From NCBI GenBank assembly GCA_009777055.1, contig WRMQ01000001.1, positions 11,141 to 75,140 of the forward strand: DNA of 64,000 nt, read 5' to 3'. The first letter of the stretch is position 1. Each line of letters starts with the position of its first letter. The position numbers and the translations under genes are program-made. Below are positions 1-64,000 of the stretch, one piece after another. Under the pieces are notes generated by a model. It saw only the letters and a list, made by a program, of their open reading frames with translations, did no database searches and was not told where the DNA came from. This stretch comes from Oscillospiraceae bacterium (GTDB lineage Bacteria; Bacillota; Clostridia; Oscillospirales; Acutalibacteraceae).

Positions 1-457
1 ACGGGTCTTTGACATTGGCTGGCTCTGGTACCAACGCGGCGGCGATTTCGTGGGCCTCTTGGGCTGCGTTGTCGCTGTTGTTGAGCAGATAAAACGGGTC
101 AAAGCCCCATGTTTCATAGCTCATGGGGTTGAAGATTTTTCGCTCCCCCGGTTTGTCTGCCGTGGCCGCCGACAGCTCCCCCTTGATGTCGATGGCAAAA
201 ATGGCGCTCTGCCACGCCAGCAGGGACGGAATAGCCAAGCTCGAACTCTTGCCGCTGCCCGCCCCGCCGCAGATTAAAATATGGCCGTCCGAGCTCTCGC
301 TCTTGATGAAATATTTGCTCTTATATGTGCCAAAAATGAAGCCTTGAGGCTTAACATTCAAAAGCTCTCTAGGTGGCTTGGGACTTTGGCGCTGGTCAAG
401 GTGCAGCAGCAAGCCCGCGCCAAATATTATGGTCAGCAGCAGGGAGGCCGGTATCAT
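1..457 (-). CDS. Type IV secretion coupling protein (VirD4/TraG/TcpA-like), N-terminal part; continues beyond left edge
   Basis: Absent from the ORF track because it is open at the window edge. The reverse strand from ATG 457-455 reads MIPASLLLTIIFGAGLLLHLDQ (TM helix) ... HILICGGAGSGKSSSLAIPSLLAWQSAIFAIDIKGEL (Walker A), with no stop down to position 2. Its ATG overlaps the relaxase stop (ATGA). Confidence 0.7.
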   Translation of the reverse strand, partial: MIPASLLLTIIFGAGLLLHLDQRQSPKPPRELLNVKPQGFIFGTYKSKYFIKSESSDGHILICGGAGSGKSSSLAIPSLLAWQSAIFAIDIKGELSAATADKPGERKIFNPMSYETWGFDPFYLLNNSDNAAQEAHEIAAALVPEPANVKDP

Positions 458-1314
458 CGGCCCCTTTCCCGGCCCCGCGACTGCTCCCGCTGGGTGTAGT
501 TGCGCTCATCCAGATTACGCACATGCCGCCCGTGTTCTCGCCGGGCGTTGCGGGCTTCGATTTCGCGGTTTTGGTCGCCCAGATAGGACGGGCGGCCCTC
601 TTTCTCCATCTGTGAGGCCGTGGGGCCGAGGTGCTGGGTCGGCTCCAAGTCAAGGCCCTGCCGCTGAAAGCTGCGATGGTCAACGGGTTCGAGGCCGTGG
701 CGTTCTAGCTCGCGGTTAACGATTTTCGCCCATGCTTCCCGCCAGAGTTCGGCGTTTTCGCCTTTGTCCCAATCCACCGTTGGCACCTTGCGGCTTTTCC
801 ATTCGCCGCTGGGCAGCATGACGCGCTGGCCCTGCCGGTCAAGGATATATTCTTTGGCTGCTTTCGCCGCCCACGTGCCGTCCGGGTTCATGGGCCGGGT
901 AGTCAACAGGATGTGCGCATGGGGGTTGCCATCCCCTTTGTCATGGATATTCAGGTCGGCGCACATCCCCCGGTTGACAAATTGCCCCACATATTCACGT
1001 GCCAGCTTGACATGTTCCTCTCGGTCAAGTTCGGCGGGCAGGGCGATTTCGACCTCGCGGGCAGTGCGGGCGTTCTTCTGCTTCTCGGCGTGTTCCACGC
1101 TGTTCCAGAGGATAGCCCGGTCTTGGTAATGCTCCGGGGCGTGTTCCGGTAGCAGGATTTCAGAATGGACAACCCCGCCTTTTTTCTCGAAGTCGAAGGT
1201 CAAGCCGGTGCGATGGTCATAAATTTTTTCGGCGGCACGATAGGCAGCGGCGGCCACAGATGACCGCCCGCTTCCCCGGCCAATGGTCTTGATACTCATG
1301 TGATAGATCGCCAC
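454..1314 (-). CDS. MOBQ-type relaxase (MobA/MobL family), relaxase domain only
   Basis: Carries the N-terminal family signature (M)AIYHMSIKTIGRGSGRSSVAAAAYRAAEKI and the histidine triad HDKGDGNPHAHILL. Start is set at GTG 1314 (GGAGG 8 nt upstream) because family members begin MAIYH; the track ORF 454..1362 starts further upstream. Confidence 0.85.
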   Translation of the reverse strand: MAIYHMSIKTIGRGSGRSSVAAAAYRAAEKIYDHRTGLTFDFEKKGGVVHSEILLPEHAPEHYQDRAILWNSVEHAEKQKNARTAREVEIALPAELDREEHVKLAREYVGQFVNRGMCADLNIHDKGDGNPHAHILLTTRPMNPDGTWAAKAAKEYILDRQGQRVMLPSGEWKSRKVPTVDWDKGENAELWREAWAKIVNRELERHGLEPVDHRSFQRQGLDLEPTQHLGPTASQMEKEGRPSYLGDQNREIEARNARREHGRHVRNLDERNYTQREQSRGRERGR

Positions 1315-1504
1315 GCTCCCTGCCTCCTTTTTTCTCTGTCCCGCAACGTCTCCCAGCCGCACCCGGGGTCCCCGCGAAGTCCGCAGACTTCGTGGGGTGG
1401 GCGTATGCGGCCCGCCATTTTATACAAATCACGGCGCGGAATAAAGCGGCGGCGGGATGTATAAAATGGAATGCGCGCAGCGCAAAAGCGCCGCAGGCCG
1501 CACG

Positions 1505-1533
1505 TACACCGTGAGCGGTGTGTAAGTGCGCAC
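1505..1533 (+). promoter_or_regulatory. Candidate oriT: short inverted repeat followed by a MOBQ-like nick core
   Basis: ACACCG-tgag-CGGTGT hairpin (1506-1521) is followed directly by TGTAAGTGCGCAC. This resembles the RSF1010-type nick region (..TAAGTGCGCCCT..). It lies in the divergent gap between the relaxase and the 1578 gene. Confidence 0.45.
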
Positions 1534-1577
1534 TTCGTGATTTGGCGGACTACTACAACATATGCGAGAATAAAAGG

Positions 1578-1940
1578 ATGAGTAGCCAAATCACGCTGTT
1601 CGCAGCGCGAACAGGAATAGCCGGGAGGTGGAGGCCAGTGACAAAACCAGATTTTGTGGGGGCCTATACCAAGGAGCAACAGAAAAAGAACCGCGAAATT
1701 AGGGCGGCGGGTCTGCAAAAATCAGCCCAACGCTCAAGAGATACCCGGCGTAAAATCATCCTCGGCGGGATATTGCTAAAGTATTTCCCAGAGCTAAAAG
1801 AGCTTGACCCAGCGGTGGAATCGGACTTTAAGGCTGTGGTCGGGATATTCGCTGCCCTTGCCAGCGACCCGGAATTTTTGAAATGGTGGGCAGGGATGAT
1901 GAAAAAGGGCCAGCGGGAAAGTCCCGCCAGCCCAGATTGA
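1578..1940 (+). CDS. Small basic protein, possible relaxosome accessory factor (TraD/MobC-like)
   Basis: Divergent from the relaxase. The segment RSRDTRRKIILGGILLKYFPEL resembles the Ti-plasmid TraD-type motif (RDTR.KI.LGG). Start codon is uncertain: ATG 1578 has AAGG immediately adjacent. Confidence 0.45.
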   Translation: MSSQITLFAARTGIAGRWRPVTKPDFVGAYTKEQQKKNREIRAAGLQKSAQRSRDTRRKIILGGILLKYFPELKELDPAVESDFKAVVGIFAALASDPEFLKWWAGMMKKGQRESPASPD

Positions 1941-1950
1941 AAGTTAAGCA

Positions 1951-2301
1951 TCACCACACTTCGTTAAATTCTTCATGAAACATCATGGTATAGCGGTCAT
2001 CCTCATCGACAACATAAATTGCGCAGGAGGGTACGGCTATGGTCATCCGAATCGTGCGATGGTATTCCGGCAGGTGTTGCTTTTGTGTGATGCTCACGCC
2101 TCCTTCCTCTGGAAACAGCCAGTAAGCGATGAGGCAATCTGGCTCCACAGGCAACATTTCCAGCATAAGCCACATGCCGTTTTGCACTTTCTGCGGGATT
2201 TCCTGTTTAACTCGTGCGGAAACAAAGCGCGCAGCGATGTATCTCCTGTGGGTTTTGCCCTTAGCTCTTGCCGAGGGTTGGGTGGGGTATGTGTTTTTCA
2301 T
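1951..2301 (-). CDS. Hypothetical ICE protein, paralogue of 3142..3513
   Basis: 116 aa. Shares the pattern IP....MW...E..P...D ... GG ... Q..PEY ... (I/V)YV(V/I)D(E/D)D(D/G)..(T/S)(T)M.. with the 3142..3513 product. Possibly DUF960-like, not verified. Confidence 0.6.
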   Translation of the reverse strand: MKNTYPTQPSARAKGKTHRRYIAARFVSARVKQEIPQKVQNGMWLMLEMLPVEPDCLIAYWLFPEEGGVSITQKQHLPEYHRTIRMTIAVPSCAIYVVDEDDRYTMMFHEEFNEVW

Positions 2302-2467
2302 AATGCCCCTATCGCTACAGATAACGGTTGATTGGTCAAGGGCGCGGCAGCGGCTTGCGAACCCTTGAACGTCAGCCGTTATCTGTTATCTTGAAGGGAA
2401 TAGAAAAACACATATCCCACCCAAGAAAAAGGGCCAGCGGGAAAACCCCGCCAGCCCAGATTGAAAG

Positions 2468-3091
2468 TTAAGCGTCAAGTGTCATAATTTTGTCGCAATG
2501 GTCGCATTTTAGTGTGGCGTCGCGGGTCGTGCGGGCAATCAGCCCGCAGCCGGGACAGACATATTTACGGTAGCTCTGCCGGGTGCGCGTCACGGTTTTT
2601 TCCTTGCCGTCCTCGCCGGGCTTGGTGACTTTGGGCGTGCCGTCCCGGTAGGTTTTCATGCGCTCCAGCTTGAAGCAACCGGCCCGGCAGTGTTTCTTGA
2701 CCAACGCAGTGAATTCCGGCCCAGGTTCAGTGATACACCAGCCGTGGGTTTGGTGCTGCTTGACAATCAGCCCCGCCATCTCTGCTGCCGCCTTAAAATT
2801 GGCGTTGTGATACTGCCCTTTTCGGCTGGTGTCCTGTATGCCCTGCTGCATGTTCCACAGGTGGCTCATCTCATGGCCGAGGGTGGTAATGACCAGTTCT
2901 GGCGGGCGGTTCAGGTATTCAGCGCACAGATTGATTTCGCGGTAATACTGCTGGTCTTTGTCGCTCCACACCTTGCCCACGGTAATCCAGCCATAGGCCC
3001 CGCCGGTGTGATCGGTCAAGATGGTGATGACGGGCCGTTCCAATTCATTGTTGAAATATGTCGCGTTGAGGAGCCTAAACATTCTCTGCAA
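2468..3091 (-). CDS. SprT-like zinc metalloprotease domain protein with C-terminal zinc ribbon
   Basis: HExxH motif in TLGHEMSHLWN. C-terminal CPGC...CDHC pair (YVCPGCGLIARTTRDATLKCDHCD). Confidence 0.75.
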   Translation of the reverse strand: MQRMFRLLNATYFNNELERPVITILTDHTGGAYGWITVGKVWSDKDQQYYREINLCAEYLNRPPELVITTLGHEMSHLWNMQQGIQDTSRKGQYHNANFKAAAEMAGLIVKQHQTHGWCITEPGPEFTALVKKHCRAGCFKLERMKTYRDGTPKVTKPGEDGKEKTVTRTRQSYRKYVCPGCGLIARTTRDATLKCDHCDKIMTLDA

Positions 3092-3141
3092 TTCGTCAAT
3101 TGCGCTTTGGATTGTGACTTGGCCTTTGATTTCCTCACCCC

Positions 3142-3513
3142 CTAATATTCATCTGCCAGAAGCATGGTTGAATGGTCGCCATCATCAATGACATAGACTT
3201 TGGCAGTGACCGGCACAGCGTCAGGCAACAGCAGCGGCGCATATACCTCGCAAGTATACTCCGGCTGCTCTTGATTGTGGGTGATTCGCTGTACACAGCC
3301 GCCCAGCGGGGCAAGGTCAAAGAACTGATAGCGGTCTTTGGGTTCGGGCATAAGCTCAATGGCTATCCACATAGCCGCTATCGCCTCCATCGGGATTTCG
3401 GCCTCAATGCCGCAGGTAAGATAACGCTGGTTAGTAAACAATTCGTATAATTCCCCTTTCTGTTGACACCTAACTTTCAAGGGGATTTTACAGCAACTAA
3501 AGCTCCTGTGCAA
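3142..3513 (-). CDS. Hypothetical ICE protein, paralogue of 1951..2301
   Basis: C-terminal two thirds align by eye with 1951..2301 (EIPMEAIAAMWIAIELMPEPKD..., QPEYTCEVY..., KVYVIDDGDHSTMLLADEY). The true start is probably downstream of the first ATG. Confidence 0.5.
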   Translation of the reverse strand: MHRSFSCCKIPLKVRCQQKGELYELFTNQRYLTCGIEAEIPMEAIAAMWIAIELMPEPKDRYQFFDLAPLGGCVQRITHNQEQPEYTCEVYAPLLLPDAVPVTAKVYVIDDGDHSTMLLADEY

Positions 3514-3880
3514 ATTTCATGCATTGCAGCTTGCCTTGCCTAACGATAAGGACTGTATCGGTGATGGGCCAATCCAGGCAAAAGTAATATGTGCGCCGGT
3601 ATCTGGGCCATTTGACTGTATGCACGATTTTTTGCAAGCCATTTGGTGTAACGGAAAGGCGAAATGCTTGTGTCTTGCTCAGACAATGTCTGTCTGTCTG
3701 GTGCAGGTGAGCCAGCAAAAACAAGGTCGCCTGAAACTCTGGAGATAAATTTTCCTCAATCCAATCGGTTGCGCGGTGGTCGCAAAATCGGAAAACATGG
3801 CCTTGAGCGATAGCGTTCAAAGCCTTGGTAACAGCCGCTATTGCCCCGGCGGCGCGGGGGGTCTGTTTGGTATTTTTCAT
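3497..3880 (-). CDS. Hypothetical ICE protein
   Basis: 127-aa ORF. Its start context GGCATTATGAAAAA is shared with the 2301 and 4878 genes. No family recognised. Confidence 0.5.
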   Translation of the reverse strand: MKNTKQTPRAAGAIAAVTKALNAIAQGHVFRFCDHRATDWIEENLSPEFQATLFLLAHLHQTDRHCLSKTQAFRLSVTPNGLQKIVHTVKWPRYRRTYYFCLDWPITDTVLIVRQGKLQCMKFAQEL

Positions 3881-4055
3881 AATGCCCGCCTCAAAGCAGG
3901 CAGGAACTGTCTGCTATACTGCGAGCAGGTGAAAAATACAAGGCAGGCGCTCCAAGCAGCCGAGGCAATGGCGGCCTTTCGCCGTGAGAAAAAGGGTGAG
4001 GGTTTGGGTGGGGAAAAAATCGATTATCAGGACAAGGGCTAGCTTGAAATTTCTT

Positions 4056-4535
4056 TTAGGCAGCCATTGGTTTTTCTTCTTCTGGATTTCGAAAGCTTTC
4101 AGATAGTTGGGCCATTTTCCTTTGTGCGATTTGCTCAAGTTTGCTGCCTGGGCGGGCACGCCGAAAAACGGTACGCCAGGCATCATAAGTCTGGGTCTGT
4201 TCAAACACTTTTGCCAGCGCGATTTGCGAAGGTCTGCTGTCTTCGGGGGCATAGTCATAAGCAGTGAGCCAGTCATCGGACGTTTTGGCCTGTTCGGACA
4301 TTTTCTCCAACGCGGATTCCCTTAGAAGGCTGCCATAGGGGGCGCGGTCAAAAACCGTGCGCCACTCGTCAAAGGTTCGCGCCTGCTCGGCCAAGCTTTC
4401 CGGCGTTTCCTTTTTAATGTCATTGTTTTCAGGGGCTGCGGCAGTTTCATTTGACGCCGGAGCCCGGAAGCTTTCGGCTTCTGGCGGGATATATGACTGT
4501 CCTTCAAATGGCATGATGACGCTTTCTGTTTGCAA
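4056..4535 (-). CDS. Hypothetical ICE protein with three tandem ~31-aa repeats
   Basis: Repeats are AEQARTFDEWRTVFDRAPYGSLLRESALEKM, SEQAKTSDDWLTAYDYAPEDSRPSQIALAKVF and EQTQTYDAWRTVFRRARPGSKLEQIAQRKM. Confidence 0.55.
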   Translation of the reverse strand: MQTESVIMPFEGQSYIPPEAESFRAPASNETAAAPENNDIKKETPESLAEQARTFDEWRTVFDRAPYGSLLRESALEKMSEQAKTSDDWLTAYDYAPEDSRPSQIALAKVFEQTQTYDAWRTVFRRARPGSKLEQIAQRKMAQLSESFRNPEEEKPMAA

Positions 4536-4701
4536 TATTAACTAGACCTAAATATAACCTGTCCCATAGTTTTGTCAACAGGCGGTTATTCTCCATTTCT
4601 TGCAAAACAGAAAAGCAAAAAACCGCCTGACGGCGGCCAAAATGTTTGCGGGGTAGAGAAAAAAAGGGTGCGTGGTTTGGGTGGGGTTGTCAAGTGAAAT
4701 G

Positions 4702-4878
4702 CTACTCCCAGCGGGAGAGCAGGAGCGCGCCGTTTTTGGTGACGATTTCGAGGCGGCGGCTTTCGTGGGTGCAGCGACCCCAGCGGTCAAACTTGCCACA
4801 TTCCTCCCAGGCACACCTTAGCGTGTCAACGTATTGGCGCGGGTAGATTTGATCTGGGTGTGTGTGATGTTTTTTCAT
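4702..4878 (-). CDS. Small hypothetical ICE protein (58 aa)
   Basis: Internal ATG of track ORF 4702..4974: MKKHHTHPDQIYPRQYVDTLRCAWEECGKFDRWGRCTHESRR... It shares the conserved start context GGCACTATGAAAAA and is preceded by a conserved hairpin. Confidence 0.4.
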   Translation of the reverse strand: MKKHHTHPDQIYPRQYVDTLRCAWEECGKFDRWGRCTHESRRLEIVTKNGALLLSRWE

Positions 4879-5023
4879 AGTGCCGTCATCCGCTGGGGCG
4901 GCCAGCAGGGTCAAGGGCGTGAACACGGCTTGCGAACCCTTGACAATGCTGGGCGGCTCTGCCACTCTCGGCACACTGAAAAAACGAACACGCGGCCAGA
5001 CAAATCACCCGCAGCAAAGACGG

Positions 5024-5956
5024 CTACTGCGATTGCCGCGACCTGAGAGCTACGAGCCAGTCGTTCCAATCCTTGAACCCGGCAGCGGGTTGACGAATCT
5101 TCACGCCAGCGTTGACCGATTGGACGCTGCGCACGAAAGCAGTTCCCGCCTCGTCATTATCGACACACAAAACAGGCCGCGCCTGCTCCCCGAGGGAGTG
5201 CATGGTGTGGTCGAAGATATTTTGCTTCAGGCCCGCGAGGGAGGTCAACCGGCACCCGGCCAGGTCTTTCCCTCTCATGCGGGAAATGTCAACGAAGGAC
5301 AGCAAATCAATGGCGCTTTCAAAGAACAGAGCGTAGGCGGTTTGCTCACCGAAAGACAGATTGTACCCGCAGCCATATTTGGAGCCGGTTTTGATGCCTT
5401 TGAAACGCTGCTGGGGCATGGTTCCATTGAGTTCCGCGCCGACAATCGCGCCGCCGTCATACATGGGAAAAACGGCGTTGTGATATTCTTTGCCGTCATG
5501 GTGTTGGATTTCTTCAAAAAGCTGGCGGCGGCGGATGAGCTGGGTGATGAGTTCTGCCGATAGCCCGCGCTGGTGGTGCAGATAATCAATCACGCGGCCC
5601 ATGTTGGGCGCAAGCTCTAACTTGGCAAAGTCAAAGCGTTCCGGGGCTGCTGGCGGTTGAATAATGGGTTTTTTCTCTACCCCGCCAGCCGTCAAAGCCT
5701 CCACCGCTTCCCGAAAATCCATGCCGTAGTAGCTGCGAAGGAAATCAATCGCGTTACCGCTTTCGCCCCGGCTGTTCCATACGTATTTATTGCCTGTGAT
5801 AAACAGGCTGTTATGCTCGGCCATGCGGAAGCTACCCTGATTACCGGCTGGGATGAGTTTTACACCCTGCGCCATCAGGTAGGCGGGGAGGTCGGCTTGG
5901 CGGGCCGCTAATAGCTGCTCGCGGGGGATGGGTTCAAAATGGGGAGCTTCTTTCAT
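5024..5956 (-). CDS. DUF3991/Toprim domain protein (primase-like ICE protein)
   Basis: C-terminal Toprim-type acidic motif VLCVDNDEAGTAF. The N-terminal part resembles DUF3991 proteins of Firmicutes conjugative elements. ATGA overlap with the integrase gene. Confidence 0.7.
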   Translation of the reverse strand: MKEAPHFEPIPREQLLAARQADLPAYLMAQGVKLIPAGNQGSFRMAEHNSLFITGNKYVWNSRGESGNAIDFLRSYYGMDFREAVEALTAGGVEKKPIIQPPAAPERFDFAKLELAPNMGRVIDYLHHQRGLSAELITQLIRRRQLFEEIQHHDGKEYHNAVFPMYDGGAIVGAELNGTMPQQRFKGIKTGSKYGCGYNLSFGEQTAYALFFESAIDLLSFVDISRMRGKDLAGCRLTSLAGLKQNIFDHTMHSLGEQARPVLCVDNDEAGTAFVRSVQSVNAGVKIRQPAAGFKDWNDWLVALRSRQSQ

Positions 5957-6933
5957 TTGCGACCTTTCAGGGATATTTTATCCTGTCTGGCCCCATTGCC
6001 CAAGTAGTTATCCAGCGGGTTGAAATTATCGAAGTTGTTTTGCAAGTCATCGTTGTACATGTTGACATATTTACGCACCATCTCAAGGCTGGAATGCCCT
6101 AAAATCTTTTGGAGCCGGAACATGTCCCCGCCGTTCAATATCCACTGCTTGGCGAAGGTGTGCCGGAACATGTGCAGTGACGTTTTTTCAACACCGCGTT
6201 TGCGATTGTACCGGGCAATTTCCTTCTCCAAAACGTCTGTGGTCATGGGCTTGCCGTAGGCGGTGCAAAACAGGCTTTCCCCCGGTTCTCCTTTGCGATA
6301 GCCCAAATATTCTCGCAGCACTACCGCCAATGAGCTTGAAATAGGGATGATATACTGTTTGCGGGCCTTGAGCTTCTTGAGGATGATGGTGTTGTTCTCC
6401 AAGTCCACATCCTCAAGGTGAATGCTGACGATTGTCCCGGCCCGGTTGCCTGTGGCAAGCATGTAATTTATCAGCACCCAATTGCGGTATTCTCCAAAGC
6501 GGGCCGTTTTCATGTCGGGTTTCTTGAGCAGCAGCTTGATTTCCGCGTCTGTGTAGGTTTCCTTGACCACCTCGTCAACCTTTGGCAATTGGATGATAAA
6601 CTCCTTGATATAGCCCTTCCTCATGCCGTAGTACAGGATGGCGCGTAAGCCCGTTAAGTAAGACCGCTCCGTGGCCGGGCTTAAATTCGGCTTGTTGTCG
6701 TGCAAAAACTCAATGTAATCATAGTAGGTGTCCTCGGTGATTTGGTCGCACATGGCGGCTTCGCTGAAAAAGTCGGCAAAGAACCGCCCGCAGTCATTGT
6801 AATACTTGATTGTCTGCTCGGACAGGTTGCGCAGCTTCTTAAATCGGATGAACTCGGCTTGGAGTTCCGCGTAGCTGGCCGCGCTCGGCTCCGCTTGCAG
6901 GGTGATGGGGCGGGCGCTTGGTTTTCTCGGCAT
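5953..6933 (-). CDS. Tyrosine-type site-specific integrase
   Basis: Catalytic box HMFRHTFAKQW ... LGHSSLEMVRKYVNMY, with an N-terminal SAM-like core-binding region. Last gene before tRNA-Tyr. Confidence 0.9.
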   Translation of the reverse strand: MPRKPSARPITLQAEPSAASYAELQAEFIRFKKLRNLSEQTIKYYNDCGRFFADFFSEAAMCDQITEDTYYDYIEFLHDNKPNLSPATERSYLTGLRAILYYGMRKGYIKEFIIQLPKVDEVVKETYTDAEIKLLLKKPDMKTARFGEYRNWVLINYMLATGNRAGTIVSIHLEDVDLENNTIILKKLKARKQYIIPISSSLAVVLREYLGYRKGEPGESLFCTAYGKPMTTDVLEKEIARYNRKRGVEKTSLHMFRHTFAKQWILNGGDMFRLQKILGHSSLEMVRKYVNMYNDDLQNNFDNFNPLDNYLGNGARQDKISLKGRK

Positions 6934-7131
6934 GGTGATGTCCTCCCTCTCTTGCGCTATTATAGCGTATTCAGGAAGAACAGAGCCTATGCGGTTTTGT
7001 CCGACAGATTCGTCTGTTGAGCGGGTAAAAATCTGTCGTCAAACTGTCCAATATTTGCCGTTCCGGTCGGTTTGCTCTTGAAAAAGAGAAACCGGACAAG
7101 CCTTGTGCTACAAGGACTTGCCCGGATTTTC

Positions 7132-7216
<85 letters not shown>

Positions 7217-7230
7217 ATAACTACCGTAAC

Positions 7231-7258
7231 ATTATAGCATAGCTGCAAAAAAAGTCAA
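7231..7258 (-). promoter_or_regulatory. Sigma-70-type promoter for tRNA-Tyr
   Basis: Reverse strand has TTGACT, a 16-nt spacer and TATAAT, ending about 15 nt before the tRNA 5' end. Confidence 0.5.
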
Positions 7259-7434
7259 GCATTTTTTCATTTGGGCGCCGCTCTGGCGTCAACTGCGCCT
7301 GTTGACGTCTTTTTAGCGTCTTTTGGGCCAAATTTTTTCTTGCTTTTTCATGATATCTATGCTATACTCCAATTATACAGCTTTTATTTTATATATCGCC
7401 AATTTGTAAGCTTCTAGCAAGGGGGACGTCATTT

Positions 7435-9441
7435 ATGTTGCAGCGTATCATCGGTTGGATTTTATCCGCCCTGTTGTCGTTTTTGCCGCTGTTCGGCCTT
7501 TCCGGCGCGCCCGCGGGGCGGCCCGAGGCCATCAGCTCCGTGCACCGCCTGCGCGCGGCGGCCATCCACGAGACGGCCAAGGCGAAAACAGGCAGAGCCT
7601 TTCAGATTCAGGCGGAGGATCCCATCCTGATCTCTACGCCGCAGCAGCTGGATGATATCCGCGGCAACCTCAGCGGAAGCTACCGGCTCACTAAGAATAT
7701 CAGCCTGAAGCTCTTTGGGGACTTCGAGCCCATCGGTACCCCGGAGCAGCCCTTTACCGGTACCCTGGACGGCAACGGCTTTGCCATCCAGAGCCTTGCG
7801 GTGAATATCACCGCGGACTATCTGGGCCTGGACGACGTGGTATGCGCGGGCCTTTTCGGCGTGAACGAGGGCACACTGACCGATATCTGGCTGGAAAACT
7901 GCGAGATCACCGTGGAGGTGCTCGACGCGGCTCTGCCCGGCATGGAGGAAACGGCCGCCAGCGTATACGCGGGCGGGGTGACGGGCTTCAACGGGGGCAC
8001 CATCGACGGCTGCTATGTCAGCGGCAGCGTGACGGTCCTGGATGCCGGCACGGGCGCCCATTCCGGCGAATACTTCGCGGGGGGCGTTGTGGGATACCAG
8101 TATAACCATATGGGCACCGGCATCTGGAACGCCTATAACGCGGCGGCGGTGGTTATAGAGGGCACGAGGGCGAACAACAGCTGCGGCGGCGGCATCGCTG
8201 GCTATGTCACCAACGGCACCGACATCGTCGGAAGCAGCTACCACTTCCGCGGGTGCGTCAACGCCGGCGGGGTGTCGGTGCGCTCCCACAGCGCCGAAGC
8301 CTCCGCGGTGGGCGCTCTGGCGGGCGGCATTGCCGGCTTCAACGAAACCGGCGGCGGCATGGAGCAGTGCGCGAACTTCGGCCCTGTGTTTTCTGTGTCC
8401 GCCCTGGGCAGCGCCTATTCCGGCGGCATCGCCGGCTATCTGGTGAGCGCGCCCTTCTTCAATGACTGCGTGAATTTCGGCGGGATCACCGCCGAATCCA
8501 GCGCCGTGAACGCTTCCCGCGCCGCTAACGCGGGCGGCCTCATCGGCAGTTGTTTTGAGATCGCCTCCATCGCCTCCTGTTACTCCACCGGCCCGGTGAG
8601 CGGCTCCGGCGCGGGTACGGCGCGCGTCGGCGGCGGAATCGGCCGTGTCGGCGCCTTCTCCTCTATTTTCGACTGTTACTACCTGGAAAGCGCCGCCGCC
8701 GAGGGCATCGGCTCCATTCCCTTGTCCAGCACCGGCACCGTTGACCCCGTCGCCCTGGGCGACCTGGAAAGCATCGGTACCTTCCTGGGCTTCGATATGC
8801 TGATGGTCTGGGAGATGAAGCTCGTTCAGGGCGCGGAGGGTCTGGGAATCACGGCCTATCTCCGCCATATGCCGCAGCCGCGGGGCGAGGCCGGGCCCGA
8901 GCCAAGCGGGCAGCCCAAATTGTATGGCAACAACGTTGTGGGCGTCCATATTGACCATGCCAGAAAGCTGCTCCTCGGCGTGCCGGACCGAACGGAGGAG
9001 GCGGGGCTTTACGCGGCGGACTTCTCCCTCACGGCGGGCAAATGCCTGTGGATCGACGACGTGGGCTCGCTGGAGGTCACGCTCAACGAGAACGCCGATT
9101 ATGTGGGCACGGGCGCGGTGGTCACCCTGCTGGCCTACGACGGCACCCCGCTGGGGGAATATACCGTCGTCGTTTTTGGCGACTGCACGGGCGACGGCCT
9201 CATCAACGAGGACGACGCCGACCTGTGCGGGGAAAACCTCTATCGCCGCTTTATGATGGAGGAGGTGGAGATAGAGCCCTGGATGTACGCGCTGATGCTC
9301 AACGGCGACCCCTATTCCTTCATCAGCCGGGAATACCGCTACAGCATCCTGCGGCACTTCCACGATACCGGCAGAATCCACAACGGGGCGCTGGCCTACA
9401 CGCTCAGCGAGTGGCTGCGGGTTATCCCGGTCCAGGCCTGA
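7435..9441 (+). CDS. Secreted GLUG-motif repeat protein with a C-terminal dockerin/EF-hand-like loop
   Basis: Signal peptide. Repeated motifs GGVTGFNGGTIDGCYVSGSV, AGGVVGY, GGGIAGYVTNG, AGGIAGFNETGG and SGGIAGYL (GLUG-like). Near the C-terminus there is GDCTGDGLINEDDADL. Confidence 0.7.
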   Translation: MLQRIIGWILSALLSFLPLFGLSGAPAGRPEAISSVHRLRAAAIHETAKAKTGRAFQIQAEDPILISTPQQLDDIRGNLSGSYRLTKNISLKLFGDFEPIGTPEQPFTGTLDGNGFAIQSLAVNITADYLGLDDVVCAGLFGVNEGTLTDIWLENCEITVEVLDAALPGMEETAASVYAGGVTGFNGGTIDGCYVSGSVTVLDAGTGAHSGEYFAGGVVGYQYNHMGTGIWNAYNAAAVVIEGTRANNSCGGGIAGYVTNGTDIVGSSYHFRGCVNAGGVSVRSHSAEASAVGALAGGIAGFNETGGGMEQCANFGPVFSVSALGSAYSGGIAGYLVSAPFFNDCVNFGGITAESSAVNASRAANAGGLIGSCFEIASIASCYSTGPVSGSGAGTARVGGGIGRVGAFSSIFDCYYLESAAAEGIGSIPLSSTGTVDPVALGDLESIGTFLGFDMLMVWEMKLVQGAEGLGITAYLRHMPQPRGEAGPEPSGQPKLYGNNVVGVHIDHARKLLLGVPDRTEEAGLYAADFSLTAGKCLWIDDVGSLEVTLNENADYVGTGAVVTLLAYDGTPLGEYTVVVFGDCTGDGLINEDDADLCGENLYRRFMMEEVEIEPWMYALMLNGDPYSFISREYRYSILRHFHDTGRIHNGALAYTLSEWLRVIPVQA

Positions 9442-9472
9442 AGCGAGATTCGTTTTTCAAATTAAAACAAAA

Positions 9473-9510
9473 AATCAGGAGGCGGCGCTTGTCCGGCTCC
9501 TGATTTTTTC
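9473..9510. terminator. Bidirectional rho-independent terminator
   Basis: AATCAGGAG ... CTCCTGATT stem, flanked by an A-run upstream and a T-run downstream. It lies between convergent genes. Confidence 0.7.
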
Positions 9511-9534
9511 GTTTGCGTTGGTGTTTCGCAGGGC

Positions 9535-9705
9535 TTACCCAACGGGCAGCACCGCGAACAGATCACTGAAAAAGTTGATCACGAAGGCAAAGGCGCTGAT
9601 AATCGGCGCCAGAAGATCGTAGACAAAGGTGTTTTTCTCGGTGATCCAGCCAAAGGTCGCGAAAAGATCGCTGAAGATGCCAAGTACTACTTGAATCAGT
9701 TCCAT
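9535..9705 (-). CDS. Small hydrophobic, acidic protein (56 aa)
   Basis: Too short for the ORF track. AAAGGAG lies 7 nt upstream of the ATG. Product is MELIQVVLGIFSDLFATFGWITEKNTFVYDLLAPIISAFAFVINFFSDLFAVLPVG. Confidence 0.5.
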   Translation of the reverse strand: MELIQVVLGIFSDLFATFGWITEKNTFVYDLLAPIISAFAFVINFFSDLFAVLPVG

Positions 9706-9740
9706 ATCCGGGCTCCTTTCATTTGTTGTTTGTTCTTTTA

Positions 9741-9899
9741 GATTTTCTTGCGAAATGGGTGCTTTTTACCAGCGGGCGCACACAGTGCGCCCCTACTATG
9801 AATTCTGCCTCAATTCGATATCAGCCCATCGCGAAGGATCATCGTAGGGGCGCACTGTGTGCGCCCGTTGGCAACCAATATCAATTTCGCAAGAGATCT
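9741..9899. repeat. REPIN-like inverted doublet (GTAGGGG + hairpin)
   Basis: Perfect 23-nt inverted arms: GGGCGCACACAGTGCGCCCCTAC (9774-9796) and GTAGGGGCGCACTGTGTGCGCCC (9844-9866). Imperfect complementarity extends to about 55 nt per arm. Confidence 0.7.
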
Positions 9900-10125
9900 T
9901 TTGTTTTCTTTTATTTTGCTGTGTTTTTATGATCTTATAAATTATAGCAAGCCCGGCGAAAAAGTCAATAGGGAAACGCCAAATTTGCCAAATATTCCTG
10001 AAACTGCCAGGATCAGCCCGAAAAAAGACCAGATTCTACTTTTTAGCCGATTATTCTCTTGACATTGCCCCGGAAGCTTGCTATGCTATAATAGAATAAT
10101 GTGTACATAACGAAAGGTGCGAAAT

Positions 10126-11067
10126 ATGGTATTGGAATGCTTCCGGTCCGCCAACAGCGACGCCTGTGCCCTCACGCTGCGCGACAGGCTCGGCGAGGCG
10201 GATATCCAATGGAATGTGCAGCTGAAAAGTCCGGCCCATATGGTGCTGGCGTTTATGAACGAGGATTGCGGCGAGCTGCTGGCCGAGGAGGAGGACCTGC
10301 GGCGGGTGCAGCAGCTCTATTGGCGCGAAAGCTTTGGAAAGGCGAGCCTGCGCCCGCTGCGGGAGCTCGTGGAGCATGTGCTGCTGTGCAAGCAGGAGAA
10401 GGGCTTTGACCCGATTGTGCGCCTGGCGGCCTACACCTTCGCTGAGGGCCTCTTCGACGTGGACCGGCTGACCCGCTACACGGAAAAAGCCACCCTGGAG
10501 ACCTCGGTGCGGGGCGCCGCCGCCATGGAGAGCATGATGGGCTCCTGGTCGGCGCTGCTGGAGGCCCGCAGCGCCGCCGCCTTGCCGGGGGACCGCGCCG
10601 GGCTCTTCGAAGCCCTGCTGGCCGACGCCGCGGAAAAGCTTTACCCCTTCGAGCTGAGCTTTTGCCAGGAATACTCCTCCCTGACGCACCTGCTCAAGGC
10701 CTTTGTTATCGAGATGATACGTGGCCGCGTGCTGCTCAAGCGCTGCCTGAGCTGTGGGCGCTGTTTTCTTTCCGCCGAAAGCGTGGAGGGCTACTGCGGC
10801 GGGCCCTGTCCCGCGCATCCGGAGATCAGCTGCCGGGAGGCCTGCGGCGCCCCCGCCGCGCCCCTGGTTGAGCTCAGCGACGAGATCGCGCGGCTCTATA
10901 AGCAGATATACAACGTAAAGGCCAACCGCGCCAAGCGAAGCCGCGAAGCGGTGTTCCAGAAGGAGCTGGCGGAATTCAAGGAGGACGCGCAGCGGTGGCG
11001 GCTGCGCCTGCGCAGCGGCGCCGCTACCCAGCGGGAATATCACGACTGGCTGAAGGCAAAGCGATAA
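10126..11067 (+). CDS. Hypothetical protein with a Cys-rich segment
   Basis: ATG 10126 is preceded by GAAAGGTG. An upstream promoter-like TTGACA-17-TATGCT lies at 10059-10087. Cys cluster: CLSCGRCF...YCGGPCPAHPEISCREAC. No family recognised. Confidence 0.6.
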   Translation: MVLECFRSANSDACALTLRDRLGEADIQWNVQLKSPAHMVLAFMNEDCGELLAEEEDLRRVQQLYWRESFGKASLRPLRELVEHVLLCKQEKGFDPIVRLAAYTFAEGLFDVDRLTRYTEKATLETSVRGAAAMESMMGSWSALLEARSAAALPGDRAGLFEALLADAAEKLYPFELSFCQEYSSLTHLLKAFVIEMIRGRVLLKRCLSCGRCFLSAESVEGYCGGPCPAHPEISCREACGAPAAPLVELSDEIARLYKQIYNVKANRAKRSREAVFQKELAEFKEDAQRWRLRLRSGAATQREYHDWLKAKR

Positions 11068-11140
11068 ATCACAAATCAAATAAATCAAATAAATAAATCA
11101 AAGAACTCAAATAAATCAAATAGCCCAAATAAATCAATCC

Positions 11141-11169
11141 TTGACATAGCCGCGTTTTCGCGGTAGAAT
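11141..11169 (+). promoter_or_regulatory. Sigma-70-type promoter with overlapping palindromes
   Basis: TTGACA, a 17-nt spacer and TAGAAT. The spacer contains CCGCG-tttt-CGCGG. GACATAGC/GCTATGTC flank the promoter. Four AAATAAATCA copies lie upstream. Confidence 0.6.
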
Positions 11170-11211
11170 AGCTATGTCCAAAATATCAAATACAAAAAAA
11201 CGGAGGCTGCT

Positions 11212-11772
11212 ATGGTAATCGCTGCGGTTGGCAAAAACGGAACCGGCAAGGACTTCTTTCTGGAGTATATCGCGAAAAAATATGATCTGCCCATGACGTC
11301 TATCGGCGACATTGTGCGGGAGCTGGCGGCCGGGGACGGCCTGGAGCTCAGCCGCGAAAATCTGCACAAGACCTCGCGGAAATATATGGACGCGTTTGGG
11401 CAGACCTTCTTTCCCGAGCAGATCGTGAAAAAAATCCGCGAAAGCGGCGCGCCGGTCTACCTGGTCAGCGGTGTACGCCCGCTTTCTGACGTGATGTTCC
11501 TCAAGGAGCAGTTCGGCGATGAGTTCCTGCTGGTGGATATCGTTATCAGCGACGACGATGTACGCTACGCCCGGATGCTGGCGCGGGGCTCCGACCGGGA
11601 CGGCGGCAGCGTGGAAAAGCTGCGGGAATACGACGCGGGCGAGGAGAAGATTTTTCACACCTCCGAAAGCGAGAAGCTGGCGGATATCACGATTTTCAAC
11701 GACGGCGGCGTGGAGGATTTCCACGCGGCCATCGAAAGCTTTTATGAAAAATATATCGTTGGGACCAAATAA
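11212..11772 (+). CDS. P-loop nucleotide/nucleoside kinase-like protein
   Basis: N-terminal Walker A in MVIAAVGKNGTGKD. Size and layout match small AAA/dNMP-kinase-like proteins. Confidence 0.6.
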   Translation: MVIAAVGKNGTGKDFFLEYIAKKYDLPMTSIGDIVRELAAGDGLELSRENLHKTSRKYMDAFGQTFFPEQIVKKIRESGAPVYLVSGVRPLSDVMFLKEQFGDEFLLVDIVISDDDVRYARMLARGSDRDGGSVEKLREYDAGEEKIFHTSESEKLADITIFNDGGVEDFHAAIESFYEKYIVGTK

Positions 11773-13070
11773 TGTTGGATAATATGCAAAACCTGAACCC
11801 CGAGCGCGCCGTATTGGCCGCCGTGGATACCGGCGCCTATGACGCTGAGGAGTCCCTGGAGGAGCTTTCCGAGCTCGCGCGCACGGCGGGGGCCGAGGTG
11901 GTCTTTACCGTGGTGCAAAAGCGCGGCGCGCCCGACCGCGCGGGCTATCTGGGCGCGGGCAAGCTGGAGGAGCTCAAGGAGCTCTGCGGGGCGCAGGAGG
12001 CCAACCTCCTTGTCTGCGACGACGAGCTCAGCCCCAGCCAGCTGCGCTTTTTGGTGGACCAGCTGAACCCCGATCACAAGCTGAACCCCGAGGACAAGCT
12101 GAATATCCGGGTGATCGACCGCACCATGCTGATCCTCGACATCTTTGCCGCGCGGGCAAAGAGCAGCGAGGGCAAGCTTCAGGTGGAGCTTGCCCAGCTC
12201 AAGTATAACCTGCCGCGGCTGCGCGGGCAGTGGATGGGGCTTTCGCGGCAGGGCGGCGGCATCGGCACCCGGGGCCCCGGCGAAACGAACCTGGAAACTG
12301 ACCGCCGCGTCATGCGCGCGCGCATCCGCCGCCTGGAGGAGGACCTGGAAAGGCTGCGCCGGCGGCGGGAGCTGCAGCGGGCGCGGCGGCGTAAGAACGG
12401 CGTGGAGTCCGTGGCGATCGTGGGCTACACCAATGTGGGAAAATCTACGCTGATGAACGCGCTCACCGACGCGGGTGTGCTGGCCGAGGACAAGCTCTTC
12501 GCTACGCTGGACCCCACGGCCCGGGCGCTGCGCCTTCCCGACGGCCGGGAGGTCATGCTCATCGACACCGTAGGCCTCGTGCGACGCCTGCCCCACCATC
12601 TGGTGGAGGCCTTCCACTCCACCCTGGAGGAGGCCCTCAACGCCGCGCTGATTTTGAATGTCTGCGACATCTCGCACCCCGAATGCGCCGAGCAGATGCG
12701 CGTGACCACCGAGCTGCTGCACCAATTGGGCTGCGACGAGGCGGGGATTCCCGTGCTGCACGTGCTCAACAAATGCGATCTCGTCCCCCCCGAGGTGCTG
12801 TCGATGCCCGTTATCGGCGGGGGCGTGCATGTTTCCGCCCTGGAAAACCGGGGGCTGGAGGAGCTGCTCGTCAAAATTTCCGCGCTGCTGCCCCCCGGCA
12901 GGCGGCGGGTCAGCTTGCTGCTGCCCTATGCCCTTTCCGGCCAAAGCGCGCGTATCCGCGCCGAGGGCGCCCTGGAGCTCGAGGAGTTCCGCATGAACGG
13001 CCTCTATATCGAAGCCGTGCTGCCCTTCCGGATGATCGAGGAGCTGGGGGAATATGTGATAAGAGATTGA
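11772..13070 (+). CDS. hflX: GTPase HflX
   Basis: HflX N-domain (DRTMLILDIFAARAKSSEGKLQVELAQLKYNLPRL, GPGETNLETDRR) and G1 motif VAIVGYTNVGKSTLMNALT. Confidence 0.9.
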   Translation: MLDNMQNLNPERAVLAAVDTGAYDAEESLEELSELARTAGAEVVFTVVQKRGAPDRAGYLGAGKLEELKELCGAQEANLLVCDDELSPSQLRFLVDQLNPDHKLNPEDKLNIRVIDRTMLILDIFAARAKSSEGKLQVELAQLKYNLPRLRGQWMGLSRQGGGIGTRGPGETNLETDRRVMRARIRRLEEDLERLRRRRELQRARRRKNGVESVAIVGYTNVGKSTLMNALTDAGVLAEDKLFATLDPTARALRLPDGREVMLIDTVGLVRRLPHHLVEAFHSTLEEALNAALILNVCDISHPECAEQMRVTTELLHQLGCDEAGIPVLHVLNKCDLVPPEVLSMPVIGGGVHVSALENRGLEELLVKISALLPPGRRRVSLLLPYALSGQSARIRAEGALELEEFRMNGLYIEAVLPFRMIEELGEYVIRD

Positions 13071-13114
13071 GCCGGGAATGGCCTTGCGCTTCGTGATTTA
13101 CCCGGCGCGGGGAA

Positions 13115-13444
13115 TCACAGCAGAGCCCGTACGGCCTCCACAATTTCGTCTTTTCCCGTGACGCCGACGCTGCGCCAGCGGGCCTGTCCGCCCCGCGCCG
13201 CAACAATCGTCGGGATGCTCATCACGCCATAGGAGGCGGCCAGCTCCGGCTGCGCCTCAATATCCACCTTATAAAACGCCGCCTGCCCGCCCAGCGCCGC
13301 CTCGGCCTGGGCAAACAGCGGCCCCTGAATCCGGCACGGGCCGCACCAGTCCGCGTAAAAATCCAGCACAACCGGCATTTTGTCCGATTGCAGCATGGTC
13401 TCGAGTTCCTTCGTCAGCTCTTTTGTCAACAGCTTCATTGTCAT
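13115..13444 (-). CDS. trxA: Thioredoxin
   Basis: WCGPC active site, 109 aa. Confidence 0.9.
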   Translation of the reverse strand: MTMKLLTKELTKELETMLQSDKMPVVLDFYADWCGPCRIQGPLFAQAEAALGGQAAFYKVDIEAQPELAASYGVMSIPTIVAARGGQARWRSVGVTGKDEIVEAVRALL

Positions 13445-13507
13445 TTGCCTCCTGCTATTTATTTTGTCTTTTATTTATATTCGATAGATATTTATTTTGA
13501 TAGATAT

Positions 13508-14887
13508 TCATCTATGCGCCGCCGCCAGCCATATCGCGCACTCCATCCGCTTGCGGAACAGCTCGCAGCCCTCCTCGTGCAGCCCGTGGATCGAACCGCC
13601 CGCGTGGTACGCGTTGGCCGCGCAGCCGCCGGAGCAGTAGAACCGCGCCCAGCACGCCCGGCATTCCGGGCGGGAAAACAACGTGCAGCGGCGAAATTCA
13701 TCGCAAATTTCGGGCCTGGTGACGCCTTTCCACACGTTGCCCAGACGAAAAGCCTCCTCCCCCACAAACTGGTGGCAGGGATACAGCTCTCCCGCCGGGG
13801 TGACGGCCAGGTACTCCGTGCCGGAGCCGCAGCCGGTGACGCGCTTATACAAGCAGGGCCCGTGGGAGAGATCCAGCATATAATGATAAAAATCGAAGCT
13901 CTCCCTGGTACCCCGCCGCCGGGCCATTTCCAGGGCAAGGGCCTCGTATTCTTTTTTGACGAGCTCCAGGTCGCCGGCGCGCAGGGCGTGGGGGCTGTCC
14001 GGGTCGCAGACCACGGGCTCCATCGAAAGCGAGCGGAAGCCCAGCGCCGCCATGTGATACAGATCTTTTGTGAAATCGGGATTCGCGTGGGTAAAGGTTC
14101 CGCGCATATAATATGACTTCAGATGATGGGGGCTGCGCTCCCGCTGTTCCGCGAAGCGCTGGAATTTCGGTACGACAACATCGTAGCTGCCGCGGCCCAG
14201 GGTGTCCCGGCGCAGGGCGTCGTGGATCTCCCGCCTGCCGTCCAGGCTCAGCACCACGTTGGACATTTCCCGGTTGCAGAATGCCGTGACCTCGTCGTCT
14301 AATAGCATACCGTTCGTCGTCAGCGTGAAGCGAAAAATTTTGCCTGTCTCCCGCTCCTGCTCCCGGGCGTAACCGACCAGGGCTTTGACAACCTCCCAGT
14401 TCATCAGGGGCTCGCCGCCGAAGAAATCCACCTCCAGGTTTTTGCGCGTTCCGGAATGGGCAATGAGGAAATCCAGGGCCTGCCTGCCCACCTCGAAGGG
14501 CATGAGCGCCGCTGCGCCGTGATATCTCCCGGCCTTCGCGAAGCAATAGTCACAGGTAAGATTGCAGCTGTGGGAAACGTGCAGGCACAGCGCCTTCACA
14601 ATTCCGCGATTGCGCTCCCGGGTACGCGCCGCCAGGGCTTCATAGTCTTCCCCCGGGGAAAAAAGCCTGCCCGCCGCGATCAGCGCCTCAATATCGGCAA
14701 AGAGCTGATTCAGCTCTTCCTCCGTGACAGAAAATCTTTCTTTTAATATGCTCTTATTTAATTGAGAATTGAGAATTGAGAATTGAGAATTGATCACGGC
14801 GTAGGCCAGGGGGTCAACAACATGCACTGACCCGCTGTTGATGTCCAGTATGATGTTTTTTCCGTGCAATTGATAGGCGTGTATCAC
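13508..14887 (-). CDS. ScfB/CteB-type SPASM radical SAM enzyme (SCIFF-maturase-like)
   Basis: The N-terminus (M)IHAYQLHGKNIILDINSGSVHVVD matches the ScfB/CteB N-terminal domain. Further matches: CLHVSHSCNLTCDYCFA, LEVDFFGGEPLMNW, FRFTLTTNGMLL, GCGSGTEYLAVTPAGELYPCHQFVG, CWARFYCSGGCAANAY. The GTG start overlaps the sulfatase stop (GTGA). Confidence 0.8.
   Translation of the reverse strand: MIHAYQLHGKNIILDINSGSVHVVDPLAYAVINSQFSILNSQLNKSILKERFSVTEEELNQLFADIEALIAAGRLFSPGEDYEALAARTRERNRGIVKALCLHVSHSCNLTCDYCFAKAGRYHGAAALMPFEVGRQALDFLIAHSGTRKNLEVDFFGGEPLMNWEVVKALVGYAREQERETGKIFRFTLTTNGMLLDDEVTAFCNREMSNVVLSLDGRREIHDALRRDTLGRGSYDVVVPKFQRFAEQRERSPHHLKSYYMRGTFTHANPDFTKDLYHMAALGFRSLSMEPVVCDPDSPHALRAGDLELVKKEYEALALEMARRRGTRESFDFYHYMLDLSHGPCLYKRVTGCGSGTEYLAVTPAGELYPCHQFVGEEAFRLGNVWKGVTRPEICDEFRRCTLFSRPECRACWARFYCSGGCAANAYHAGGSIHGLHEEGCELFRKRMECAIWLAAAHR
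14761..14795. repeat. Heptanucleotide tandem array (ATTGAGA x4 + ATTGATC) inside the scfB-like CDS
   Basis: Plus strand reads attgaga attgaga attgaga attgaga attgatc. On the coding strand this encodes VINSQFSILNSQL. Confidence 0.9.
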
Positions 14888-16497
14888 TTTTTTCTAACGC
14901 TCCGTTCCAGTTTATCCAGGAATTGCGACGGCCCCTGCCGGGTGATCCGCAGCCAGAGCCCCACGAAGCCCCCCAAAAACGCGGGCAGGCCCAGGGACGA
15001 CAGCCCGCCCTTGATGTAGGCCAGGGTATGCCGGGAATCCTGCTCCATGGGCACCACGTCGCAGGTCTGAATCAGCCAGTCCAGCATCCGCCGCTCCATC
15101 CGGTCGATTTGCTCCCGGCAGGCCGGGTCGTCAATCCGGTTCAGCCGCTCGCCCTTCGCGAGCTCGTAGAACTCGTCGGGCTCCTCCATGCGCCGGATAT
15201 ATTTGTATTGACCGTCGCGCAGCATGACGGCCTTGCAGTGTGTGCCGTCCTCCCGGCCCTGGAGCTCCATGCGGGGCGCGTAATGATTTTCGGGATAGTG
15301 GTTTGCCGGGTCGTATTCCATGGCCTGGGTTTCCCCCGGCAAGCGCCCGCCCTCGCAGCAGACGAAGTCCCGGTGGGGCGCGTTTTTGTCGGCCATGGCG
15401 GGCAGCAGGCTGCGGGAGAAATGCGGGCGCTCTATCGTGATTCCCGCCAGCCCGGCCACGGTGGCGCAGACATCCGTGAGCTCCGCCAGCTGATGGTGCA
15501 CGCCGGGCTCCAGGGGGACGCCCTTGGGCGGCTTGATGAGAAAGGGCACGTTCACCAGGCAGTCCGGAAAGCAGTTTTGGGATTTTTCCACCAGGCCGTA
15601 ATCCGTGGTGTAATCCCCGTGGTCCGAAAAGAACAGCACCGCCGTGTTGTCGTAGACGCCGGCCTCCTTCAGCGCGCGCAGCAGGCGGCCCACCTGGTTG
15701 TCCACCTTCGCGCACATGGCCAGATAGATCGCGCGGATCTCGTCCAGGCGCTCCTCGCTCCAGTCACCCACCCGCAGGGCGTCCCGGAGCCCCCGCTCCA
15801 TCCCGGGCTTGCCGTCGGCGTCCTGAATCGTGGGAACGCGCGGCGGCAGCTTTGCTTTGTCGATGAGATCATAGTATTTCCGCTCGATCTGATAGGGCGG
15901 GTGGGGCCGGTTCAGGCCCACGAACAGGAAGAAGGGCTTTGGGCTTTTCGCGCGGCGCCTGATGGTTCGGACCGCGCCCTCTACCATGAGGTCGTCGATC
16001 TCGGTATACTCCTCCTCCGGCGAGGCCGTGGGCTGAGTTCCGCCCAGAAAGGAATAATAGCTATCGCTCCCCGGCGCGCCGCGCTCCGCCTGAAAGGGCA
16101 GGGCGCGTTTTTTTGGCCTGGCCACCGGCAGATATTGATCCACCATCGCTTTATGATACTTCGGGTACTGCCCGGCCATGAGGTCGTCGCGGATGGTCGC
16201 GGCGGTGAAATAGCCGGCTTTTTTCATGTCGCCGAAAAGATTGCCCTCATGGGGCTGCTGCAAAAAGCCCATGCTGCGGTGCCCGTGCACATGAGGATAC
16301 AGGCCCGTCATGAACGAGCAGCGGCTGGGCACGCACACGGGATTTTGGCAAAATGCCCTGGCAAAGGAGACGCCCTCCTCCGCCAGGCGGTCAAGGTGGG
16401 GGGTGTGGGCCGCGGCGTTGCCCAGATGCCCCATGGCGTCCGCGCGCATCTGGTCGGGGTTGATGATGAGAATGTTGGTTTTTGTATGTTTTTTCAT
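14884..16497 (-). CDS. Cys-type sulfatase (formylglycine-dependent), no signal peptide
   Basis: NILIINPDQMRAD and the FGly motif in NPVCVPSRCSFMTGLYPHVHG (C-x-P-x-R). Start taken at MKKHTKTN. Confidence 0.85.
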   Translation of the reverse strand: MKKHTKTNILIINPDQMRADAMGHLGNAAAHTPHLDRLAEEGVSFARAFCQNPVCVPSRCSFMTGLYPHVHGHRSMGFLQQPHEGNLFGDMKKAGYFTAATIRDDLMAGQYPKYHKAMVDQYLPVARPKKRALPFQAERGAPGSDSYYSFLGGTQPTASPEEEYTEIDDLMVEGAVRTIRRRAKSPKPFFLFVGLNRPHPPYQIERKYYDLIDKAKLPPRVPTIQDADGKPGMERGLRDALRVGDWSEERLDEIRAIYLAMCAKVDNQVGRLLRALKEAGVYDNTAVLFFSDHGDYTTDYGLVEKSQNCFPDCLVNVPFLIKPPKGVPLEPGVHHQLAELTDVCATVAGLAGITIERPHFSRSLLPAMADKNAPHRDFVCCEGGRLPGETQAMEYDPANHYPENHYAPRMELQGREDGTHCKAVMLRDGQYKYIRRMEEPDEFYELAKGERLNRIDDPACREQIDRMERRMLDWLIQTCDVVPMEQDSRHTLAYIKGGLSSLGLPAFLGGFVGLWLRITRQGPSQFLDKLERSVRKK

Positions 16498-16827
16498 ACC
16501 GTTATCGTACCACAACTGGCGGAATATTGCAAGCGTGTTTTTGAGGAAGAAAGCAATTTTATGATAAAACCGGCGGCGGCAGGATTTGAGAAGCGCCTGA
16601 CAATATCTGCGTGCAATTCAAGCAATGTATTCCCGCTTATTGTGAATTAAGAAAAATAAAGATATATTTCAGGAAAAAAATGAAAAAACAGCCGGAATTT
16701 CGCTTGACAATGAGCGGATTTTCGTGTTATCGTTCCATAGCTTTAACGCGCAAAACACCAATTCGTAAAAGCCCTGCCAGGCAGGATGTCAAGCAACAAG
16801 CCTTTCAAAGCTTAAGGAGGACGAAAA

Positions 16828-19800
16828 ATGAAACTGCGTAGAAGCATAGCCATGCTGATGGCGGGGCTGGTGGTTTCGCTGCTCATACTGCCGATCGCGG
16901 GGACGCAGGCCCAGGAGCCGGACGCGTCGAGCATTTCCGGCGCGCTGTGGGTGGACGGCAACGGCATGCTGCCCACGGACTGGAACGGCCTGCGCGACGA
17001 GGGCGAGCCCCCGCTGGCCGGGTACAGCGTCGCCCTTTACGCGTTCGACGACCGGGAGGAGCCCATTGACTCCACCGTGACAGACGAGCAGGGCGAATAC
17101 ATATTTGAAGGCGTGGCCTCCGGCAGCTATGTGCTGGGTCTTGTGTCGGGCTTCGCGGGCGGCAACGAATATCTGCTTCCCATGGCCGTCACGCAGGAGA
17201 GTGTCTTCGCCATCGACTGGCAGAGCGAGCCGCTGACCGCCTGGTCGGCGGAAATCGTGATCGCCGGGGACGACGAGGCTGTTACCGGCATGGACGCCGG
17301 CATGCGCCTGCCCATGGGGATTGTGCCCCTGGCGGGTGAATTCGTGGTTTCGGGCGCGGCCTCGGGCGTGTATGACAGCCTGGCCGACGCCATAAGCGCG
17401 GTCAACGCCGGGCCCGCGGGCACTTATACCGTTACAGTGGGCAAGAACGAGACCATGGCGGCCGGGCCGCTGGTCATCGACGCGGGCCGGAACGTGACGC
17501 TGCAGTCCTCCGGCGGGCCCTGGACCGTTATGTACGCGGGCTCGGGCAAGCACATCAAGGTGGAGGGGCAGCTGACGCTGAAGAACCTCACGCTGGATGG
17601 CGCGAACAACGCCGGCGGCATAGAGGTTTCATACGGCGGCGCGCAGCTGACCATGGAGGCCGGCGCTGTCATCACGCACTGCAGAGTTGGCGTCAACTGT
17701 TACGGCAACTTCGTTATGAACGACGGCCTGATCACCGAAAACGTTGGCTTCAACGGCTTGGGTGTAAGCATAAACAACGGGGCATCCTTCACCATGTATG
17801 ACGGCGAGATTTCACGCAACGTCAGCAATGACGCCGGCAACGGCGGCGGCGTGTATAACAACTACGGCATGTTCACCATGCATGGCGGAAGGATTATTGA
17901 GAACCAGAACGAATTCGGCGGCGGCGTGTATTCCGCTTTAAGTGGAAGCGTAGGCTTTATCATGCATGGCGGCGAAATTTCCGACAATGTAGCCTTTTCG
18001 TCGGGCGGCGGCGTGAGAATTGGTCTCGGCGGGTTTGAGATGCACGGCGGCGAGATTTCCAGAAACCAGACTGGCGGCGGGATGTATGATAGCACAGGTG
18101 GCGGTATATACTTTAGCTCTATTTCTTCATTCACCATGACCGACGGCGAGATTACCGGCAACAATGCGATTGGTGGCTATGGCGGCGGCTTTGCTGTCAA
18201 CGGCTCCTGCGCGGCCACCCTGTCAGGCGGGGCGATTTATGGCAACGAGGCGACAGCCGGCGGCGGCATTCGATTTTCCGGCAGTTACCCGCTCAACCTG
18301 GATGGCGTTGAGATCTACGGCAATAAGGCCGAGCAGAGCGGCGGCGGCATACTCAACAACAGCTCATCCCCATCTATCATGAGCGCCGGCCGGATTTACG
18401 ACAATGAGGCCGTCCGGGGCGGCGGGCTGCTCAACGGCATGTTCAGCTCATTCACCATGAACGGCGGCGAAATTTCCGAAAACAGGGCGCAGGGAACGGT
18501 CGTCATGTATGGAACTGTTGAATTAGCCGCGGGCGGCGGGGTGTATAACGAACAAAGAGGCTCGTTCACCATGAACGGCGGCGAGATTACCCGCAACGAG
18601 AGCGGCGGCGACGGCGGCGGCGTGTACAATAAAGCGACCTTTGATTTGTACAGCGGCGGCAAGATTACCGATAACACGGCCGCGGGCAGCGGCGGCGGCG
18701 TCTACGCCGGCTACGATGATGATTTCTCTACCAGTAGCACCTTTACGATGCATGGCGGCGAGATTTCCGGAAACATCGCCGGCAGCGACGGCGGCGGCGT
18801 GTACGCGGAGCGCTACAATTCCAGCTCCTTCGGCTATTTCTTTATGGACGGCGGGCTTATCACCGGCAATACAGCCGGGGGTGACGGCGGCGCGATTTTC
18901 TCGGGGGACTACGACTACGGCGACCCCTCTGACCCGCAGAGATACTCGAATATCGGCGTCGCACCCTCCGCTGTGGTCAGCGGAAACACGGCCCAAAGGG
19001 GCTTCCTGCCGCCCATCAACGCGGTGGACTTCACCAACCGAAGCACCAACCCCTTCGACGGCGACCTGATGACGAACCACGAAATCAACTATCGCATCCC
19101 CTCGATAAAGATCACTTATAAGGCCAACGGCGGCGGCGGCCTGGATGTCATACAGGACACGGGCGTTTTGATCACCGACGCGCCCGCGGTCGGGCTGACG
19201 ATCAAAACACAGGCGGAAACCGGCTTTACCGCCCCCATGGGCAGCGGCGCGGCCTTTTTGGGCTGGAACACGCAGTCAAACGGCCTGGGCACGCATTATG
19301 ACGAGGGTCAGACCCCCGTGAGCCTCAACAGCAGCATTATCCTGTATGCCCAGTGGGATTTTGCCTATCGCTATGTGGTCACGAAGGACAGCGACGGCTC
19401 ACCCGCCGGCAGCTACCACTGGCTGCAGGACGCCGTGGACGCCTGCGGCACTGACGGGGCCTATACCATCACCCTGACAGGCGAGAACGACGACGATATG
19501 ACCGACAGGTACAATAGTGCCGGCTCGCCCGGGGTTCCGGTGTTCGTCGGCACGCCCACCAGCGGCAATTCCGTGTATGTGGCCATTCCTTCGGGCAAAA
19601 GCGTCACGCTCACCTCAGACGAATACGGACCCTATTACATCAGGCAGCAGTGCATGAATATGCGGCACTTTGTGGTGGAAGGCGATTTGACGCTGGCGAA
19701 TATTGAGCTGGCGGGGGTCGGGCAATATAGCATGCCGCTTGGCGGCGTGGACATCGCGGCGAACGCCTCGCTGACCATGGAGGCGGGCTCCGCCATCCGC

Positions 19801-22800
19801 GACTGCAACGGCGTCGTCTCAATGTCCTCCTCCTCCTCCTTTTATGGGGGATATGGCGGCGGCGTGTTTGTGGAAAGCGGCGGCGCCTTCACGATGAACG
19901 GCGGCGAGATCAAGAACTGTATGGCCCAGGCCGATGGCGGCGGTGTGTTCCTGAAGCCCAACGCCATTGGCGCGATGACCGGCGGCGTCATCCGCGATAC
20001 GAGGACTTACGGCAGCGGCGGCGGTATATATCTGTCGTACCAAAGCGTTTTCGTGATGGATGGCGGCGAAATCAACGATACCCACGCCTACGGCGGCAGC
20101 GGCGGCGGCGTGAACAGCCAGGAAGGCTCCTTCAGCATGAACGGCGGCCTGATTTCCGAAAGCTATGCCTACGGCGGGCCCGGCGGCGGCGTGTATGTCT
20201 ACAACACAGATTTCGTGATGACCGGCGGCACAATTACCGACAACTGCTCCTATGGAGGGCCCGGCGGCGGCGTGAGCATGACAAATGGCGACTTCAGCAT
20301 GAGCGGCGGCGAGGTTTCCAACAACATTACCTACAACGGCGGCGGCGGCGTGTATCTGTATGAGGGCGATTTCGCCATAAGCGGCAGCGCGAAAATTTCC
20401 GATAACTATACCACCGATGACGGCGGCGGCGTGTTTGTATCGTACGGCGACGCGGACATCAGCGGAAACGCCGTCATCAGCGGCAACACTGCGGAAGCGG
20501 AATATGGCCATTACGGCGGCGGCGGTGTGTATCTGTTTGAAGGCGACCTCAGCATGAGCGGCGGCACCGTCAGCGGCAACACCGTGGGACAGGGCTTCAG
20601 AGGCGGCGGCGGCATATTGGTGCGCAACAGCTGGATCGTCAGAAGCAGTGTCACCATGACCGGCGGCACGATCAGCGGCAATACCGTAGGTGAAAACGCC
20701 TGGGGCGGCGGCGGCATATACGTCGAAAACAGCGATTTTGTGATGAGCGGCGGCTCCATCACCGGCAACAGCGCCTCCGAAGCCTGGGGCGAAGGCGGCG
20801 GCGTGCTGCTGGATGAGGGCTCCTTCCTGATGCAGGGCGACGCGGATATCTCCGGCAACGATGCGGCCTGCGGCGGCGGCGGGCTGTACGCCTGCAACAC
20901 CATCATTGATATGCAGGGCGGCACGATCTCCGGCAACAGCGAGGGCGGTGTTGACGAATGGGGCAATGGCACCAGCTGGGGCGGCGGCGGCGTGATGCTC
21001 GACGGAGCCGTGATGACCATGTCCGGCGGCTCCATCACCGGCAACAGCACCCAGGCCGACGGCGGCGGCGTATATGCAGCTCACAACTACGGCGGCGAGC
21101 TGATCATGACCGGCGGCTCCATCACCGGCAACTCGGCGCCTGACGGATACGGCGGCGGCATCTATACGGGGGACTATTGGGACAGCTCCTCGAACGCCTA
21201 CGCTAACCCCGTGAACGCGGACGAAATGTACCGAAACATCACAATTGGCCCCGGAGCCACCGTCAGCGGGAACTCGGCCTTCAGCCGCTTCCTGGTGCCG
21301 TCGGGCATTGTGCCCGGCACGGGCCCCCTGGGCTTTGACCTGAACCTGCTGAACAACGACAATATCAACTGGGAGGGCGACGTGGACCCGAGCCGCTACC
21401 TGGTGTATAAGGACGCGGGCTGGGTTTTCATCGGCGATTATTTCTGGCTGGCCGACGCCATGGACCATTGCGGCACAGACGGGCCCTACACCATCGTCGC
21501 CACCCAGAACGACCAGGATCTGTCTGACACCTACGGGGGCGCCGGCGATTATCTGCCCCCCTTCCTTCAGACGCCCGCGCCGCCCACGATTCCGCCCAGC
21601 GGCGTATGGGCGGTGACGGTTCCCTCGAACAAGACCGTTACCTTCACCTCTGACGCGAACGGGACTTATGTCATCACGCAGCGGAAAACCTTTCACTTTA
21701 TTGTGAACGGCGGCCTGACCCTGGACGGCATCGTGCTCAGCGGCGGCTCCGGGACGGCCGGCAGTGTCACCGTGAACACCGGCGCGTCTCTGACCATGGA
21801 GCCCGGCGCGGTCATCCGCGATTGCCTTAACGTATATGGCGGCGGCGTGATGCTGTCAGCGGGCGGCGATTTCGTCATGAACGGCGGCGAAATCAAGAAT
21901 TGTACGGCGGGCTCCTACGGCGGCGGTGTGTATGCAAACGGCGGCACGTTCACGATGTATGCCGGTGTGATCAGCGGCAACTTTTCAAACGGCCTGGGCG
22001 GCGGCGTATACATGGATCATGGCTCTGTGTTCAACATGCATGGCGGTGCGATTACGGGCAATGAGGCGCCCTACTGGCATGGCGGCGGGGTTTCCGTGAA
22101 CGATACTCTCAACCAGGGCACCACCTTCACCATGACGGGCGGCAGCATCGACAACAACTGGGCCTACGGCTATGGCGGCGGTGTATACAACAATAGCGGG
22201 GATTTCAACGCCAGCGACAGCTTTATCGACAATAATATCTCGGCCAGCCATGGCGGCGGTGTGTATAATTACGCCAGCGAAAGCGGCACGATTACCCTGA
22301 CCCGCACCAGCGTCAGCGGCAATGAGATGCTGTATTACGGCCACGGCGGCGGCATATACAACGAAAGCACCGACATGCAAATAACCGACTGCGTCGTCAA
22401 CAACAACATCACGCCATACCAGGAAGGCGGCGGCATATACGCGGTGAACTGCGCCCTGGAAATCACCGACGGCGAAATCAAGGGCAACAGCGCGCAAAAC
22501 CTGAACGGCGGCGGCATATCAGCGATGTATTGCGACTTGGAGATCGCCGGCACCGAAATCAGCGGCAACTCCGCGCCGGTCGAATACGGCAGCGGCAGCG
22601 GCGCCGGCGGCGGCGGCGGCATATACGCGCTGTACTGCGACATTGAGATAAGAAGCGGCAGCACGATCAGCAACAACGCGGCGGGCGACAGAGGCGGCGG
22701 CGTATGCTCAATCTATTCCGACATTGATATCAGCGACAGCTTCATCGACAACAACACGGCGGTCAACAACGGCGGCGGCGTGTTCAACGCCAACGGCTCC

Positions 22801-24054
22801 GTCGGCATGATCGCCATCACCCGCAGCAGCGTCAGCGGCAATGAAGCGGGCGGAGATGGCGGCGGCGTGAACAACAGCTCAAACGAATTCCGCCTGACCG
22901 ACAGCGTCATCAACGGCAACAAGGCGGACAGCAACGGCGGCGGCCTGTACAACAATGTCTGCGATCTGTACCTGAACAATTGCACGATCACCGGCAACAC
23001 GGCGGGCGTTGACGGCGGCGGCCTGTGGGATTACTACAAGGATACCGTGGTCAGCGGAGGCACGATTTCGGGCAACAGGGCGGGCAACCATGGCGGCGGC
23101 GTGGAGCATGCGGCTTATTCCTTCACCCTGCGGGACGGCGCGGCGGTCACCGGCAATACGGCGGCGGCCGACGGCGGCGGCATATACAACCGGGGTCCCC
23201 TGACGATGCTCGACGGCGATGTTTCCGGCAACGAGGCGGGCGGCCACGGCGGCGGCATGTACGTGCGCTATGACGATTTCATCATGACCGGCGGCTCCAT
23301 CACCGGCAACAGCGCGCCCAACGGCGACGGCGGCGGCATCTTCGCCGAGGATTACGACTACAACGACCCGGTGGACGCCAGCCTGGGCTACACCAACCTG
23401 AGCATCAACTATGGCGGCGGCACGGGCCTGGTCAGCGGAAACACCTCCAGACAGAGAACCATGCCCCCGCAGGTGATCAACGGGCCGCTGAAGTTCAACA
23501 AAAACCTGCTGGATAACCACGAGATCAACCACACCAACGGCGCCGAGCCCACCACGCTGACCGTCACGAAAACGGCGGAAGGCCTCTTCGCGGACTTGTT
23601 CCGGGTATTCCCCTTCACGATATACCTCACGGACGGGGACGACCTGCCGCTCAGCGCGGGCAAGGAGCTGCCCTACACCGGCAGCGCCACGGGCACGCTG
23701 GTGCTCGACGGCGACGGCAAGGCGGCGTTCGGGCTTGCCCACGGGCAGAGCATCATCTTCGACCTGGTGCCGCTGGACGGCAAGGTGCGCATTGTGGAGT
23801 TCGACGACCCGAGCTACGCGGAGTCCTTCATTGACAGCGAGGACGGCATAAGCGTTCCGGGCAGCGACACGGGCCTGCTGGAGATGACCGCGGACCGAAG
23901 CTTCGCCTTCCATAACCAGAGCACCATCATCGTCGGCGGCATAGAAGCCGGCAGCCTGGCGGCCCTGTTCCCGCTGGTCCTGATTCTCTTGGCGGGCGCG
24001 GCGGTAATCATGTGGCAGGCGGCGCGGCGGCGCCGCGGGAGGGCCGCGGCATGA
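16828..24054 (+). CDS. Giant (2408 aa) cell-surface beta-helix repeat adhesin, probable pilus tip protein
   Basis: Signal peptide MKLRRSIAMLMAGLVVSLLILPIAGTQA. N-terminal SdrD/CnaB-like domain. Dozens of GGG(V/I)(Y/F)...F(T/S)M.GG.I..N repeats in three modules. One Listeria-Bacteroides-type repeat. C-terminal CnaB-like domain, hydrophobic helix and RRRRG tail. Confidence 0.85.
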   Translation: MKLRRSIAMLMAGLVVSLLILPIAGTQAQEPDASSISGALWVDGNGMLPTDWNGLRDEGEPPLAGYSVALYAFDDREEPIDSTVTDEQGEYIFEGVASGSYVLGLVSGFAGGNEYLLPMAVTQESVFAIDWQSEPLTAWSAEIVIAGDDEAVTGMDAGMRLPMGIVPLAGEFVVSGAASGVYDSLADAISAVNAGPAGTYTVTVGKNETMAAGPLVIDAGRNVTLQSSGGPWTVMYAGSGKHIKVEGQLTLKNLTLDGANNAGGIEVSYGGAQLTMEAGAVITHCRVGVNCYGNFVMNDGLITENVGFNGLGVSINNGASFTMYDGEISRNVSNDAGNGGGVYNNYGMFTMHGGRIIENQNEFGGGVYSALSGSVGFIMHGGEISDNVAFSSGGGVRIGLGGFEMHGGEISRNQTGGGMYDSTGGGIYFSSISSFTMTDGEITGNNAIGGYGGGFAVNGSCAATLSGGAIYGNEATAGGGIRFSGSYPLNLDGVEIYGNKAEQSGGGILNNSSSPSIMSAGRIYDNEAVRGGGLLNGMFSSFTMNGGEISENRAQGTVVMYGTVELAAGGGVYNEQRGSFTMNGGEITRNESGGDGGGVYNKATFDLYSGGKITDNTAAGSGGGVYAGYDDDFSTSSTFTMHGGEISGNIAGSDGGGVYAERYNSSSFGYFFMDGGLITGNTAGGDGGAIFSGDYDYGDPSDPQRYSNIGVAPSAVVSGNTAQRGFLPPINAVDFTNRSTNPFDGDLMTNHEINYRIPSIKITYKANGGGGLDVIQDTGVLITDAPAVGLTIKTQAETGFTAPMGSGAAFLGWNTQSNGLGTHYDEGQTPVSLNSSIILYAQWDFAYRYVVTKDSDGSPAGSYHWLQDAVDACGTDGAYTITLTGENDDDMTDRYNSAGSPGVPVFVGTPTSGNSVYVAIPSGKSVTLTSDEYGPYYIRQQCMNMRHFVVEGDLTLANIELAGVGQYSMPLGGVDIAANASLTMEAGSAIRDCNGVVSMSSSSSFYGGYGGGVFVESGGAFTMNGGEIKNCMAQADGGGVFLKPNAIGAMTGGVIRDTRTYGSGGGIYLSYQSVFVMDGGEINDTHAYGGSGGGVNSQEGSFSMNGGLISESYAYGGPGGGVYVYNTDFVMTGGTITDNCSYGGPGGGVSMTNGDFSMSGGEVSNNITYNGGGGVYLYEGDFAISGSAKISDNYTTDDGGGVFVSYGDADISGNAVISGNTAEAEYGHYGGGGVYLFEGDLSMSGGTVSGNTVGQGFRGGGGILVRNSWIVRSSVTMTGGTISGNTVGENAWGGGGIYVENSDFVMSGGSITGNSASEAWGEGGGVLLDEGSFLMQGDADISGNDAACGGGGLYACNTIIDMQGGTISGNSEGGVDEWGNGTSWGGGGVMLDGAVMTMSGGSITGNSTQADGGGVYAAHNYGGELIMTGGSITGNSAPDGYGGGIYTGDYWDSSSNAYANPVNADEMYRNITIGPGATVSGNSAFSRFLVPSGIVPGTGPLGFDLNLLNNDNINWEGDVDPSRYLVYKDAGWVFIGDYFWLADAMDHCGTDGPYTIVATQNDQDLSDTYGGAGDYLPPFLQTPAPPTIPPSGVWAVTVPSNKTVTFTSDANGTYVITQRKTFHFIVNGGLTLDGIVLSGGSGTAGSVTVNTGASLTMEPGAVIRDCLNVYGGGVMLSAGGDFVMNGGEIKNCTAGSYGGGVYANGGTFTMYAGVISGNFSNGLGGGVYMDHGSVFNMHGGAITGNEAPYWHGGGVSVNDTLNQGTTFTMTGGSIDNNWAYGYGGGVYNNSGDFNASDSFIDNNISASHGGGVYNYASESGTITLTRTSVSGNEMLYYGHGGGIYNESTDMQITDCVVNNNITPYQEGGGIYAVNCALEITDGEIKGNSAQNLNGGGISAMYCDLEIAGTEISGNSAPVEYGSGSGAGGGGGIYALYCDIEIRSGSTISNNAAGDRGGGVCSIYSDIDISDSFIDNNTAVNNGGGVFNANGSVGMIAITRSSVSGNEAGGDGGGVNNSSNEFRLTDSVINGNKADSNGGGLYNNVCDLYLNNCTITGNTAGVDGGGLWDYYKDTVVSGGTISGNRAGNHGGGVEHAAYSFTLRDGAAVTGNTAAADGGGIYNRGPLTMLDGDVSGNEAGGHGGGMYVRYDDFIMTGGSITGNSAPNGDGGGIFAEDYDYNDPVDASLGYTNLSINYGGGTGLVSGNTSRQRTMPPQVINGPLKFNKNLLDNHEINHTNGAEPTTLTVTKTAEGLFADLFRVFPFTIYLTDGDDLPLSAGKELPYTGSATGTLVLDGDGKAAFGLAHGQSIIFDLVPLDGKVRIVEFDDPSYAESFIDSEDGISVPGSDTGLLEMTADRSFAFHNQSTIIVGGIEAGSLAALFPLVLILLAGAAVIMWQAARRRRGRAAA

Positions 24055-24602
24055 CGCGGGAAGACCAGGCGGACCAGGTCCGCGAGCGGCCGGCCGGCGG
24101 CCCGCCCCCCCCAACGCTTTGGCGCGAGCTGAGAACCTTTGCCATCAAAATCGCGGCGATCGCGGGCATCGGGATGCTGCTGCTGACCTTCGTTTACGGG
24201 CTGCACTACAACCGGGAAGCCGGCATGAGCCCCTCGCTCAAGGACGGCGATCTGGTGGTGTATTACCGCCTGGACAAGGACTACCGTGCCGGAGACCTTC
24301 TCCTGCTGGTTTTCCAGGGAGAAAAGCAGCTGCGCCGGGTCATCGCCTGCGCGGGCGACACGGTGGATATTACCAGCGAGGGGCTCGTGATCAACGGCGC
24401 GCTCCAGCAGGAGCGGGAGATCTACCGGAGAACCGAGCGCTACGCGGAGGGCATCGAATTCCCCCTGACCCTGAACGAGGGCGAGGTCTTCGTTCTCGGC
24501 GACGCGCGCGACAATGTCACCGACAGCCGCGTCTATGGCCCGGTAAAAACGGGCGACACCCTGGGAACCGTGATCGCGGCCCTCAGGCGCAGAAATCTGT
24601 AG
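24051..24602 (+). CDS. Signal peptidase I homologue lacking the Ser/Lys dyad (SipA/LepA-like pilus accessory protein)
   Basis: S26 fold boxes are present (GDLVVY, GDARDNVTDSRVYG). However, box B reads AGMSPSL (Gly where the catalytic Ser sits) and box D reads RRVIACAGD (Arg where the Lys sits). ATGA overlap with the adhesin stop. Confidence 0.75.
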   Translation: MTREDQADQVRERPAGGPPPPTLWRELRTFAIKIAAIAGIGMLLLTFVYGLHYNREAGMSPSLKDGDLVVYYRLDKDYRAGDLLLLVFQGEKQLRRVIACAGDTVDITSEGLVINGALQQEREIYRRTERYAEGIEFPLTLNEGEVFVLGDARDNVTDSRVYGPVKTGDTLGTVIAALRRRNL

Positions 24603-24668
24603 CGATATAGACATGCTCCCCCAAAAGATCATGTTTGTATAAATTCAAAAAAACAGGAGAGACAAGAA

Positions 24669-25973
24669 ATGAAAAAGACCAAAATCCTGCTGGCAATGCT
24701 GCTGGCGCTCACCCTGGCCCTCAGCGCGGGCCTGATGACCGCGTTCGCGGACGAGCCCGACCCCAACATCCCCTTTGGCACACTCAGCGATCCCGCCCAG
24801 GCGGCCATCACCAAGATCCTGCAAATGCCGGAAGGCACGAACCTCCCCACCGCGAACTTCCTGTTCAACGTGGCCTCCCAGAGCGCGCCCACCGGTGTGG
24901 CGTCGCAGGACATTCCCATGCCCGGCACCGCCGGCGTGGTCACCATCAGCTTTGACCCCTCCAGCCTCACAAACGTTACCGTGAACACGGCAGGCGGCGT
25001 TACCCGGTACATCAAAGAGTCGGCGAGCCTGTTCGCGGGCAAATCCTGGCCGGTCCCCGGCGAGTACGTGTACACCATCACTGAGGACGACAGCGCCAGC
25101 TACACCGCCGGCACGAACGAGACAGTGATCTATTCCGGAGCCTCCTACCAGCTCACCGTGTATGTCAAGCAGGACAGCGACAGCGGCACCAATTATATCT
25201 TTGCCATCGGCATGATCAGCATCACAGAGGATGACGGCGAACCGGGCGACCCGGCGCTTAAGAAAGACCCGACCCCCGGCAGCATCAGCCTGACCAATGA
25301 TTACAGCCAGATGATCTTCACCAACAGCTTCATGAAGGTGAATGGCGACAGCGAAACCGACGTGAAAAACCTGAGCATCGAAAAGCTGACCGACGGCGAC
25401 TTCAGAGACGTGACCGAATACTTCAACTTCACCCTGACCATCACCCTTCCCCCCATGGCTGTCGCCGCGGGCCTGGGCGCAGCCTCCTACGAAGCGGTCG
25501 TTCTGGACGACCAGGATGACAACGTGACGGTGGAGCTCAACGGCGCCGCCGACGACGCCGACGGCTTCATCACGGTTGTGCCCGGCACCCCGCTGAACTT
25601 CAGCCTCAAGCATGGCGAGCGCCTGGTGATCCCCGAGCTGCCCATCGGCACCACCTATGCCATTTCGGAAATCAGCCCCACCAACTACATCCCCACCCTG
25701 ACCGTCCTTTCCGGCGGCACTGCGGTTAGCGGCCTTCCGGCCGGCGCGCTGAGCTCGACCCTTACCGCCTCCGGGCTGATCGTGGCCGACACGGCGCCGA
25801 CGACCAACGGCGCGAACAGCGCGCTGTTCACCAACCTGCGCAATGATATCAACATCACGGGCCTGAACATCAACGACCTGCCCTTTATCGGCATGATCGC
25901 CCTGGCGCTGGCCGCCGGCCTGTTCCTCCTGGCGGCGAAAGCCCGCAAGGCGAAGAAGGGCTACAGCTGCTAA
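24669..25973 (+). CDS. Spy0128/FctA-type pilin (probable backbone subunit)
   Basis: Signal peptide. Pilin isopeptide-domain hallmark PGEYVYTITEDD. C-terminal hydrophobic helix plus KARKAKK tail, preceded by DLPFIG. Confidence 0.7.
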   Translation: MKKTKILLAMLLALTLALSAGLMTAFADEPDPNIPFGTLSDPAQAAITKILQMPEGTNLPTANFLFNVASQSAPTGVASQDIPMPGTAGVVTISFDPSSLTNVTVNTAGGVTRYIKESASLFAGKSWPVPGEYVYTITEDDSASYTAGTNETVIYSGASYQLTVYVKQDSDSGTNYIFAIGMISITEDDGEPGDPALKKDPTPGSISLTNDYSQMIFTNSFMKVNGDSETDVKNLSIEKLTDGDFRDVTEYFNFTLTITLPPMAVAAGLGAASYEAVVLDDQDDNVTVELNGAADDADGFITVVPGTPLNFSLKHGERLVIPELPIGTTYAISEISPTNYIPTLTVLSGGTAVSGLPAGALSSTLTASGLIVADTAPTTNGANSALFTNLRNDINITGLNINDLPFIGMIALALAAGLFLLAAKARKAKKGYSC

Positions 25974-26031
25974 GCAAAAGCGAACACTGACTGAATGAGC
26001 GCGCAGGCGCTCTGAAAGGAGAGACCCGCAC

Positions 26032-27036
26032 ATGGGCGTAGCGGCCAAAACCGGCATAAAAGCGATACGGCTGGCAAACGGAGCCCTTGATACGGCAGTC
26101 CTGGCCATCGTACTGCTGCTGATCGCCATTGGCTGCTACGCCATGTGGGACTCGAAGCAATTATTTGACGCGGCAACCGCTGAGAAGTTCGCGGTTTATA
26201 AGCCCGGCGCCGAGGAGGACAGCCCCTCCTTCGAGCAGCTGCGGGCCATGAACCCGGAGGTGTTCGCCTGGCTTACGGTATACGGCACGAACATCGATTA
26301 CCCGGTTGTGCACAGCCCGGACGAAAGCCAGAAGTATGTCAGCGCCGACGCTCTGGGACGATATTCGCTTTCCGGCTCGATATTCCTCGGAAGCGAGCAC
26401 AGCCCCGGCTTCGCGGACTTCAGCAGCATCCTCTATGGCCACCACATGGAAAAGCAGGCCATGTTCGGAGAAATCGGACTCTTTGTCGAAAAAAGCTATT
26501 TCGACGCGCGGCAATACGGCATGCTGTACTTCGGCGGGCGGGCGCACGGGCTGGAATTTTTCGCCTTCCTCCACACCGACGCCTACGACGGCACGATATA
26601 CAGAGCTGGCATCAATGGGCGGGAAGAGCGCGGCGCGTACCTGGATTTGCTGCTTGCCCGGTCGATTCATACCCGCGGCGTCCCGGTGACGGCGGACGAC
26701 AAAATCGTTCTGCTTTCCACCTGCTCGGGCGCATCGACCAACGGACGGGATATTCTCGTCGGAAAAATCACGGATGAGCCCCGCGAAGACCCGTTTGAAA
26801 CGGAAAAACCGGACAACGCGATGGCGCTGGCGGTAGACAGGCTGCCCGGATTGTGGGCGCGGAGCCCGCGATGGGTTAAAATCAGCCTGATTTGCCTGCC
26901 GCTGTTTATCCTGCTGTTGCTGCTGTCCTTGATCATACGAAACACCAGGCAAAAAAATAATAATAAGCAAAAAAACGAGCAAAAACGCACCAATCGAAAA
27001 CAAACCAAAAAGTTACCCGACAAGGGGGGCACATGA
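26032..27036 (+). CDS. Class B sortase
   Basis: NIDYPVVH, ILYGHHM, VLLSTCSG. N-terminal TM helix plus an extra C-terminal TM and basic tail. Confidence 0.8.
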   Translation: MGVAAKTGIKAIRLANGALDTAVLAIVLLLIAIGCYAMWDSKQLFDAATAEKFAVYKPGAEEDSPSFEQLRAMNPEVFAWLTVYGTNIDYPVVHSPDESQKYVSADALGRYSLSGSIFLGSEHSPGFADFSSILYGHHMEKQAMFGEIGLFVEKSYFDARQYGMLYFGGRAHGLEFFAFLHTDAYDGTIYRAGINGREERGAYLDLLLARSIHTRGVPVTADDKIVLLSTCSGASTNGRDILVGKITDEPREDPFETEKPDNAMALAVDRLPGLWARSPRWVKISLICLPLFILLLLLSLIIRNTRQKNNNKQKNEQKRTNRKQTKKLPDKGGT

Positions 27037-28250
27037 AAATGAAATTGCAAAAGCGAACCGGAAAGATTTTGCTGAGCGGCCTGATTCTATCCTGCCTGCT
27101 TTGCCTGCTGATGCCCATGGCGTCCGCCGCGCCGGCGGCGGTTACGCTGACGGTGAATCAGGTGTTTGCCAAGCCGGCCGCGGCCGGGCCGCTGGCGGAA
27201 ACTTTTCAATACCGGCTGGAGCCCATACAGGCCACCAACCCCATGGTCATGGGGACGGTTGCCGGTGTCTATGCCTTTTCCATTACGGGAAACTCTGAAT
27301 TTGACATAGGTCCGATCGCGTTCCCGTCGCCGGGCAAATACAGCTATAGGCTGCTCCATGCCACGGAACCGGCGGCAGGCTATGTCTATGACGAGACGGT
27401 CTATACGCTGGAGGTTCTCGTGAAAGCCGACGGGACATACAGCGTTGTGGCCTCCAAAGAGGGGGGCGACAAGCAGGAGGCTCTGGAGTACAGGCATTCC
27501 TACCAGACCAATGCCAGCGACCCTCTCGTGATGGTGGACCCGCCTGTGGTGAAGACCGTGATCGGTATCCCCCGAAGCCCCGCGCTCTTCAGCTTTGAGC
27601 TGGTGGCGGGCAGCCCCGGCAACCCCATGCCGGCCGGCTCGGTCGACGGCGTGAAAACCGTGTGGATCACGGGCTCCGGCAGCGCGGAGTTCGGCGTGTG
27701 GGCCTATACGCAGCCGGGTGTGTATTATTACACGGTCTCGGAGGTCAATACCGGCGCGAGAGACTATAACTATGACACAACCGTATACACTATCACCGAC
27801 ACGGTGAGTGCCGTGGACGGGGAGCTTGAGGTATCGCGGGTGGTGACCAACGGCGCGAACCGGCAGGTGACGTCGCTGTCGTTCATCAACATCTACAAAG
27901 GCTCCGCGCAGATCCCGGCGATCCCCATTCCGGTGCCGGTCCCGCTGCCGCTGCCGGTGCCTGTTCCGCTGCCGGTTCCGGGGGCGACAGGGCCGGGGGA
28001 TCCGGGAGATCCAGGCGCTCCGGGCGTTCCGGGCGTTCCGGGCGCAGCCGGGCCCAATGATCCCGTGCCGGCGGGCACAGGCGGAACTGGTTCGAATAAC
28101 GCCAAGCTGCCCGGCAAGGGACCTAAAACCGGCGACGAGTCTCAGACCCTGCTGTTCACCTTCCTTTTCTGCGCCGGAACCGCGGCGGCGCTGTTCAGCG
28201 CGGGCTACCTGGTGATACCCGGGAGGCGCAGGGCGAATAAGAGAGGATAG
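27033..28250 (+). CDS. Spy0128-type pilin with proline-rich stalk (probable basal/minor subunit)
   Basis: Two domains with PGKYSYRLLHATE and PGVYYYTVSEVN. Stalk IPAIPIPVPVPLPLPVPVPLPVPG...GDPGDPGAPGVPGVPG. Sorting signal GPKTGD, then hydrophobic helix and RRRANKRG. Confidence 0.75.
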   Translation: MKMKLQKRTGKILLSGLILSCLLCLLMPMASAAPAAVTLTVNQVFAKPAAAGPLAETFQYRLEPIQATNPMVMGTVAGVYAFSITGNSEFDIGPIAFPSPGKYSYRLLHATEPAAGYVYDETVYTLEVLVKADGTYSVVASKEGGDKQEALEYRHSYQTNASDPLVMVDPPVVKTVIGIPRSPALFSFELVAGSPGNPMPAGSVDGVKTVWITGSGSAEFGVWAYTQPGVYYYTVSEVNTGARDYNYDTTVYTITDTVSAVDGELEVSRVVTNGANRQVTSLSFINIYKGSAQIPAIPIPVPVPLPLPVPVPLPVPGATGPGDPGDPGAPGVPGVPGAAGPNDPVPAGTGGTGSNNAKLPGKGPKTGDESQTLLFTFLFCAGTAAALFSAGYLVIPGRRRANKRG

Positions 28251-28252
28251 AT

Positions 28253-29002
28253 ATGCGCAAAAAAAAGGGCCGAAGAATCGCCGCGTGTCTGGTTTTGACG
28301 CTGTCTGTGCCTGTCATGGCGCTGGCCGGCTGGCGTCTGGCGGGCATATGGCAATCCAACCGGGAGGGCAGGGACAGCTATGCGCGCCTGGCCGATTCGG
28401 TGCGCCGCGAATTGCCCGCGCGGGATACGGACGCGGGCGGCAGGGTCATTGATTTCGCGGCGCTGCAAGCGGTCAGCCCGGACGCCGTGGCCTGGCTGGA
28501 ATGCCCGGGCACCGTCATCGATTATCCGGTGATGCGCGCGGCGGATTACAACCACTACCTGCACCGCCTGCCGGATGGCAGCTATAACGCCAACGGCTCC
28601 CTGTTCATTGATTTCAACTGCGCGCCCGATTTCACGGACCAGCTGACGGTTGTCTACGGACACAACATGAAATCGGGGCAGATGTTCGGCTCGCTTACCA
28701 AATACAAGGACCAGGCATATTACCGGGAGCACCCGTATTTTCTGCTCTACACCGCGGGCGGCGGCGCGGCACAGCGCATTGACCTGCTGTACGGCTGCGT
28801 GATCGACGCGGCGCAGTGGCGGGAGCGGGCCTTCTCCTACCAGGTGAATCTGGAGGCGCTGCTGGCCTATGCCGCCTACAACACCACGTTCGACAGCCAG
28901 ACGCAATACAGCCCGGAAGACAGGGTTGTGGCTTTGTCCACCTGCTCCTATGAGTTTGAAGGCGCCCGCTATGTGGTGCTCGGTGTGCTGCGAAGCCAAT
29001 GA
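28253..29002 (+). CDS. Class B sortase
   Basis: VIDYPVMR, VVYGHNMKSGQMFG, VALSTCSY. N-terminal TM helix. Confidence 0.8.
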   Translation: MRKKKGRRIAACLVLTLSVPVMALAGWRLAGIWQSNREGRDSYARLADSVRRELPARDTDAGGRVIDFAALQAVSPDAVAWLECPGTVIDYPVMRAADYNHYLHRLPDGSYNANGSLFIDFNCAPDFTDQLTVVYGHNMKSGQMFGSLTKYKDQAYYREHPYFLLYTAGGGAAQRIDLLYGCVIDAAQWRERAFSYQVNLEALLAYAAYNTTFDSQTQYSPEDRVVALSTCSYEFEGARYVVLGVLRSQ

Positions 29003-29041
29003 AGAAACATAAAATCAAACAAGCTCCCGCTTTCATCCACA

Positions 29042-29076
29042 AGGGCCAGCTGAAATGCTTTCATTTCAACTGGCCC
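29042..29076. terminator. Bidirectional terminator hairpin between convergent operons
   Basis: GGGCCAGCTGAAATG-ctt-CATTTCAACTGGCCC, followed by a T-rich tract. Confidence 0.6.
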
Positions 29077-29112
29077 TCTTTCGGTTTTGTTTTTATATTC
29101 TATTTCTATTCT

Positions 29113-31743
29113 CTATGCCGTAAACGCTACCTTGAAGCAGTGCGACCTGAGCTTTCCCTGGAAAAGCTTGAAGCGTACATCGCCGCCGGTGAGGGTTTTG
29201 TCGCCAACCGTGATGGAGATCACATAACCCGCGCTGTCGGTGACGGGCTTGCCAAACCATTTTGAGGGGTCGCTGCCCAGGGTAATCTTCTTTTCGGGAT
29301 ATTTCTTGTTGTATTCATTCACAAGGGCGCGCAGTTCTTCCACGGTGAACACGGGGCTCGATACGTCTACCTTCTCGATGCTGGCGCGCCCGCCGGCGAG
29401 GTAGGGCGCGGGGTCGCCGCCCCAGACGTACTTCGGGCTGGTGGTTTGTCCGGCGCAGGAGGCGAAATAGAGCGTTTCGGCCACGCCGCTGTTGTAGGCG
29501 AGGTATTCGCCCAGCACGGCATCCACCAGCGCGTAGGCCTTGGCGTGCAGCTTTTTCGCGTAGTCAGTGTTCCAGCTGCTGGTGCTGGCCATGTGCTGGT
29601 TGTTCGTCGTGGTCTTGAAGCTGTTGCGCTTGGCGATGGTGTAGGCGCAGATCACCTGTGCCTTAAAGGCCTCGTCGGCCACGTTGTTGGGATAGCCGAT
29701 TTCGCCGCAGCTTACCCGCGCGAGGTATTCCTTCAGTGTGTATGTAGCGCCATCGTGGGTGACCAGCGCGGGCGGTATGGCGTCGCGTTTAACGGCGATG
29801 CCCGTGGCGTTGTAGTAGTGCAGCAGGATTTGCTTGTAGGTCCAGCCCCTTTGGGTGGCGTAGGCCTTCGCGCCCTCCTGGCTGAGCCCGACGCCGTGGC
29901 CGTAGCCCTGCACGGTGAAGGTAAATATCTGTTTTACGGCGGGAGACAATGTCGTTGCCGGCGCCTTGGTGGTCGTTGGTGCCTTGGATGTCGTTGGGGC
30001 TTTGGATGTCGTTGGCGCCTTGGTTGTTGTGGCGCGCGCCGTCGTCGTCGCCATGGCGTCGCTGATGGCCTCCGCCGCCGACTGGGCAAGCCTTGCCGCC
30101 AGCGCGAGCAGCTGCCGCAGGTAATCCATCACAACGGAAACCACTTGCCGTGTCAGGCGAGGCAGATCAACCAGGGAGTCGTCCTTGAGACTGGCCAGGG
30201 CCGAAAGCGCGCCGCGCAGCAGGCTGTCGCTTTGCCCCGAAGCCAGCGCGGGAGCCTCCAAGCGCGCGGCCGCGGAGGCCGGCTCAGCCACAGGCTGTGA
30301 GATCTGATGTCCGGAGGTGCCGGCCGGGTCTGTTTCCGTTGCCTCAAGCAGCAGGGTGCCGTCTGCGTTATCCGCCAGGATGGCCGCGGTTTTCGTGATC
30401 GTGAGATCCTCCGTTTCGGCGGCGCTGCCGCGCTGGGCCTGGAAGGTGAGCACCAGGCAGGCGAGCACGGAGATCAGCGCCAGGCAGGATGTGGCGATGG
30501 CGCGGCGCCTGGGCCGGTCCTTTTCGTCCTCCTCCGCGGGCAGGGGCAGGGGAATCAGCTCCGCGCCGCGCGGCGGCAGCCCTTGCGTATCCAGGTAATC
30601 GCAGATGAGGCTAAACAGTGCCTCGGCGATGCCGGCCAGGCAGTCCCGCGGCAATTCGCCCGGCTCCAGCTCCAGCTGGCGGACCTGGGCATAGTCCTTG
30701 TCGTGGCACACGGCCAGATGCAGCAGCCGCCCTCCGCCCCGCGTTTTCATGGGCGCGGAGATCACGCCGCAGATATAGCTGTTTGTGCGCGCGCGCAGCT
30801 GCCGCGCGGCTTTTACGATCTTGTCCGATGTGACGGGCTGCAGGCTTTGCTCCAAAACGACAGGGAGGATCGTTTCCGGGATGCTGATTTCCCGCAGCAG
30901 GTCCTGGATGCCGTTTAATTCATGGGGCAGCGCCAGAGCGCAGATATCTCCTCTTTCCGCCAGGAGGGCGATTCGTTTCCGCAGCCGCAGCGTGGCCTGG
31001 GCGTTGTCCTCCCTGCGGCGCGTGAAGCTCTTGATTTCAGCCGTTGTGGGCGCGGCGGGCTCCGGCAGGGGATCGTTCCGCTTTGCCTTGGCCTGAATGG
31101 CTTCCCCGGCCTTTTCTGAAGCGAAGTATTCTGCCCTGGCGTCCGGGAAGGGGACAATTTCCGCCAGGGGCTCAATGCTTTCCGGGCCGATGGGCTCCAG
31201 GCTCAGAGGGGGGACGCTGATCTTTTCGAGCATGCGCTCAATGTTGTTTGACTGGATTTCCGCCTGGGCCTCCGGGGACGCGCCCTCCAAGGCCGCGAGA
31301 TAGGTCAGAACATCCATGCGGATGCCGGCCAGCAGCTGGAGCTCCAGGGGAGTGAACAGCAAGCACTGCGGGCCTTGCCGCAGGGCAAAGCCGTGATACG
31401 CGTTTTCTGTTGTGGGAAAGATTTCGGCCCCCTCGGGAAAGCAGCTGTCCTCTGGCTGTGCGGCGGCTGTGCCGGAAAACTTGACCAGCGGAATCTGCAG
31501 CGCGGCGAAGAGGCTGCGCTTCAGTGCGTGATATTGCCCGGGCTCCGCGGCGATGACGATCAGGTCGCAGAATTCCAGCTGCGGCTTCAGCAGACGCTTG
31601 AGCTGCTCCGGGCTTTTGGCCGTGAATGGTTCCGGCGTGCCGGGAAAGGCACGGTTGATCAGAGCGAGGAGCTCCTGTCGCTCCGGTGACGCCTGGGGAT
31701 CGGCGCACAGGGCGAAGATTCTTGCGTTTTTCATGATTAACAT
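29113..31743 (-). CDS. Membrane protein with C-terminal SpoIID/LytB domain and a large N-terminal cytoplasmic region
   Basis: SpoIID signature FTVQGYGHGVGLSQEGAKAYA. Single TM helix (IATSCLALISVLACLVLTF) around residue 440. APTTSKAPTTSKAPTTTKAP linker. Confidence 0.7.
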   Translation of the reverse strand: MLIMKNARIFALCADPQASPERQELLALINRAFPGTPEPFTAKSPEQLKRLLKPQLEFCDLIVIAAEPGQYHALKRSLFAALQIPLVKFSGTAAAQPEDSCFPEGAEIFPTTENAYHGFALRQGPQCLLFTPLELQLLAGIRMDVLTYLAALEGASPEAQAEIQSNNIERMLEKISVPPLSLEPIGPESIEPLAEIVPFPDARAEYFASEKAGEAIQAKAKRNDPLPEPAAPTTAEIKSFTRRREDNAQATLRLRKRIALLAERGDICALALPHELNGIQDLLREISIPETILPVVLEQSLQPVTSDKIVKAARQLRARTNSYICGVISAPMKTRGGGRLLHLAVCHDKDYAQVRQLELEPGELPRDCLAGIAEALFSLICDYLDTQGLPPRGAELIPLPLPAEEDEKDRPRRRAIATSCLALISVLACLVLTFQAQRGSAAETEDLTITKTAAILADNADGTLLLEATETDPAGTSGHQISQPVAEPASAAARLEAPALASGQSDSLLRGALSALASLKDDSLVDLPRLTRQVVSVVMDYLRQLLALAARLAQSAAEAISDAMATTTARATTTKAPTTSKAPTTSKAPTTTKAPATTLSPAVKQIFTFTVQGYGHGVGLSQEGAKAYATQRGWTYKQILLHYYNATGIAVKRDAIPPALVTHDGATYTLKEYLARVSCGEIGYPNNVADEAFKAQVICAYTIAKRNSFKTTTNNQHMASTSSWNTDYAKKLHAKAYALVDAVLGEYLAYNSGVAETLYFASCAGQTTSPKYVWGGDPAPYLAGGRASIEKVDVSSPVFTVEELRALVNEYNKKYPEKKITLGSDPSKWFGKPVTDSAGYVISITVGDKTLTGGDVRFKLFQGKLRSHCFKVAFTA

Positions 31744-31873
31744 TCCTTTTTGCTTTTTTAACTTCTTTATCTTTTCCGCATGGATGCCAGGTTATGCCGG
31801 CCCATACGGCAAAGTGCTGCCATTCCCCTTTATATGATTCTCCCCATTGCTCGCCGGCTCGCCGGATCTCTGC

Positions 31874-32905
31874 CTACTGCGCCGGCGGGTACCAAAGCTC
31901 GGCGTCCCTGAAGGGATTTCTGCCGCCGTTGAACCTGTCGTACCAGGCCTGCGGATATCGCGGATTGGGATTTTTTTGCACGAGATTCGTGTCGATTTCC
32001 AGGCCCTCGCCCTCCCGCACCCTGCGCGCGACCAATACCAGGAACTCATCCTTAAAATCGTAGAGGCAGGTTTGCACGCTCAACAGATGATCGCCGTACT
32101 GCACATCCACACCTGTGTTGATCAGCGTACGCTGGCGCAGCTGTTTGACGAAGCCGTCGAAGTCCTCTTTCTTGGGAATACGCGGGGTATCGAAATGGAA
32201 GACGTAGTTCCGGTCCTCGCCGGGCGCGCCGTTGACGTTGAGCACCGCGATGACCTTATAATAATACGTCGCTTCGGGGGTTTCCAGGGTGATGATGGGG
32301 TTGTTGGCGACCACGTCGCGCTTTTCGTACTCCTTGAGCCGCCCGAAGATGGTGCCGTCCTTCATATGATGGCCATAGATGATCAGATTCGTGTCCATGG
32401 GCTCAAGCTTATTGCGCCAGTCCATGAAGGGGTTGCCGTAGCGGGATGGCTTGCACTTGAAGTCGCGCTTGAGGTAATACACGTTGTCGAGGGTCTGCAC
32501 AATGGGCAGGTCGACCTTCGCCCCGGGAATCTTAAGCCAGCAGACCACCTCGGGGTTGAGCGCCTTAAGCCCGGCCCAGTCGATCACGCGAATCTCCCGG
32601 ATCTCCGTGCTTCCCTCCGGCGTGGTGTACGATTCGGTCCTTGACTCAGGAGGCGGAGGCGGTGCGCTGACCCATTTGTCAATCACAAAGTACCACAGCA
32701 GCACTAAGATGCAGACAAAGATGACAAACAGACAAAAGTTGACCATTGCCTTGCGGAGCTTTTCTTTTTTGGAATCGCCCCTGACGGGAACGAAGTTCCG
32801 CTGCAAAAAGTTTTTTTTGCGCCGTTTGGGCGCGGCGGCAAAAACCTCCTCGAGCGCGTGCAGGGCGTCCTCGGATTCTTTGTACCGCCTGGGTTCTCTG
32901 TCCAT
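31874..32905 (-). CDS. Class B sortase (third copy)
   Basis: KVDLPIVQ, IIYGHHMKDGTIFG, LSVQTCLY. N-terminal cytoplasmic tail plus TM helix. Confidence 0.75.
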   Translation of the reverse strand: MDREPRRYKESEDALHALEEVFAAAPKRRKKNFLQRNFVPVRGDSKKEKLRKAMVNFCLFVIFVCILVLLWYFVIDKWVSAPPPPPESRTESYTTPEGSTEIREIRVIDWAGLKALNPEVVCWLKIPGAKVDLPIVQTLDNVYYLKRDFKCKPSRYGNPFMDWRNKLEPMDTNLIIYGHHMKDGTIFGRLKEYEKRDVVANNPIITLETPEATYYYKVIAVLNVNGAPGEDRNYVFHFDTPRIPKKEDFDGFVKQLRQRTLINTGVDVQYGDHLLSVQTCLYDFKDEFLVLVARRVREGEGLEIDTNLVQKNPNPRYPQAWYDRFNGGRNPFRDAELWYPPAQ

Positions 32906-32942
32906 ATCGCTGTTTTCCCCTTTTCGTTTCGCTTCAGTCGCT

Positions 32943-34190
32943 TCAGTTCGCTTCAGTTCGCTTCGCGAGCAGCTTGCGCAGCAGGTTGAGGGCCTGCTTC
33001 GTGGCGTAATCGCGGTTGTAGCCGCGGTCGCCGCGGCCGGTTTCTATGCGCTCCTCCAGGGTGGTCTCCCCATCTGTGGCCGCGAGGTAGATGAGGCCTA
33101 CCGGCTTTGCCGTGCCGTCGCTGCCGGGCCCCGCGATGCCGGTGACCGCCAGCCCGATATCCGCGCCGGAGCGTTTTTTGATGCCCTCGGCCATGGAAAA
33201 CGCGCATTCGGCGCTGACGGCGCCGTAGCGCTCCAGTACATACGCCGGCACATCCAGCAGCGCGCGCTTGCAGTCGTTGGAATAGCTTACCACACCCCAG
33301 CCGAAAACCGCCGAAGCGCCGGGCGCCTGCGTGAGCTTGGCGGCGATGCCGCCTCCCGTACAGGATTCGGCGATGGCGACGGTCTTTTTTGCTTCAACAA
33401 GACAATCAATGACGGCCGCCTCCAGTTCTTTGTCGACGGAATAGGCGTAAAATCCTAAAATTTCTTTTAATTTTTTTATGATTGGCTTGCAAAGGGCCTC
33501 CGCCTCCTCCTCGGTGGCCGCCGCGGCGCAGACCCGAAGAAAGGCCTCGCCCTGTTTGGCGTAGGGCGCGATGGTGGGATTCGCCAGGTCGAGGTAGTCC
33601 TGCGCCAGATCGGCCATGCGGCTTTCGCCGATGCCGATGGTGCGCAGATAATGGGATAAAATCACACCGGAGGAGAAGGGCATGAGCAGCGGCTTGAGCT
33701 GCTCCTGGAACATGGGCCGCAGCTCGCCGGGTGGGCCGGGCAGGAGGGCGACCCTCTTGTCGCCTTTGGCGATCCAGCAGCCGGGGGCGGTGCCGTTCCC
33801 GTTGTATAGAACCTGGCAGCCCTCCGGCACCAGGGCCTGCTTGCGGTTGCTTTCGCTCATCGCGAGGCCCCGCGTACGAAAGAAGTCCTCTATACGGCTG
33901 AGCTGGAGCTCATCGAGCACCAGGGGCAGCTCCAGGGCTTCGCAGACCACCTCCTTGGTGATGTCGTCCGCCGTGGGGCCCAGCCCGCCGGTAAGCAGCA
34001 CGATATCGCCGCGGTCCAAAGCGGAAAGGAAGGCCTCCCGCAGCCTTGCGGGGTTATCGCCCACGGTGCAGTGGCGCTCCACCGCGATGCCGGTTTCGGC
34101 CAGGCGCTGGGACAAAAACTGCAGGTTCGTGTTCAGAATCTCGCCCAGAAGCAGCTCTGTTCCAACGGTTATAATTTCACATCTGTGCAA
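32943..34190 (-). CDS. cinA: CinA family protein (competence/damage-inducible; NMN amidohydrolase domain)
   Basis: CEIITVGTELLLGEILNTN N-terminus, with a C-terminal PncC-like domain (ESCTGGGIA). Start is set at TTG 34190 (AGGAG 8 nt upstream). The upstream ATG 34223 lies inside the heptamer array. Confidence 0.85.
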   Translation of the reverse strand: MHRCEIITVGTELLLGEILNTNLQFLSQRLAETGIAVERHCTVGDNPARLREAFLSALDRGDIVLLTGGLGPTADDITKEVVCEALELPLVLDELQLSRIEDFFRTRGLAMSESNRKQALVPEGCQVLYNGNGTAPGCWIAKGDKRVALLPGPPGELRPMFQEQLKPLLMPFSSGVILSHYLRTIGIGESRMADLAQDYLDLANPTIAPYAKQGEAFLRVCAAAATEEEAEALCKPIIKKLKEILGFYAYSVDKELEAAVIDCLVEAKKTVAIAESCTGGGIAAKLTQAPGASAVFGWGVVSYSNDCKRALLDVPAYVLERYGAVSAECAFSMAEGIKKRSGADIGLAVTGIAGPGSDGTAKPVGLIYLAATDGETTLEERIETGRGDRGYNRDYATKQALNLLRKLLAKRTEAN

Positions 34191-34207
34191 TGGCGTCACT
34201 CCTTTCC

Positions 34208-34270
34208 AATTCTCAATTCTCAATGCTCAATTCTCAATTTTCAATGCTTAATGCTCAATGCTTAATCTCA
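34208..34270. repeat. Degenerate heptanucleotide array (about 9 units, ATTRAGN on the minus strand) between thiI and cinA
   Basis: Minus strand reads aattgag attaagc attgagc attaagc attgaaa attgaga attgagc attgaga attgaga, running directly into GGAAAGGAG (the cinA SD). Confidence 0.85.
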
Positions 34271-34275
34271 ATTAT

Positions 34276-35445
34276 TTATTCGATCCAGTGGCTCTGCGTG
34301 TTTTCGAGCGCTTCCCGGATGAGCTCGTCCGCGTCCAGGGCTGCCTCGGCCTGTTCCACGAAATGGAGCTTGGGCCGGGTCCGCGGATGCCTGGGGGTGA
34401 ACACGGTACAGCAATCCTCAAAAGGCAAAATGGAGATTTCATAGGTGCCGATCTGTCTTGCCAGGCGCACGGTGTCCTCCTTGTCCATGCCGATGAGGGG
34501 GCGGAAGACCGGCAGGCCGGTCGCGGCGTCGGTGCAGACCAGAGCCTGAAGGGTCTGGCTGGCCACCTGGCCAAGCTGCTCCCCCGTGATGAGGGCGTGG
34601 CAATTGTTTTCCCGGGCGATCTGTTCCGCGATGCGCATCATAAAGCGCCGCATGACCAGCGTGAACAGCTCCTCGGGGCACTTTTGCCGGATCTCCTCCT
34701 GGATTTTGGTGAAGCCCACCACGTGCAGCCGCACGCGGCCGCTGTATTTTGCCACCTGGCGCAGGAGCTTATGCACCTTTTCCTCGGCCCGGGCGCTGGT
34801 ATAGGGCGGCGAGGCGAAGTGAACCGCCGTGAGCCGCAGACCGCGCCTTGCCATCATCCAGGCGGCGGCGGGGCTGTCGATTCCCCCGGAGATCAGTACG
34901 GCGGCGTCCCCCGCCGAGCCGGTGGGAAGCCCGCCCGCGCCCTTGACCTGGTCGGCGTGGAGAAAGGCGAATTGCTCGCGCACCTCCACCATGACGGTGA
35001 CCTCGGGCCTATGGACGTCAACGCGCAGATGGGGAAAGCGTTCGAGCAGGTACCCGCCCGCGGTTTCGCAGATCTGCGGGGATTTCAGCGGGAAGGTTTT
35101 ATCGGAGCGTTTGGCCTCAACCTTGAAGGTTTGGGCGTATCGCAGCACCGGGGCTAAGTACTCCGCGCAGCCCTCCAGGATCGCGCGGATGTCCTTGGGA
35201 ACGCGGGCGGCGCGGGCATAGGCGGAGATGCCGAACACCCGGCCGGCTCTTCTGGCGGCCTCCTCCATATCCATGCCCGCCGAAAGCGGAATGGCCTGGA
35301 TGGTGGATTGCGCCAGTATGAACTGCCATTCGCCCAGGGGCCGCAGCCGCCGGCGCAGGGTGCCGATGAGCTGCTGCTCAAAGCCGCTGCGGTTTTGACC
35401 CTTCAAGGCGAGTTCGCCGGATTTGATGAGCAGGACTTCGTTCAT
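34276..35445 (-). CDS. thiI: tRNA 4-thiouridine synthase ThiI
   Basis: MNEVLLIKSGELALKGQNR N-terminus. PP-loop LISGGIDSPAAAWMM. Confidence 0.9.
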   Translation of the reverse strand: MNEVLLIKSGELALKGQNRSGFEQQLIGTLRRRLRPLGEWQFILAQSTIQAIPLSAGMDMEEAARRAGRVFGISAYARAARVPKDIRAILEGCAEYLAPVLRYAQTFKVEAKRSDKTFPLKSPQICETAGGYLLERFPHLRVDVHRPEVTVMVEVREQFAFLHADQVKGAGGLPTGSAGDAAVLISGGIDSPAAAWMMARRGLRLTAVHFASPPYTSARAEEKVHKLLRQVAKYSGRVRLHVVGFTKIQEEIRQKCPEELFTLVMRRFMMRIAEQIARENNCHALITGEQLGQVASQTLQALVCTDAATGLPVFRPLIGMDKEDTVRLARQIGTYEISILPFEDCCTVFTPRHPRTRPKLHFVEQAEAALDADELIREALENTQSHWIE

Positions 35446-35543
35446 ATGCTTTACCTTAATAAAAATAAAAAATAGTGAAAAACAAAAAACAGTGCAAGCG
35501 AATAAAAAAATAAAAAATAGTGCAAGCGAATAAAAACGGGCGC

Positions 35544-36674
35544 TTATTTTCTGGCCAGGGTCAGGCGGGCCTCGTTGAGCGCGTAGAGGAAGGCGTCGAT
35601 CTCCTCCCATGTGGTGAAGCGCGAAAGGCTGATCCGCAGCGCGCCCGCGATATCCGCGTCGCCCAGGCCCATAGCGCGCAGCACGCGGCTCTTTTTCCCC
35701 TTAGCGCAGGCCGATCCCGACGAGACGCAGATCCCGCGCTCCGAAAGGAAATTGAGCATGGTCTCCGATTGGAGCCCGGGTACGGAAAGGTTGGTCAGAT
35801 AGGGCAGGGCGTCGGGCGGGGAGTTGAGCTTTACGCCCTCCATTGAGGCGGCGCCGGCCACGAGGCGGTCCCGCAGGGAGCTGACATAATCCATAATAGC
35901 CATGGGGTTCGGCAGCGCGCGCACGGCGGCGGAAAATCCGGCGATGGCGGGCATGCCCTCTGTGCCGGGCCGCAGGCGGTTTTCCTGCGAGCCTCCGTAG
36001 ACCAGCGGGTTAAGCTTCACGCCCCGGCGCACATAGAGCGCGCCCGCGCCCTTTGGGCCATGAATTTTGTGGGAGCTTACGGTCATGAGATCAACACCGA
36101 GGCGCGCGGGCTGCATAGGCAGCTTGCCAAAGGCCTGCACCGCGTCGCAGTGGATGAGTGCCGGCGCGCGGTGATACTGCACCACGCGGCGGATGACCTC
36201 CACCGGCTGCAGGGAGCCCACCTCGTTGTTCACTGCCATGAGGCTGACGAGAATGGTCTCGGCATTGATGGCCTGCATGAGCTCCTGCTCCGAAACCCGT
36301 CCGCCGCGGTCGACACTGAGATAAACCACCTCAAAGCCGCGTGAGGCGAGCTCCTTCACGCTTTCGGCGATGCTGGAGTGCTCCACGGCCGAGGTCACGA
36401 CCCGGCGGCCGCGCCGCCGCAGGGCGTTGGCCGCGCCGAAGATGGCGAGGTTATTGCTTTCCGTGCCTCCGCTGGTGAAGGTCACCTCGGCGGGCTCGCA
36501 GCCAAACAGCTCCGCCAGCGATTCCCGGCTTTGCGCCAGCAGGCGCTCGGCGTTCAGGCCGGCCCAGTGAAGAGAGGAGGGATTGCCCCAAACCGTGGTG
36601 AGCGCCTCGCGCATGGCCGCGATGGCTTCGGGGCAGGGTGGGGTAGTCGCAGAATTGTCAAGATAGGCTTCCAC
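35544..36674 (-). CDS. iscS: Cysteine desulfurase (NifS/IscS type)
   Basis: PLP lysine motif SSHKIHGPKGAGALY. C-terminal active-site Cys in VSSGSAC. GTG start. Confidence 0.85.
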   Translation of the reverse strand: MEAYLDNSATTPPCPEAIAAMREALTTVWGNPSSLHWAGLNAERLLAQSRESLAELFGCEPAEVTFTSGGTESNNLAIFGAANALRRRGRRVVTSAVEHSSIAESVKELASRGFEVVYLSVDRGGRVSEQELMQAINAETILVSLMAVNNEVGSLQPVEVIRRVVQYHRAPALIHCDAVQAFGKLPMQPARLGVDLMTVSSHKIHGPKGAGALYVRRGVKLNPLVYGGSQENRLRPGTEGMPAIAGFSAAVRALPNPMAIMDYVSSLRDRLVAGAASMEGVKLNSPPDALPYLTNLSVPGLQSETMLNFLSERGICVSSGSACAKGKKSRVLRAMGLGDADIAGALRISLSRFTTWEEIDAFLYALNEARLTLARK

Positions 36675-37152
36675 GATGACGCGACCCCCAAATGCGGCGA
36701 ATCCCCCGCGGGCGAATTCCAGTCAGATGAAATCCGCTCCGCGGGCCGTTCGCGGAATTAATGCTATTGTACATCATGATTCCCTCATTTGTAAAGTACA
36801 TATTGACAGAAAAATGCAAATAATTTTATCGCGCGGAAACGATTACTTAAAATTCCCTTTCTTGGGCGGCGCGATTTCCAGAAACAGGGAGGAAATGGCG
36901 CCGCGAACGCTTGCGCAACAGCGCGGGAAAACATTTATAACGAAAGCAAAGGGCAAAATTCCGGCACTTTTCGGCGCTTTACACCGGCGCTTTGCCTTCG
37001 CGCTGCAGATGGTGAAAGCGAAAAGCCTTCGTTCCAGTATATGCGCGAGCCGCGTTTCGGGCAATGGCGGGTATCGCTATTAGCATGCCCCGAAAGAAAC
37101 CGCCCGCACGGAGCGGACGGCGACTGTGGTATGATTGCGGCGGAAAAGCAAG

Positions 37153-37449
37153 TCAGCCCGGCAGCAGCCTGCCCTGATCGTCCTCTTCGTCCAGCAGCCA
37201 GTTGACGCTGACCTCCAGCACCTGCGCCAGATATTTCAGCTCAATGTCAGACACGAAGCGATATTGCCCCTCCAATTTCGATAAGCCGGAGGCGTTCAGA
37301 TCGACGCCCTTGATCTGCAGCTGCGTGAGCAGATCTTTTTGCTTCATGTGCAGTTCTTTGCGGCGCTGCTCAATGCGCGCGCCAACGATGTTTCGGTTTC
37401 CCAATGCTTGCTGCCTGGTTCTCAATGTCCTTCCCCCTTTTTGCTTCAT
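37153..37449 (-). CDS. XRE-family helix-turn-helix regulator
   Basis: HTH segment MKQKDLLTQLQIKGVDLNASGLSKLEGQYRFVSDIELKYLAQVLEVSVNWLL. Divergent from scfA. Start codon is uncertain (track ORF extends to 37506). Confidence 0.7.
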   Translation of the reverse strand: MKQKGGRTLRTRQQALGNRNIVGARIEQRRKELHMKQKDLLTQLQIKGVDLNASGLSKLEGQYRFVSDIELKYLAQVLEVSVNWLLDEEDDQGRLLPG

Positions 37450-37572
37450 TTGCTTCAACATGCCTATTATAGCAAACTTTCGGTGATTTTGCAAGGGTTT
37501 TTCCAAAAAAATGCAGGATATGGATCCAAAAAATGCAGGCCGCGGAGGCGTATGCTTCTTGCGAACACGCTC

Positions 37573-37601
37573 TTGACATTTTGTCCGGCATGCGCTATAC
37601 T
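37573..37601 (+). promoter_or_regulatory. Sigma-70-type promoter of the scfA operon
   Basis: TTGACA, a 17-nt spacer and TATACT, about 95 nt upstream of the scfA ATG. Confidence 0.6.
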
Positions 37602-37697
37602 ATATATCAAGCGAAGTATCAAGCCAAAAGATCACAGATCATCGTTAGATAAGCTGCAAAACAAAAAGATCAGAAATCAGAAAGGGGAGCACGATAC

Positions 37698-37847
37698 ATG
37701 GAACGGATTATCACCCTCGAAACCCGCGATCTGGCGGCCAGCTGCGCCGGCGGCGGCTGCGGTGAGTGCCAAACCTCCTGCCAGTCGGCCTGCAAAACCT
37801 CCTGCGGCCTGGCCAACCAGTGCTGCGAGCAGACGGAGGAGGCCTAG
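37698..37847 (+). CDS. scfA: SCIFF (six-cysteines-in-forty-five) ribosomal peptide precursor
   Basis: Not in the ORF track (49 aa). RBS GAAAGGGGAG lies 8 nt before the ATG. Product is MERIITLETRDLAASCAGGGCGECQTSCQSACKTSCGLANQCCEQTEEA, which contains the SCIFF core GGCGECQTSCQSACKTSC. Confidence 0.9.
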   Translation: MERIITLETRDLAASCAGGGCGECQTSCQSACKTSCGLANQCCEQTEEA

Positions 37848-37878
37848 GCGTCATCTTAAGCGTCAATCAATGAGAAAA

Positions 37879-37913
37879 ACGGCAAGTGGCAGTATGCACC
37901 GCTTGCCGTTTTT
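37879..37913 (+). terminator. Intra-operon hairpin + T-run (attenuator) between scfA and the radical SAM gene
   Basis: ACGGCAAGTGG ... CCGCTTGCCGT followed by TTTTT. The next gene's ATG is 14 nt downstream. Confidence 0.6.
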
Positions 37914-37926
37914 ATTGGGGGTCCAT

Positions 37927-39045
37927 ATGACCACAGTCAGCGTATTGATCAAGCCTGCCAGCGGCCAGTGCAACCTGCGCTGCCGCTACTGCTTCTATCG
38001 CGACGAAACCGAAAAGCGCGCCGCGGCCAGCTTTGGCGTCATGAGCGAGGAGACGCTGCGGGCTGTGCTGCAAAAGCTCCTCGCGGCGGCGGAGGATAGC
38101 TGCGCCATCGTCTTCCAGGGCGGGGAGCCGACCCTGGCGGGACTGGACTTTTTTCGCAGGGCCGTGTGCCTGGCGGAAGCGCTGAACGTCAACGGCTGCG
38201 AGCTGCGCTTTGCCCTGCAGAGCAACGGCCTGCTCCTGGACGAGGCCTGGTGCGCTTTTCTGGCGGAGCGGAAATTTCTTGTGGGGCTCTCTCTGGACGG
38301 CCCCCGGGCCCTGCATGACCGCAACCGGGTTGACACGAAGGGGCAGGGCAGCTACGCGCGGGCGAGACGGGCCCTGGGGCTGCTGAAAAAGCACGGTGTG
38401 GATGTGAATATCCTGAGCGTGATCACGGCGCAGACCTGCGGCGAGGTCCGGCGGACCAACGCGTTCTTTTCGGAGGCCGGGCTGCGCTGGCGGCAGGGGA
38501 TCCCCTGCCTGGACCCCCTGGGGGAGACGCGGGGCCAAAAGCCCTGGGCACTGACGCCGGAGGCCTATGAGCGCTACCTGAAAACGGCCTTCGACTGCTG
38601 GTACGAGGATGAAACGCGGGGCCGTCCGACCTATCACCGCAGCTTTGAAAATCTGTTGATGCTGCTGGCCGGGCAAGCGCCCGAGGCCTGCGGCATGCTG
38701 GGCGTATGCGGCCCGCAATATGTTGTGGAGGCCGACGGCGGCGTGTATCCCTGCGATTTTTATGTGCTGGACGCGTACCGCCTGGGCAGTCTGGTCACGG
38801 ACAGCCTGGCGCGGATCGATGCCAGACGCGCTGCGCTGGGCTTTATTGAGGAAAGCCCCTGCCGGGATCCGGAATGCCGCGCGTGCCGGTGGCATCCCCT
38901 GTGCCGCGGCGGCTGCAGGCGGGACAGGGACTACTTCGAAGCCGGCCTGGGCCGGAATTATTACTGCCGGGCATACCGCGGCTTCTTCGAATACGCCTAT
39001 GAGCGGCTGGAGGAAATATATCGGAGGAGGCTTGCCCATGCTTGA
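37927..39045 (+). CDS. anSME-type SPASM radical SAM enzyme
   Basis: Starts directly at the cluster motif MTTVSVLIKPASGQCNLRCRYCFY. FQGGEPTLAGL, FLVGLSLDGP, GGVYPCDFYVLD, CRGGCRR and NYYCRAYRGFFEYA match C. perfringens-type anaerobic sulfatase maturases. No ScfB-type N-terminal domain. The track ORF 37339..39045 is an artefactual N-terminal extension. Confidence 0.8.
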   Translation: MTTVSVLIKPASGQCNLRCRYCFYRDETEKRAAASFGVMSEETLRAVLQKLLAAAEDSCAIVFQGGEPTLAGLDFFRRAVCLAEALNVNGCELRFALQSNGLLLDEAWCAFLAERKFLVGLSLDGPRALHDRNRVDTKGQGSYARARRALGLLKKHGVDVNILSVITAQTCGEVRRTNAFFSEAGLRWRQGIPCLDPLGETRGQKPWALTPEAYERYLKTAFDCWYEDETRGRPTYHRSFENLLMLLAGQAPEACGMLGVCGPQYVVEADGGVYPCDFYVLDAYRLGSLVTDSLARIDARRAALGFIEESPCRDPECRACRWHPLCRGGCRRDRDYFEAGLGRNYYCRAYRGFFEYAYERLEEIYRRRLAHA

Positions 39046-39868
39046 TTTTACGCAATCTCTCGTTCCCTCTCTCCTCTTTTTTCTCGTGGGCCTCATTGCC
39101 TCCGCCCTGGGCGCCGTGAGCGGCCTGGGCGGCGGGGTTATCATCAAGCCCGCGCTGGACATCCTGGGCCTGGCGGACGCCGCGGTCTCCAGCCTCTTTT
39201 CTGGCTGCACCGTGCTGGTTATGTGCGTCTACACCACTGTCAATGCGCAATGCGCAGTGCGCAGCGCGCGAGTATCCGGCGAGGCCAGGGAAAAGGGGAT
39301 TGACTGGCGCGTCGTTCTTCCCCTGGCGGGGGGCGCGGTAATTGGCGGCGCGGCGGGAAAATGGCTGTTTCAGCGGCTGGCCGGGGCGCTCTCGGTGCCG
39401 GCGGCGGGGCGCGCGCAGGCGATATGCCTGGCGGCTGTTATGGGCCTCCTGCTGCTGTTTATGCTGTGCAGGAAGCGGATCAAAACGCATGAGATACGGC
39501 ACCCGGCCCTGTGTGTTCCCGTGGGGGCCGTGCTGGGGGCATGCGCGGGCTTTTTAGGCATCGGCGGCGGGCCGCTGAACATGATCGCGCTGCTGTGGCT
39601 GTTTGGCATGGAAACGAAATCCGCCGCGAAGAGCTCTTTGGCGGTGATGATCTTCAGCCAGGGCTCCGCGCTGGCGATGCTGCTGCTCGCCGGGGACCTG
39701 CCGGTTTTTCCGCCCTGGGCCCTGGCGCTGATGCTCCTGGGGGGCTTTTTGGGTGGCGAGACAGGCCGCAGGATACGAAAGAGGCTCAGCAACGCGGCGG
39801 TGGACCACCTGCTGGCGGCCATGATCGCGGTAATCATCATGATCAGTGCGTACAACGCAATGAAGTAA
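39038..39868 (+). CDS. TSUP (TauE/SafE) family membrane permease
   Basis: Polytopic membrane protein with LGGGVIIKPALDILG and FLGIGGGPLNMIAL motifs. The ATG overlaps the radical SAM gene end by 8 nt. Confidence 0.75.
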   Translation: MLDFTQSLVPSLLFFLVGLIASALGAVSGLGGGVIIKPALDILGLADAAVSSLFSGCTVLVMCVYTTVNAQCAVRSARVSGEAREKGIDWRVVLPLAGGAVIGGAAGKWLFQRLAGALSVPAAGRAQAICLAAVMGLLLLFMLCRKRIKTHEIRHPALCVPVGAVLGACAGFLGIGGGPLNMIALLWLFGMETKSAAKSSLAVMIFSQGSALAMLLLAGDLPVFPPWALALMLLGGFLGGETGRRIRKRLSNAAVDHLLAAMIAVIIMISAYNAMK

Positions 39869-40783
39869 TTATTCCAACGCAAAAGCACGTGCGCCGTTCT
39901 TCCAAAAAAACGCCTCGCATATTTCCTCCGGAAGTCCCATTTTCAGAAGCGACTGCCGGAGGTGTTCCATTTTTTCGATTCCCGCCAATGCGGGGTGCAG
40001 CGTGCAGCCGTCAAAGTCGCTGCCCAGGGCGATGCTTTCCGCCGCGCCCAGGGCGATGAGATGGAGGATATGCCCCATGACCTCGCGGGCGGCGCCCTCG
40101 CCCCCCAGGAATTCCGGATAGAGGTTCAGGCCGATGAGCCCGCCGGCGGCCACAATGGCGCGGATCTGGTCGTCCGTCAAATTGCGGGGATGGGGGCACA
40201 GCGCCGCGCAGCTGCTGTGGCTGGCGATGAAGGGTACGCGGGCGTCGGCGCGCCGCTCCTCCCAGAGCCGCGCGACTTCCCAAAACCCCGCTTCGTTGAG
40301 GTGGGACACATCCGGCAAAATACCAAGCTCAAGCATGCGGCGCACGCAGGCCTTCCCGGCGGGGGTGAGGCCCGGGACGGGGCCCTGTGCCGCGCCGTAA
40401 CCCAGCTCGTTGGCGCCGTTCCAGGTGATACCGATGATGCGCAGGCCCTCCTTTGCCATGCGGTCCACCTGGCCGGGGTCGCCCATCAGCGCGCTGCCGT
40501 TTTCCAGCGCAAGAATGGCGTCAAAGCGCTGCCGCCGCTGTTCCGCGCGGTAAAACGCGAGGACCGTATCGAAATAGTCCGCCGCCGCCCGCCCATGCAG
40601 AGTATCCGGCACGAAGATGGCAAAGACCTGCATCCATTGCTGAAGCCGCCGCCCCCGCGCCAGCGAGACGTGGCCGTCATAGTTCTCGAGATGCTGGTTT
40701 TTTCGCAGGCATTCGGTCAGAGTGTCGCAGTGAAGGTCGAACAGCCGCAAATTTTTCACTCCCCGCGAAAAAAGTTCTTGCAT
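39869..40783 (-). CDS. Membrane dipeptidase (peptidase M19)
   Basis: FDLHCDT N-terminal metal site, ALENG, DVSHLN, SDFDG. Confidence 0.8.
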   Translation of the reverse strand: MQELFSRGVKNLRLFDLHCDTLTECLRKNQHLENYDGHVSLARGRRLQQWMQVFAIFVPDTLHGRAAADYFDTVLAFYRAEQRRQRFDAILALENGSALMGDPGQVDRMAKEGLRIIGITWNGANELGYGAAQGPVPGLTPAGKACVRRMLELGILPDVSHLNEAGFWEVARLWEERRADARVPFIASHSSCAALCPHPRNLTDDQIRAIVAAGGLIGLNLYPEFLGGEGAAREVMGHILHLIALGAAESIALGSDFDGCTLHPALAGIEKMEHLRQSLLKMGLPEEICEAFFWKNGARAFALE

Positions 40784-40806
40784 TCCAAAGCGCGCTGTGT
40801 TATACT
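40778..40806 (+). promoter_or_regulatory. Candidate rplS promoter
   Basis: TTGCAT, a 17-nt spacer and TATACT with an upstream TG. Followed by a leader of about 125 nt. Confidence 0.4.
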
Positions 40807-40938
40807 AATCCAGTATTATGCGTTTTGCGCGTACTTCTATGTGTGTTTTTGTTGTCTGTTATTTCTTTTGCCACTTTTGTTCCTCTGTACGGATCACGTG
40901 CATGAACAATCGAATATATTTTTGAAAGGCAAGCCCTT

Positions 40939-41334
40939 ATGAACATCCAAAAAGCGGAACAGCTCATTCAACTGCAGCCCAACAGCGCGTACGCCGACCT
41001 GCTGCGCGTTTCGAAGGACTCCCTCAAGGAAACCCCGCCCGAAATCCAAATCGGCTCCACCGTGCGCGTCCACGTGAAAATCCGCGAGGGCGAGCGGGAG
41101 CGCGTGCAGGTGTTTGAGGGCACCGTCATCGCCCGCAGGGGCTCTGGCATCTCCGAAACCTTCACCGTGCGCCGCCTTTCCTACGGCGTGGGCGTGGAGC
41201 GCGTGTTCCCGCTGCATTCCCCCAACGTGGCGAAGGTGGAAACCGTGCGCCTGGGCAGGGTGCGCCGGGCGAAGCTCTATTATCTCCGCGGCCGCGTGGG
41301 CAAGGCCGCCAAGGTCAAGCAAAAGCTCCGCTGA
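40939..41334 (+). CDS. rplS: 50S ribosomal protein L19
   Basis: [41 protein letters not shown]...[10 protein letters not shown]. Confidence 0.95.
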
Positions 41335-41445
41335 TTAAAAATCAGTAATTTGCGATTATATTTTCCTGGGCTGAATGACTGCCTTTCTAGTGTATTTAGC
41401 TAGGAAGGCGGTTATTTTCTTTGCCGGAACGGCCCTGACAATGTC

Positions 41446-41480
41446 ATTGAGCATTGAGCATTGAGAATTGAGAATTGAAA
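41446..41480 (+). repeat. Heptanucleotide array (ATTGAGN x5) abutting the lepB SD
   Basis: attgagc attgagc attgaga attgaga attgaaa, followed by GAAAGGAGG, 8 nt and TTG. Confidence 0.85.
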
Positions 41481-41497
41481 GAAAGGAGGTTGGGCGC

Positions 41498-42094
41498 TTG
41501 CGGGTTACGAAGGAGCATTGGGTTCCTCTGCGCACGCAAAACGACAGAATTCCTCCGCCGCGGCCCGCGCTGCGCATCGCGTTTGAGGCCGCGTCGTCGC
41601 TTATGGGGGCGCTGCTTCTCGTCTTCGTGCTGTTCAGCTTCCTGTGCCGCCCCATCCGCGTGGATGGAAGCTCCATGCTGCCCAGCCTCACCGACGGCGA
41701 CTGGCTGATTATGACCGCGTTTTGCGTGGAGCCGGAGCGCGGGCGCATCGCCGTGATATCCGAAGACACGGGTCTGCACAAGCCTCTGGTCAAGCGGGTG
41801 ATCGCCCTGCCCGGCGACACGGTGGACATTGATTTTACGCGGGGCGTGGTCTCCGTGAACGGCGTGGAGCTCGACGAGCCCTACACCGCCGGGCCCACGA
41901 CTCGTTCCATGGATGTGAAATTCCCTCTCACGGTGGCGGAGGGCGCCTGCTTCGTGCTGGGCGACAACCGCAACGCCTCCGCCGACAGCCGCAGCTCCAG
42001 CGTCGGCATGGTGGACCTGCGCTGCGTGATCGGGCAGGCGCTGGTCCATATCCCCGTGCAAACTATCAAAGAAAGACTCGGCCTTGCCGGCTGA
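41498..42094 (+). CDS. lepB: Signal peptidase I
   Basis: Catalytic boxes are intact: DGSSMLPSL, VKRVIALPGD, GDNRNASADSR. TTG start after AAAGGAGG. Confidence 0.85.
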   Translation: MRVTKEHWVPLRTQNDRIPPPRPALRIAFEAASSLMGALLLVFVLFSFLCRPIRVDGSSMLPSLTDGDWLIMTAFCVEPERGRIAVISEDTGLHKPLVKRVIALPGDTVDIDFTRGVVSVNGVELDEPYTAGPTTRSMDVKFPLTVAEGACFVLGDNRNASADSRSSSVGMVDLRCVIGQALVHIPVQTIKERLGLAG

Positions 42095-42107
42095 GAAGGT
42101 GGCTCCC

Positions 42108-42674
42108 ATGGCAAACGAAACCGCGGAAGAACGCGGCAAGCCAAAATTGCTGGGTTCCGTTTATGAATTGGCCGAAATCCTGGTCAGCGCCGTGCTGGCC
42201 ATCGCGGTGATGTTTTTGTTCCTGTTCCGTTTCGCGGGCGTGGTGGGCACCTCCATGACGCCCACGCTGCAGCACAAGGACTGGCTGGCCGTGGGCGCTT
42301 TCGCGCGCAGCCCCAAGCGGGGGGATATCATCATCATCGCGCAGCCCAACGACCACAACGAGCCTTTGGTTAAGCGCGTTATCGCCACCGGGGGCCAGGT
42401 CGTGGATATCGCGGAGGGCCGGGTGCTGGTGGACGGCGCGGTCATCGAGGAGCCCTACCTTCCTTCGGGTGTCGTCACCAGCAAGGCGCCGCCGTCCCAG
42501 GCCTCGGTGGAATTCCCCGTCACCGTGCCGGAGGGCTTCGTTTTCGTGATGGGCGATAACCGCGGCGGCTCCTCCGACAGCCGCTACAAAGAAGTAGGTT
42601 TTATCCAGGAAGATTATATTCTTGGAAAGGTCCATCTGCGGCTAGTGCCCTTCGGACAGTTTATAGTAAAATAG
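42108..42674 (+). CDS. lepB: Signal peptidase I (tandem paralogue)
   Basis: VGTSMTPTL, VKRVIATGGQ, GDNRGGSSDSR. Confidence 0.85.
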   Translation: MANETAEERGKPKLLGSVYELAEILVSAVLAIAVMFLFLFRFAGVVGTSMTPTLQHKDWLAVGAFARSPKRGDIIIIAQPNDHNEPLVKRVIATGGQVVDIAEGRVLVDGAVIEEPYLPSGVVTSKAPPSQASVEFPVTVPEGFVFVMGDNRGGSSDSRYKEVGFIQEDYILGKVHLRLVPFGQFIVK

Positions 42675-42696
42675 TAAAGTAGAGATTAAGAATCAA

Positions 42697-43674
42697 ATGC
42701 AAAACCAGTCAAATGGCGCGAAGCGGGGAGCCGCACCGCAGGTGCCGCAGGTGCAGTGGTTCCCCGGGCATATGGCCCGCACGCGGCGGCAGATTAAAGA
42801 GAGCCTGCCCCTGGTGGACGCCGTGGCGGAGCTGCGCGACGCCCGCGCCCCGGAAAGCAGCAGGAACCCTGAGCTGGACAAGCTCATCGGCGGCAAGCCG
42901 CGGATTGTCCTGTTGAACAAATGCGACCTGGCCGACCCAGGCGCCACCGCGTGCTGGCTGCGCCGTTTGCGGCGGGAGGGCTGCTTTGCCCTTGCCGTGG
43001 ACTGCCGCTCCGGCAAAGGCCTGCAGGAATTTCCCGCCGAAGTGCGCAAGGCTCTGGCGGCGCTTTTGCTTGCCCGGGAGGCCCGGGGCATGGCCGGCAA
43101 GTCCGTGCGCCTGATGGTGGTGGGCATCCCCAACACCGGCAAATCCTCCTTCATCAACCGCATGGCCGGGCGAAGCCGCGCCGAGGCGGCGGACAGGCCC
43201 GGCGTCACGCGGCGCAGCCAGTGGTTCGCGGCGGGCAGGATTCCGGACGGCAAGGGCGGCGGTATCACGCTGGAGCTCCTGGACACCCCCGGCGTGCTCT
43301 GGCCCAAGTTCGACGACCCCGCCGTGGGGGACCGGCTGGCCTTTCTGGGCTCCGTGAAGGAGGAGATACTGGACGGCGAGGCCCTGGCGCTTCGCCTGCT
43401 GGAAATCCTGCGGGACGCCTATCCCGCGCGCCTGCGCGAGCGCTACCGCCTGGCGGAGGACGAAGAGGCCCTCGCTTTATGGGAGCCCTGGCGGCTCCTC
43501 GAGCAAATCGCCCGGCGGCGCGGCATGCTGATATCCGGCGGCGAAGCGGATTTAGCGCGCGCGAGCAGTGCCCTGATGGACGACCTGCGCTCCGGAAAAT
43601 TGGGCAAAATCACATTTGACGCCTGCGGCGCGCCATCGCCCCGCGCGGCTGGCGGGGAAGCAGAAGGAGCCTGA
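42697..43674 (+). CDS. rbgA: Ribosome biogenesis GTPase A (YlqF/RbgA)
   Basis: VQWFPGHMARTRR, circularly permuted GTPase motifs LLNKCDL ... VVGIPNTGKSSFINR. Confidence 0.9.
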   Translation: MQNQSNGAKRGAAPQVPQVQWFPGHMARTRRQIKESLPLVDAVAELRDARAPESSRNPELDKLIGGKPRIVLLNKCDLADPGATACWLRRLRREGCFALAVDCRSGKGLQEFPAEVRKALAALLLAREARGMAGKSVRLMVVGIPNTGKSSFINRMAGRSRAEAADRPGVTRRSQWFAAGRIPDGKGGGITLELLDTPGVLWPKFDDPAVGDRLAFLGSVKEEILDGEALALRLLEILRDAYPARLRERYRLAEDEEALALWEPWRLLEQIARRRGMLISGGEADLARASSALMDDLRSGKLGKITFDACGAPSPRAAGGEAEGA

Positions 43675-43676
43675 TT

Positions 43677-45410
43677 ATGCCCATCTACGCCATTGCCGAC
43701 CCCCACCTGTCCTTTGGCAGCGCAAAGCCCATGGATCTCTTTCCGGGCTGGGAAAACCATGCCCGGCGGCTGGAAAAGCAGTGGCGCGCGGTGGTGGGCG
43801 GGGGCGACACCGTTGTGCTGCCGGGGGATATCTCCTGGGCGATGACCCTGGAGCAGGCCCTGCCGGACTTTCGTTTTTTGCACGAGCTGCCGGGCACGAA
43901 GGTGATCCTCAAGGGCAATCACGACTACTGGTGGAGCACCCGCAAAAAAATAGAGGATTTCTGGGCGCTGCATGGCCTTGATTCCCTGCGGCTGCTCCAC
44001 AACAACGCCATCCTGGTGGAGGACACGGCCATCTGCGGCAGCCGGGGCTGGTTTTTTGACTGCGGGGAGGCCGGGGACCAAAAGGTTTTGCGGAGGGAGG
44101 CCGGACGGCTGCGGGCCTCCATTCAAGCCGGAAAGAAGCTTTGCGGCAGCGTTACGGTGTTTCTGCACTATCCGCCCGTGTCTGTTGACCGCGTATGCGG
44201 GGAGATCTGTCAGGTGCTGGCGGAGGAGGGCGTGCCGCTGTGTTATTACGGCCACCTGCACGGCGACGCGCGGCGCTGGGCCTTTCAAGGCTCGCGGGAG
44301 GGCATTCATTTCGAATTGATTTCGGCGGACGCGCTGCGTTTTTGCCCGAAGCGCGTGCGGCCGCTCCCTCTGCGCGCGTGCAGGCTGAGCATCATTACCG
44401 CGTTCCTCAACGAGGAGGCGGGCCTTGCCGCCGCCGTGGACTCCGTGCTGGCCCAGAGCTGTCCGGATTGGGAGCTGATTCTGGTGGACGACGGTTCCAC
44501 GGACGGAAGCGGACGCGCCGCCGACGAATACGCCCGGCGGGACGCGCGGATCCGGGTGATCCATCAGCCCAACGGGGGCCTCAGCGCCGCGCGCAACGCC
44601 GGCATGGCTATCGCCCGGGGGGAATACATCGGCTTTCTCGACGCGGACGATACCCTGGACCCGGCTTTTGTACGGACGATGCTGGACGCCGCGCTTGTGG
44701 ATTCCCGGGCGATGGACGCCGTCCACGCGCCGCTGCGCCGCGTTCCGCTGGAGGGTCCGGTCATGGAAGCCGCCCCTCCGCCGGAGCAGCTGGGCGTGCT
44801 GAGGCACGAGGACATTCTCCAGCTCGCGCTGCGGATGCAGGAGAACTCCTTCTTCATCTACAGCTGCCGCAGCGTCTTCCGCCGCGCTTTTTTGGAGGCT
44901 CACGGGCTCCGCTTCCGGGAGGAGCTGCGTTTTGCCGAGGACGGGCCCTTTCAATTGGAGGCCTTCTGTCTCGCGGAGCGAGTGCACGCCATCGCGCAGG
45001 CGCATTACAACTACCGCGAAAAGCCCGGCAGCATGACGAACGCCTTCTGGCGGCGCACCGACGCCCTGGAACGCTTCGAGGCCCTTGACAGCGCAAAAAA
45101 AGAGCTGCTCGCGCGTTTTATCACAGAGCCCGCGCGGCTGGAGGCCGCGCAGCGCTCCTACGCGCTGTATGGGCTGCGGGTGTTCATGCCGCTGCTGCTG
45201 CGCGGGGCGGCGGAAAATGGCCTGACATATGTGGGAGTGCGGAAAATCCTGTCCTCCGGCTTTGCGCGCTTTTTTTATGCCAACTGCGGCATCCGTTCCC
45301 ATGTGAACCGCCGCGCGCTGGATTGGCTGGTCTATTGGCTGGCGGCGCGCAGGCTCTATTTTCCGGCCTGGTTCATCTGCAAATATATTTGGTTCCGGAA
45401 TAAAAAATAA
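43677..45410 (+). CDS. Fusion protein: N-terminal metallophosphoesterase + C-terminal family 2 glycosyltransferase
   Basis: N-terminal part: IADPHLSF, LPGDISW, GNHDYWW. C-terminal part: LSIITAFLNEE...LILVDDGSTDGS...GGLSAARNAG...FLDADD. Single uninterrupted frame. Confidence 0.75.
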   Translation: MPIYAIADPHLSFGSAKPMDLFPGWENHARRLEKQWRAVVGGGDTVVLPGDISWAMTLEQALPDFRFLHELPGTKVILKGNHDYWWSTRKKIEDFWALHGLDSLRLLHNNAILVEDTAICGSRGWFFDCGEAGDQKVLRREAGRLRASIQAGKKLCGSVTVFLHYPPVSVDRVCGEICQVLAEEGVPLCYYGHLHGDARRWAFQGSREGIHFELISADALRFCPKRVRPLPLRACRLSIITAFLNEEAGLAAAVDSVLAQSCPDWELILVDDGSTDGSGRAADEYARRDARIRVIHQPNGGLSAARNAGMAIARGEYIGFLDADDTLDPAFVRTMLDAALVDSRAMDAVHAPLRRVPLEGPVMEAAPPPEQLGVLRHEDILQLALRMQENSFFIYSCRSVFRRAFLEAHGLRFREELRFAEDGPFQLEAFCLAERVHAIAQAHYNYREKPGSMTNAFWRRTDALERFEALDSAKKELLARFITEPARLEAAQRSYALYGLRVFMPLLLRGAAENGLTYVGVRKILSSGFARFFYANCGIRSHVNRRALDWLVYWLAARRLYFPAWFICKYIWFRNKK

Positions 45411-45473
45411 TTCTTGTGCTTTTTCGCTGAAACAGGTATAATAGAATTAGACATACAGAGGAGGTTGATTGGC

Positions 45474-45617
45474 ATGACCGCTTTTCTCATGGAGCATTGG
45501 ATGCCCCTGGCCGGCATTGGGCTGGGCTTTGTTTCGCTGATCCTGTCCATTGTCGCGCTGGCGCGTTCCGGCAGCGGCGCCCCCAAGCGCCGCAAAACAT
45601 ATAATTCCTATTTTTAG
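45474..45617 (+). CDS. Small membrane protein (47 aa)
   Basis: GGAGGAGG RBS 8 nt before the ATG. Promoter-like TTGTGC-17-TATAAT upstream. One TM helix plus a basic tail. Confidence 0.5.
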   Translation: MTAFLMEHWMPLAGIGLGFVSLILSIVALARSGSGAPKRRKTYNSYF

Positions 45618-45642
45618 CCGCGTTGAAAATTTTTCACAAAGA

Positions 45643-45669
45643 CCCGGGTGGCTTGCCAGCCACCCCTAC
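45643..45669 (-). repeat. Single REP-like unit (GTAGGGG + hairpin)
   Basis: Reverse strand reads GTAGGGGTGGCTGGCAAGCCACCCGGG. The stem is GGGTGGCT/AGCCACCC. Confidence 0.5.
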
Positions 45670-45700
45670 AGGCCGCGAGATTCTTATGTGAGGTGAAAGA

Positions 45701-46024
45701 ATGAAGCTGCTCATCGCGATTGTCAACAAAGACGACAGCCCCGGCGTGCTGGATCAGCTGGCGGCGCAGAACCTGCCCGTGACGCGCCTTTCCACCACCG
45801 GCGGTTTTCTGCGCGCGGGCAATGATACCCTGCTGCTGGGCCTGGAGGATGAGCGCGTGCCCGAGGTCCTCGCGCTGCTGCGGGAATGCTGCAGTGTGCG
45901 CAGGCAGCTCGTCGACGTGCAGCAGGCCCCCTTCCTGAGCACGCTCCTGCACGCGCCGGTGGAGGTCACCGTGGGCGGCGCGACCGTGTTCGTGCTGGAT
46001 GTGGAGCAATTTCATAAAATATAG
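45701..46024 (+). CDS. darA: Cyclic-di-AMP receptor DarA (YaaQ/PstA family)
   Basis: MKLLIAIVNKDDS...VTRLSTTGGFLRAGNDTLL...VGGATVFVLDVEQFHKI closely parallels B. subtilis YaaQ. Confidence 0.85.
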   Translation: MKLLIAIVNKDDSPGVLDQLAAQNLPVTRLSTTGGFLRAGNDTLLLGLEDERVPEVLALLRECCSVRRQLVDVQQAPFLSTLLHAPVEVTVGGATVFVLDVEQFHKI

Positions 46025-46033
46025 GTGACAGCT

Positions 46034-46954
46034 ATGTCTTTTTCCATCGCATCGCCCGCCCTTGCGCCGGCAGCCGCTTTGCTGTGCGCCATGCTGGAGA
46101 CGGATTCCGTGCCACACGCGCTGCTGATCGAGGGCGGCGCCTCCGCCGGGCGGAAGGAAGCGGCCCTCGCTCTGGCCAGGATTTTGCTCTGTGCCGCGCC
46201 GCGTTCCGCCGCGCCGGAAGCGGACGATGAGGCATCCATGTTCGGCGGCATGTCGCTGTTCGGCGGGCCGGAGGAAGCGCGGGAGCCGGAGCCCAACCAA
46301 ACACTGCCCTGCGGGGAATGCGCCCACTGCGTCAAAAGCGCGGCGGCGCACCCCGATTTTCGGCTTATCGAAGGCGGAACCGGCGCGAAAAGCTTTCACA
46401 TCGACGCCATCCGTGCCCTGCGGCAGGACGCCTATGTGCTGCCCAACGAGGCGGAGCGCAAGGTCTGCGTGCTCCACAACGCCCAGTCCATGACCACAGA
46501 GGCGCAAAACGCCCTCCTGAAGCTGCTGGAGGAGCCGCCCTCCCACGCCTGCCTGATTCTGACGGTACCGGCGCGGCGCATGCTGCTGCCTACGGTGCTT
46601 TCCCGGGCAACGGCGATTTCCCTTGGCGAGGCGGTGGAGGAGGCCCCCGATCCGGAGCGCGGGGCGCTCATACAGCGGCACGCGGAGGCCATCGCGGAGG
46701 CGATGCTGCGCCGCGGCGACGACTTCGCGCTGCTGGAGGCCACCGCCCCGCTGGAAGCCGAAAAGGGTCTGGCCCGGGAGGTTTTGCCCGCGCTGCGCCG
46801 CGCGCTGCACAAGCGGCTGACAGCCCCGGAGGAGGATCCGGAGCGCGTCATACGCTTGATTGACGGCATAAAAGAGCTGGAATTTTCCATAGAACGCAAC
46901 GCGAACAACAATCTGCTGCTGACAAGATTGGCGGCGAAAGGACTGGAGTCATAA
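46034..46954 (+). CDS. holB: DNA polymerase III delta-prime subunit
   Basis: PHALLIEG, Zn module CGECAHC, and a clamp-loader-like SRA motif (VLSRAT). Synteny darA-holB-ricT. Confidence 0.8.
   Translation: MSFSIASPALAPAAALLCAMLETDSVPHALLIEGGASAGRKEAALALARILLCAAPRSAAPEADDEASMFGGMSLFGGPEEAREPEPNQTLPCGECAHCVKSAAAHPDFRLIEGGTGAKSFHIDAIRALRQDAYVLPNEAERKVCVLHNAQSMTTEAQNALLKLLEEPPSHACLILTVPARRMLLPTVLSRATAISLGEAVEEAPDPERGALIQRHAEAIAEAMLRRGDDFALLEATAPLEAEKGLAREVLPALRRALHKRLTAPEEDPERVIRLIDGIKELEFSIERNANNNLLLTRLAAKGLES
46888..46942 (+). repeat. 55-bp direct repeat, copy 1 (inside holB 3' end)
   Basis: CATAGAACGCAACGCGAACAACAATCTGCTGCTGACAAGATTGGCGGCGAAAGGA is identical to 47467-47521. Confidence 0.9.
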
Positions 46955-47466
46955 TCCATTCTTTGGCACACGTTTGATATTTGCCCCGGCGTGCCAAAGG
47001 CGCGCCCTACCCAAGTTCGGCCAAAGGCCGTTGCCGGAAGGTGCTTTATGATATTTAGCGATGAGCTGCCAAGCAGAAAAGTGAATCGGGTGGATGCGGA
47101 TGATTACAGAAAAAGCGGACGCATCAGTTGTTGTAGACGCGTTTGTCGTGATGCCCAATCATGTGCATCTTCTTATCCTGATGTTGGATGACCATGAAAA
47201 TCCGCACCTCAGCCGTATTATACAGCAATGGAAGGGTTCAATATCCAAAAAAGCCGGTTTTCCGCTTTGGCAGCATAGGTTTCATGATCGTCTGATGCGC
47301 CGCGCGGACGAATACAGAAAAGCTAAGAATTATATCAGAAGTAATCCGGAAAGATGGAAGGGAGACTGCTTTTTCATATCGGAACAGGAACGGCCTTTGG
47401 CCGAACTTGGGTAGGGCGCGCCTTTGGCACGCCGGGACAAGAACAGTTCATTGCACATCGTTTATT
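46943..47466. mobile_element. RAYT/REP-type insertion: 48-bp perfect terminal inverted repeats around a truncated Y1-transposase gene
   Basis: IR-L 46985-47032 and IR-R 47389-47436 are exact reverse complements. Each contains GTAGGG next to a GC hairpin. The element is bracketed by the 55-bp direct repeats. Confidence 0.75.
47094..47414 (+). pseudogene. N-terminally truncated REP-associated tyrosine transposase (IS200/Y1 HUH family)
   Basis: HUH motif in DAFVVMPNHVHLLILM and Tyr motif in RKAKNYIRSNPERW. An in-frame TGA at 47082-47084 leaves only about 20 residues before HUH. Confidence 0.65.
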
Positions 47467-47521
47467 CATAGAACGCAACGCGAACAACAATCTGCTGCTG
47501 ACAAGATTGGCGGCGAAAGGA
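47467..47521 (+). repeat. 55-bp direct repeat, copy 2 (probable ancestral holB 3' end)
   Basis: Identical to 46888-46942. In the holB frame it would read IERNANNNLLLTRLAAKGF-stop. Confidence 0.9.
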
Positions 47522-47524
47522 TTT

Positions 47525-47607
47525 TAGATTTTAGACGTCAGACTTTAGACATTAGATGCTTGTTGGGCAGCAAAGTCTAAAGTCTAAAGTCTAAAGTCTA
47601 AAATCTA
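47525..47607 (+). repeat. Heptanucleotide array (AAGTCTA x4 + AAATCTA) forming a long hairpin with an upstream complement, abutting the ricT SD
   Basis: Array at 47573-47607. TAGATTTTAGAC (47525-36) pairs with GTCTAAAATCTA (47596-607), and GACTTTAGAC (47541-50) pairs with GTCTAAAGTC. SD GAAAGGA follows at 47608. Confidence 0.85.
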
Positions 47608-47620
47608 GAAAGGAAACTGC

Positions 47621-49024
47621 ATGGCAACAGTAATCGGCGTCCGGTTCCGTGAGGTGGGACGCGTCTATCATTTTGATCCGGGAGAAGCGCAGGTTAAAAA
47701 GGGGGACCGCGTGATCGTTGAAACCGCGCGGGGCGTGGAATGCGGCGAGGTGATCCAGGAGAATACCGAAATCCCCGATGAGCAGGTCACCCGTCCGCTG
47801 AAAATGATGATCCGCGTGGCCGGCCCGGAGGACCTGCAGGCCCTGGAAAACAAGGCCCAAAAAGAGGCCGAGGCGTTTCGCGTATGCGAGGGGAAGATCG
47901 CGCAGCACGGCCTGGACATGAAGCTGGTCAATGTGGAATACACCTTCGACGCCAGCAAAATCGTCTTTCATTTCACAGCGGATCAGCGCGTGGATTTTCG
48001 CGCGCTGGTGCGGGATCTGGCCGGGGTGTTCCGTACGCGCATTGAGCTGCGGCAAATCGGCGTGCGCGACGAGGCCAAGCTCCTGGGCGGGCTGGGCATT
48101 TGCGGCAGACCCTTCTGCTGCAGCCTTTTTATGGGAGACTTTCATCCCGTATCGATCAAGATGGCGAAGGAGCAGAATTTGTCGCTGAATCCCACGAAAA
48201 TCAGCGGCACCTGCGGCCGCTTGATGTGCTGCCTCAAGTATGAGGAGGCGGCGTATGAGGACGCGCTCAAGGCCCTGCCCAAGGTGGGAAGCTGCGTGGA
48301 AACCCCGGAGGGCCGCGGCGTGGTCACGGAGGTCAACGCCGTGTCCGAGATGATCAAGGTGCGGCTGGACCGCCGCGCGGAGGCGGCGCCGCAGCTGTTT
48401 CACTTTGACCGCGAGAAGGGCGTGGAGCGCAAAGCGCCGAATCCCGCGGCCAGTGAGTTCGGCATACTGCGCGGCTCCATGGGCCGCCTGGGCCTGGAGG
48501 ATCCTTCCATGGAGATAGAGGACACCATCGCGGATGAGGCCGACAGGCCCTCGCCGCAGCAGCAGGGGAATGCGCAGCAGCAAAAGCCCAATTGGCGCGA
48601 ACGGCATACGCCGCGCAACAAGCGCGAGCAGCGCCCGCAGCAGCAGGGCGGCGGCCATCCCGGCAAGAATGAGCCCCGCAAGCAGCATCCGCAGAATTCG
48701 CAGCGAAAGCCTCAGCAGCAGCAAAACGCCCAGCAGCAGCAAAAGAACCAGCCGCCGCGGCAAAATCACCAGCCGAAGCAGCAGGCTCAGCCGAAGCAGC
48801 AGCAGGCCCAGCGCCCGGCGGCGCAGGATGCCAAGAATCTGCCGCGCTACGGCGAGGTGCCGCGTTACGACGACGCCATGGCGCCCCGCCGCGCGACGGC
48901 ACAGCCCAGCAACAAGGAGCAAAAAGAAGGGCAGGGCCGTCACCGCAAGCCGCCGTGGCAAAAGCACAGAACAAACCAAAAGCAGCCGCGCGGCCAGCGC
49001 CCCCCACAGGAGAAGGACGGATAA
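47621..49024 (+). CDS. ricT: PSP1-domain protein RicT/YaaT with a long Q/P/K-rich C-terminal tail
   Basis: MATVIGVRFREVGRVYHFDP..., PSP1 core with CCSLFMGDF...CGRLMCCLKYE. About 170 low-complexity residues at the C-terminus. Confidence 0.85.
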   Translation: MATVIGVRFREVGRVYHFDPGEAQVKKGDRVIVETARGVECGEVIQENTEIPDEQVTRPLKMMIRVAGPEDLQALENKAQKEAEAFRVCEGKIAQHGLDMKLVNVEYTFDASKIVFHFTADQRVDFRALVRDLAGVFRTRIELRQIGVRDEAKLLGGLGICGRPFCCSLFMGDFHPVSIKMAKEQNLSLNPTKISGTCGRLMCCLKYEEAAYEDALKALPKVGSCVETPEGRGVVTEVNAVSEMIKVRLDRRAEAAPQLFHFDREKGVERKAPNPAASEFGILRGSMGRLGLEDPSMEIEDTIADEADRPSPQQQGNAQQQKPNWRERHTPRNKREQRPQQQGGGHPGKNEPRKQHPQNSQRKPQQQQNAQQQQKNQPPRQNHQPKQQAQPKQQQAQRPAAQDAKNLPRYGEVPRYDDAMAPRRATAQPSNKEQKEGQGRHRKPPWQKHRTNQKQPRGQRPPQEKDG

Positions 49025-49063
49025 CGCGCCGCAGGTATACAAAATTTGGCGATCCGTAGGGAT

Positions 49064-49141
49064 GTAGGGGTTCAAAAATTTGAACCCTCGAATACCAGCT
49101 TTTGTAAATTATCGCATGGGTTCAAATTTTTGAACCCCTAC
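49064..49141. repeat. REPIN-like inverted doublet (GTAGGGG + AT-rich hairpin)
   Basis: GTAGGGGTTCAAAAATTTGAACCC (49064-87) and its exact reverse complement (49118-41). Confidence 0.75.
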
Positions 49142-49284
49142 CCAACCCAATACGTTCCCGCAGGTGTGAACGATTTGTAAATCCTGCTCCGGCATCTTGA
49201 TTTTTCAAAAGGCCTGTGCTACAATACAACAAACCCGCACCAATAACCTGCACAAATAACCTGCGAGGAAGGAGGAAATCAAAC

Positions 49285-49455
49285 ATGGCTTATGTGATCA
49301 ATGGCGACTGCATTTCCTGCGGCGCGTGCGAAGCGGAATGCCCGGTGGAAGCCATCCGCGCCGGGGACGAGCTCTACATCATCGACCCCGACCTGTGCAT
49401 TGACTGTGGCGCCTGCGTGGCGGTTTGTCCCGTGGCCGCGCCGGTTCCGGCGTGA
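49285..49455 (+). CDS. 2x[4Fe-4S] ferredoxin
   Basis: CISCGACEAECP and CIDCGACVAVCP. GGAAGGAGG RBS. Promoter-like TTGATT-17-TACAAT at 49197-49225. Confidence 0.9.
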   Translation: MAYVINGDCISCGACEAECPVEAIRAGDELYIIDPDLCIDCGACVAVCPVAAPVPA

Positions 49456-49468
49456 ATTCAAGCTATAA

Positions 49469-49500
49469 AACAGCGTCCGCTTGCGCGGGCGTTGTTTTTT
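49469..49500 (+). terminator. Rho-independent terminator
   Basis: 12-bp stem AACAGCGTCCGC/GCGGGCGTTGTT, loop TTGC, then a T-run. Confidence 0.75.
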
Positions 49501-49567
49501 GCGTCTTGCTATTTTTTGCGCTATCATGTATAATATCAAGCGAGGATACAAGAATGGGGGAAAGTAT

Positions 49568-50314
49568 ATGTCACTGGTTATTTCGCACCGGGGCGCGAAC
49601 CGCGAAGCGCCGGAAAACACCCTGCCCGCCTACGAGCGCGCGCTGGCTTACGGCGTGGACGGCTTTGAAACGGATGTGCACCTCACGAGAGACGGCCGCC
49701 TGGTGGTCTGCCACGACGACACGGTCGACCGCACCTCCAACGGCTGCGGGCGCATTATGGACCACAGCCTGGAGGAGCTGCGCGGGCTGGACTTCGGCGC
49801 CTGGTTTTCACCCGATTTCGCGGGCACGAAAATCCCGACCCTGGAGGAGTGGTTCGCCCTGTGCGATCCGCTGAAGATCATCAATGTGGAGCTCAAGCAG
49901 GCGCCCGACGGCTCCACGGAAAGCGCCGCCGCCGTGATCCGCATGGCAAAGGAGCGCCGGCTTTTTGACAGGCTGATCATCTCAAGCTTTGACCTGGAGA
50001 TGCTCCTGGCCTGCAAGCGCGAGGATCCCGGCACGCGGGTGGCTATGCTCTATCAGGTGATGTCGCCCCTGTGCGGCGAGATCTGCGACGACCTGGCCGC
50101 CTTCGCGAAGAAGTATGATCTGGACGCCTACCACCCGCTGGTGCTGTTTATCGACCGGGATTACGTGGAGGAATGCCATAATATCGGCCTGATGGTAAAC
50201 CCCTGGGTGGTGAACCAGGAGCACGGCCTCATTCTTGCGCGGGACTGGGGCTGCGACGCCGTGATCACCGACGTGCCGGAGCTGGCCGTGAGGATCAACC
50301 ATGGCGGCGGATAA
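49568..50314 (+). CDS. Glycerophosphodiester phosphodiesterase
   Basis: ISHRGANREAPENTLPAY...GFETDVHLTRDGRLVVCHDDTVDRTSNG. Promoter-like TTGCTA-17-TATAAT at 49506-49534. Confidence 0.85.
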   Translation: MSLVISHRGANREAPENTLPAYERALAYGVDGFETDVHLTRDGRLVVCHDDTVDRTSNGCGRIMDHSLEELRGLDFGAWFSPDFAGTKIPTLEEWFALCDPLKIINVELKQAPDGSTESAAAVIRMAKERRLFDRLIISSFDLEMLLACKREDPGTRVAMLYQVMSPLCGEICDDLAAFAKKYDLDAYHPLVLFIDRDYVEECHNIGLMVNPWVVNQEHGLILARDWGCDAVITDVPELAVRINHGGG

Positions 50315-50660
50315 AAAGCGCGCCGGGGATTTTGGCGAGAACTATGCCGCGCGTTATCTGGAGGCCCTGGGATATGGTATTATCGCGCGGAATTACCGCA
50401 GCCGCTTCGGCGAAATTGACCTGATCGCGGAGAACGACCGCTTTCTTCTGTTTGTTGAGGTAAAAACGCGCCGGCGCGGCGCCATGGTGCGCGGCGAAGA
50501 GGCCGTGGACGCCCGCAAGCAGGAGAAGCTGCGCCTTACGGCGGAATACTATCTTTCGCGGGAAGAGACCCGCCTGCAGCCACGCTTTGACGTGATCTGC
50601 ATCGAGCTCTGGCCAAACGGAGCTGTATATAACGTAAATCATTATGAAAACGCGTTTTAA
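50301..50660 (+). CDS. YraN family endonuclease (UPF0102)
   Basis: GENYAARYLEALGYGIIARNYRSRFGEIDLIA...LLFVEVKTRR. Confidence 0.8.
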   Translation: MAADKKRAGDFGENYAARYLEALGYGIIARNYRSRFGEIDLIAENDRFLLFVEVKTRRRGAMVRGEEAVDARKQEKLRLTAEYYLSREETRLQPRFDVICIELWPNGAVYNVNHYENAF

Positions 50661-50711
50661 TTCGCTTCGCGCGTTTTTTATGTTAAAGCGCTTTTTTTAA
50701 ATGGAGAAGCA

Positions 50712-52616
50712 ATGTCTATTTTAAGTATTCAGAATGTAACGATGGGCTTTGAGGACCGGGTGCTGTTTTCGGGCGTCAGCCTGATGATGCAGCCCGGCGA
50801 GCGCGTCGCCCTGGTGGGGCCCAACGGCTGCGGCAAGACCACCCTCATGCGCCTGATCATGGGCGAGCTGCAGCCGGAGGAGGGCGCGGTGGTGCTGGGC
50901 CGCGCTGTGAGATTAGGCTATTCCCAGCAAGAAAGCGGCAGCGACCGCGGCGCGGAGAATCGAACGGTCTATGAGGAGGCCCTGGCGGTATTCGAGCCCC
51001 TTCTGCGCATGGAGGCCGAGCTGGAGCGGCTCAATGACGCGCTGCGCCACGCGCACAGCGACGACCTGCTGCACCGGCAAAGCGAATTGCACGATGTCTT
51101 CGTCCGCGAGGGCGGCCTGACGTTCCGGGCGCGCGCCAGATCGACGCTGCTTGGGCTGGGCTTTGCCGAGGCGGAGCATACGATGTGGGCTTCCAGGCTC
51201 AGCGGCGGGCAGCAGGCAAAGCTGCGGCTGGGACGGCTGCTGCTTTCCGGCGCGGATTTGCTCCTGCTGGATGAGCCGACGAACCACCTGGATATCAAGG
51301 CCATTGTTTGGCTGGAGGGCTTTTTGGCGGATTATCCCGGCGCGGTGCTGCTGGTTTCCCATGACCGCTGGTTTTTGGATCAGACAGCCACCCGCACCGC
51401 GGAGCTCAGCCATGGCCGCATGACGGTCTGGAAGGGCGGCTACTCCGAGGCGCGGCGGCAAAAGGAGCTCCAGGCCGAGCAGGACCGCAGGCACTACGAG
51501 AACCAGATGGAGGAAATCCAGCGCATTGAGGGCATCATCGAGCAGCAGCGGCGCTTTGGGCAAAAGCGGAACTTTATCACCATCGCCAGCAAGCAAAAGC
51601 AGATTGACCGCCTCAGGGCCGATGTCGTCGTGCCGGAGGCCTGCCAGCGCGGGCTGCGCTTTCAATTTCCCGAGGTGCCCCCCACAGGGCAGGAGGTGCT
51701 GCGGCTGAAGGGCCTTTCGAAATCCTTTGGGGAAAAGCGGCTGTTTTCGAATGTGAGCACACTGATCGAAAAAGGCGACCGCGTGTTTCTGCTGGGGGCC
51801 AACGGCTGCGGAAAAACAACCCTCCTGCGCATCCTCCGCCGCCAGCTGCGGCCGGACGACGGCGCGGTGATTCCCGGCGCGAACGTTAAGCTGGGCAGCT
51901 ATGACCAGGATGTTGCGCTGCTTCGCAGCGGCAAAACGGTGCTGGACGAGATCTGGGATAATCACCGCGCGCTGAACCAGACCGAAGTGCGCAGTCTTCT
52001 GGGCGCGTTCCTGTTTTCCGGGGATGTCGTGTTCCAGCGGGCGGATACCCTCAGCGGCGGGGAGCGGGCGCGTCTCGCGCTGCTGAAGCTGATGATGTCG
52101 GGGGCCAACCTTCTGCTCCTGGACGAGCCGACAAACCACCTGGACGCGGCCTCCCGGGAGGCCCTGGAGACCGCCCTGGCACAATTCGGCGGCACGGTCA
52201 TCGCGGTATCTCATGACCGGTATTTCATCAAGAAGCTGGCCACAAAGATCTATCGGCTTCATCCGGGAGGGCTGGAGTTCTGCGGGAATTCCTATGAGGA
52301 ATACCAGGCCAGAGCGGCGGAAGAGACGAAGGCCGGGCTGAAGAAAGAACCCGACAGCCCGAACAAGCGGGATAGAATCAACAAGAAGGAGGCCGCCGCC
52401 GGCGAACGAAAGCGCCGTGCCGCGCTTTCCCGCTGCGAAGGGGAGATCGCGCGGCTGGAGGAGGAAAGCGAAGGCCTCCGGCTCCGGCTGGAGGACCCGG
52501 CCGCGGCGGCGGATTACGAGGCGCTGGTAGAATTGACCGCTCAGCTGGAGGCCGCGCAGACGGTCTTGGAGGAGCGGCTCGCGGAATGGGAAGAGCTTCA
52601 GGAGTGTATGGAATGA
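50712..52616 (+). CDS. ABC-F family ATPase (two ABC domains, C-terminal coiled coil)
   Basis: Two Walker A sites (GPNGCGKTT, GANGCGKTT), two signature motifs (LSGGQQ, LSGGER) and no TM segments. Confidence 0.85.
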   Translation: MSILSIQNVTMGFEDRVLFSGVSLMMQPGERVALVGPNGCGKTTLMRLIMGELQPEEGAVVLGRAVRLGYSQQESGSDRGAENRTVYEEALAVFEPLLRMEAELERLNDALRHAHSDDLLHRQSELHDVFVREGGLTFRARARSTLLGLGFAEAEHTMWASRLSGGQQAKLRLGRLLLSGADLLLLDEPTNHLDIKAIVWLEGFLADYPGAVLLVSHDRWFLDQTATRTAELSHGRMTVWKGGYSEARRQKELQAEQDRRHYENQMEEIQRIEGIIEQQRRFGQKRNFITIASKQKQIDRLRADVVVPEACQRGLRFQFPEVPPTGQEVLRLKGLSKSFGEKRLFSNVSTLIEKGDRVFLLGANGCGKTTLLRILRRQLRPDDGAVIPGANVKLGSYDQDVALLRSGKTVLDEIWDNHRALNQTEVRSLLGAFLFSGDVVFQRADTLSGGERARLALLKLMMSGANLLLLDEPTNHLDAASREALETALAQFGGTVIAVSHDRYFIKKLATKIYRLHPGGLEFCGNSYEEYQARAAEETKAGLKKEPDSPNKRDRINKKEAAAGERKRRAALSRCEGEIARLEEESEGLRLRLEDPAAAADYEALVELTAQLEAAQTVLEERLAEWEELQECME

Positions 52617-53467
52617 CCTTATTTATCTCTGATCTGGACGGCACATTGCTGAACAACCATGCGGCATTGTCGGAATATGCCGCCGCGTCACTGCGCAAAA
52701 TGCTAGGGGAGGGGCTGTGCTTCACCATCGCCACGGCGCGCACAAACGACTCCGCCTCGCGTATTTTGAGCGTTTTGCCGCCGCTGCCGCTGCCCATGGT
52801 GCTGATGAACGGCGCGGTGATTCTCTCTGCCGCGGAACAGCGGATCGTAAAAAAAGAACGGATTCCGCCCGATACCGTGCGCGCGCTGCTGGAGCGGGTG
52901 CGGGCGCATAACCAGCAGGGCTTTCTCTACAGTCTGCCGGAGCGGGAAATCCGGGTGTATCATGAGCCGCTGACCCGTCCCAGCCTGCGGACGTTTTATG
53001 ATTACCGGGCGCGGGTTTACGGCAAACGCTTTCTTGAAACCCAGAACATGGCGGAACACGCGGCGGAGGACATCGTTTATTTCACGACACAGGATCAAAT
53101 TGATAACCTGGTGAAGCTCCACGCGGAGCTGAAGGCGATTCCGGGGCTGGACTGCGTGCTTTATCCGGATACCTATATGGAGAACACCTGCTACCTGGAG
53201 TGCTTCAGTGTGTTGGCGTCAAAGAAAAACGCCCTGCGCTGGCTGCGGGAGAGCTATGGCTTCCGCCGTATCGTGGGCTTTGGCGACAATCTCAATGACC
53301 TGACGATGCTCCAGGCCTGCGACGAGGGCTACGCCGTGGCCAACGCCCGGGAGGAAATCAAAGCCGTGGCGACGGGGATCATCGGCTCTAATCAGGAAGA
53401 GGGCGTGATCAAATTTTTGGAGAAAGCGTGGTATGAAGATGGATACCGAAAGGAACGCGTTAAATGA
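52613..53467 (+). CDS. Cof-type HAD-IIB hydrolase
   Basis: MTLFISDLDGTLL...GFGDNLNDLTM. ATGA overlap with the ABC-F stop. Confidence 0.8.
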   Translation: MTLFISDLDGTLLNNHAALSEYAAASLRKMLGEGLCFTIATARTNDSASRILSVLPPLPLPMVLMNGAVILSAAEQRIVKKERIPPDTVRALLERVRAHNQQGFLYSLPEREIRVYHEPLTRPSLRTFYDYRARVYGKRFLETQNMAEHAAEDIVYFTTQDQIDNLVKLHAELKAIPGLDCVLYPDTYMENTCYLECFSVLASKKNALRWLRESYGFRRIVGFGDNLNDLTMLQACDEGYAVANAREEIKAVATGIIGSNQEEGVIKFLEKAWYEDGYRKERVK

Positions 53468-54347
53468 TAAAATAAAAGAAAATATATTTTATAATATAGA
53501 TTATAAAATATACGAGAAAGCCGCGGCTTTTGTGAGAGAACGTGTGGCCTGGCTCGGCCAGACGCACGAAGCGGACGCCGCGCCACAGGTCCTTGGATTA
53601 ATATTGGGCTCCGGCCTGGGCGAGCTGGGCGAGCGCATGGAGGATGTGACGCGCATTCCCTACGGCGAGATTCCGGGCTTCGCGGCTTCCGGCGCGCCGG
53701 GACACAAGGGCTGCCTGCTGGCGGGGACTTTGGCGGGCCGGTACGTGCTGTGCATGCAGGGCCGGCTGCACCGCTATGAGGGCCACGACTTCGCGCGGGT
53801 CACTTTCCCCATCCGCGTGCTGCGCCTGCTGGGCGTGGAGACCCTGATCGTGACCAACGCCGCGGGCGGCATCGACCTGGAGTATCAAATAGGCGACATC
53901 ATGCTGATCTCGGATCACATCAACCTCATGGGCGGAAACCCCCTGATCGGACTGCATGAGCCGCGCTTCGGCGAGCGCTTTTTCGATATGGGCACAGCCT
54001 ATACCCCGGCTCTGCGCGCCGCCGCGAGGGAGGCCGCCGCACGGCTGGGCCTTTCGCCCTCGCTGCGGGAGGGCGTCTATATCGCCGTGACCGGGCCAAG
54101 CTACGAAACCCCCGCCGAAATCCGCGCGTTCCGTGTGCTGGGCGCTAGCGCCGTAGGCATGTCCACCGTGCCGGAGGTCATCGCCGCGCGCCATTGCGGT
54201 ATGCGGGTGCTGGGCATTTCGCTCATCACCAACCTGGCCGCCGGCGTCAGCAACGCCGTGCTTTGCGGCGAGGAGGTCATCGAAATCGGAAAACAGTGCG
54301 CGAAGAAGATGGAAGCGCTGGTGACGGAGGTCGTACGGGAGCTATGA
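53433..54347 (+). CDS. Purine nucleoside phosphorylase (PNP family 2)
   Basis: GLILGSGLGELG...GHKGCLLAGTLAG..MQGRLHRYEG...GPSYETPAE..MSTVPE. Exact start is uncertain. Confidence 0.85.
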   Translation: MKMDTERNALNDKIKENIFYNIDYKIYEKAAAFVRERVAWLGQTHEADAAPQVLGLILGSGLGELGERMEDVTRIPYGEIPGFAASGAPGHKGCLLAGTLAGRYVLCMQGRLHRYEGHDFARVTFPIRVLRLLGVETLIVTNAAGGIDLEYQIGDIMLISDHINLMGGNPLIGLHEPRFGERFFDMGTAYTPALRAAAREAAARLGLSPSLREGVYIAVTGPSYETPAEIRAFRVLGASAVGMSTVPEVIAARHCGMRVLGISLITNLAAGVSNAVLCGEEVIEIGKQCAKKMEALVTEVVREL

Positions 54348-55324
54348 TACCATACGCGGTGATTGGCACGGGCTGGATTTCAGGCTCGTTTATCCGGGCC
54401 GCGCGGGACACGGAGCTTGCGCTGGCCGGCATATGCTCCCGCACCCGGGCGCGGGGCATGGCCTTCGCGCGGGAGCAGGCGCTGGACGAGCTGCCGGTTT
54501 ATCAGAGCGTTGAGGCGCTTGCGCGGGACAGCGCGATAAAGGCCTGCTATGTGGCGAGCCCGAACCGATTTCACGCGGCGCAGTGCGAGATTCTCCTGGA
54601 GGCCGGAAAGCATGTGCTCTGCGAGAAGCCTGTCACGGTCACGCCCGGGGAGCTGGAGCGGCTGCAAAAGCTGGCCGCGCGCCGGGGCCTCATCTTTCAG
54701 GAGGCGATCATGTACCTGCACACGCCGGAGCGCCGCGCCGTGCGGGAGCTTCTGCCGCGCCTGGGCGGCATGCAGGGAGCTATGCTGGATTTCTCGCAGC
54801 GCTCGTCGAAATACGACAGCCTGCTGGCCGGGGAGCTGCCGAACGTCTTCAACCCCGCCATGGCGGCCGGAGCATGGATGGATCTGGGTATCTACTGCCT
54901 CTATCCCGCCCTGGATTTCTTCGGCGAGCCGGAGCGGGCCTTCGCCCACGCGCGGTTTTTAAAATCCGGGGCGGATGGCGCGGGCGCGGCGGTTTTTCAG
55001 TACCGTGATTTTCCCGTGACGCTGAGCTGGTGCAAAACCGGGCAGAGCCGCGGCGTTTCCCAGATTATCGGCGACGAGGGAACGCTTACGCTTGCTTCTA
55101 TATCGCAGTTTCAGGGTGTCGCGCATTATAACAACGAAGGCTATGGCAGCTTTATTGATGTGCCGCGAAAGAAGCATGAGGTGATGCAATGGGAGGCGCG
55201 GGCCTTCTGCGACTATATCCTGGGGAGGCCCTCCATGGTCCCCTATGAGGAGGCCTCGGCTCTCGCGCTGCGGGTTTCGAAATGGATGGAGCAAATACGC
55301 GCGCTGGCGGGCATATCTTTATAA
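54344..55324 (+). CDS. Gfo/Idh/MocA family oxidoreductase
   Basis: MIPYAVIGTGWISGSF Rossmann N-terminus and EKP motif (VLCEKPVTV). ATGA overlap with the upstream stop. Confidence 0.75.
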   Translation: MIPYAVIGTGWISGSFIRAARDTELALAGICSRTRARGMAFAREQALDELPVYQSVEALARDSAIKACYVASPNRFHAAQCEILLEAGKHVLCEKPVTVTPGELERLQKLAARRGLIFQEAIMYLHTPERRAVRELLPRLGGMQGAMLDFSQRSSKYDSLLAGELPNVFNPAMAAGAWMDLGIYCLYPALDFFGEPERAFAHARFLKSGADGAGAAVFQYRDFPVTLSWCKTGQSRGVSQIIGDEGTLTLASISQFQGVAHYNNEGYGSFIDVPRKKHEVMQWEARAFCDYILGRPSMVPYEEASALALRVSKWMEQIRALAGISL

Positions 55325-55386
55325 TTTCAAATCATTTTAAAATAATTCTGATTAAAATAATTCTTAAATGGCAGGAGTGCGAAGCA

Positions 55387-56352
55387 ATGAAAATCGTCAT
55401 TTTAGATGGCCACACAACGAACCCGGGCGATCTTTCCTGGGAGGGCCTTGCCGCGCTGGGCCAGCTGACGGTGTATGAGCACACTCTGGCGGAGCAAACC
55501 GTGGAACGGGCGCGGGAGGCGGAGATTGTTCTCAGCAACAAGACCCTGCTGGGGGCGCAGCTGCTCGCGCGGCTGCCCAGGCTCAAGTATATCGGGCTGT
55601 TATCCACCGGCGTCAACGTTGTGGACCTGGAAGCGGCCCGCGCCCGGAATATCCCGGTGACGAATATTCCCGCCTATTCCACGTCAAGCGTGGCGCAGCT
55701 GGTGTTCGCGCTGCTGCTGGAGCTGTGCCTGCACGTGACAGACCACAGCCGTGCGGTGCGCGGCGGCGACTGGGCGCGCTCCCGGGACTTTTGCTTTTGG
55801 AGCTATCCCTTAACGGAGCTCGCCGGCAAGACGATGGGGATCGTGGGCTATGGCCGAATCGGGCGGGAGGTGGCGAAAATCGCGCGGGCCTTCGGTATGA
55901 AAATCCTGGCCTGCGGGCGTCCGGCGCGCGGCGCGGCAAGCAACAAAGAAGGGGAGGAAGGCGGGCTTGTTTCGTTTGAGGAGGTGCTGCGCGGCGCTGA
56001 CGCGATAACGCTTCACTGTCCATTGACCGCAGAGACCACCGCGCTGATAAACAAAAGCACTCTCGCGATGATGAAGCCCGGCGCGCTGCTGATCAACACT
56101 TCCCGGGGTGCTGTGCTGCATGAGCGGGATGTCGCGGACGCGCTGGTATCCGGGCAGCTGGGGGGCGCGGGGCTCGATGTGCTTTCTACGGAGCCGCCGT
56201 CCCCGGATAACCCGCTGCTCAGCGCGCCCAATTGCCTGATTACGCCCCACATCGCCTGGGCTACCGTGGAGGCGCGCGCCCGGCTGATTGAGGTCGCGGC
56301 GGAAAATGTCAGGGCTTTTTTGCGCGGTCAGCCATTTAACGTAGTAAACTAA
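55387..56352 (+). CDS. D-2-hydroxyacid dehydrogenase (glycerate dehydrogenase-like)
   Basis: GIVGYGRIGREVA NAD site, INTSRG, and TPHIAWAT catalytic His region. Confidence 0.8.
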   Translation: MKIVILDGHTTNPGDLSWEGLAALGQLTVYEHTLAEQTVERAREAEIVLSNKTLLGAQLLARLPRLKYIGLLSTGVNVVDLEAARARNIPVTNIPAYSTSSVAQLVFALLLELCLHVTDHSRAVRGGDWARSRDFCFWSYPLTELAGKTMGIVGYGRIGREVAKIARAFGMKILACGRPARGAASNKEGEEGGLVSFEEVLRGADAITLHCPLTAETTALINKSTLAMMKPGALLINTSRGAVLHERDVADALVSGQLGGAGLDVLSTEPPSPDNPLLSAPNCLITPHIAWATVEARARLIEVAAENVRAFLRGQPFNVVN

Positions 56353-56425
56353 TTTTTACAATCCCGCGAATGTGACATTATTTACCGCTGATCTTCGCTA
56401 TAATCTCCATGAAGGAGATGAGAGC

Positions 56426-58978
56426 ATGACGGCGCAAAAAAGACAGGACAAGCAGGTTTTGCCACCGGCCAAGGCTCCGGCAAAACAGCAAAGCAATTCG
56501 GCGGAAAAAAACAGGCTATCCAAAATGAGGTCAGTTGTTTCGGGCAGGCACGCGGTACTGGTTCGTTTGCTCGCGCAGCAAAGCGCGGCGGTTATGGCAG
56601 GCTTTCTGTTGGCGCGCTCCAGCTCCATAGGCGGGCTGATGCTGGCCAGCGCCCCCTTCGCGATTGCCCTGGCGGCGGCGGGGCCGATCCGCTTTCTGGG
56701 CTCCCAGGTGCTGGGCAGCGCGATCGGCTGCCTTTTGCTTTTGCCCTATCCGCAAGGGGTCGCGGCTATGGCGGCGGTGGCGCTTGCGGGCTTGGGGAAT
56801 CTGGCCCTTCAACGGCTGGGGCTTCGGCGGGCGGCGCCGTTTTGTGCCTTTATATGCGCGCTGGCATCGGGCTTTCCCGGCCTGGCGGAGGACGCCCTCC
56901 TGGCCCGGAGCTTCCCGGTGCCGCCTTGGCTTTTCGTGCTTTGCGGCGGCATCCTTTCCGGGTGCTGCGCCTATTTTATCTATGCTGTCTGTGGCATCCG
57001 CGCTCTGCCCGCGGGCGCCGCGCCTCGCCGCGGATGGAAGATCAACCGGCAGCAGTGCGCGGCGATGCTGATCTGCGCGGCCATATTTTTGACGACGCTG
57101 GGCGGTATTTCCATCGGCCCCTTTGCCCCGGCGCGCGTGATCGGGGCACTGATTGTGCTGGCGGCGGCTTATTGCTGGCAGGAAAGCGGCGGCGCGGCGG
57201 CGGGAGCCTGCGTGGGCGCGGCGATGGCTCTGGCCGGCGGAGATCTCGCGCAGGCGGGCGTGTTTGCCTTTGGCGGGCTGCTGGCCGGCGTATTCAGCCA
57301 GCGGCGCGGGGAAGCGCCGGAAAGGCAGCGCGCCAACGCGTCCTGGCACAAATCGAAGGATCTGTTTTTGCCGTTTCTGACCTTCTCCGTGGCAGGGGGC
57401 TTCGCCCTGGTTTGCGTTCTTTTCGCGGTGCTGCGCTCCGCGGCGGAGGAGGACGCCATAGCGGCTGTTGTGTTTACGCTGGAATGCACCACGGCAATTT
57501 TACTCTTTATCGCGGTGCCGAGCCGTGTGTGGGATCTGCTGCGGCAGCGCTTTGTCTTTTCATACGCGGCGCTGGTGCCCCCCGCGGGGCTGGAGGCGGG
57601 GCTCCGGCTGACAGAAACCTCTGACGCGGTGCGGCGGATTTCCGCCTATGTGGAGGAGGTGGCGAGGGGCCTGGAGCAGCTTTGCGCGCCGTTGGAGCAC
57701 GGCGTATGCGCCCGGACAGAAGCGGCGGTATGCGCGGATTGCCCCGAACACAGCTATTGCTGGCGGGAGAAGGCGGCCCAGACCGCCGACTTCTTTTCCG
57801 AGCTTCTGCGCCGCCTGCGGGAGACGAATGCCATGAGCGTCGCGGAAACGAGGAAAATCAGGGAGCAGTGCGGCTTTGGCCAAAGCTGCCGCCGTGTGGA
57901 CGCCCTCTGCGAATCCCTGGAGCGCGCGTATTTCAGCTATACCGCCCGGGCGGACTGCCATCAAAAGGCGGCGCAGCTGCGGCAATCCGCGGCGGAGCAA
58001 TTTAACGCGCTGGCGGATCTGCTGGACGATCTGTGTGATCAGTTGACGCAAAGCGAAAGCTGCGAATCGGAGACCGCCGAGGCCGCCGCGCGGGCTCTGG
58101 AGGAGTTCGGCCACCGGGTGAACGCCGTGAGCTGCGTCCGCGACGCTTCGGGAATCGCGGTGCTCACGGCGCGGCTGTTGCCCGCGGAGGAGTATATCCG
58201 CCGGGAAACCCTGACCAGCGCTGTACGGCGCGCCACCGGCCTGCGCTTTGATCTGCCGTCCTCCAGCGCCCTGGAAAAGGAGGGCGGCGAGATAATCCTG
58301 CACTTTAAACAGCAGCCGCAGTATCATATTACCCTGGGCGCGGTGCAGATGAGCTCCAGCTCTTCGGTTTACTGCGGCGATTATTTCGACTGCTTCAGCG
58401 ATGGGCGGGGCCATGAAATGATGATTCTCAGCGACGGCATGGGAACCGGCGGCCGCGCGGCGGTGGATTCCGCCCTGGCCACGGAGATTTTCAGCGCCCT
58501 TACCCGCAGCGGCCTCCGCTTTGCCTGCGCGATGCGGATCGTCAACGCCGCTTTGCTGGTGAAAAGCTGCGATGAAACCCTGGCGACTTTAGACGCCGCC
58601 GGCATTGATCTTTACACCGGCGAGGTGGAGTTCTGCAAGGCGGGCGGGGCGGCGTCTTTCCTGCGCCGCGGCGGCAGGGCGACGCAGATGGAGCTCAGCG
58701 CGCTCCCGGCGGGGATTTTGCGGCAGATCCGGCCGGCCGAGGAGGTGGCCCGCCTGGACGCGGAGGATATTGTGGTGCTGGTGTCTGACGGAATGCTCAG
58801 CGACGAGGACAGCTGGCTCTGCGGGGAGCTGGAGCTGTGGACGGACGGGGCGGGGGATATGCAGGCCTTGGCGGAGCACCTCGCCGCCACGGCGGTGCAG
58901 CGCAGGGCGGAGCGGCAGGACGGCAACGAAAGGGAGGACGACCTGACGGTGATCTGCGCGCAGCTGCACGCGTTATAA
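56426..58978 (+). CDS. spoIIE: Stage II sporulation protein E (membrane PP2C phosphatase)
   Basis: Multi-TM N-terminal half. C-terminal PP2C domain: GDYFDCF...MMILSDGMGTGGRAA...VLVSDGM. Confidence 0.85.
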   Translation: MTAQKRQDKQVLPPAKAPAKQQSNSAEKNRLSKMRSVVSGRHAVLVRLLAQQSAAVMAGFLLARSSSIGGLMLASAPFAIALAAAGPIRFLGSQVLGSAIGCLLLLPYPQGVAAMAAVALAGLGNLALQRLGLRRAAPFCAFICALASGFPGLAEDALLARSFPVPPWLFVLCGGILSGCCAYFIYAVCGIRALPAGAAPRRGWKINRQQCAAMLICAAIFLTTLGGISIGPFAPARVIGALIVLAAAYCWQESGGAAAGACVGAAMALAGGDLAQAGVFAFGGLLAGVFSQRRGEAPERQRANASWHKSKDLFLPFLTFSVAGGFALVCVLFAVLRSAAEEDAIAAVVFTLECTTAILLFIAVPSRVWDLLRQRFVFSYAALVPPAGLEAGLRLTETSDAVRRISAYVEEVARGLEQLCAPLEHGVCARTEAAVCADCPEHSYCWREKAAQTADFFSELLRRLRETNAMSVAETRKIREQCGFGQSCRRVDALCESLERAYFSYTARADCHQKAAQLRQSAAEQFNALADLLDDLCDQLTQSESCESETAEAAARALEEFGHRVNAVSCVRDASGIAVLTARLLPAEEYIRRETLTSAVRRATGLRFDLPSSSALEKEGGEIILHFKQQPQYHITLGAVQMSSSSSVYCGDYFDCFSDGRGHEMMILSDGMGTGGRAAVDSALATEIFSALTRSGLRFACAMRIVNAALLVKSCDETLATLDAAGIDLYTGEVEFCKAGGAASFLRRGGRATQMELSALPAGILRQIRPAEEVARLDAEDIVVLVSDGMLSDEDSWLCGELELWTDGAGDMQALAEHLAATAVQRRAERQDGNEREDDLTVICAQLHAL

Positions 58979-59082
58979 TGTTACCTTACGCAAAAAAACG
59001 AGTTCAAAATCAGCGGCCCAAGGCTAAATGCTTTGAGCCGCTTTCGTCATCGGCGAAGATGGGGCAAAAATAAAGGAGAGTT

Positions 59083-59111
59083 TTGACAAATAGATAGCAA
59101 TACGATATAAT
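59083..59111 (+). promoter_or_regulatory. Sigma-70-type promoter
   Basis: TTGACA, a 17-nt spacer and TATAAT, about 85 nt upstream of ATG 59197. Confidence 0.6.
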
Positions 59112-59196
59112 AGAAGCAATGAAAAAGCAAACTACACTGTCCTGCTGGCTGGGACGTATTACAGCCAGCTGCAAACAAAATACGCAGGAGGTTCCC

Positions 59197-61410
59197 ATGA
59201 TGAAACACGCACAACGCGGCGCGGCAGCGGCCCTGAGCATTTTGCTGCTTTTCGGCGGCTTTCCTGTTACCGGCTCGGCGGCGCTTTACGCGCCCCTGCC
59301 CCAGGAACCCCGTATCGTCACCACCCTTTATCCGACGGACGACGTGGTGGTAGCGGACATCGTGCTGACTGAAGCGCCCTACGCAGCCGTTAATGACGGC
59401 CTGGCCGACTGCACGCAAATCATGCAGCAGGCCCTCGATGACTGCTATGCCGCCGGGGGCGGCACGGTCTTTTTGCCCGCCGGCAAATACCTCGTGCGCG
59501 GCCCGATTAAAATCCCCGCCTTCGTGACTCTGCGGGGCGACTGGCAGGATCCGGATACGGGCAATGCCTACGGCACAATCATCCTCGCCGACGTGCCCAG
59601 TGTCGACGCGCCCACGCCCGCCCTCTTTACCGTGGGCGGCAGCTCGGGCGCGATGGGCCTGACCGTGTACTACTCCAACCAAAGCCTCGCGGACCCGAAG
59701 CCTTATCCCTTCACCTTCTATGTGGAGGGCACGTATTACGAGGATTTGATGCTGCAATCCATCGTGAACTGCACCGTGATCAACGGCTACCGGGGGCTGG
59801 GGGTCTGCGTGGGGGTCGGCGGGCACGAGATGATGACGGCGGAGAACTTCAAGGGAACCTTCCTTCACATTGGCGCGGAGGCCTACAGCCAGTCCGACGT
59901 GGGCACCTGGAAGAACGTCAGTATTTCCAATAAATACTGGGCCGAAGCGGGCGCGGGCCTTGCTCCCGCGGACCGCGCTATGTTGGACAGCTACACGAAA
60001 AGCCATGCCACAGGGCTGATCCTGGGCGATCTGGAGTGGACGGAATTTGCCAACCTCTCCGTCTCCGGCTGTAAGACCGGCGTACGCATTGTCAAGGGCA
60101 GCCGCATCAACTTCGCTGGCTCCATGTACGGCGTCAATATCGCGGACTGCGTCACCGGCCTGCTGGTGGAGGACATCGACGACCGTTGGGGCATGGCTGT
60201 CGCCTCCGGCTCTATCGCGGGCAGCAGGGCCGCCATCGAGAACAACTCCGGCGGCTATGTCAAGCTCACGGACGTAAAGCTGGACGGCAAAATCCAGGGC
60301 TGCGGCAAGGTAGTGCAATATAAGGCCGACCTTTCCGGCCTGAACGTGGATTATAAGCGCGCCCCCATAAATTGCGCCGCGCGGCTCTTCGTGGTGCGGG
60401 CGGATAACAACCGCGAAAGCGACATTGGCGCGGCGCTGCAGGAGGCGCTGGATGAGGCCGGGAGACAGGGCGGGGGAGTGGTTTACTTGCCCGCGGGGCG
60501 CTACCTGCTGAACAGGCCCGTCACCGTTCCGGCGGGAGTGGAGCTGCGCGGCAGCGGAAGCGTCGCTGCCCGGGAGCAGTTTCTTACCTCCCGGGGGACG
60601 CTGATTTACGCCGACTGGGGCGAGGCCGCCTCCGATGAAGCCGCAAACACCGGGCAGGCCCTCATCACCCTTGCGGGCGAAAACGCCGGGCTGCGGGGCA
60701 TTCGCTTCGTGTACCCCAACAACATCTTCATCAATGGGGTAAAGCCCTATAACTACACCGTTCGCGGCGCGGCAAGGGGCGTTTACGCCATTAACACCTG
60801 TTATGTGGCCAGCTACAACGGCGTGGATTTCCGTGGCTGCGACGATCATTTCATCAAAAAGCTGGTGGGTGTATGCTACAGCAACACCATGGCGCTGGGC
60901 GGCAAAAACGGCATGGTGGAGGGTTGTTTGCAAAACGCTAACATCGCTTTCCGCAACGATTTCCAGATCGAGGGCTGGCCCGTTGGCGAAGGGGAATTTT
61001 TATTTCCCACGCTGATCAACCCCATCACGCGCCAGATGTCAAAGATCATCCTGGCCGAGGGCGCGAAAGATCAGATGGTGCTGAACACCTTCGCCTACGG
61101 CGCGAAGCATTTCCTCATCAGCGAAGGCAGTGAAAACCTGTGCCTGGTCAACATCGGTGCGGACAACCTCCTGGAGGATTCCTCCATGCTGCGTGTTGCG
61201 GGCGGCAGCGTCACAGCCGTGAACATGATGCGCTACAACGGCTGTTCCTACAAAAACAGCGGTACGGATCTGACGCTCCATAACCGCATGACTGTCGATC
61301 TGAAATACGAACCAACGCTGGACAGCGGCTTTTGGGCGCGATTCATGAACTGGCTGGCGTCAATTTTGAATCCTATCGCGTCCTTTCTGAAGCGCATCAA
61401 TCCGTTTTGA
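59197..61410 (+). CDS. Secreted tandem beta-helix protein (pectate-lyase-3/GH55-like)
   Basis: Signal peptide. Two copies of the motif D.T.A(L/I)Q.ALD.....GGG.V(F/Y)LPAG.YL...P(I/V).(I/V)P..V.LRG. Confidence 0.6.
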   Translation: MMKHAQRGAAAALSILLLFGGFPVTGSAALYAPLPQEPRIVTTLYPTDDVVVADIVLTEAPYAAVNDGLADCTQIMQQALDDCYAAGGGTVFLPAGKYLVRGPIKIPAFVTLRGDWQDPDTGNAYGTIILADVPSVDAPTPALFTVGGSSGAMGLTVYYSNQSLADPKPYPFTFYVEGTYYEDLMLQSIVNCTVINGYRGLGVCVGVGGHEMMTAENFKGTFLHIGAEAYSQSDVGTWKNVSISNKYWAEAGAGLAPADRAMLDSYTKSHATGLILGDLEWTEFANLSVSGCKTGVRIVKGSRINFAGSMYGVNIADCVTGLLVEDIDDRWGMAVASGSIAGSRAAIENNSGGYVKLTDVKLDGKIQGCGKVVQYKADLSGLNVDYKRAPINCAARLFVVRADNNRESDIGAALQEALDEAGRQGGGVVYLPAGRYLLNRPVTVPAGVELRGSGSVAAREQFLTSRGTLIYADWGEAASDEAANTGQALITLAGENAGLRGIRFVYPNNIFINGVKPYNYTVRGAARGVYAINTCYVASYNGVDFRGCDDHFIKKLVGVCYSNTMALGGKNGMVEGCLQNANIAFRNDFQIEGWPVGEGEFLFPTLINPITRQMSKIILAEGAKDQMVLNTFAYGAKHFLISEGSENLCLVNIGADNLLEDSSMLRVAGGSVTAVNMMRYNGCSYKNSGTDLTLHNRMTVDLKYEPTLDSGFWARFMNWLASILNPIASFLKRINPF

Positions 61411-61436
61411 GCGGCATCAGACCTGCAAATTCACGC

Positions 61437-61465
61437 TTGCAATTTCGAGGCGAGCATAGTATAAT
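61437..61465 (+). promoter_or_regulatory. Sigma-70-type promoter
   Basis: TTGCAA, a 17-nt spacer and TATAAT upstream of the 61512 gene. Confidence 0.55.
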
Positions 61466-61511
61466 ATTTTCAGCGATATCATATCAATAAAACACGTTCA
61501 GGGAGGTTCGT

Positions 61512-63542
61512 ATGATGAAGAAGCTCTTCGCCATTCTTCTCACGGCTATGCTTATGATTGGTGTCTTGTCTGTCGCCGCGGGCGCGGCAATGGTCATCCG
61601 ACTGGACAAGCAAGGCGGCACAGGAGGGCCGGACAGCATTACGCCGGTGTATCAGCAATGGCTGCCCGAGATTGATATGCCTGCGCGCAAAGGCTATGTT
61701 TTCCATGGCTATTACGACACGAAAGAGGTCTTCAATTACAGCACCTGCTATTATACCCAAACCGGCGCTCCGGCACTCCAGTGGCCCTACAACCTGAGTT
61801 CTTACAATAGTATTATTTATGCTGCGTGGTCCTCGAAAAGCTACACAGTCACGCTTGACAAGCAAAACGGCACAGGCGGCTCCAATACCGTTATGGCAGT
61901 GTACGACTCAGACAATCACACGGTGATTCCGCCAACGCGTGACGGGCACGACTTTGCCGGTTACTATGACGCGGTTGATGGCGGAACGATGTATATCAAA
62001 GCAAACGGGGATGTGGCGCGTATATGGGATATCGACGATGAGAGTTGTGTGTTGTACGCCAGATGGAAACAAGTCGTTTTTTCCGTGACATTTGACAAGC
62101 AAGACGGCACGGGCGGATCGGACGGCGTTGTGGCAGCACTGGATGCGGACATGCCCGCCATCGCCCTGCCCATGCGCAGCGGCTATGTTTTTGCCGGATA
62201 TTTTGACGCGGTCAGCGGCGGCACAGAGTATTACACTGTTACCGGCCAGTCGGCGCGCACATGGAATAAAGAGTATGACGCGGTTCTATATGCCCGCTGG
62301 ACAGCAAGAACGTACAGCGTGACGTTTGACAAGCAAAACGGCTCAGACGGCTCCGACGGCGTTACCGCGCAATTTGATAAAGCCATGCCCGCGATCACGC
62401 TCCCTCTGCGCGGCGGCTATACCTTTGACGGATATGTTGACAATAAGGGCGTTGTGTATTACACCGCCGCCGGCGCGGCCGCCAAAGCATGGGACAAAAC
62501 GGAAGCCGCGGTTCTGTATGCCTGCTGGGTCGCCAATACCTATCTTATTACCTTCGATCAGCAGAGCGGCACCGGCGGGTCAGACAGCGTCACAGTAACC
62601 TTTGACGCGGCAATGCCCTCGGTCACCGTGCCCGTACGCACAAATTATCAATTCACAGGCTATTATGACGCGGTCGACGGCGGCAGCCAGTATTATGACG
62701 CGAATGGCACATCCCTGCGCAATTGGGACAAGCCGAATGCTATGACACTGTATGCCCGCTGGCAAGGCAACGCGTTCACCGTAACTCTCGACAAGCAGGG
62801 TGGTTCTGGCGGGCCGGACAGCGTCACGGCGCTGTACACCGGGAGCTTGCCCGCGGTCACCATACCCGTTCGTACAGGCTACAGCTTTACCGGTTACTTT
62901 GATGAGGTCAGCGGCGGAGTTCAATACTATGCCGCTAGTGGCGTGTCATTGCGGACCTGGGATAAGACGGACGCCGCTACACTCTACGCGCGCTGGACAG
63001 CGAACACCTACACTGTGCGCTACAACGCCAACGGCGGCAGCGGCACGATGGCGAACTCCTCGCACAGCTACGACGCGGCGAAGGCCCTGACCGCCAACGC
63101 GTTCACCGTGGCCGAGGGCTACTTCACCGGCTGGGCGGCCAGCGCGGGCGGCGCGGCTGTGTACACCAACGGTCAGAGCGTGAGCAATCTGTCGGCTGTC
63201 AACGGCGCCGTGGTTGACCTGTACGCGGTATGGATGGTCGCGGACAAAGCGCAGTTGAATGCCCGCGTCGCCGCCCTTGCCGGTACGCAGAAGGGCAACT
63301 ACACCGACGCCACGTGGAGCACCTTCCAAATCGCGCTAACCAGCGCGCGGTCGGCCGCGAACAATCCCAATGCCACACAGGAGCAAGTCAACAATGCCTT
63401 AAGCTCCCTCAACACGGCATTCTCCGGGCTGCGGGAAAACCCGCCCCAGCAGGGCGTTTTCGGCACCAAGCCCCAATATAACAAATGGTATCATTACATC
63501 CTGTTCTTCCTCGCGTTCGGGTTTATCTGGATGTGGTTCTAG
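61512..63542 (+). CDS. Surface protein with about 8 Listeria-Bacteroides (Flg_new) repeats and a C-terminal TM helix
   Basis: Signal peptide. Repeating (Y/F)(T/S)VT(F/L)DKQ.G(T/S).G(S/P)....(A/V)......P....P.R.GY.F.GY(Y/F)D...GG..YY......R.W......LYARW units. Confidence 0.8.
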   Translation: MMKKLFAILLTAMLMIGVLSVAAGAAMVIRLDKQGGTGGPDSITPVYQQWLPEIDMPARKGYVFHGYYDTKEVFNYSTCYYTQTGAPALQWPYNLSSYNSIIYAAWSSKSYTVTLDKQNGTGGSNTVMAVYDSDNHTVIPPTRDGHDFAGYYDAVDGGTMYIKANGDVARIWDIDDESCVLYARWKQVVFSVTFDKQDGTGGSDGVVAALDADMPAIALPMRSGYVFAGYFDAVSGGTEYYTVTGQSARTWNKEYDAVLYARWTARTYSVTFDKQNGSDGSDGVTAQFDKAMPAITLPLRGGYTFDGYVDNKGVVYYTAAGAAAKAWDKTEAAVLYACWVANTYLITFDQQSGTGGSDSVTVTFDAAMPSVTVPVRTNYQFTGYYDAVDGGSQYYDANGTSLRNWDKPNAMTLYARWQGNAFTVTLDKQGGSGGPDSVTALYTGSLPAVTIPVRTGYSFTGYFDEVSGGVQYYAASGVSLRTWDKTDAATLYARWTANTYTVRYNANGGSGTMANSSHSYDAAKALTANAFTVAEGYFTGWAASAGGAAVYTNGQSVSNLSAVNGAVVDLYAVWMVADKAQLNARVAALAGTQKGNYTDATWSTFQIALTSARSAANNPNATQEQVNNALSSLNTAFSGLRENPPQQGVFGTKPQYNKWYHYILFFLAFGFIWMWF

Positions 63543-63554
63543 GCGAGCTGTTCG

Positions 63555-64000
63555 TCAGGACCAGTCGTCCACGGCGGCGGGGATACGGATATCCGGCAGC
63601 AGCCCGTGGTGCTCCCACAGAAACCACTGGCTCGTGCTGGGCTTGAGCCGCATCATAATGAAGCGCGGGCCATCCGCCCCGGAGGACTGCATCAGCAGCC
63701 GGGCGTACTGCACGGGCCCGCCGGAGGACTGCGAGCTGTCCTCGCTGAGCCAGCTGTGGGGGTTATCGAACACCGTGACGCGGTAGGGCGGAGCGGGCGT
63801 GTAATTATTCTGGGCCGTGGCGCCCTCAAAATAAGAGAAGGTTTTATAGCCCTTGCCCTGCAGCCGCTCCCGCAGGAACTGCACATCGGCGTTGTTCAGG
63901 GGGCGCGGCCCGCGCAGGAAGTTCAGCATATCTATCACGGCCTGAGGGCTCTGCTCATAGGCGCACAGGGCCGCGATGGCCAGAGCCGCCGTGCCGTAGG
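63555..64000 (-). CDS. Hypothetical protein, N-terminus beyond right edge
   Basis: Track ORF 63555..63938. The same frame stays open upstream to the window end (..YGTAALAIAALCAYEQSPQAVIDMLNF..). No family recognised. Confidence 0.5.
   Translation of the reverse strand, partial: YGTAALAIAALCAYEQSPQAVIDMLNFLRGPRPLNNADVQFLRERLQGKGYKTFSYFEGATAQNNYTPAPPYRVTVFDNPHSWLSEDSSQSSGGPVQYARLLMQSSGADGPRFIMMRLKPSTSQWFLWEHHGLLPDIRIPAAVDDWS

Follow-up and report, generated by a model that had tools for sequence, protein, structure and literature searches.

Reciprocal gene orders at a SCIFF locus and a sulfatase locus of an Oscillospiraceae bacterium, probably produced by a single inversion

Described systems and the arrangement in the window

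Three types of described loci come closest to the gene arrangement analyzed here. In the canonical SCIFF system (scfA/scfB; CteA/CteB in C. thermocellum and Tte1186a/Tte1186), a precursor with the invariant core GGCGECQTSCQSACKTSC is encoded behind a strong promoter, a terminator hairpin lies directly 3' of scfA, and the maturase is a full-length ScfB carrying an RRE domain. In the clostridial sulfatase/anSME operons, typified by anSMEcpe (PDB 4K36-4K39), the enzyme has three [4Fe-4S] sites as well as the residues Y24 and D277, and the partner is a Cys-type CxPxR sulfatase. The third type comprises the sulfatase-anSME-TauE clusters of gut Oscillospiraceae, for example Ruthenibacterium lactatiformans, and a related sulfatase-anSME pair in locus L151.

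The window, that is, the whole stretch of 64 kb of DNA that was analyzed, shares all the named features of the SCIFF system. However, the gene following scfA encodes an anSME, whereas scfB is found behind a sulfatase gene on the opposite strand, at a distance of 23 kb, and starts with GTG. Likewise, the named features of the sulfatase/anSME operons are present, including the CxPxR sulfatase in the same genome region, but the sulfatase gene is not adjacent, the enzyme gene follows that of a RiPP precursor, and the HMM scores of the enzyme fall slightly short of the cutoffs. With the clusters of the third type the window has in common an orthologous anSME (60-62% identity) that is tightly coupled to TauE; in contrast to them, scfB and not the anSME gene overlaps the sulfatase stop codon.

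Identity of the genes at the two loci

The scfA gene (37698-37847, forward strand) corresponds to a 49-aa ORF that had been missed in the annotation and that the original prediction had already assigned to SCIFF. Its product, MERIITLETRDLAASCAGGGCGECQTSCQSACKTSCGLANQCCEQTEEA, contains 8 cysteines, and an HMM search yielded 68.9 bits against TIGR03973 (cutoff 50) and 68 bits against PF13165 (cutoff 27). These scores and the six-cysteine core motif identify it as a SCIFF precursor, the sole SCIFF-type ORF within the window, although the gene directly downstream is not its own ScfB (TIGR03974). The core is fully canonical, the peptide has two additional cysteines, and the C/S-x-P/A-x-R motif targeted by anSMEs is absent from it. 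The ORF is intact, and the peptide terminus lies within one or two residues of the ends of its orthologs.

As predicted, scfA is preceded by a near-consensus sigma-70 promoter (37573-37601, forward strand; TTGACA-17-TATACT), which agrees with the consensus at 11 of 12 positions. TTGACA-17-TATACT is also found upstream of scfA in the relative L064, where 15 nt over the -10 region are identical. Between scfA and the next gene lies a spacer of 79 nt (37848-37926, forward strand) that consists of an A-tract, a GC hairpin, a U-run, and a GGGGG ribosome binding site. The hairpin, which extends from about 37875 to 37913 and is followed by the U-run up to about 37916, has a loop of 9 nt and a minimum free energy of -29.2 kcal/mol (z = -3.2). 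A hairpin and T-run at this place had been noted before, and they proved to be a usual feature of canonical scfA-scfB spacers (present in 66 of 72), the median length of which is 76 nt. When relatives were searched at the nucleotide level for counterparts of the spacer and hairpin, none was retrieved beyond the -10 region of the promoter. Given the matching length and hairpin design, we interpret the spacer as a putative ancestral scfA-scfB spacer. On the other side of the promoter, a small divergent gene (37153-37506, reverse strand; 90-117 aa, depending on the choice of the start codon) was present as stated, but its designation as an XRE regulator was weakly supported by matches far under their cutoffs (HTH_19, E = 0.01; DicA, E = 4.4e-6), and we refer to it as a putative HTH protein. 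No homolog of it adjoined scfA in 80 other loci.

The enzyme encoded directly downstream of scfA (37927-39045, forward strand; MCL2105490.1) is a radical SAM/SPASM protein of 372 aa. Only 14 residues precede its CxxxCxxC motif (C15/C19/C22), and the N-terminal extension typical of ScfB, an RRE/leader-binding domain of about 100 aa, is lacking. Its scores were 387.7 bits against NF010321 (cutoff 441), 338.3 bits against TIGR03942 (cutoff 349.45), and only 80 bits against the ScfB model TIGR03974 (cutoff 425). The proposed comparison of TIGR03942 with TIGR03974 therefore placed the enzyme on the anSME side and not in the ScfB clade, albeit marginally below the curated anSME cutoffs. Sulfatase-linked anSME orthologs reached 341-364 bits against TIGR03942 and none of them attained the NF010321 cutoff; by this measure, the enzyme is no more divergent than these orthologs. 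Alignment with anSMEcpe (PDB 4K36/4K37) was collinear over residues 3-364, with 44.7% identity and E = 2e-104. The Fe-S ligands of anSME have been listed, including the eight cysteines that provide full ligation of both Aux I and Aux II (PMC5715301). All 11 cluster cysteines are conserved in the enzyme (C15/19/22, C255/261/276/330, and C317/320/326/348), as are Y24 and D277. A C/S-x-P/A-x-R sulfatase, usually encoded nearby, is also present in the genome, in this case as a CVPSR sulfatase at a distance of 23 kb. The roles of D277 and Y24 in anSME were reportedly described by Goldman et al. in 2013. Taken together, the protein is an orthodox anaerobic sulfatase-maturating enzyme with predicted formylglycine-forming activity. 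At NCBI, it is named "SPASM domain-containing protein", and the ENA call is 383 aa long, in comparison to 372 aa here.

The third gene of the forward-strand group (39038-39868) encodes a TauE/SafE (TSUP) anion permease, in agreement with the initial assignment. The PF01925 score was 110.6 bits for residues 14-267, far above the gathering threshold of 32.6, and no NCBIfam equivalog matched the permease. Its start overlaps the end of the anSME gene by 8 nt, and by virtue of this overlap its translation is predicted to be coupled to that of anSME. Pairs of the two genes, in the order anSME-TauE or TauE-anSME, occur within sulfatase clusters of Ruthenibacterium, Faecalicatena, and Succinivibrio.

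At the second locus, on the reverse strand, a gene for a Cys-type sulfatase (14884-16515; MCL2105475.1; PF00884, 136.5 bits) with a CVPSR motif and no signal peptide is followed by scfB. At its C-terminus, the sulfatase is collinear with its orthologs and ends no more than one or two residues from where they do, and the protein is the presumed substrate of the anSME. Because the sulfatase ends as its orthologs do, the idea that its C-terminal tail had been displaced to a position after scfA (a hypothetical ...GLGVILSVNQ) was rejected. The pair had been recognized before, but its second member (13508-14887, reverse strand; MCL2105474.1) had been called ScfB-like, which understates its identity. 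It scored 680.3 bits against TIGR03974 (cutoff 425), with residues 2-456 of the protein covering positions 1-450 of the 451 positions of the model. It has an N-terminal RRE domain, and every motif was intact in an alignment with nine homologs; it is a genuine ScfB, the SCIFF maturase that is predicted to form thioethers. The sulfatase stop codon and the scfB start codon overlap by 4 nt (GTGA), and GTG is the start codon of scfB in this genome and of none of 75 other scfB genes. Downstream of scfB lies a thioredoxin gene (13115-13438, reverse strand; PF00085, 76.5 bits), which was also called in locus L055.

Gene order in related loci

The ScfB gene was the next gene after scfA in 75 of 76 surveyed scfA loci, and an anSME gene in none of the 76, so that the arrangement found here is not the standard one. 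Conversely, no SCIFF gene was found near anSME homologs in the 54 genome loci and four metagenome contexts examined. The scfA-anSME order was thus seen in one lineage only. Relatives with the scfA-scfB order have the same promoter and an ATGA overlap. In L151, an orthologous sulfatase gene (74% identity) is followed by an orthologous anSME gene (62% identity) with an ATGA overlap, that is, the same 4-nt stop/start overlap that connects sulfatase and scfB in the window, and in Ruthenibacterium the order is sulfatase-anSME-TauE. Among three orthologous sulfatase contexts, an anSME gene adjoins P0245 only, and none is found beside P0244 and P0242, the closest orthologs. The flanking genes (thioredoxin, HflX, NifS, ThiI, the HTH protein, an M19 peptidase, and RplS) were compared with 80 scfA loci without a match. 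Because no flanks are shared, the flanks prior to the rearrangement are unrecoverable and synteny is unusable for this question.

A single inversion and the alternatives

The two loci are reciprocal, as had been proposed: ScfB is encoded behind the sulfatase and anSME behind scfA, so that the two systems have exchanged their upstream partners. From the junction sequences, the ancestral-type arrangements in relatives, and the spacer architecture we infer, with a probability of roughly 70%, that one inversion exchanged the 5' halves of two ordinary operons and left their chemistry unchanged in trans. The ancestor would have had scfA, the spacer, and scfB, possibly with the thioredoxin gene, on one strand and, at a distance of about 23 kb, sulfatase-anSME-TauE on the opposite one. 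A single inversion spanning about 23.04 kb (14887-37927), with a break within (A/G)TGA at the start codon of each SPASM maturase gene, would have brought scfA, together with the strong promoter and the terminator spacer, ahead of anSME-TauE, and the sulfatase gene ahead of scfB. Reversing it would restore both canonical operons. As the hairpin in the spacer is the normal scfA-scfB hairpin, the break is placed at the anSME start codon, and the GTG start of scfB fits a first base donated from the sulfatase side.

According to the inversion model, each enzyme probably serves its own substrate in trans. The anSME would still convert Cys61, which lies in the sulfatase CVPSR motif, to formylglycine by oxidation, and ScfB would still bind the SCIFF leader via its RRE domain and install the Cys-to-Thr thioether, both post-translationally. 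The consequence would be regulatory and not chemical, in that anSME-TauE would rely on read-through of the scfA terminator, while ScfB would be translationally coupled to the sulfatase. If the inversion took place, the locus represents a natural experiment, in which a RiPP precursor and its maturase, which are nearly always transcribed together (75 of 76 loci), were uncoupled and each was placed on the promoter of the other system. The intactness of all four genes after the uncoupling would then argue that ScfB and anSME are adequate in trans. It would also mean that an exchange at start codons can build hybrid operons, and that genome mining can be misled when it assigns the closest radical SAM gene to a precursor.

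The model is burdened by the fact that it is improbable a priori for both breaks to coincide exactly with the start codons of paralogous genes, so that selection for intact genes or microhomology would be required. A genome with the pre-inversion order was not found in this lineage. Furthermore, the GC skew did not reveal a sign-flipped block of 23 kb; it thus contains no independent trace of the inversion, or the inversion is old. The missing inverted block would agree better with an alternative in which both enzymes are equally orthodox and act in trans, but the order arose by at least two independent rearrangements or insertions. This alternative, to which we assign a minor share of the probability, could also draw on the heavy rearrangement of the genome in comparison with its closest relatives, which have no flanks in common with it, and on the unlinked genes in other loci, namely scfA alone in L073 and pheT-scfB without scfA in L066. 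However, it needs two reciprocal events, each exactly at a maturase start codon, whereas the two junctions, the (A/G)TGA overlap at each of them, and the location on opposite strands all follow from a single inversion.

Much less probable is a functional re-partnering, in which the anSME was recruited for SCIFF, for instance to oxidize Cys or Ser or to introduce a new cross-link, with TauE as the exporter of the product or of a by-product and with a different role for ScfB. The chemistry of anSME, abstraction of a C-beta hydrogen, is mechanistically near ranthipeptide formation (PMC8326336), which counts for this possibility. The same is true for the common strand of scfA, the enzyme, and TauE, the leaky-looking terminator between the first two, the scores slightly under the trusted anSME cutoffs, and the two additional cysteines of SCIFF; co-transcription of scfA and anSME would suit a functional coupling. 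On the other hand, the enzyme lacks an RRE domain with which to recognize the leader, and SCIFF combines a canonical core with the lack of the anSME target motif. The enzyme retains all catalytic features of anSMEs and diverges no further than its sulfatase-linked orthologs, an intact ScfB and the CxPxR sulfatase persist in the genome, and the pairing occurs in a single lineage, as opposed to 0 of 76 scfA loci and no anSME locus among those examined. In addition, TauE proteins belong to a family of small-anion permeases that are encoded together with anSME in sulfatase clusters. Slightly less likely still, the anSME, now under the scfA promoter, might have gained activity on SCIFF or have possessed it all along, for the oxidation of one of the extra cysteines or for a cross-link not made by ScfB, so that two SPASM enzymes would serve one product. 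If the anSME modified SCIFF, this would be the first instance of a SCIFF being matured by an enzyme of the anSME type, and the action of two SPASM enzymes would link a putative quorum-sensing peptide with the activation of sulfatases. The new SCIFF modification/export pathway that had been suggested on the basis of the gene order is not supported by the sequence comparisons, as the enzyme is unremarkable, TauE pairs recur in sulfatase clusters, ScfB is present and intact, orthologous sulfatase and anSME genes are neighbors in L151, the order is confined to one lineage, and SCIFF has no target motif.

It is very improbable that both junctions are artefacts of assembly or binning, even though the source is a metagenome-assembled genome of an uncultured Oscillospiraceae bacterium and the two radical SAM genes resemble each other in inverted orientation over a short, imperfect stretch (48 nt, 73%, inside SPASM motifs). 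No long inverted repeats were present at the junctions and hence nothing that could mislead an assembler, and none of the four ORFs is interrupted or shifted in frame at a junction. In the separate assembly ERZ27257348, both junctions are located well within contigs, and the scfA/anSME junction was also recovered from a second sample, ERZ27257302, with 100% identity; overall, the nucleotide identities of these matches were 99.99-100%.

An orthodox anSME gene between scfA and a TauE permease gene

The ORF at 37698-37847 (plus strand) was indeed found to encode a SCIFF precursor of 49 aa, which carries the invariant core GGCGECQTSCQSACKTSC and passes both TIGR03973 (68.9 bits, cutoff 50) and PF13165 (68 bits). 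It contains eight cysteines instead of six, with seven in the nearest relative; the additional ones are located in ...AASCAGGG... (one) and ...NQCCEQ... (the CC). The near-consensus promoter proposed upstream of scfA (TTGACA-17-TATACT, 37573-37601) was present, as was the strong hairpin with a U-run (MFE -29.2 kcal/mol, z = -3.2) in the 79-nt spacer to the anSME gene, which also contains a GGGGG ribosome-binding site. The neighbor is divergent from scfA as described, but its XRE identity is weakly supported (weak HTH match).

The gene starting at 37927 on the plus strand encodes a radical SAM/SPASM protein of 372 aa. With its CxxxCxxC motif starting at residue 15, the protein lacks, as originally predicted, the N-terminal leader-binding domain of ScfB. 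Profile placement also agreed with the anSME-type assignment: the enzyme scored 387.7 bits with NF010321 and 338.3 bits with TIGR03942, versus 80 bits with the ScfB model. Residues 3-364 align with the crystallized Clostridium perfringens anSME (4K36/4K37; E = 2e-104, 44.7% identity), and the radical SAM triad (C15/C19/C22), the ligands of Aux I (C255/C261/C276/C330) and Aux II (C317/C320/C326/C348; ligand list from PMC5715301), Y24, and D277 are all conserved. Both NCBIfam anSME cutoffs were narrowly missed, which explains the generic name "SPASM domain-containing protein" of the NCBI entry (MCL2105490). This is normal for the clade: sulfatase-adjoining orthologs scored 341-364 bits with TIGR03942, and none of six scored orthologs reached the NF010321 cutoff.

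The 3' end of the enzyme gene shares the predicted 8 nt with a TauE/SafE permease gene (39038-39868; PF01925, 110.6 bits). Homologs of the anSME (31-58% identity) were examined in 54 genome loci: a sulfatase was located within 5 kb of the homolog in 24, the order sulfatase-TauE-anSME was found in two, and a SCIFF ORF in none. Furthermore, a 76% homolog adjoins a convergent sulfatase, a 65% homolog adjoins two sulfatases, and a 60% ortholog from Ruthenibacterium lies within a sulfatase-anSME-TauE-sulfatase-sulfatase cluster. Because of these sulfatase-linked contexts, anSME-TauE is best read as a recurring sulfatase accessory module, and not as a peptide-export device.

Rarity of the arrangement and verification of the junctions

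Eighty metagenomic scfA loci were surveyed, and 76 contained enough downstream sequence. The next gene encoded full-length ScfB in 75 of these and anSME in none, making the order in the window non-standard. The sole exception (locus L073) has an orphan scfA (142-306) followed by convergent genes, and no maturase was found in the 1.4 kb downstream. Another scfB unlinked from scfA (67% identity; L066, 10001-11386, ERZ27257346 k141_1120948) is located 29 nt after pheT, and no SCIFF ORF was found across that 21.4-kb locus, which extends for about 10 kb to either side of the gene.

The window stems from an NCBI metagenome-assembled Oscillospiraceae genome. A misassembly was rejected, because both junctions recur in the interior of two contigs of a separate ENA assembly (ERZ27257348), the scfA/enzyme junction recurs in a third sample (ERZ27257302), both with 99.99-100% nucleotide identity to the window, and no long repeat able to mislead an assembler was found at either junction. 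The two ERZ27257348 contigs that span the window meet at about 34889-34907, within the thiI ORF (34276-35610), and overlap there by about 19 bp.

A single inversion as the probable origin

The second junction is formed by a Cys-type sulfatase gene with a CVPSR motif (14884-16515, minus strand; MCL2105475), which overlaps the gene for a 459-aa protein (MCL2105474) by 4 nt (GTGA). The pair at 13.5-16.5 kb had been noted before, but "ScfB-like" understated the partner, which is a genuine full-length ScfB (TIGR03974, 680 bits versus a cutoff of 425). Orthologs of the sulfatase form a well-defined group, and the C-terminus of the window protein lies within one or two residues of theirs.

A canonical scfA-scfB pair with a 4-nt ATGA overlap is present in the nearest ScfB relative (68% identity; L064/L065), together with the same TTGACA-17-TATACT promoter as in the window. 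In locus L151, a sulfatase (74% identity to that of the window) is directly followed by an anSME (62% to that of the window) with an ATGA stop/start overlap. This context, one of three for sulfatase orthologs, was regarded as decisive for the ancestral order; the other two contained no adjacent maturase. Canonical scfA-scfB spacers have a median of 76 nt (75 loci), and a hairpin plus T-run occurs in 66 of the 72 that are at least 25 nt long. Because the 79-nt spacer follows this design, it most likely stayed with scfA as a whole. Elsewhere, scfB starts with ATG (70), TTG (4), or CTG (1), never with GTG; in the window it starts with a GTG overlapping the sulfatase stop. The sequence ...AAAAAAG of the sulfatase continues as TGATACACG (scfB), and ...TCCATA of the spacer as TGACCACAG (anSME), with (A/G)TGA common to both junctions.

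A reciprocal exchange inside TGA between these inversely oriented sites would be an inversion of about 14887-37927, which would convert the present order to scfA-spacer-scfB-trx and sulfatase-anSME-TauE, both found in relatives. One inversion would account for the two swaps together with the strand difference, the unusual GTG start of scfB, the spacer, and the preservation of the ORF ends. We infer that it gave rise to this locus as a hybrid of two known systems, specific to the lineage. The "partner exchange" of the original prediction is correct as a description of gene order. Breaks exactly at both start codons would require selection for intact genes. The pre-inversion order was found in no genome, the flanking regions are not syntenic with those of relatives, and GC skew gave no independent trace of an inversion. 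Several separate rearrangements could have produced the same order, but we consider this unlikely. Half of the putative inverted block is a surface-protein cluster, comprising a 2408-aa repeat-rich protein (16828-24054, plus strand; many GGGVY/GGGI-type repeats, a DUF7601 match, and a C-terminal membrane anchor) and a type I signal peptidase with further plus-strand genes (24012-29002).

Probably old chemistry in a new wiring

That the anSME was recruited to act on SCIFF is disfavored, as the enzyme is orthodox and lacks an RRE domain, SCIFF has a canonical core and no C/S-x-P/A-x-R motif, ScfB is retained in the genome, and only one lineage shows this gene order. A new SCIFF modification/export pathway is unsupported. 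The chemistry of both maturases is presumably unchanged. In the cytoplasmic sulfatase, the cysteine of the CVPSR motif would be oxidized to formylglycine by the anSME, and the RRE domain of ScfB would bind the SCIFF leader for formation of the Cys-to-Thr thioether, as described for CteB and Tte1186 (PMC8326336). Acting post-translationally, both would work in trans. anSME-TauE would now rely on transcripts that start at the strong scfA promoter and continue through the terminator, and ScfB would be translationally coupled to the sulfatase. The locus is of modest interest as a RiPP precursor naturally uncoupled from its own maturase, and a caution for neighborhood-based RiPP mining.

The closest sulfatase ortholog (77% identity) comes from a relative in which it ends an operon of the type MFS_2-(MFS_2)-sulfatase, whose genes overlap by 4 nt (L067, 693-3802, and L068, 6933-11590), suggesting import of a sulfated glycoside. 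The window sulfatase lacks adjoining transporters of this kind.

AT-rich heptanucleotide tandem arrays (AATTCTC/AATGCTC, 4.9-9.7 copies) are scattered through this GC-rich genome, at 14760-14793, 34207-34273, 41445-41478, 47523-47556, and 47572-47607. The first lies inside scfB and the others between ORFs. The scfB array is perfect, with 4.9 copies, and encodes INSQFSILNSQLN in frame in the variable loop of the N-terminal domain. Because the reading frame would change if a single 7-nt unit were gained or lost, slipped-strand events at the array could switch ScfB on and off.
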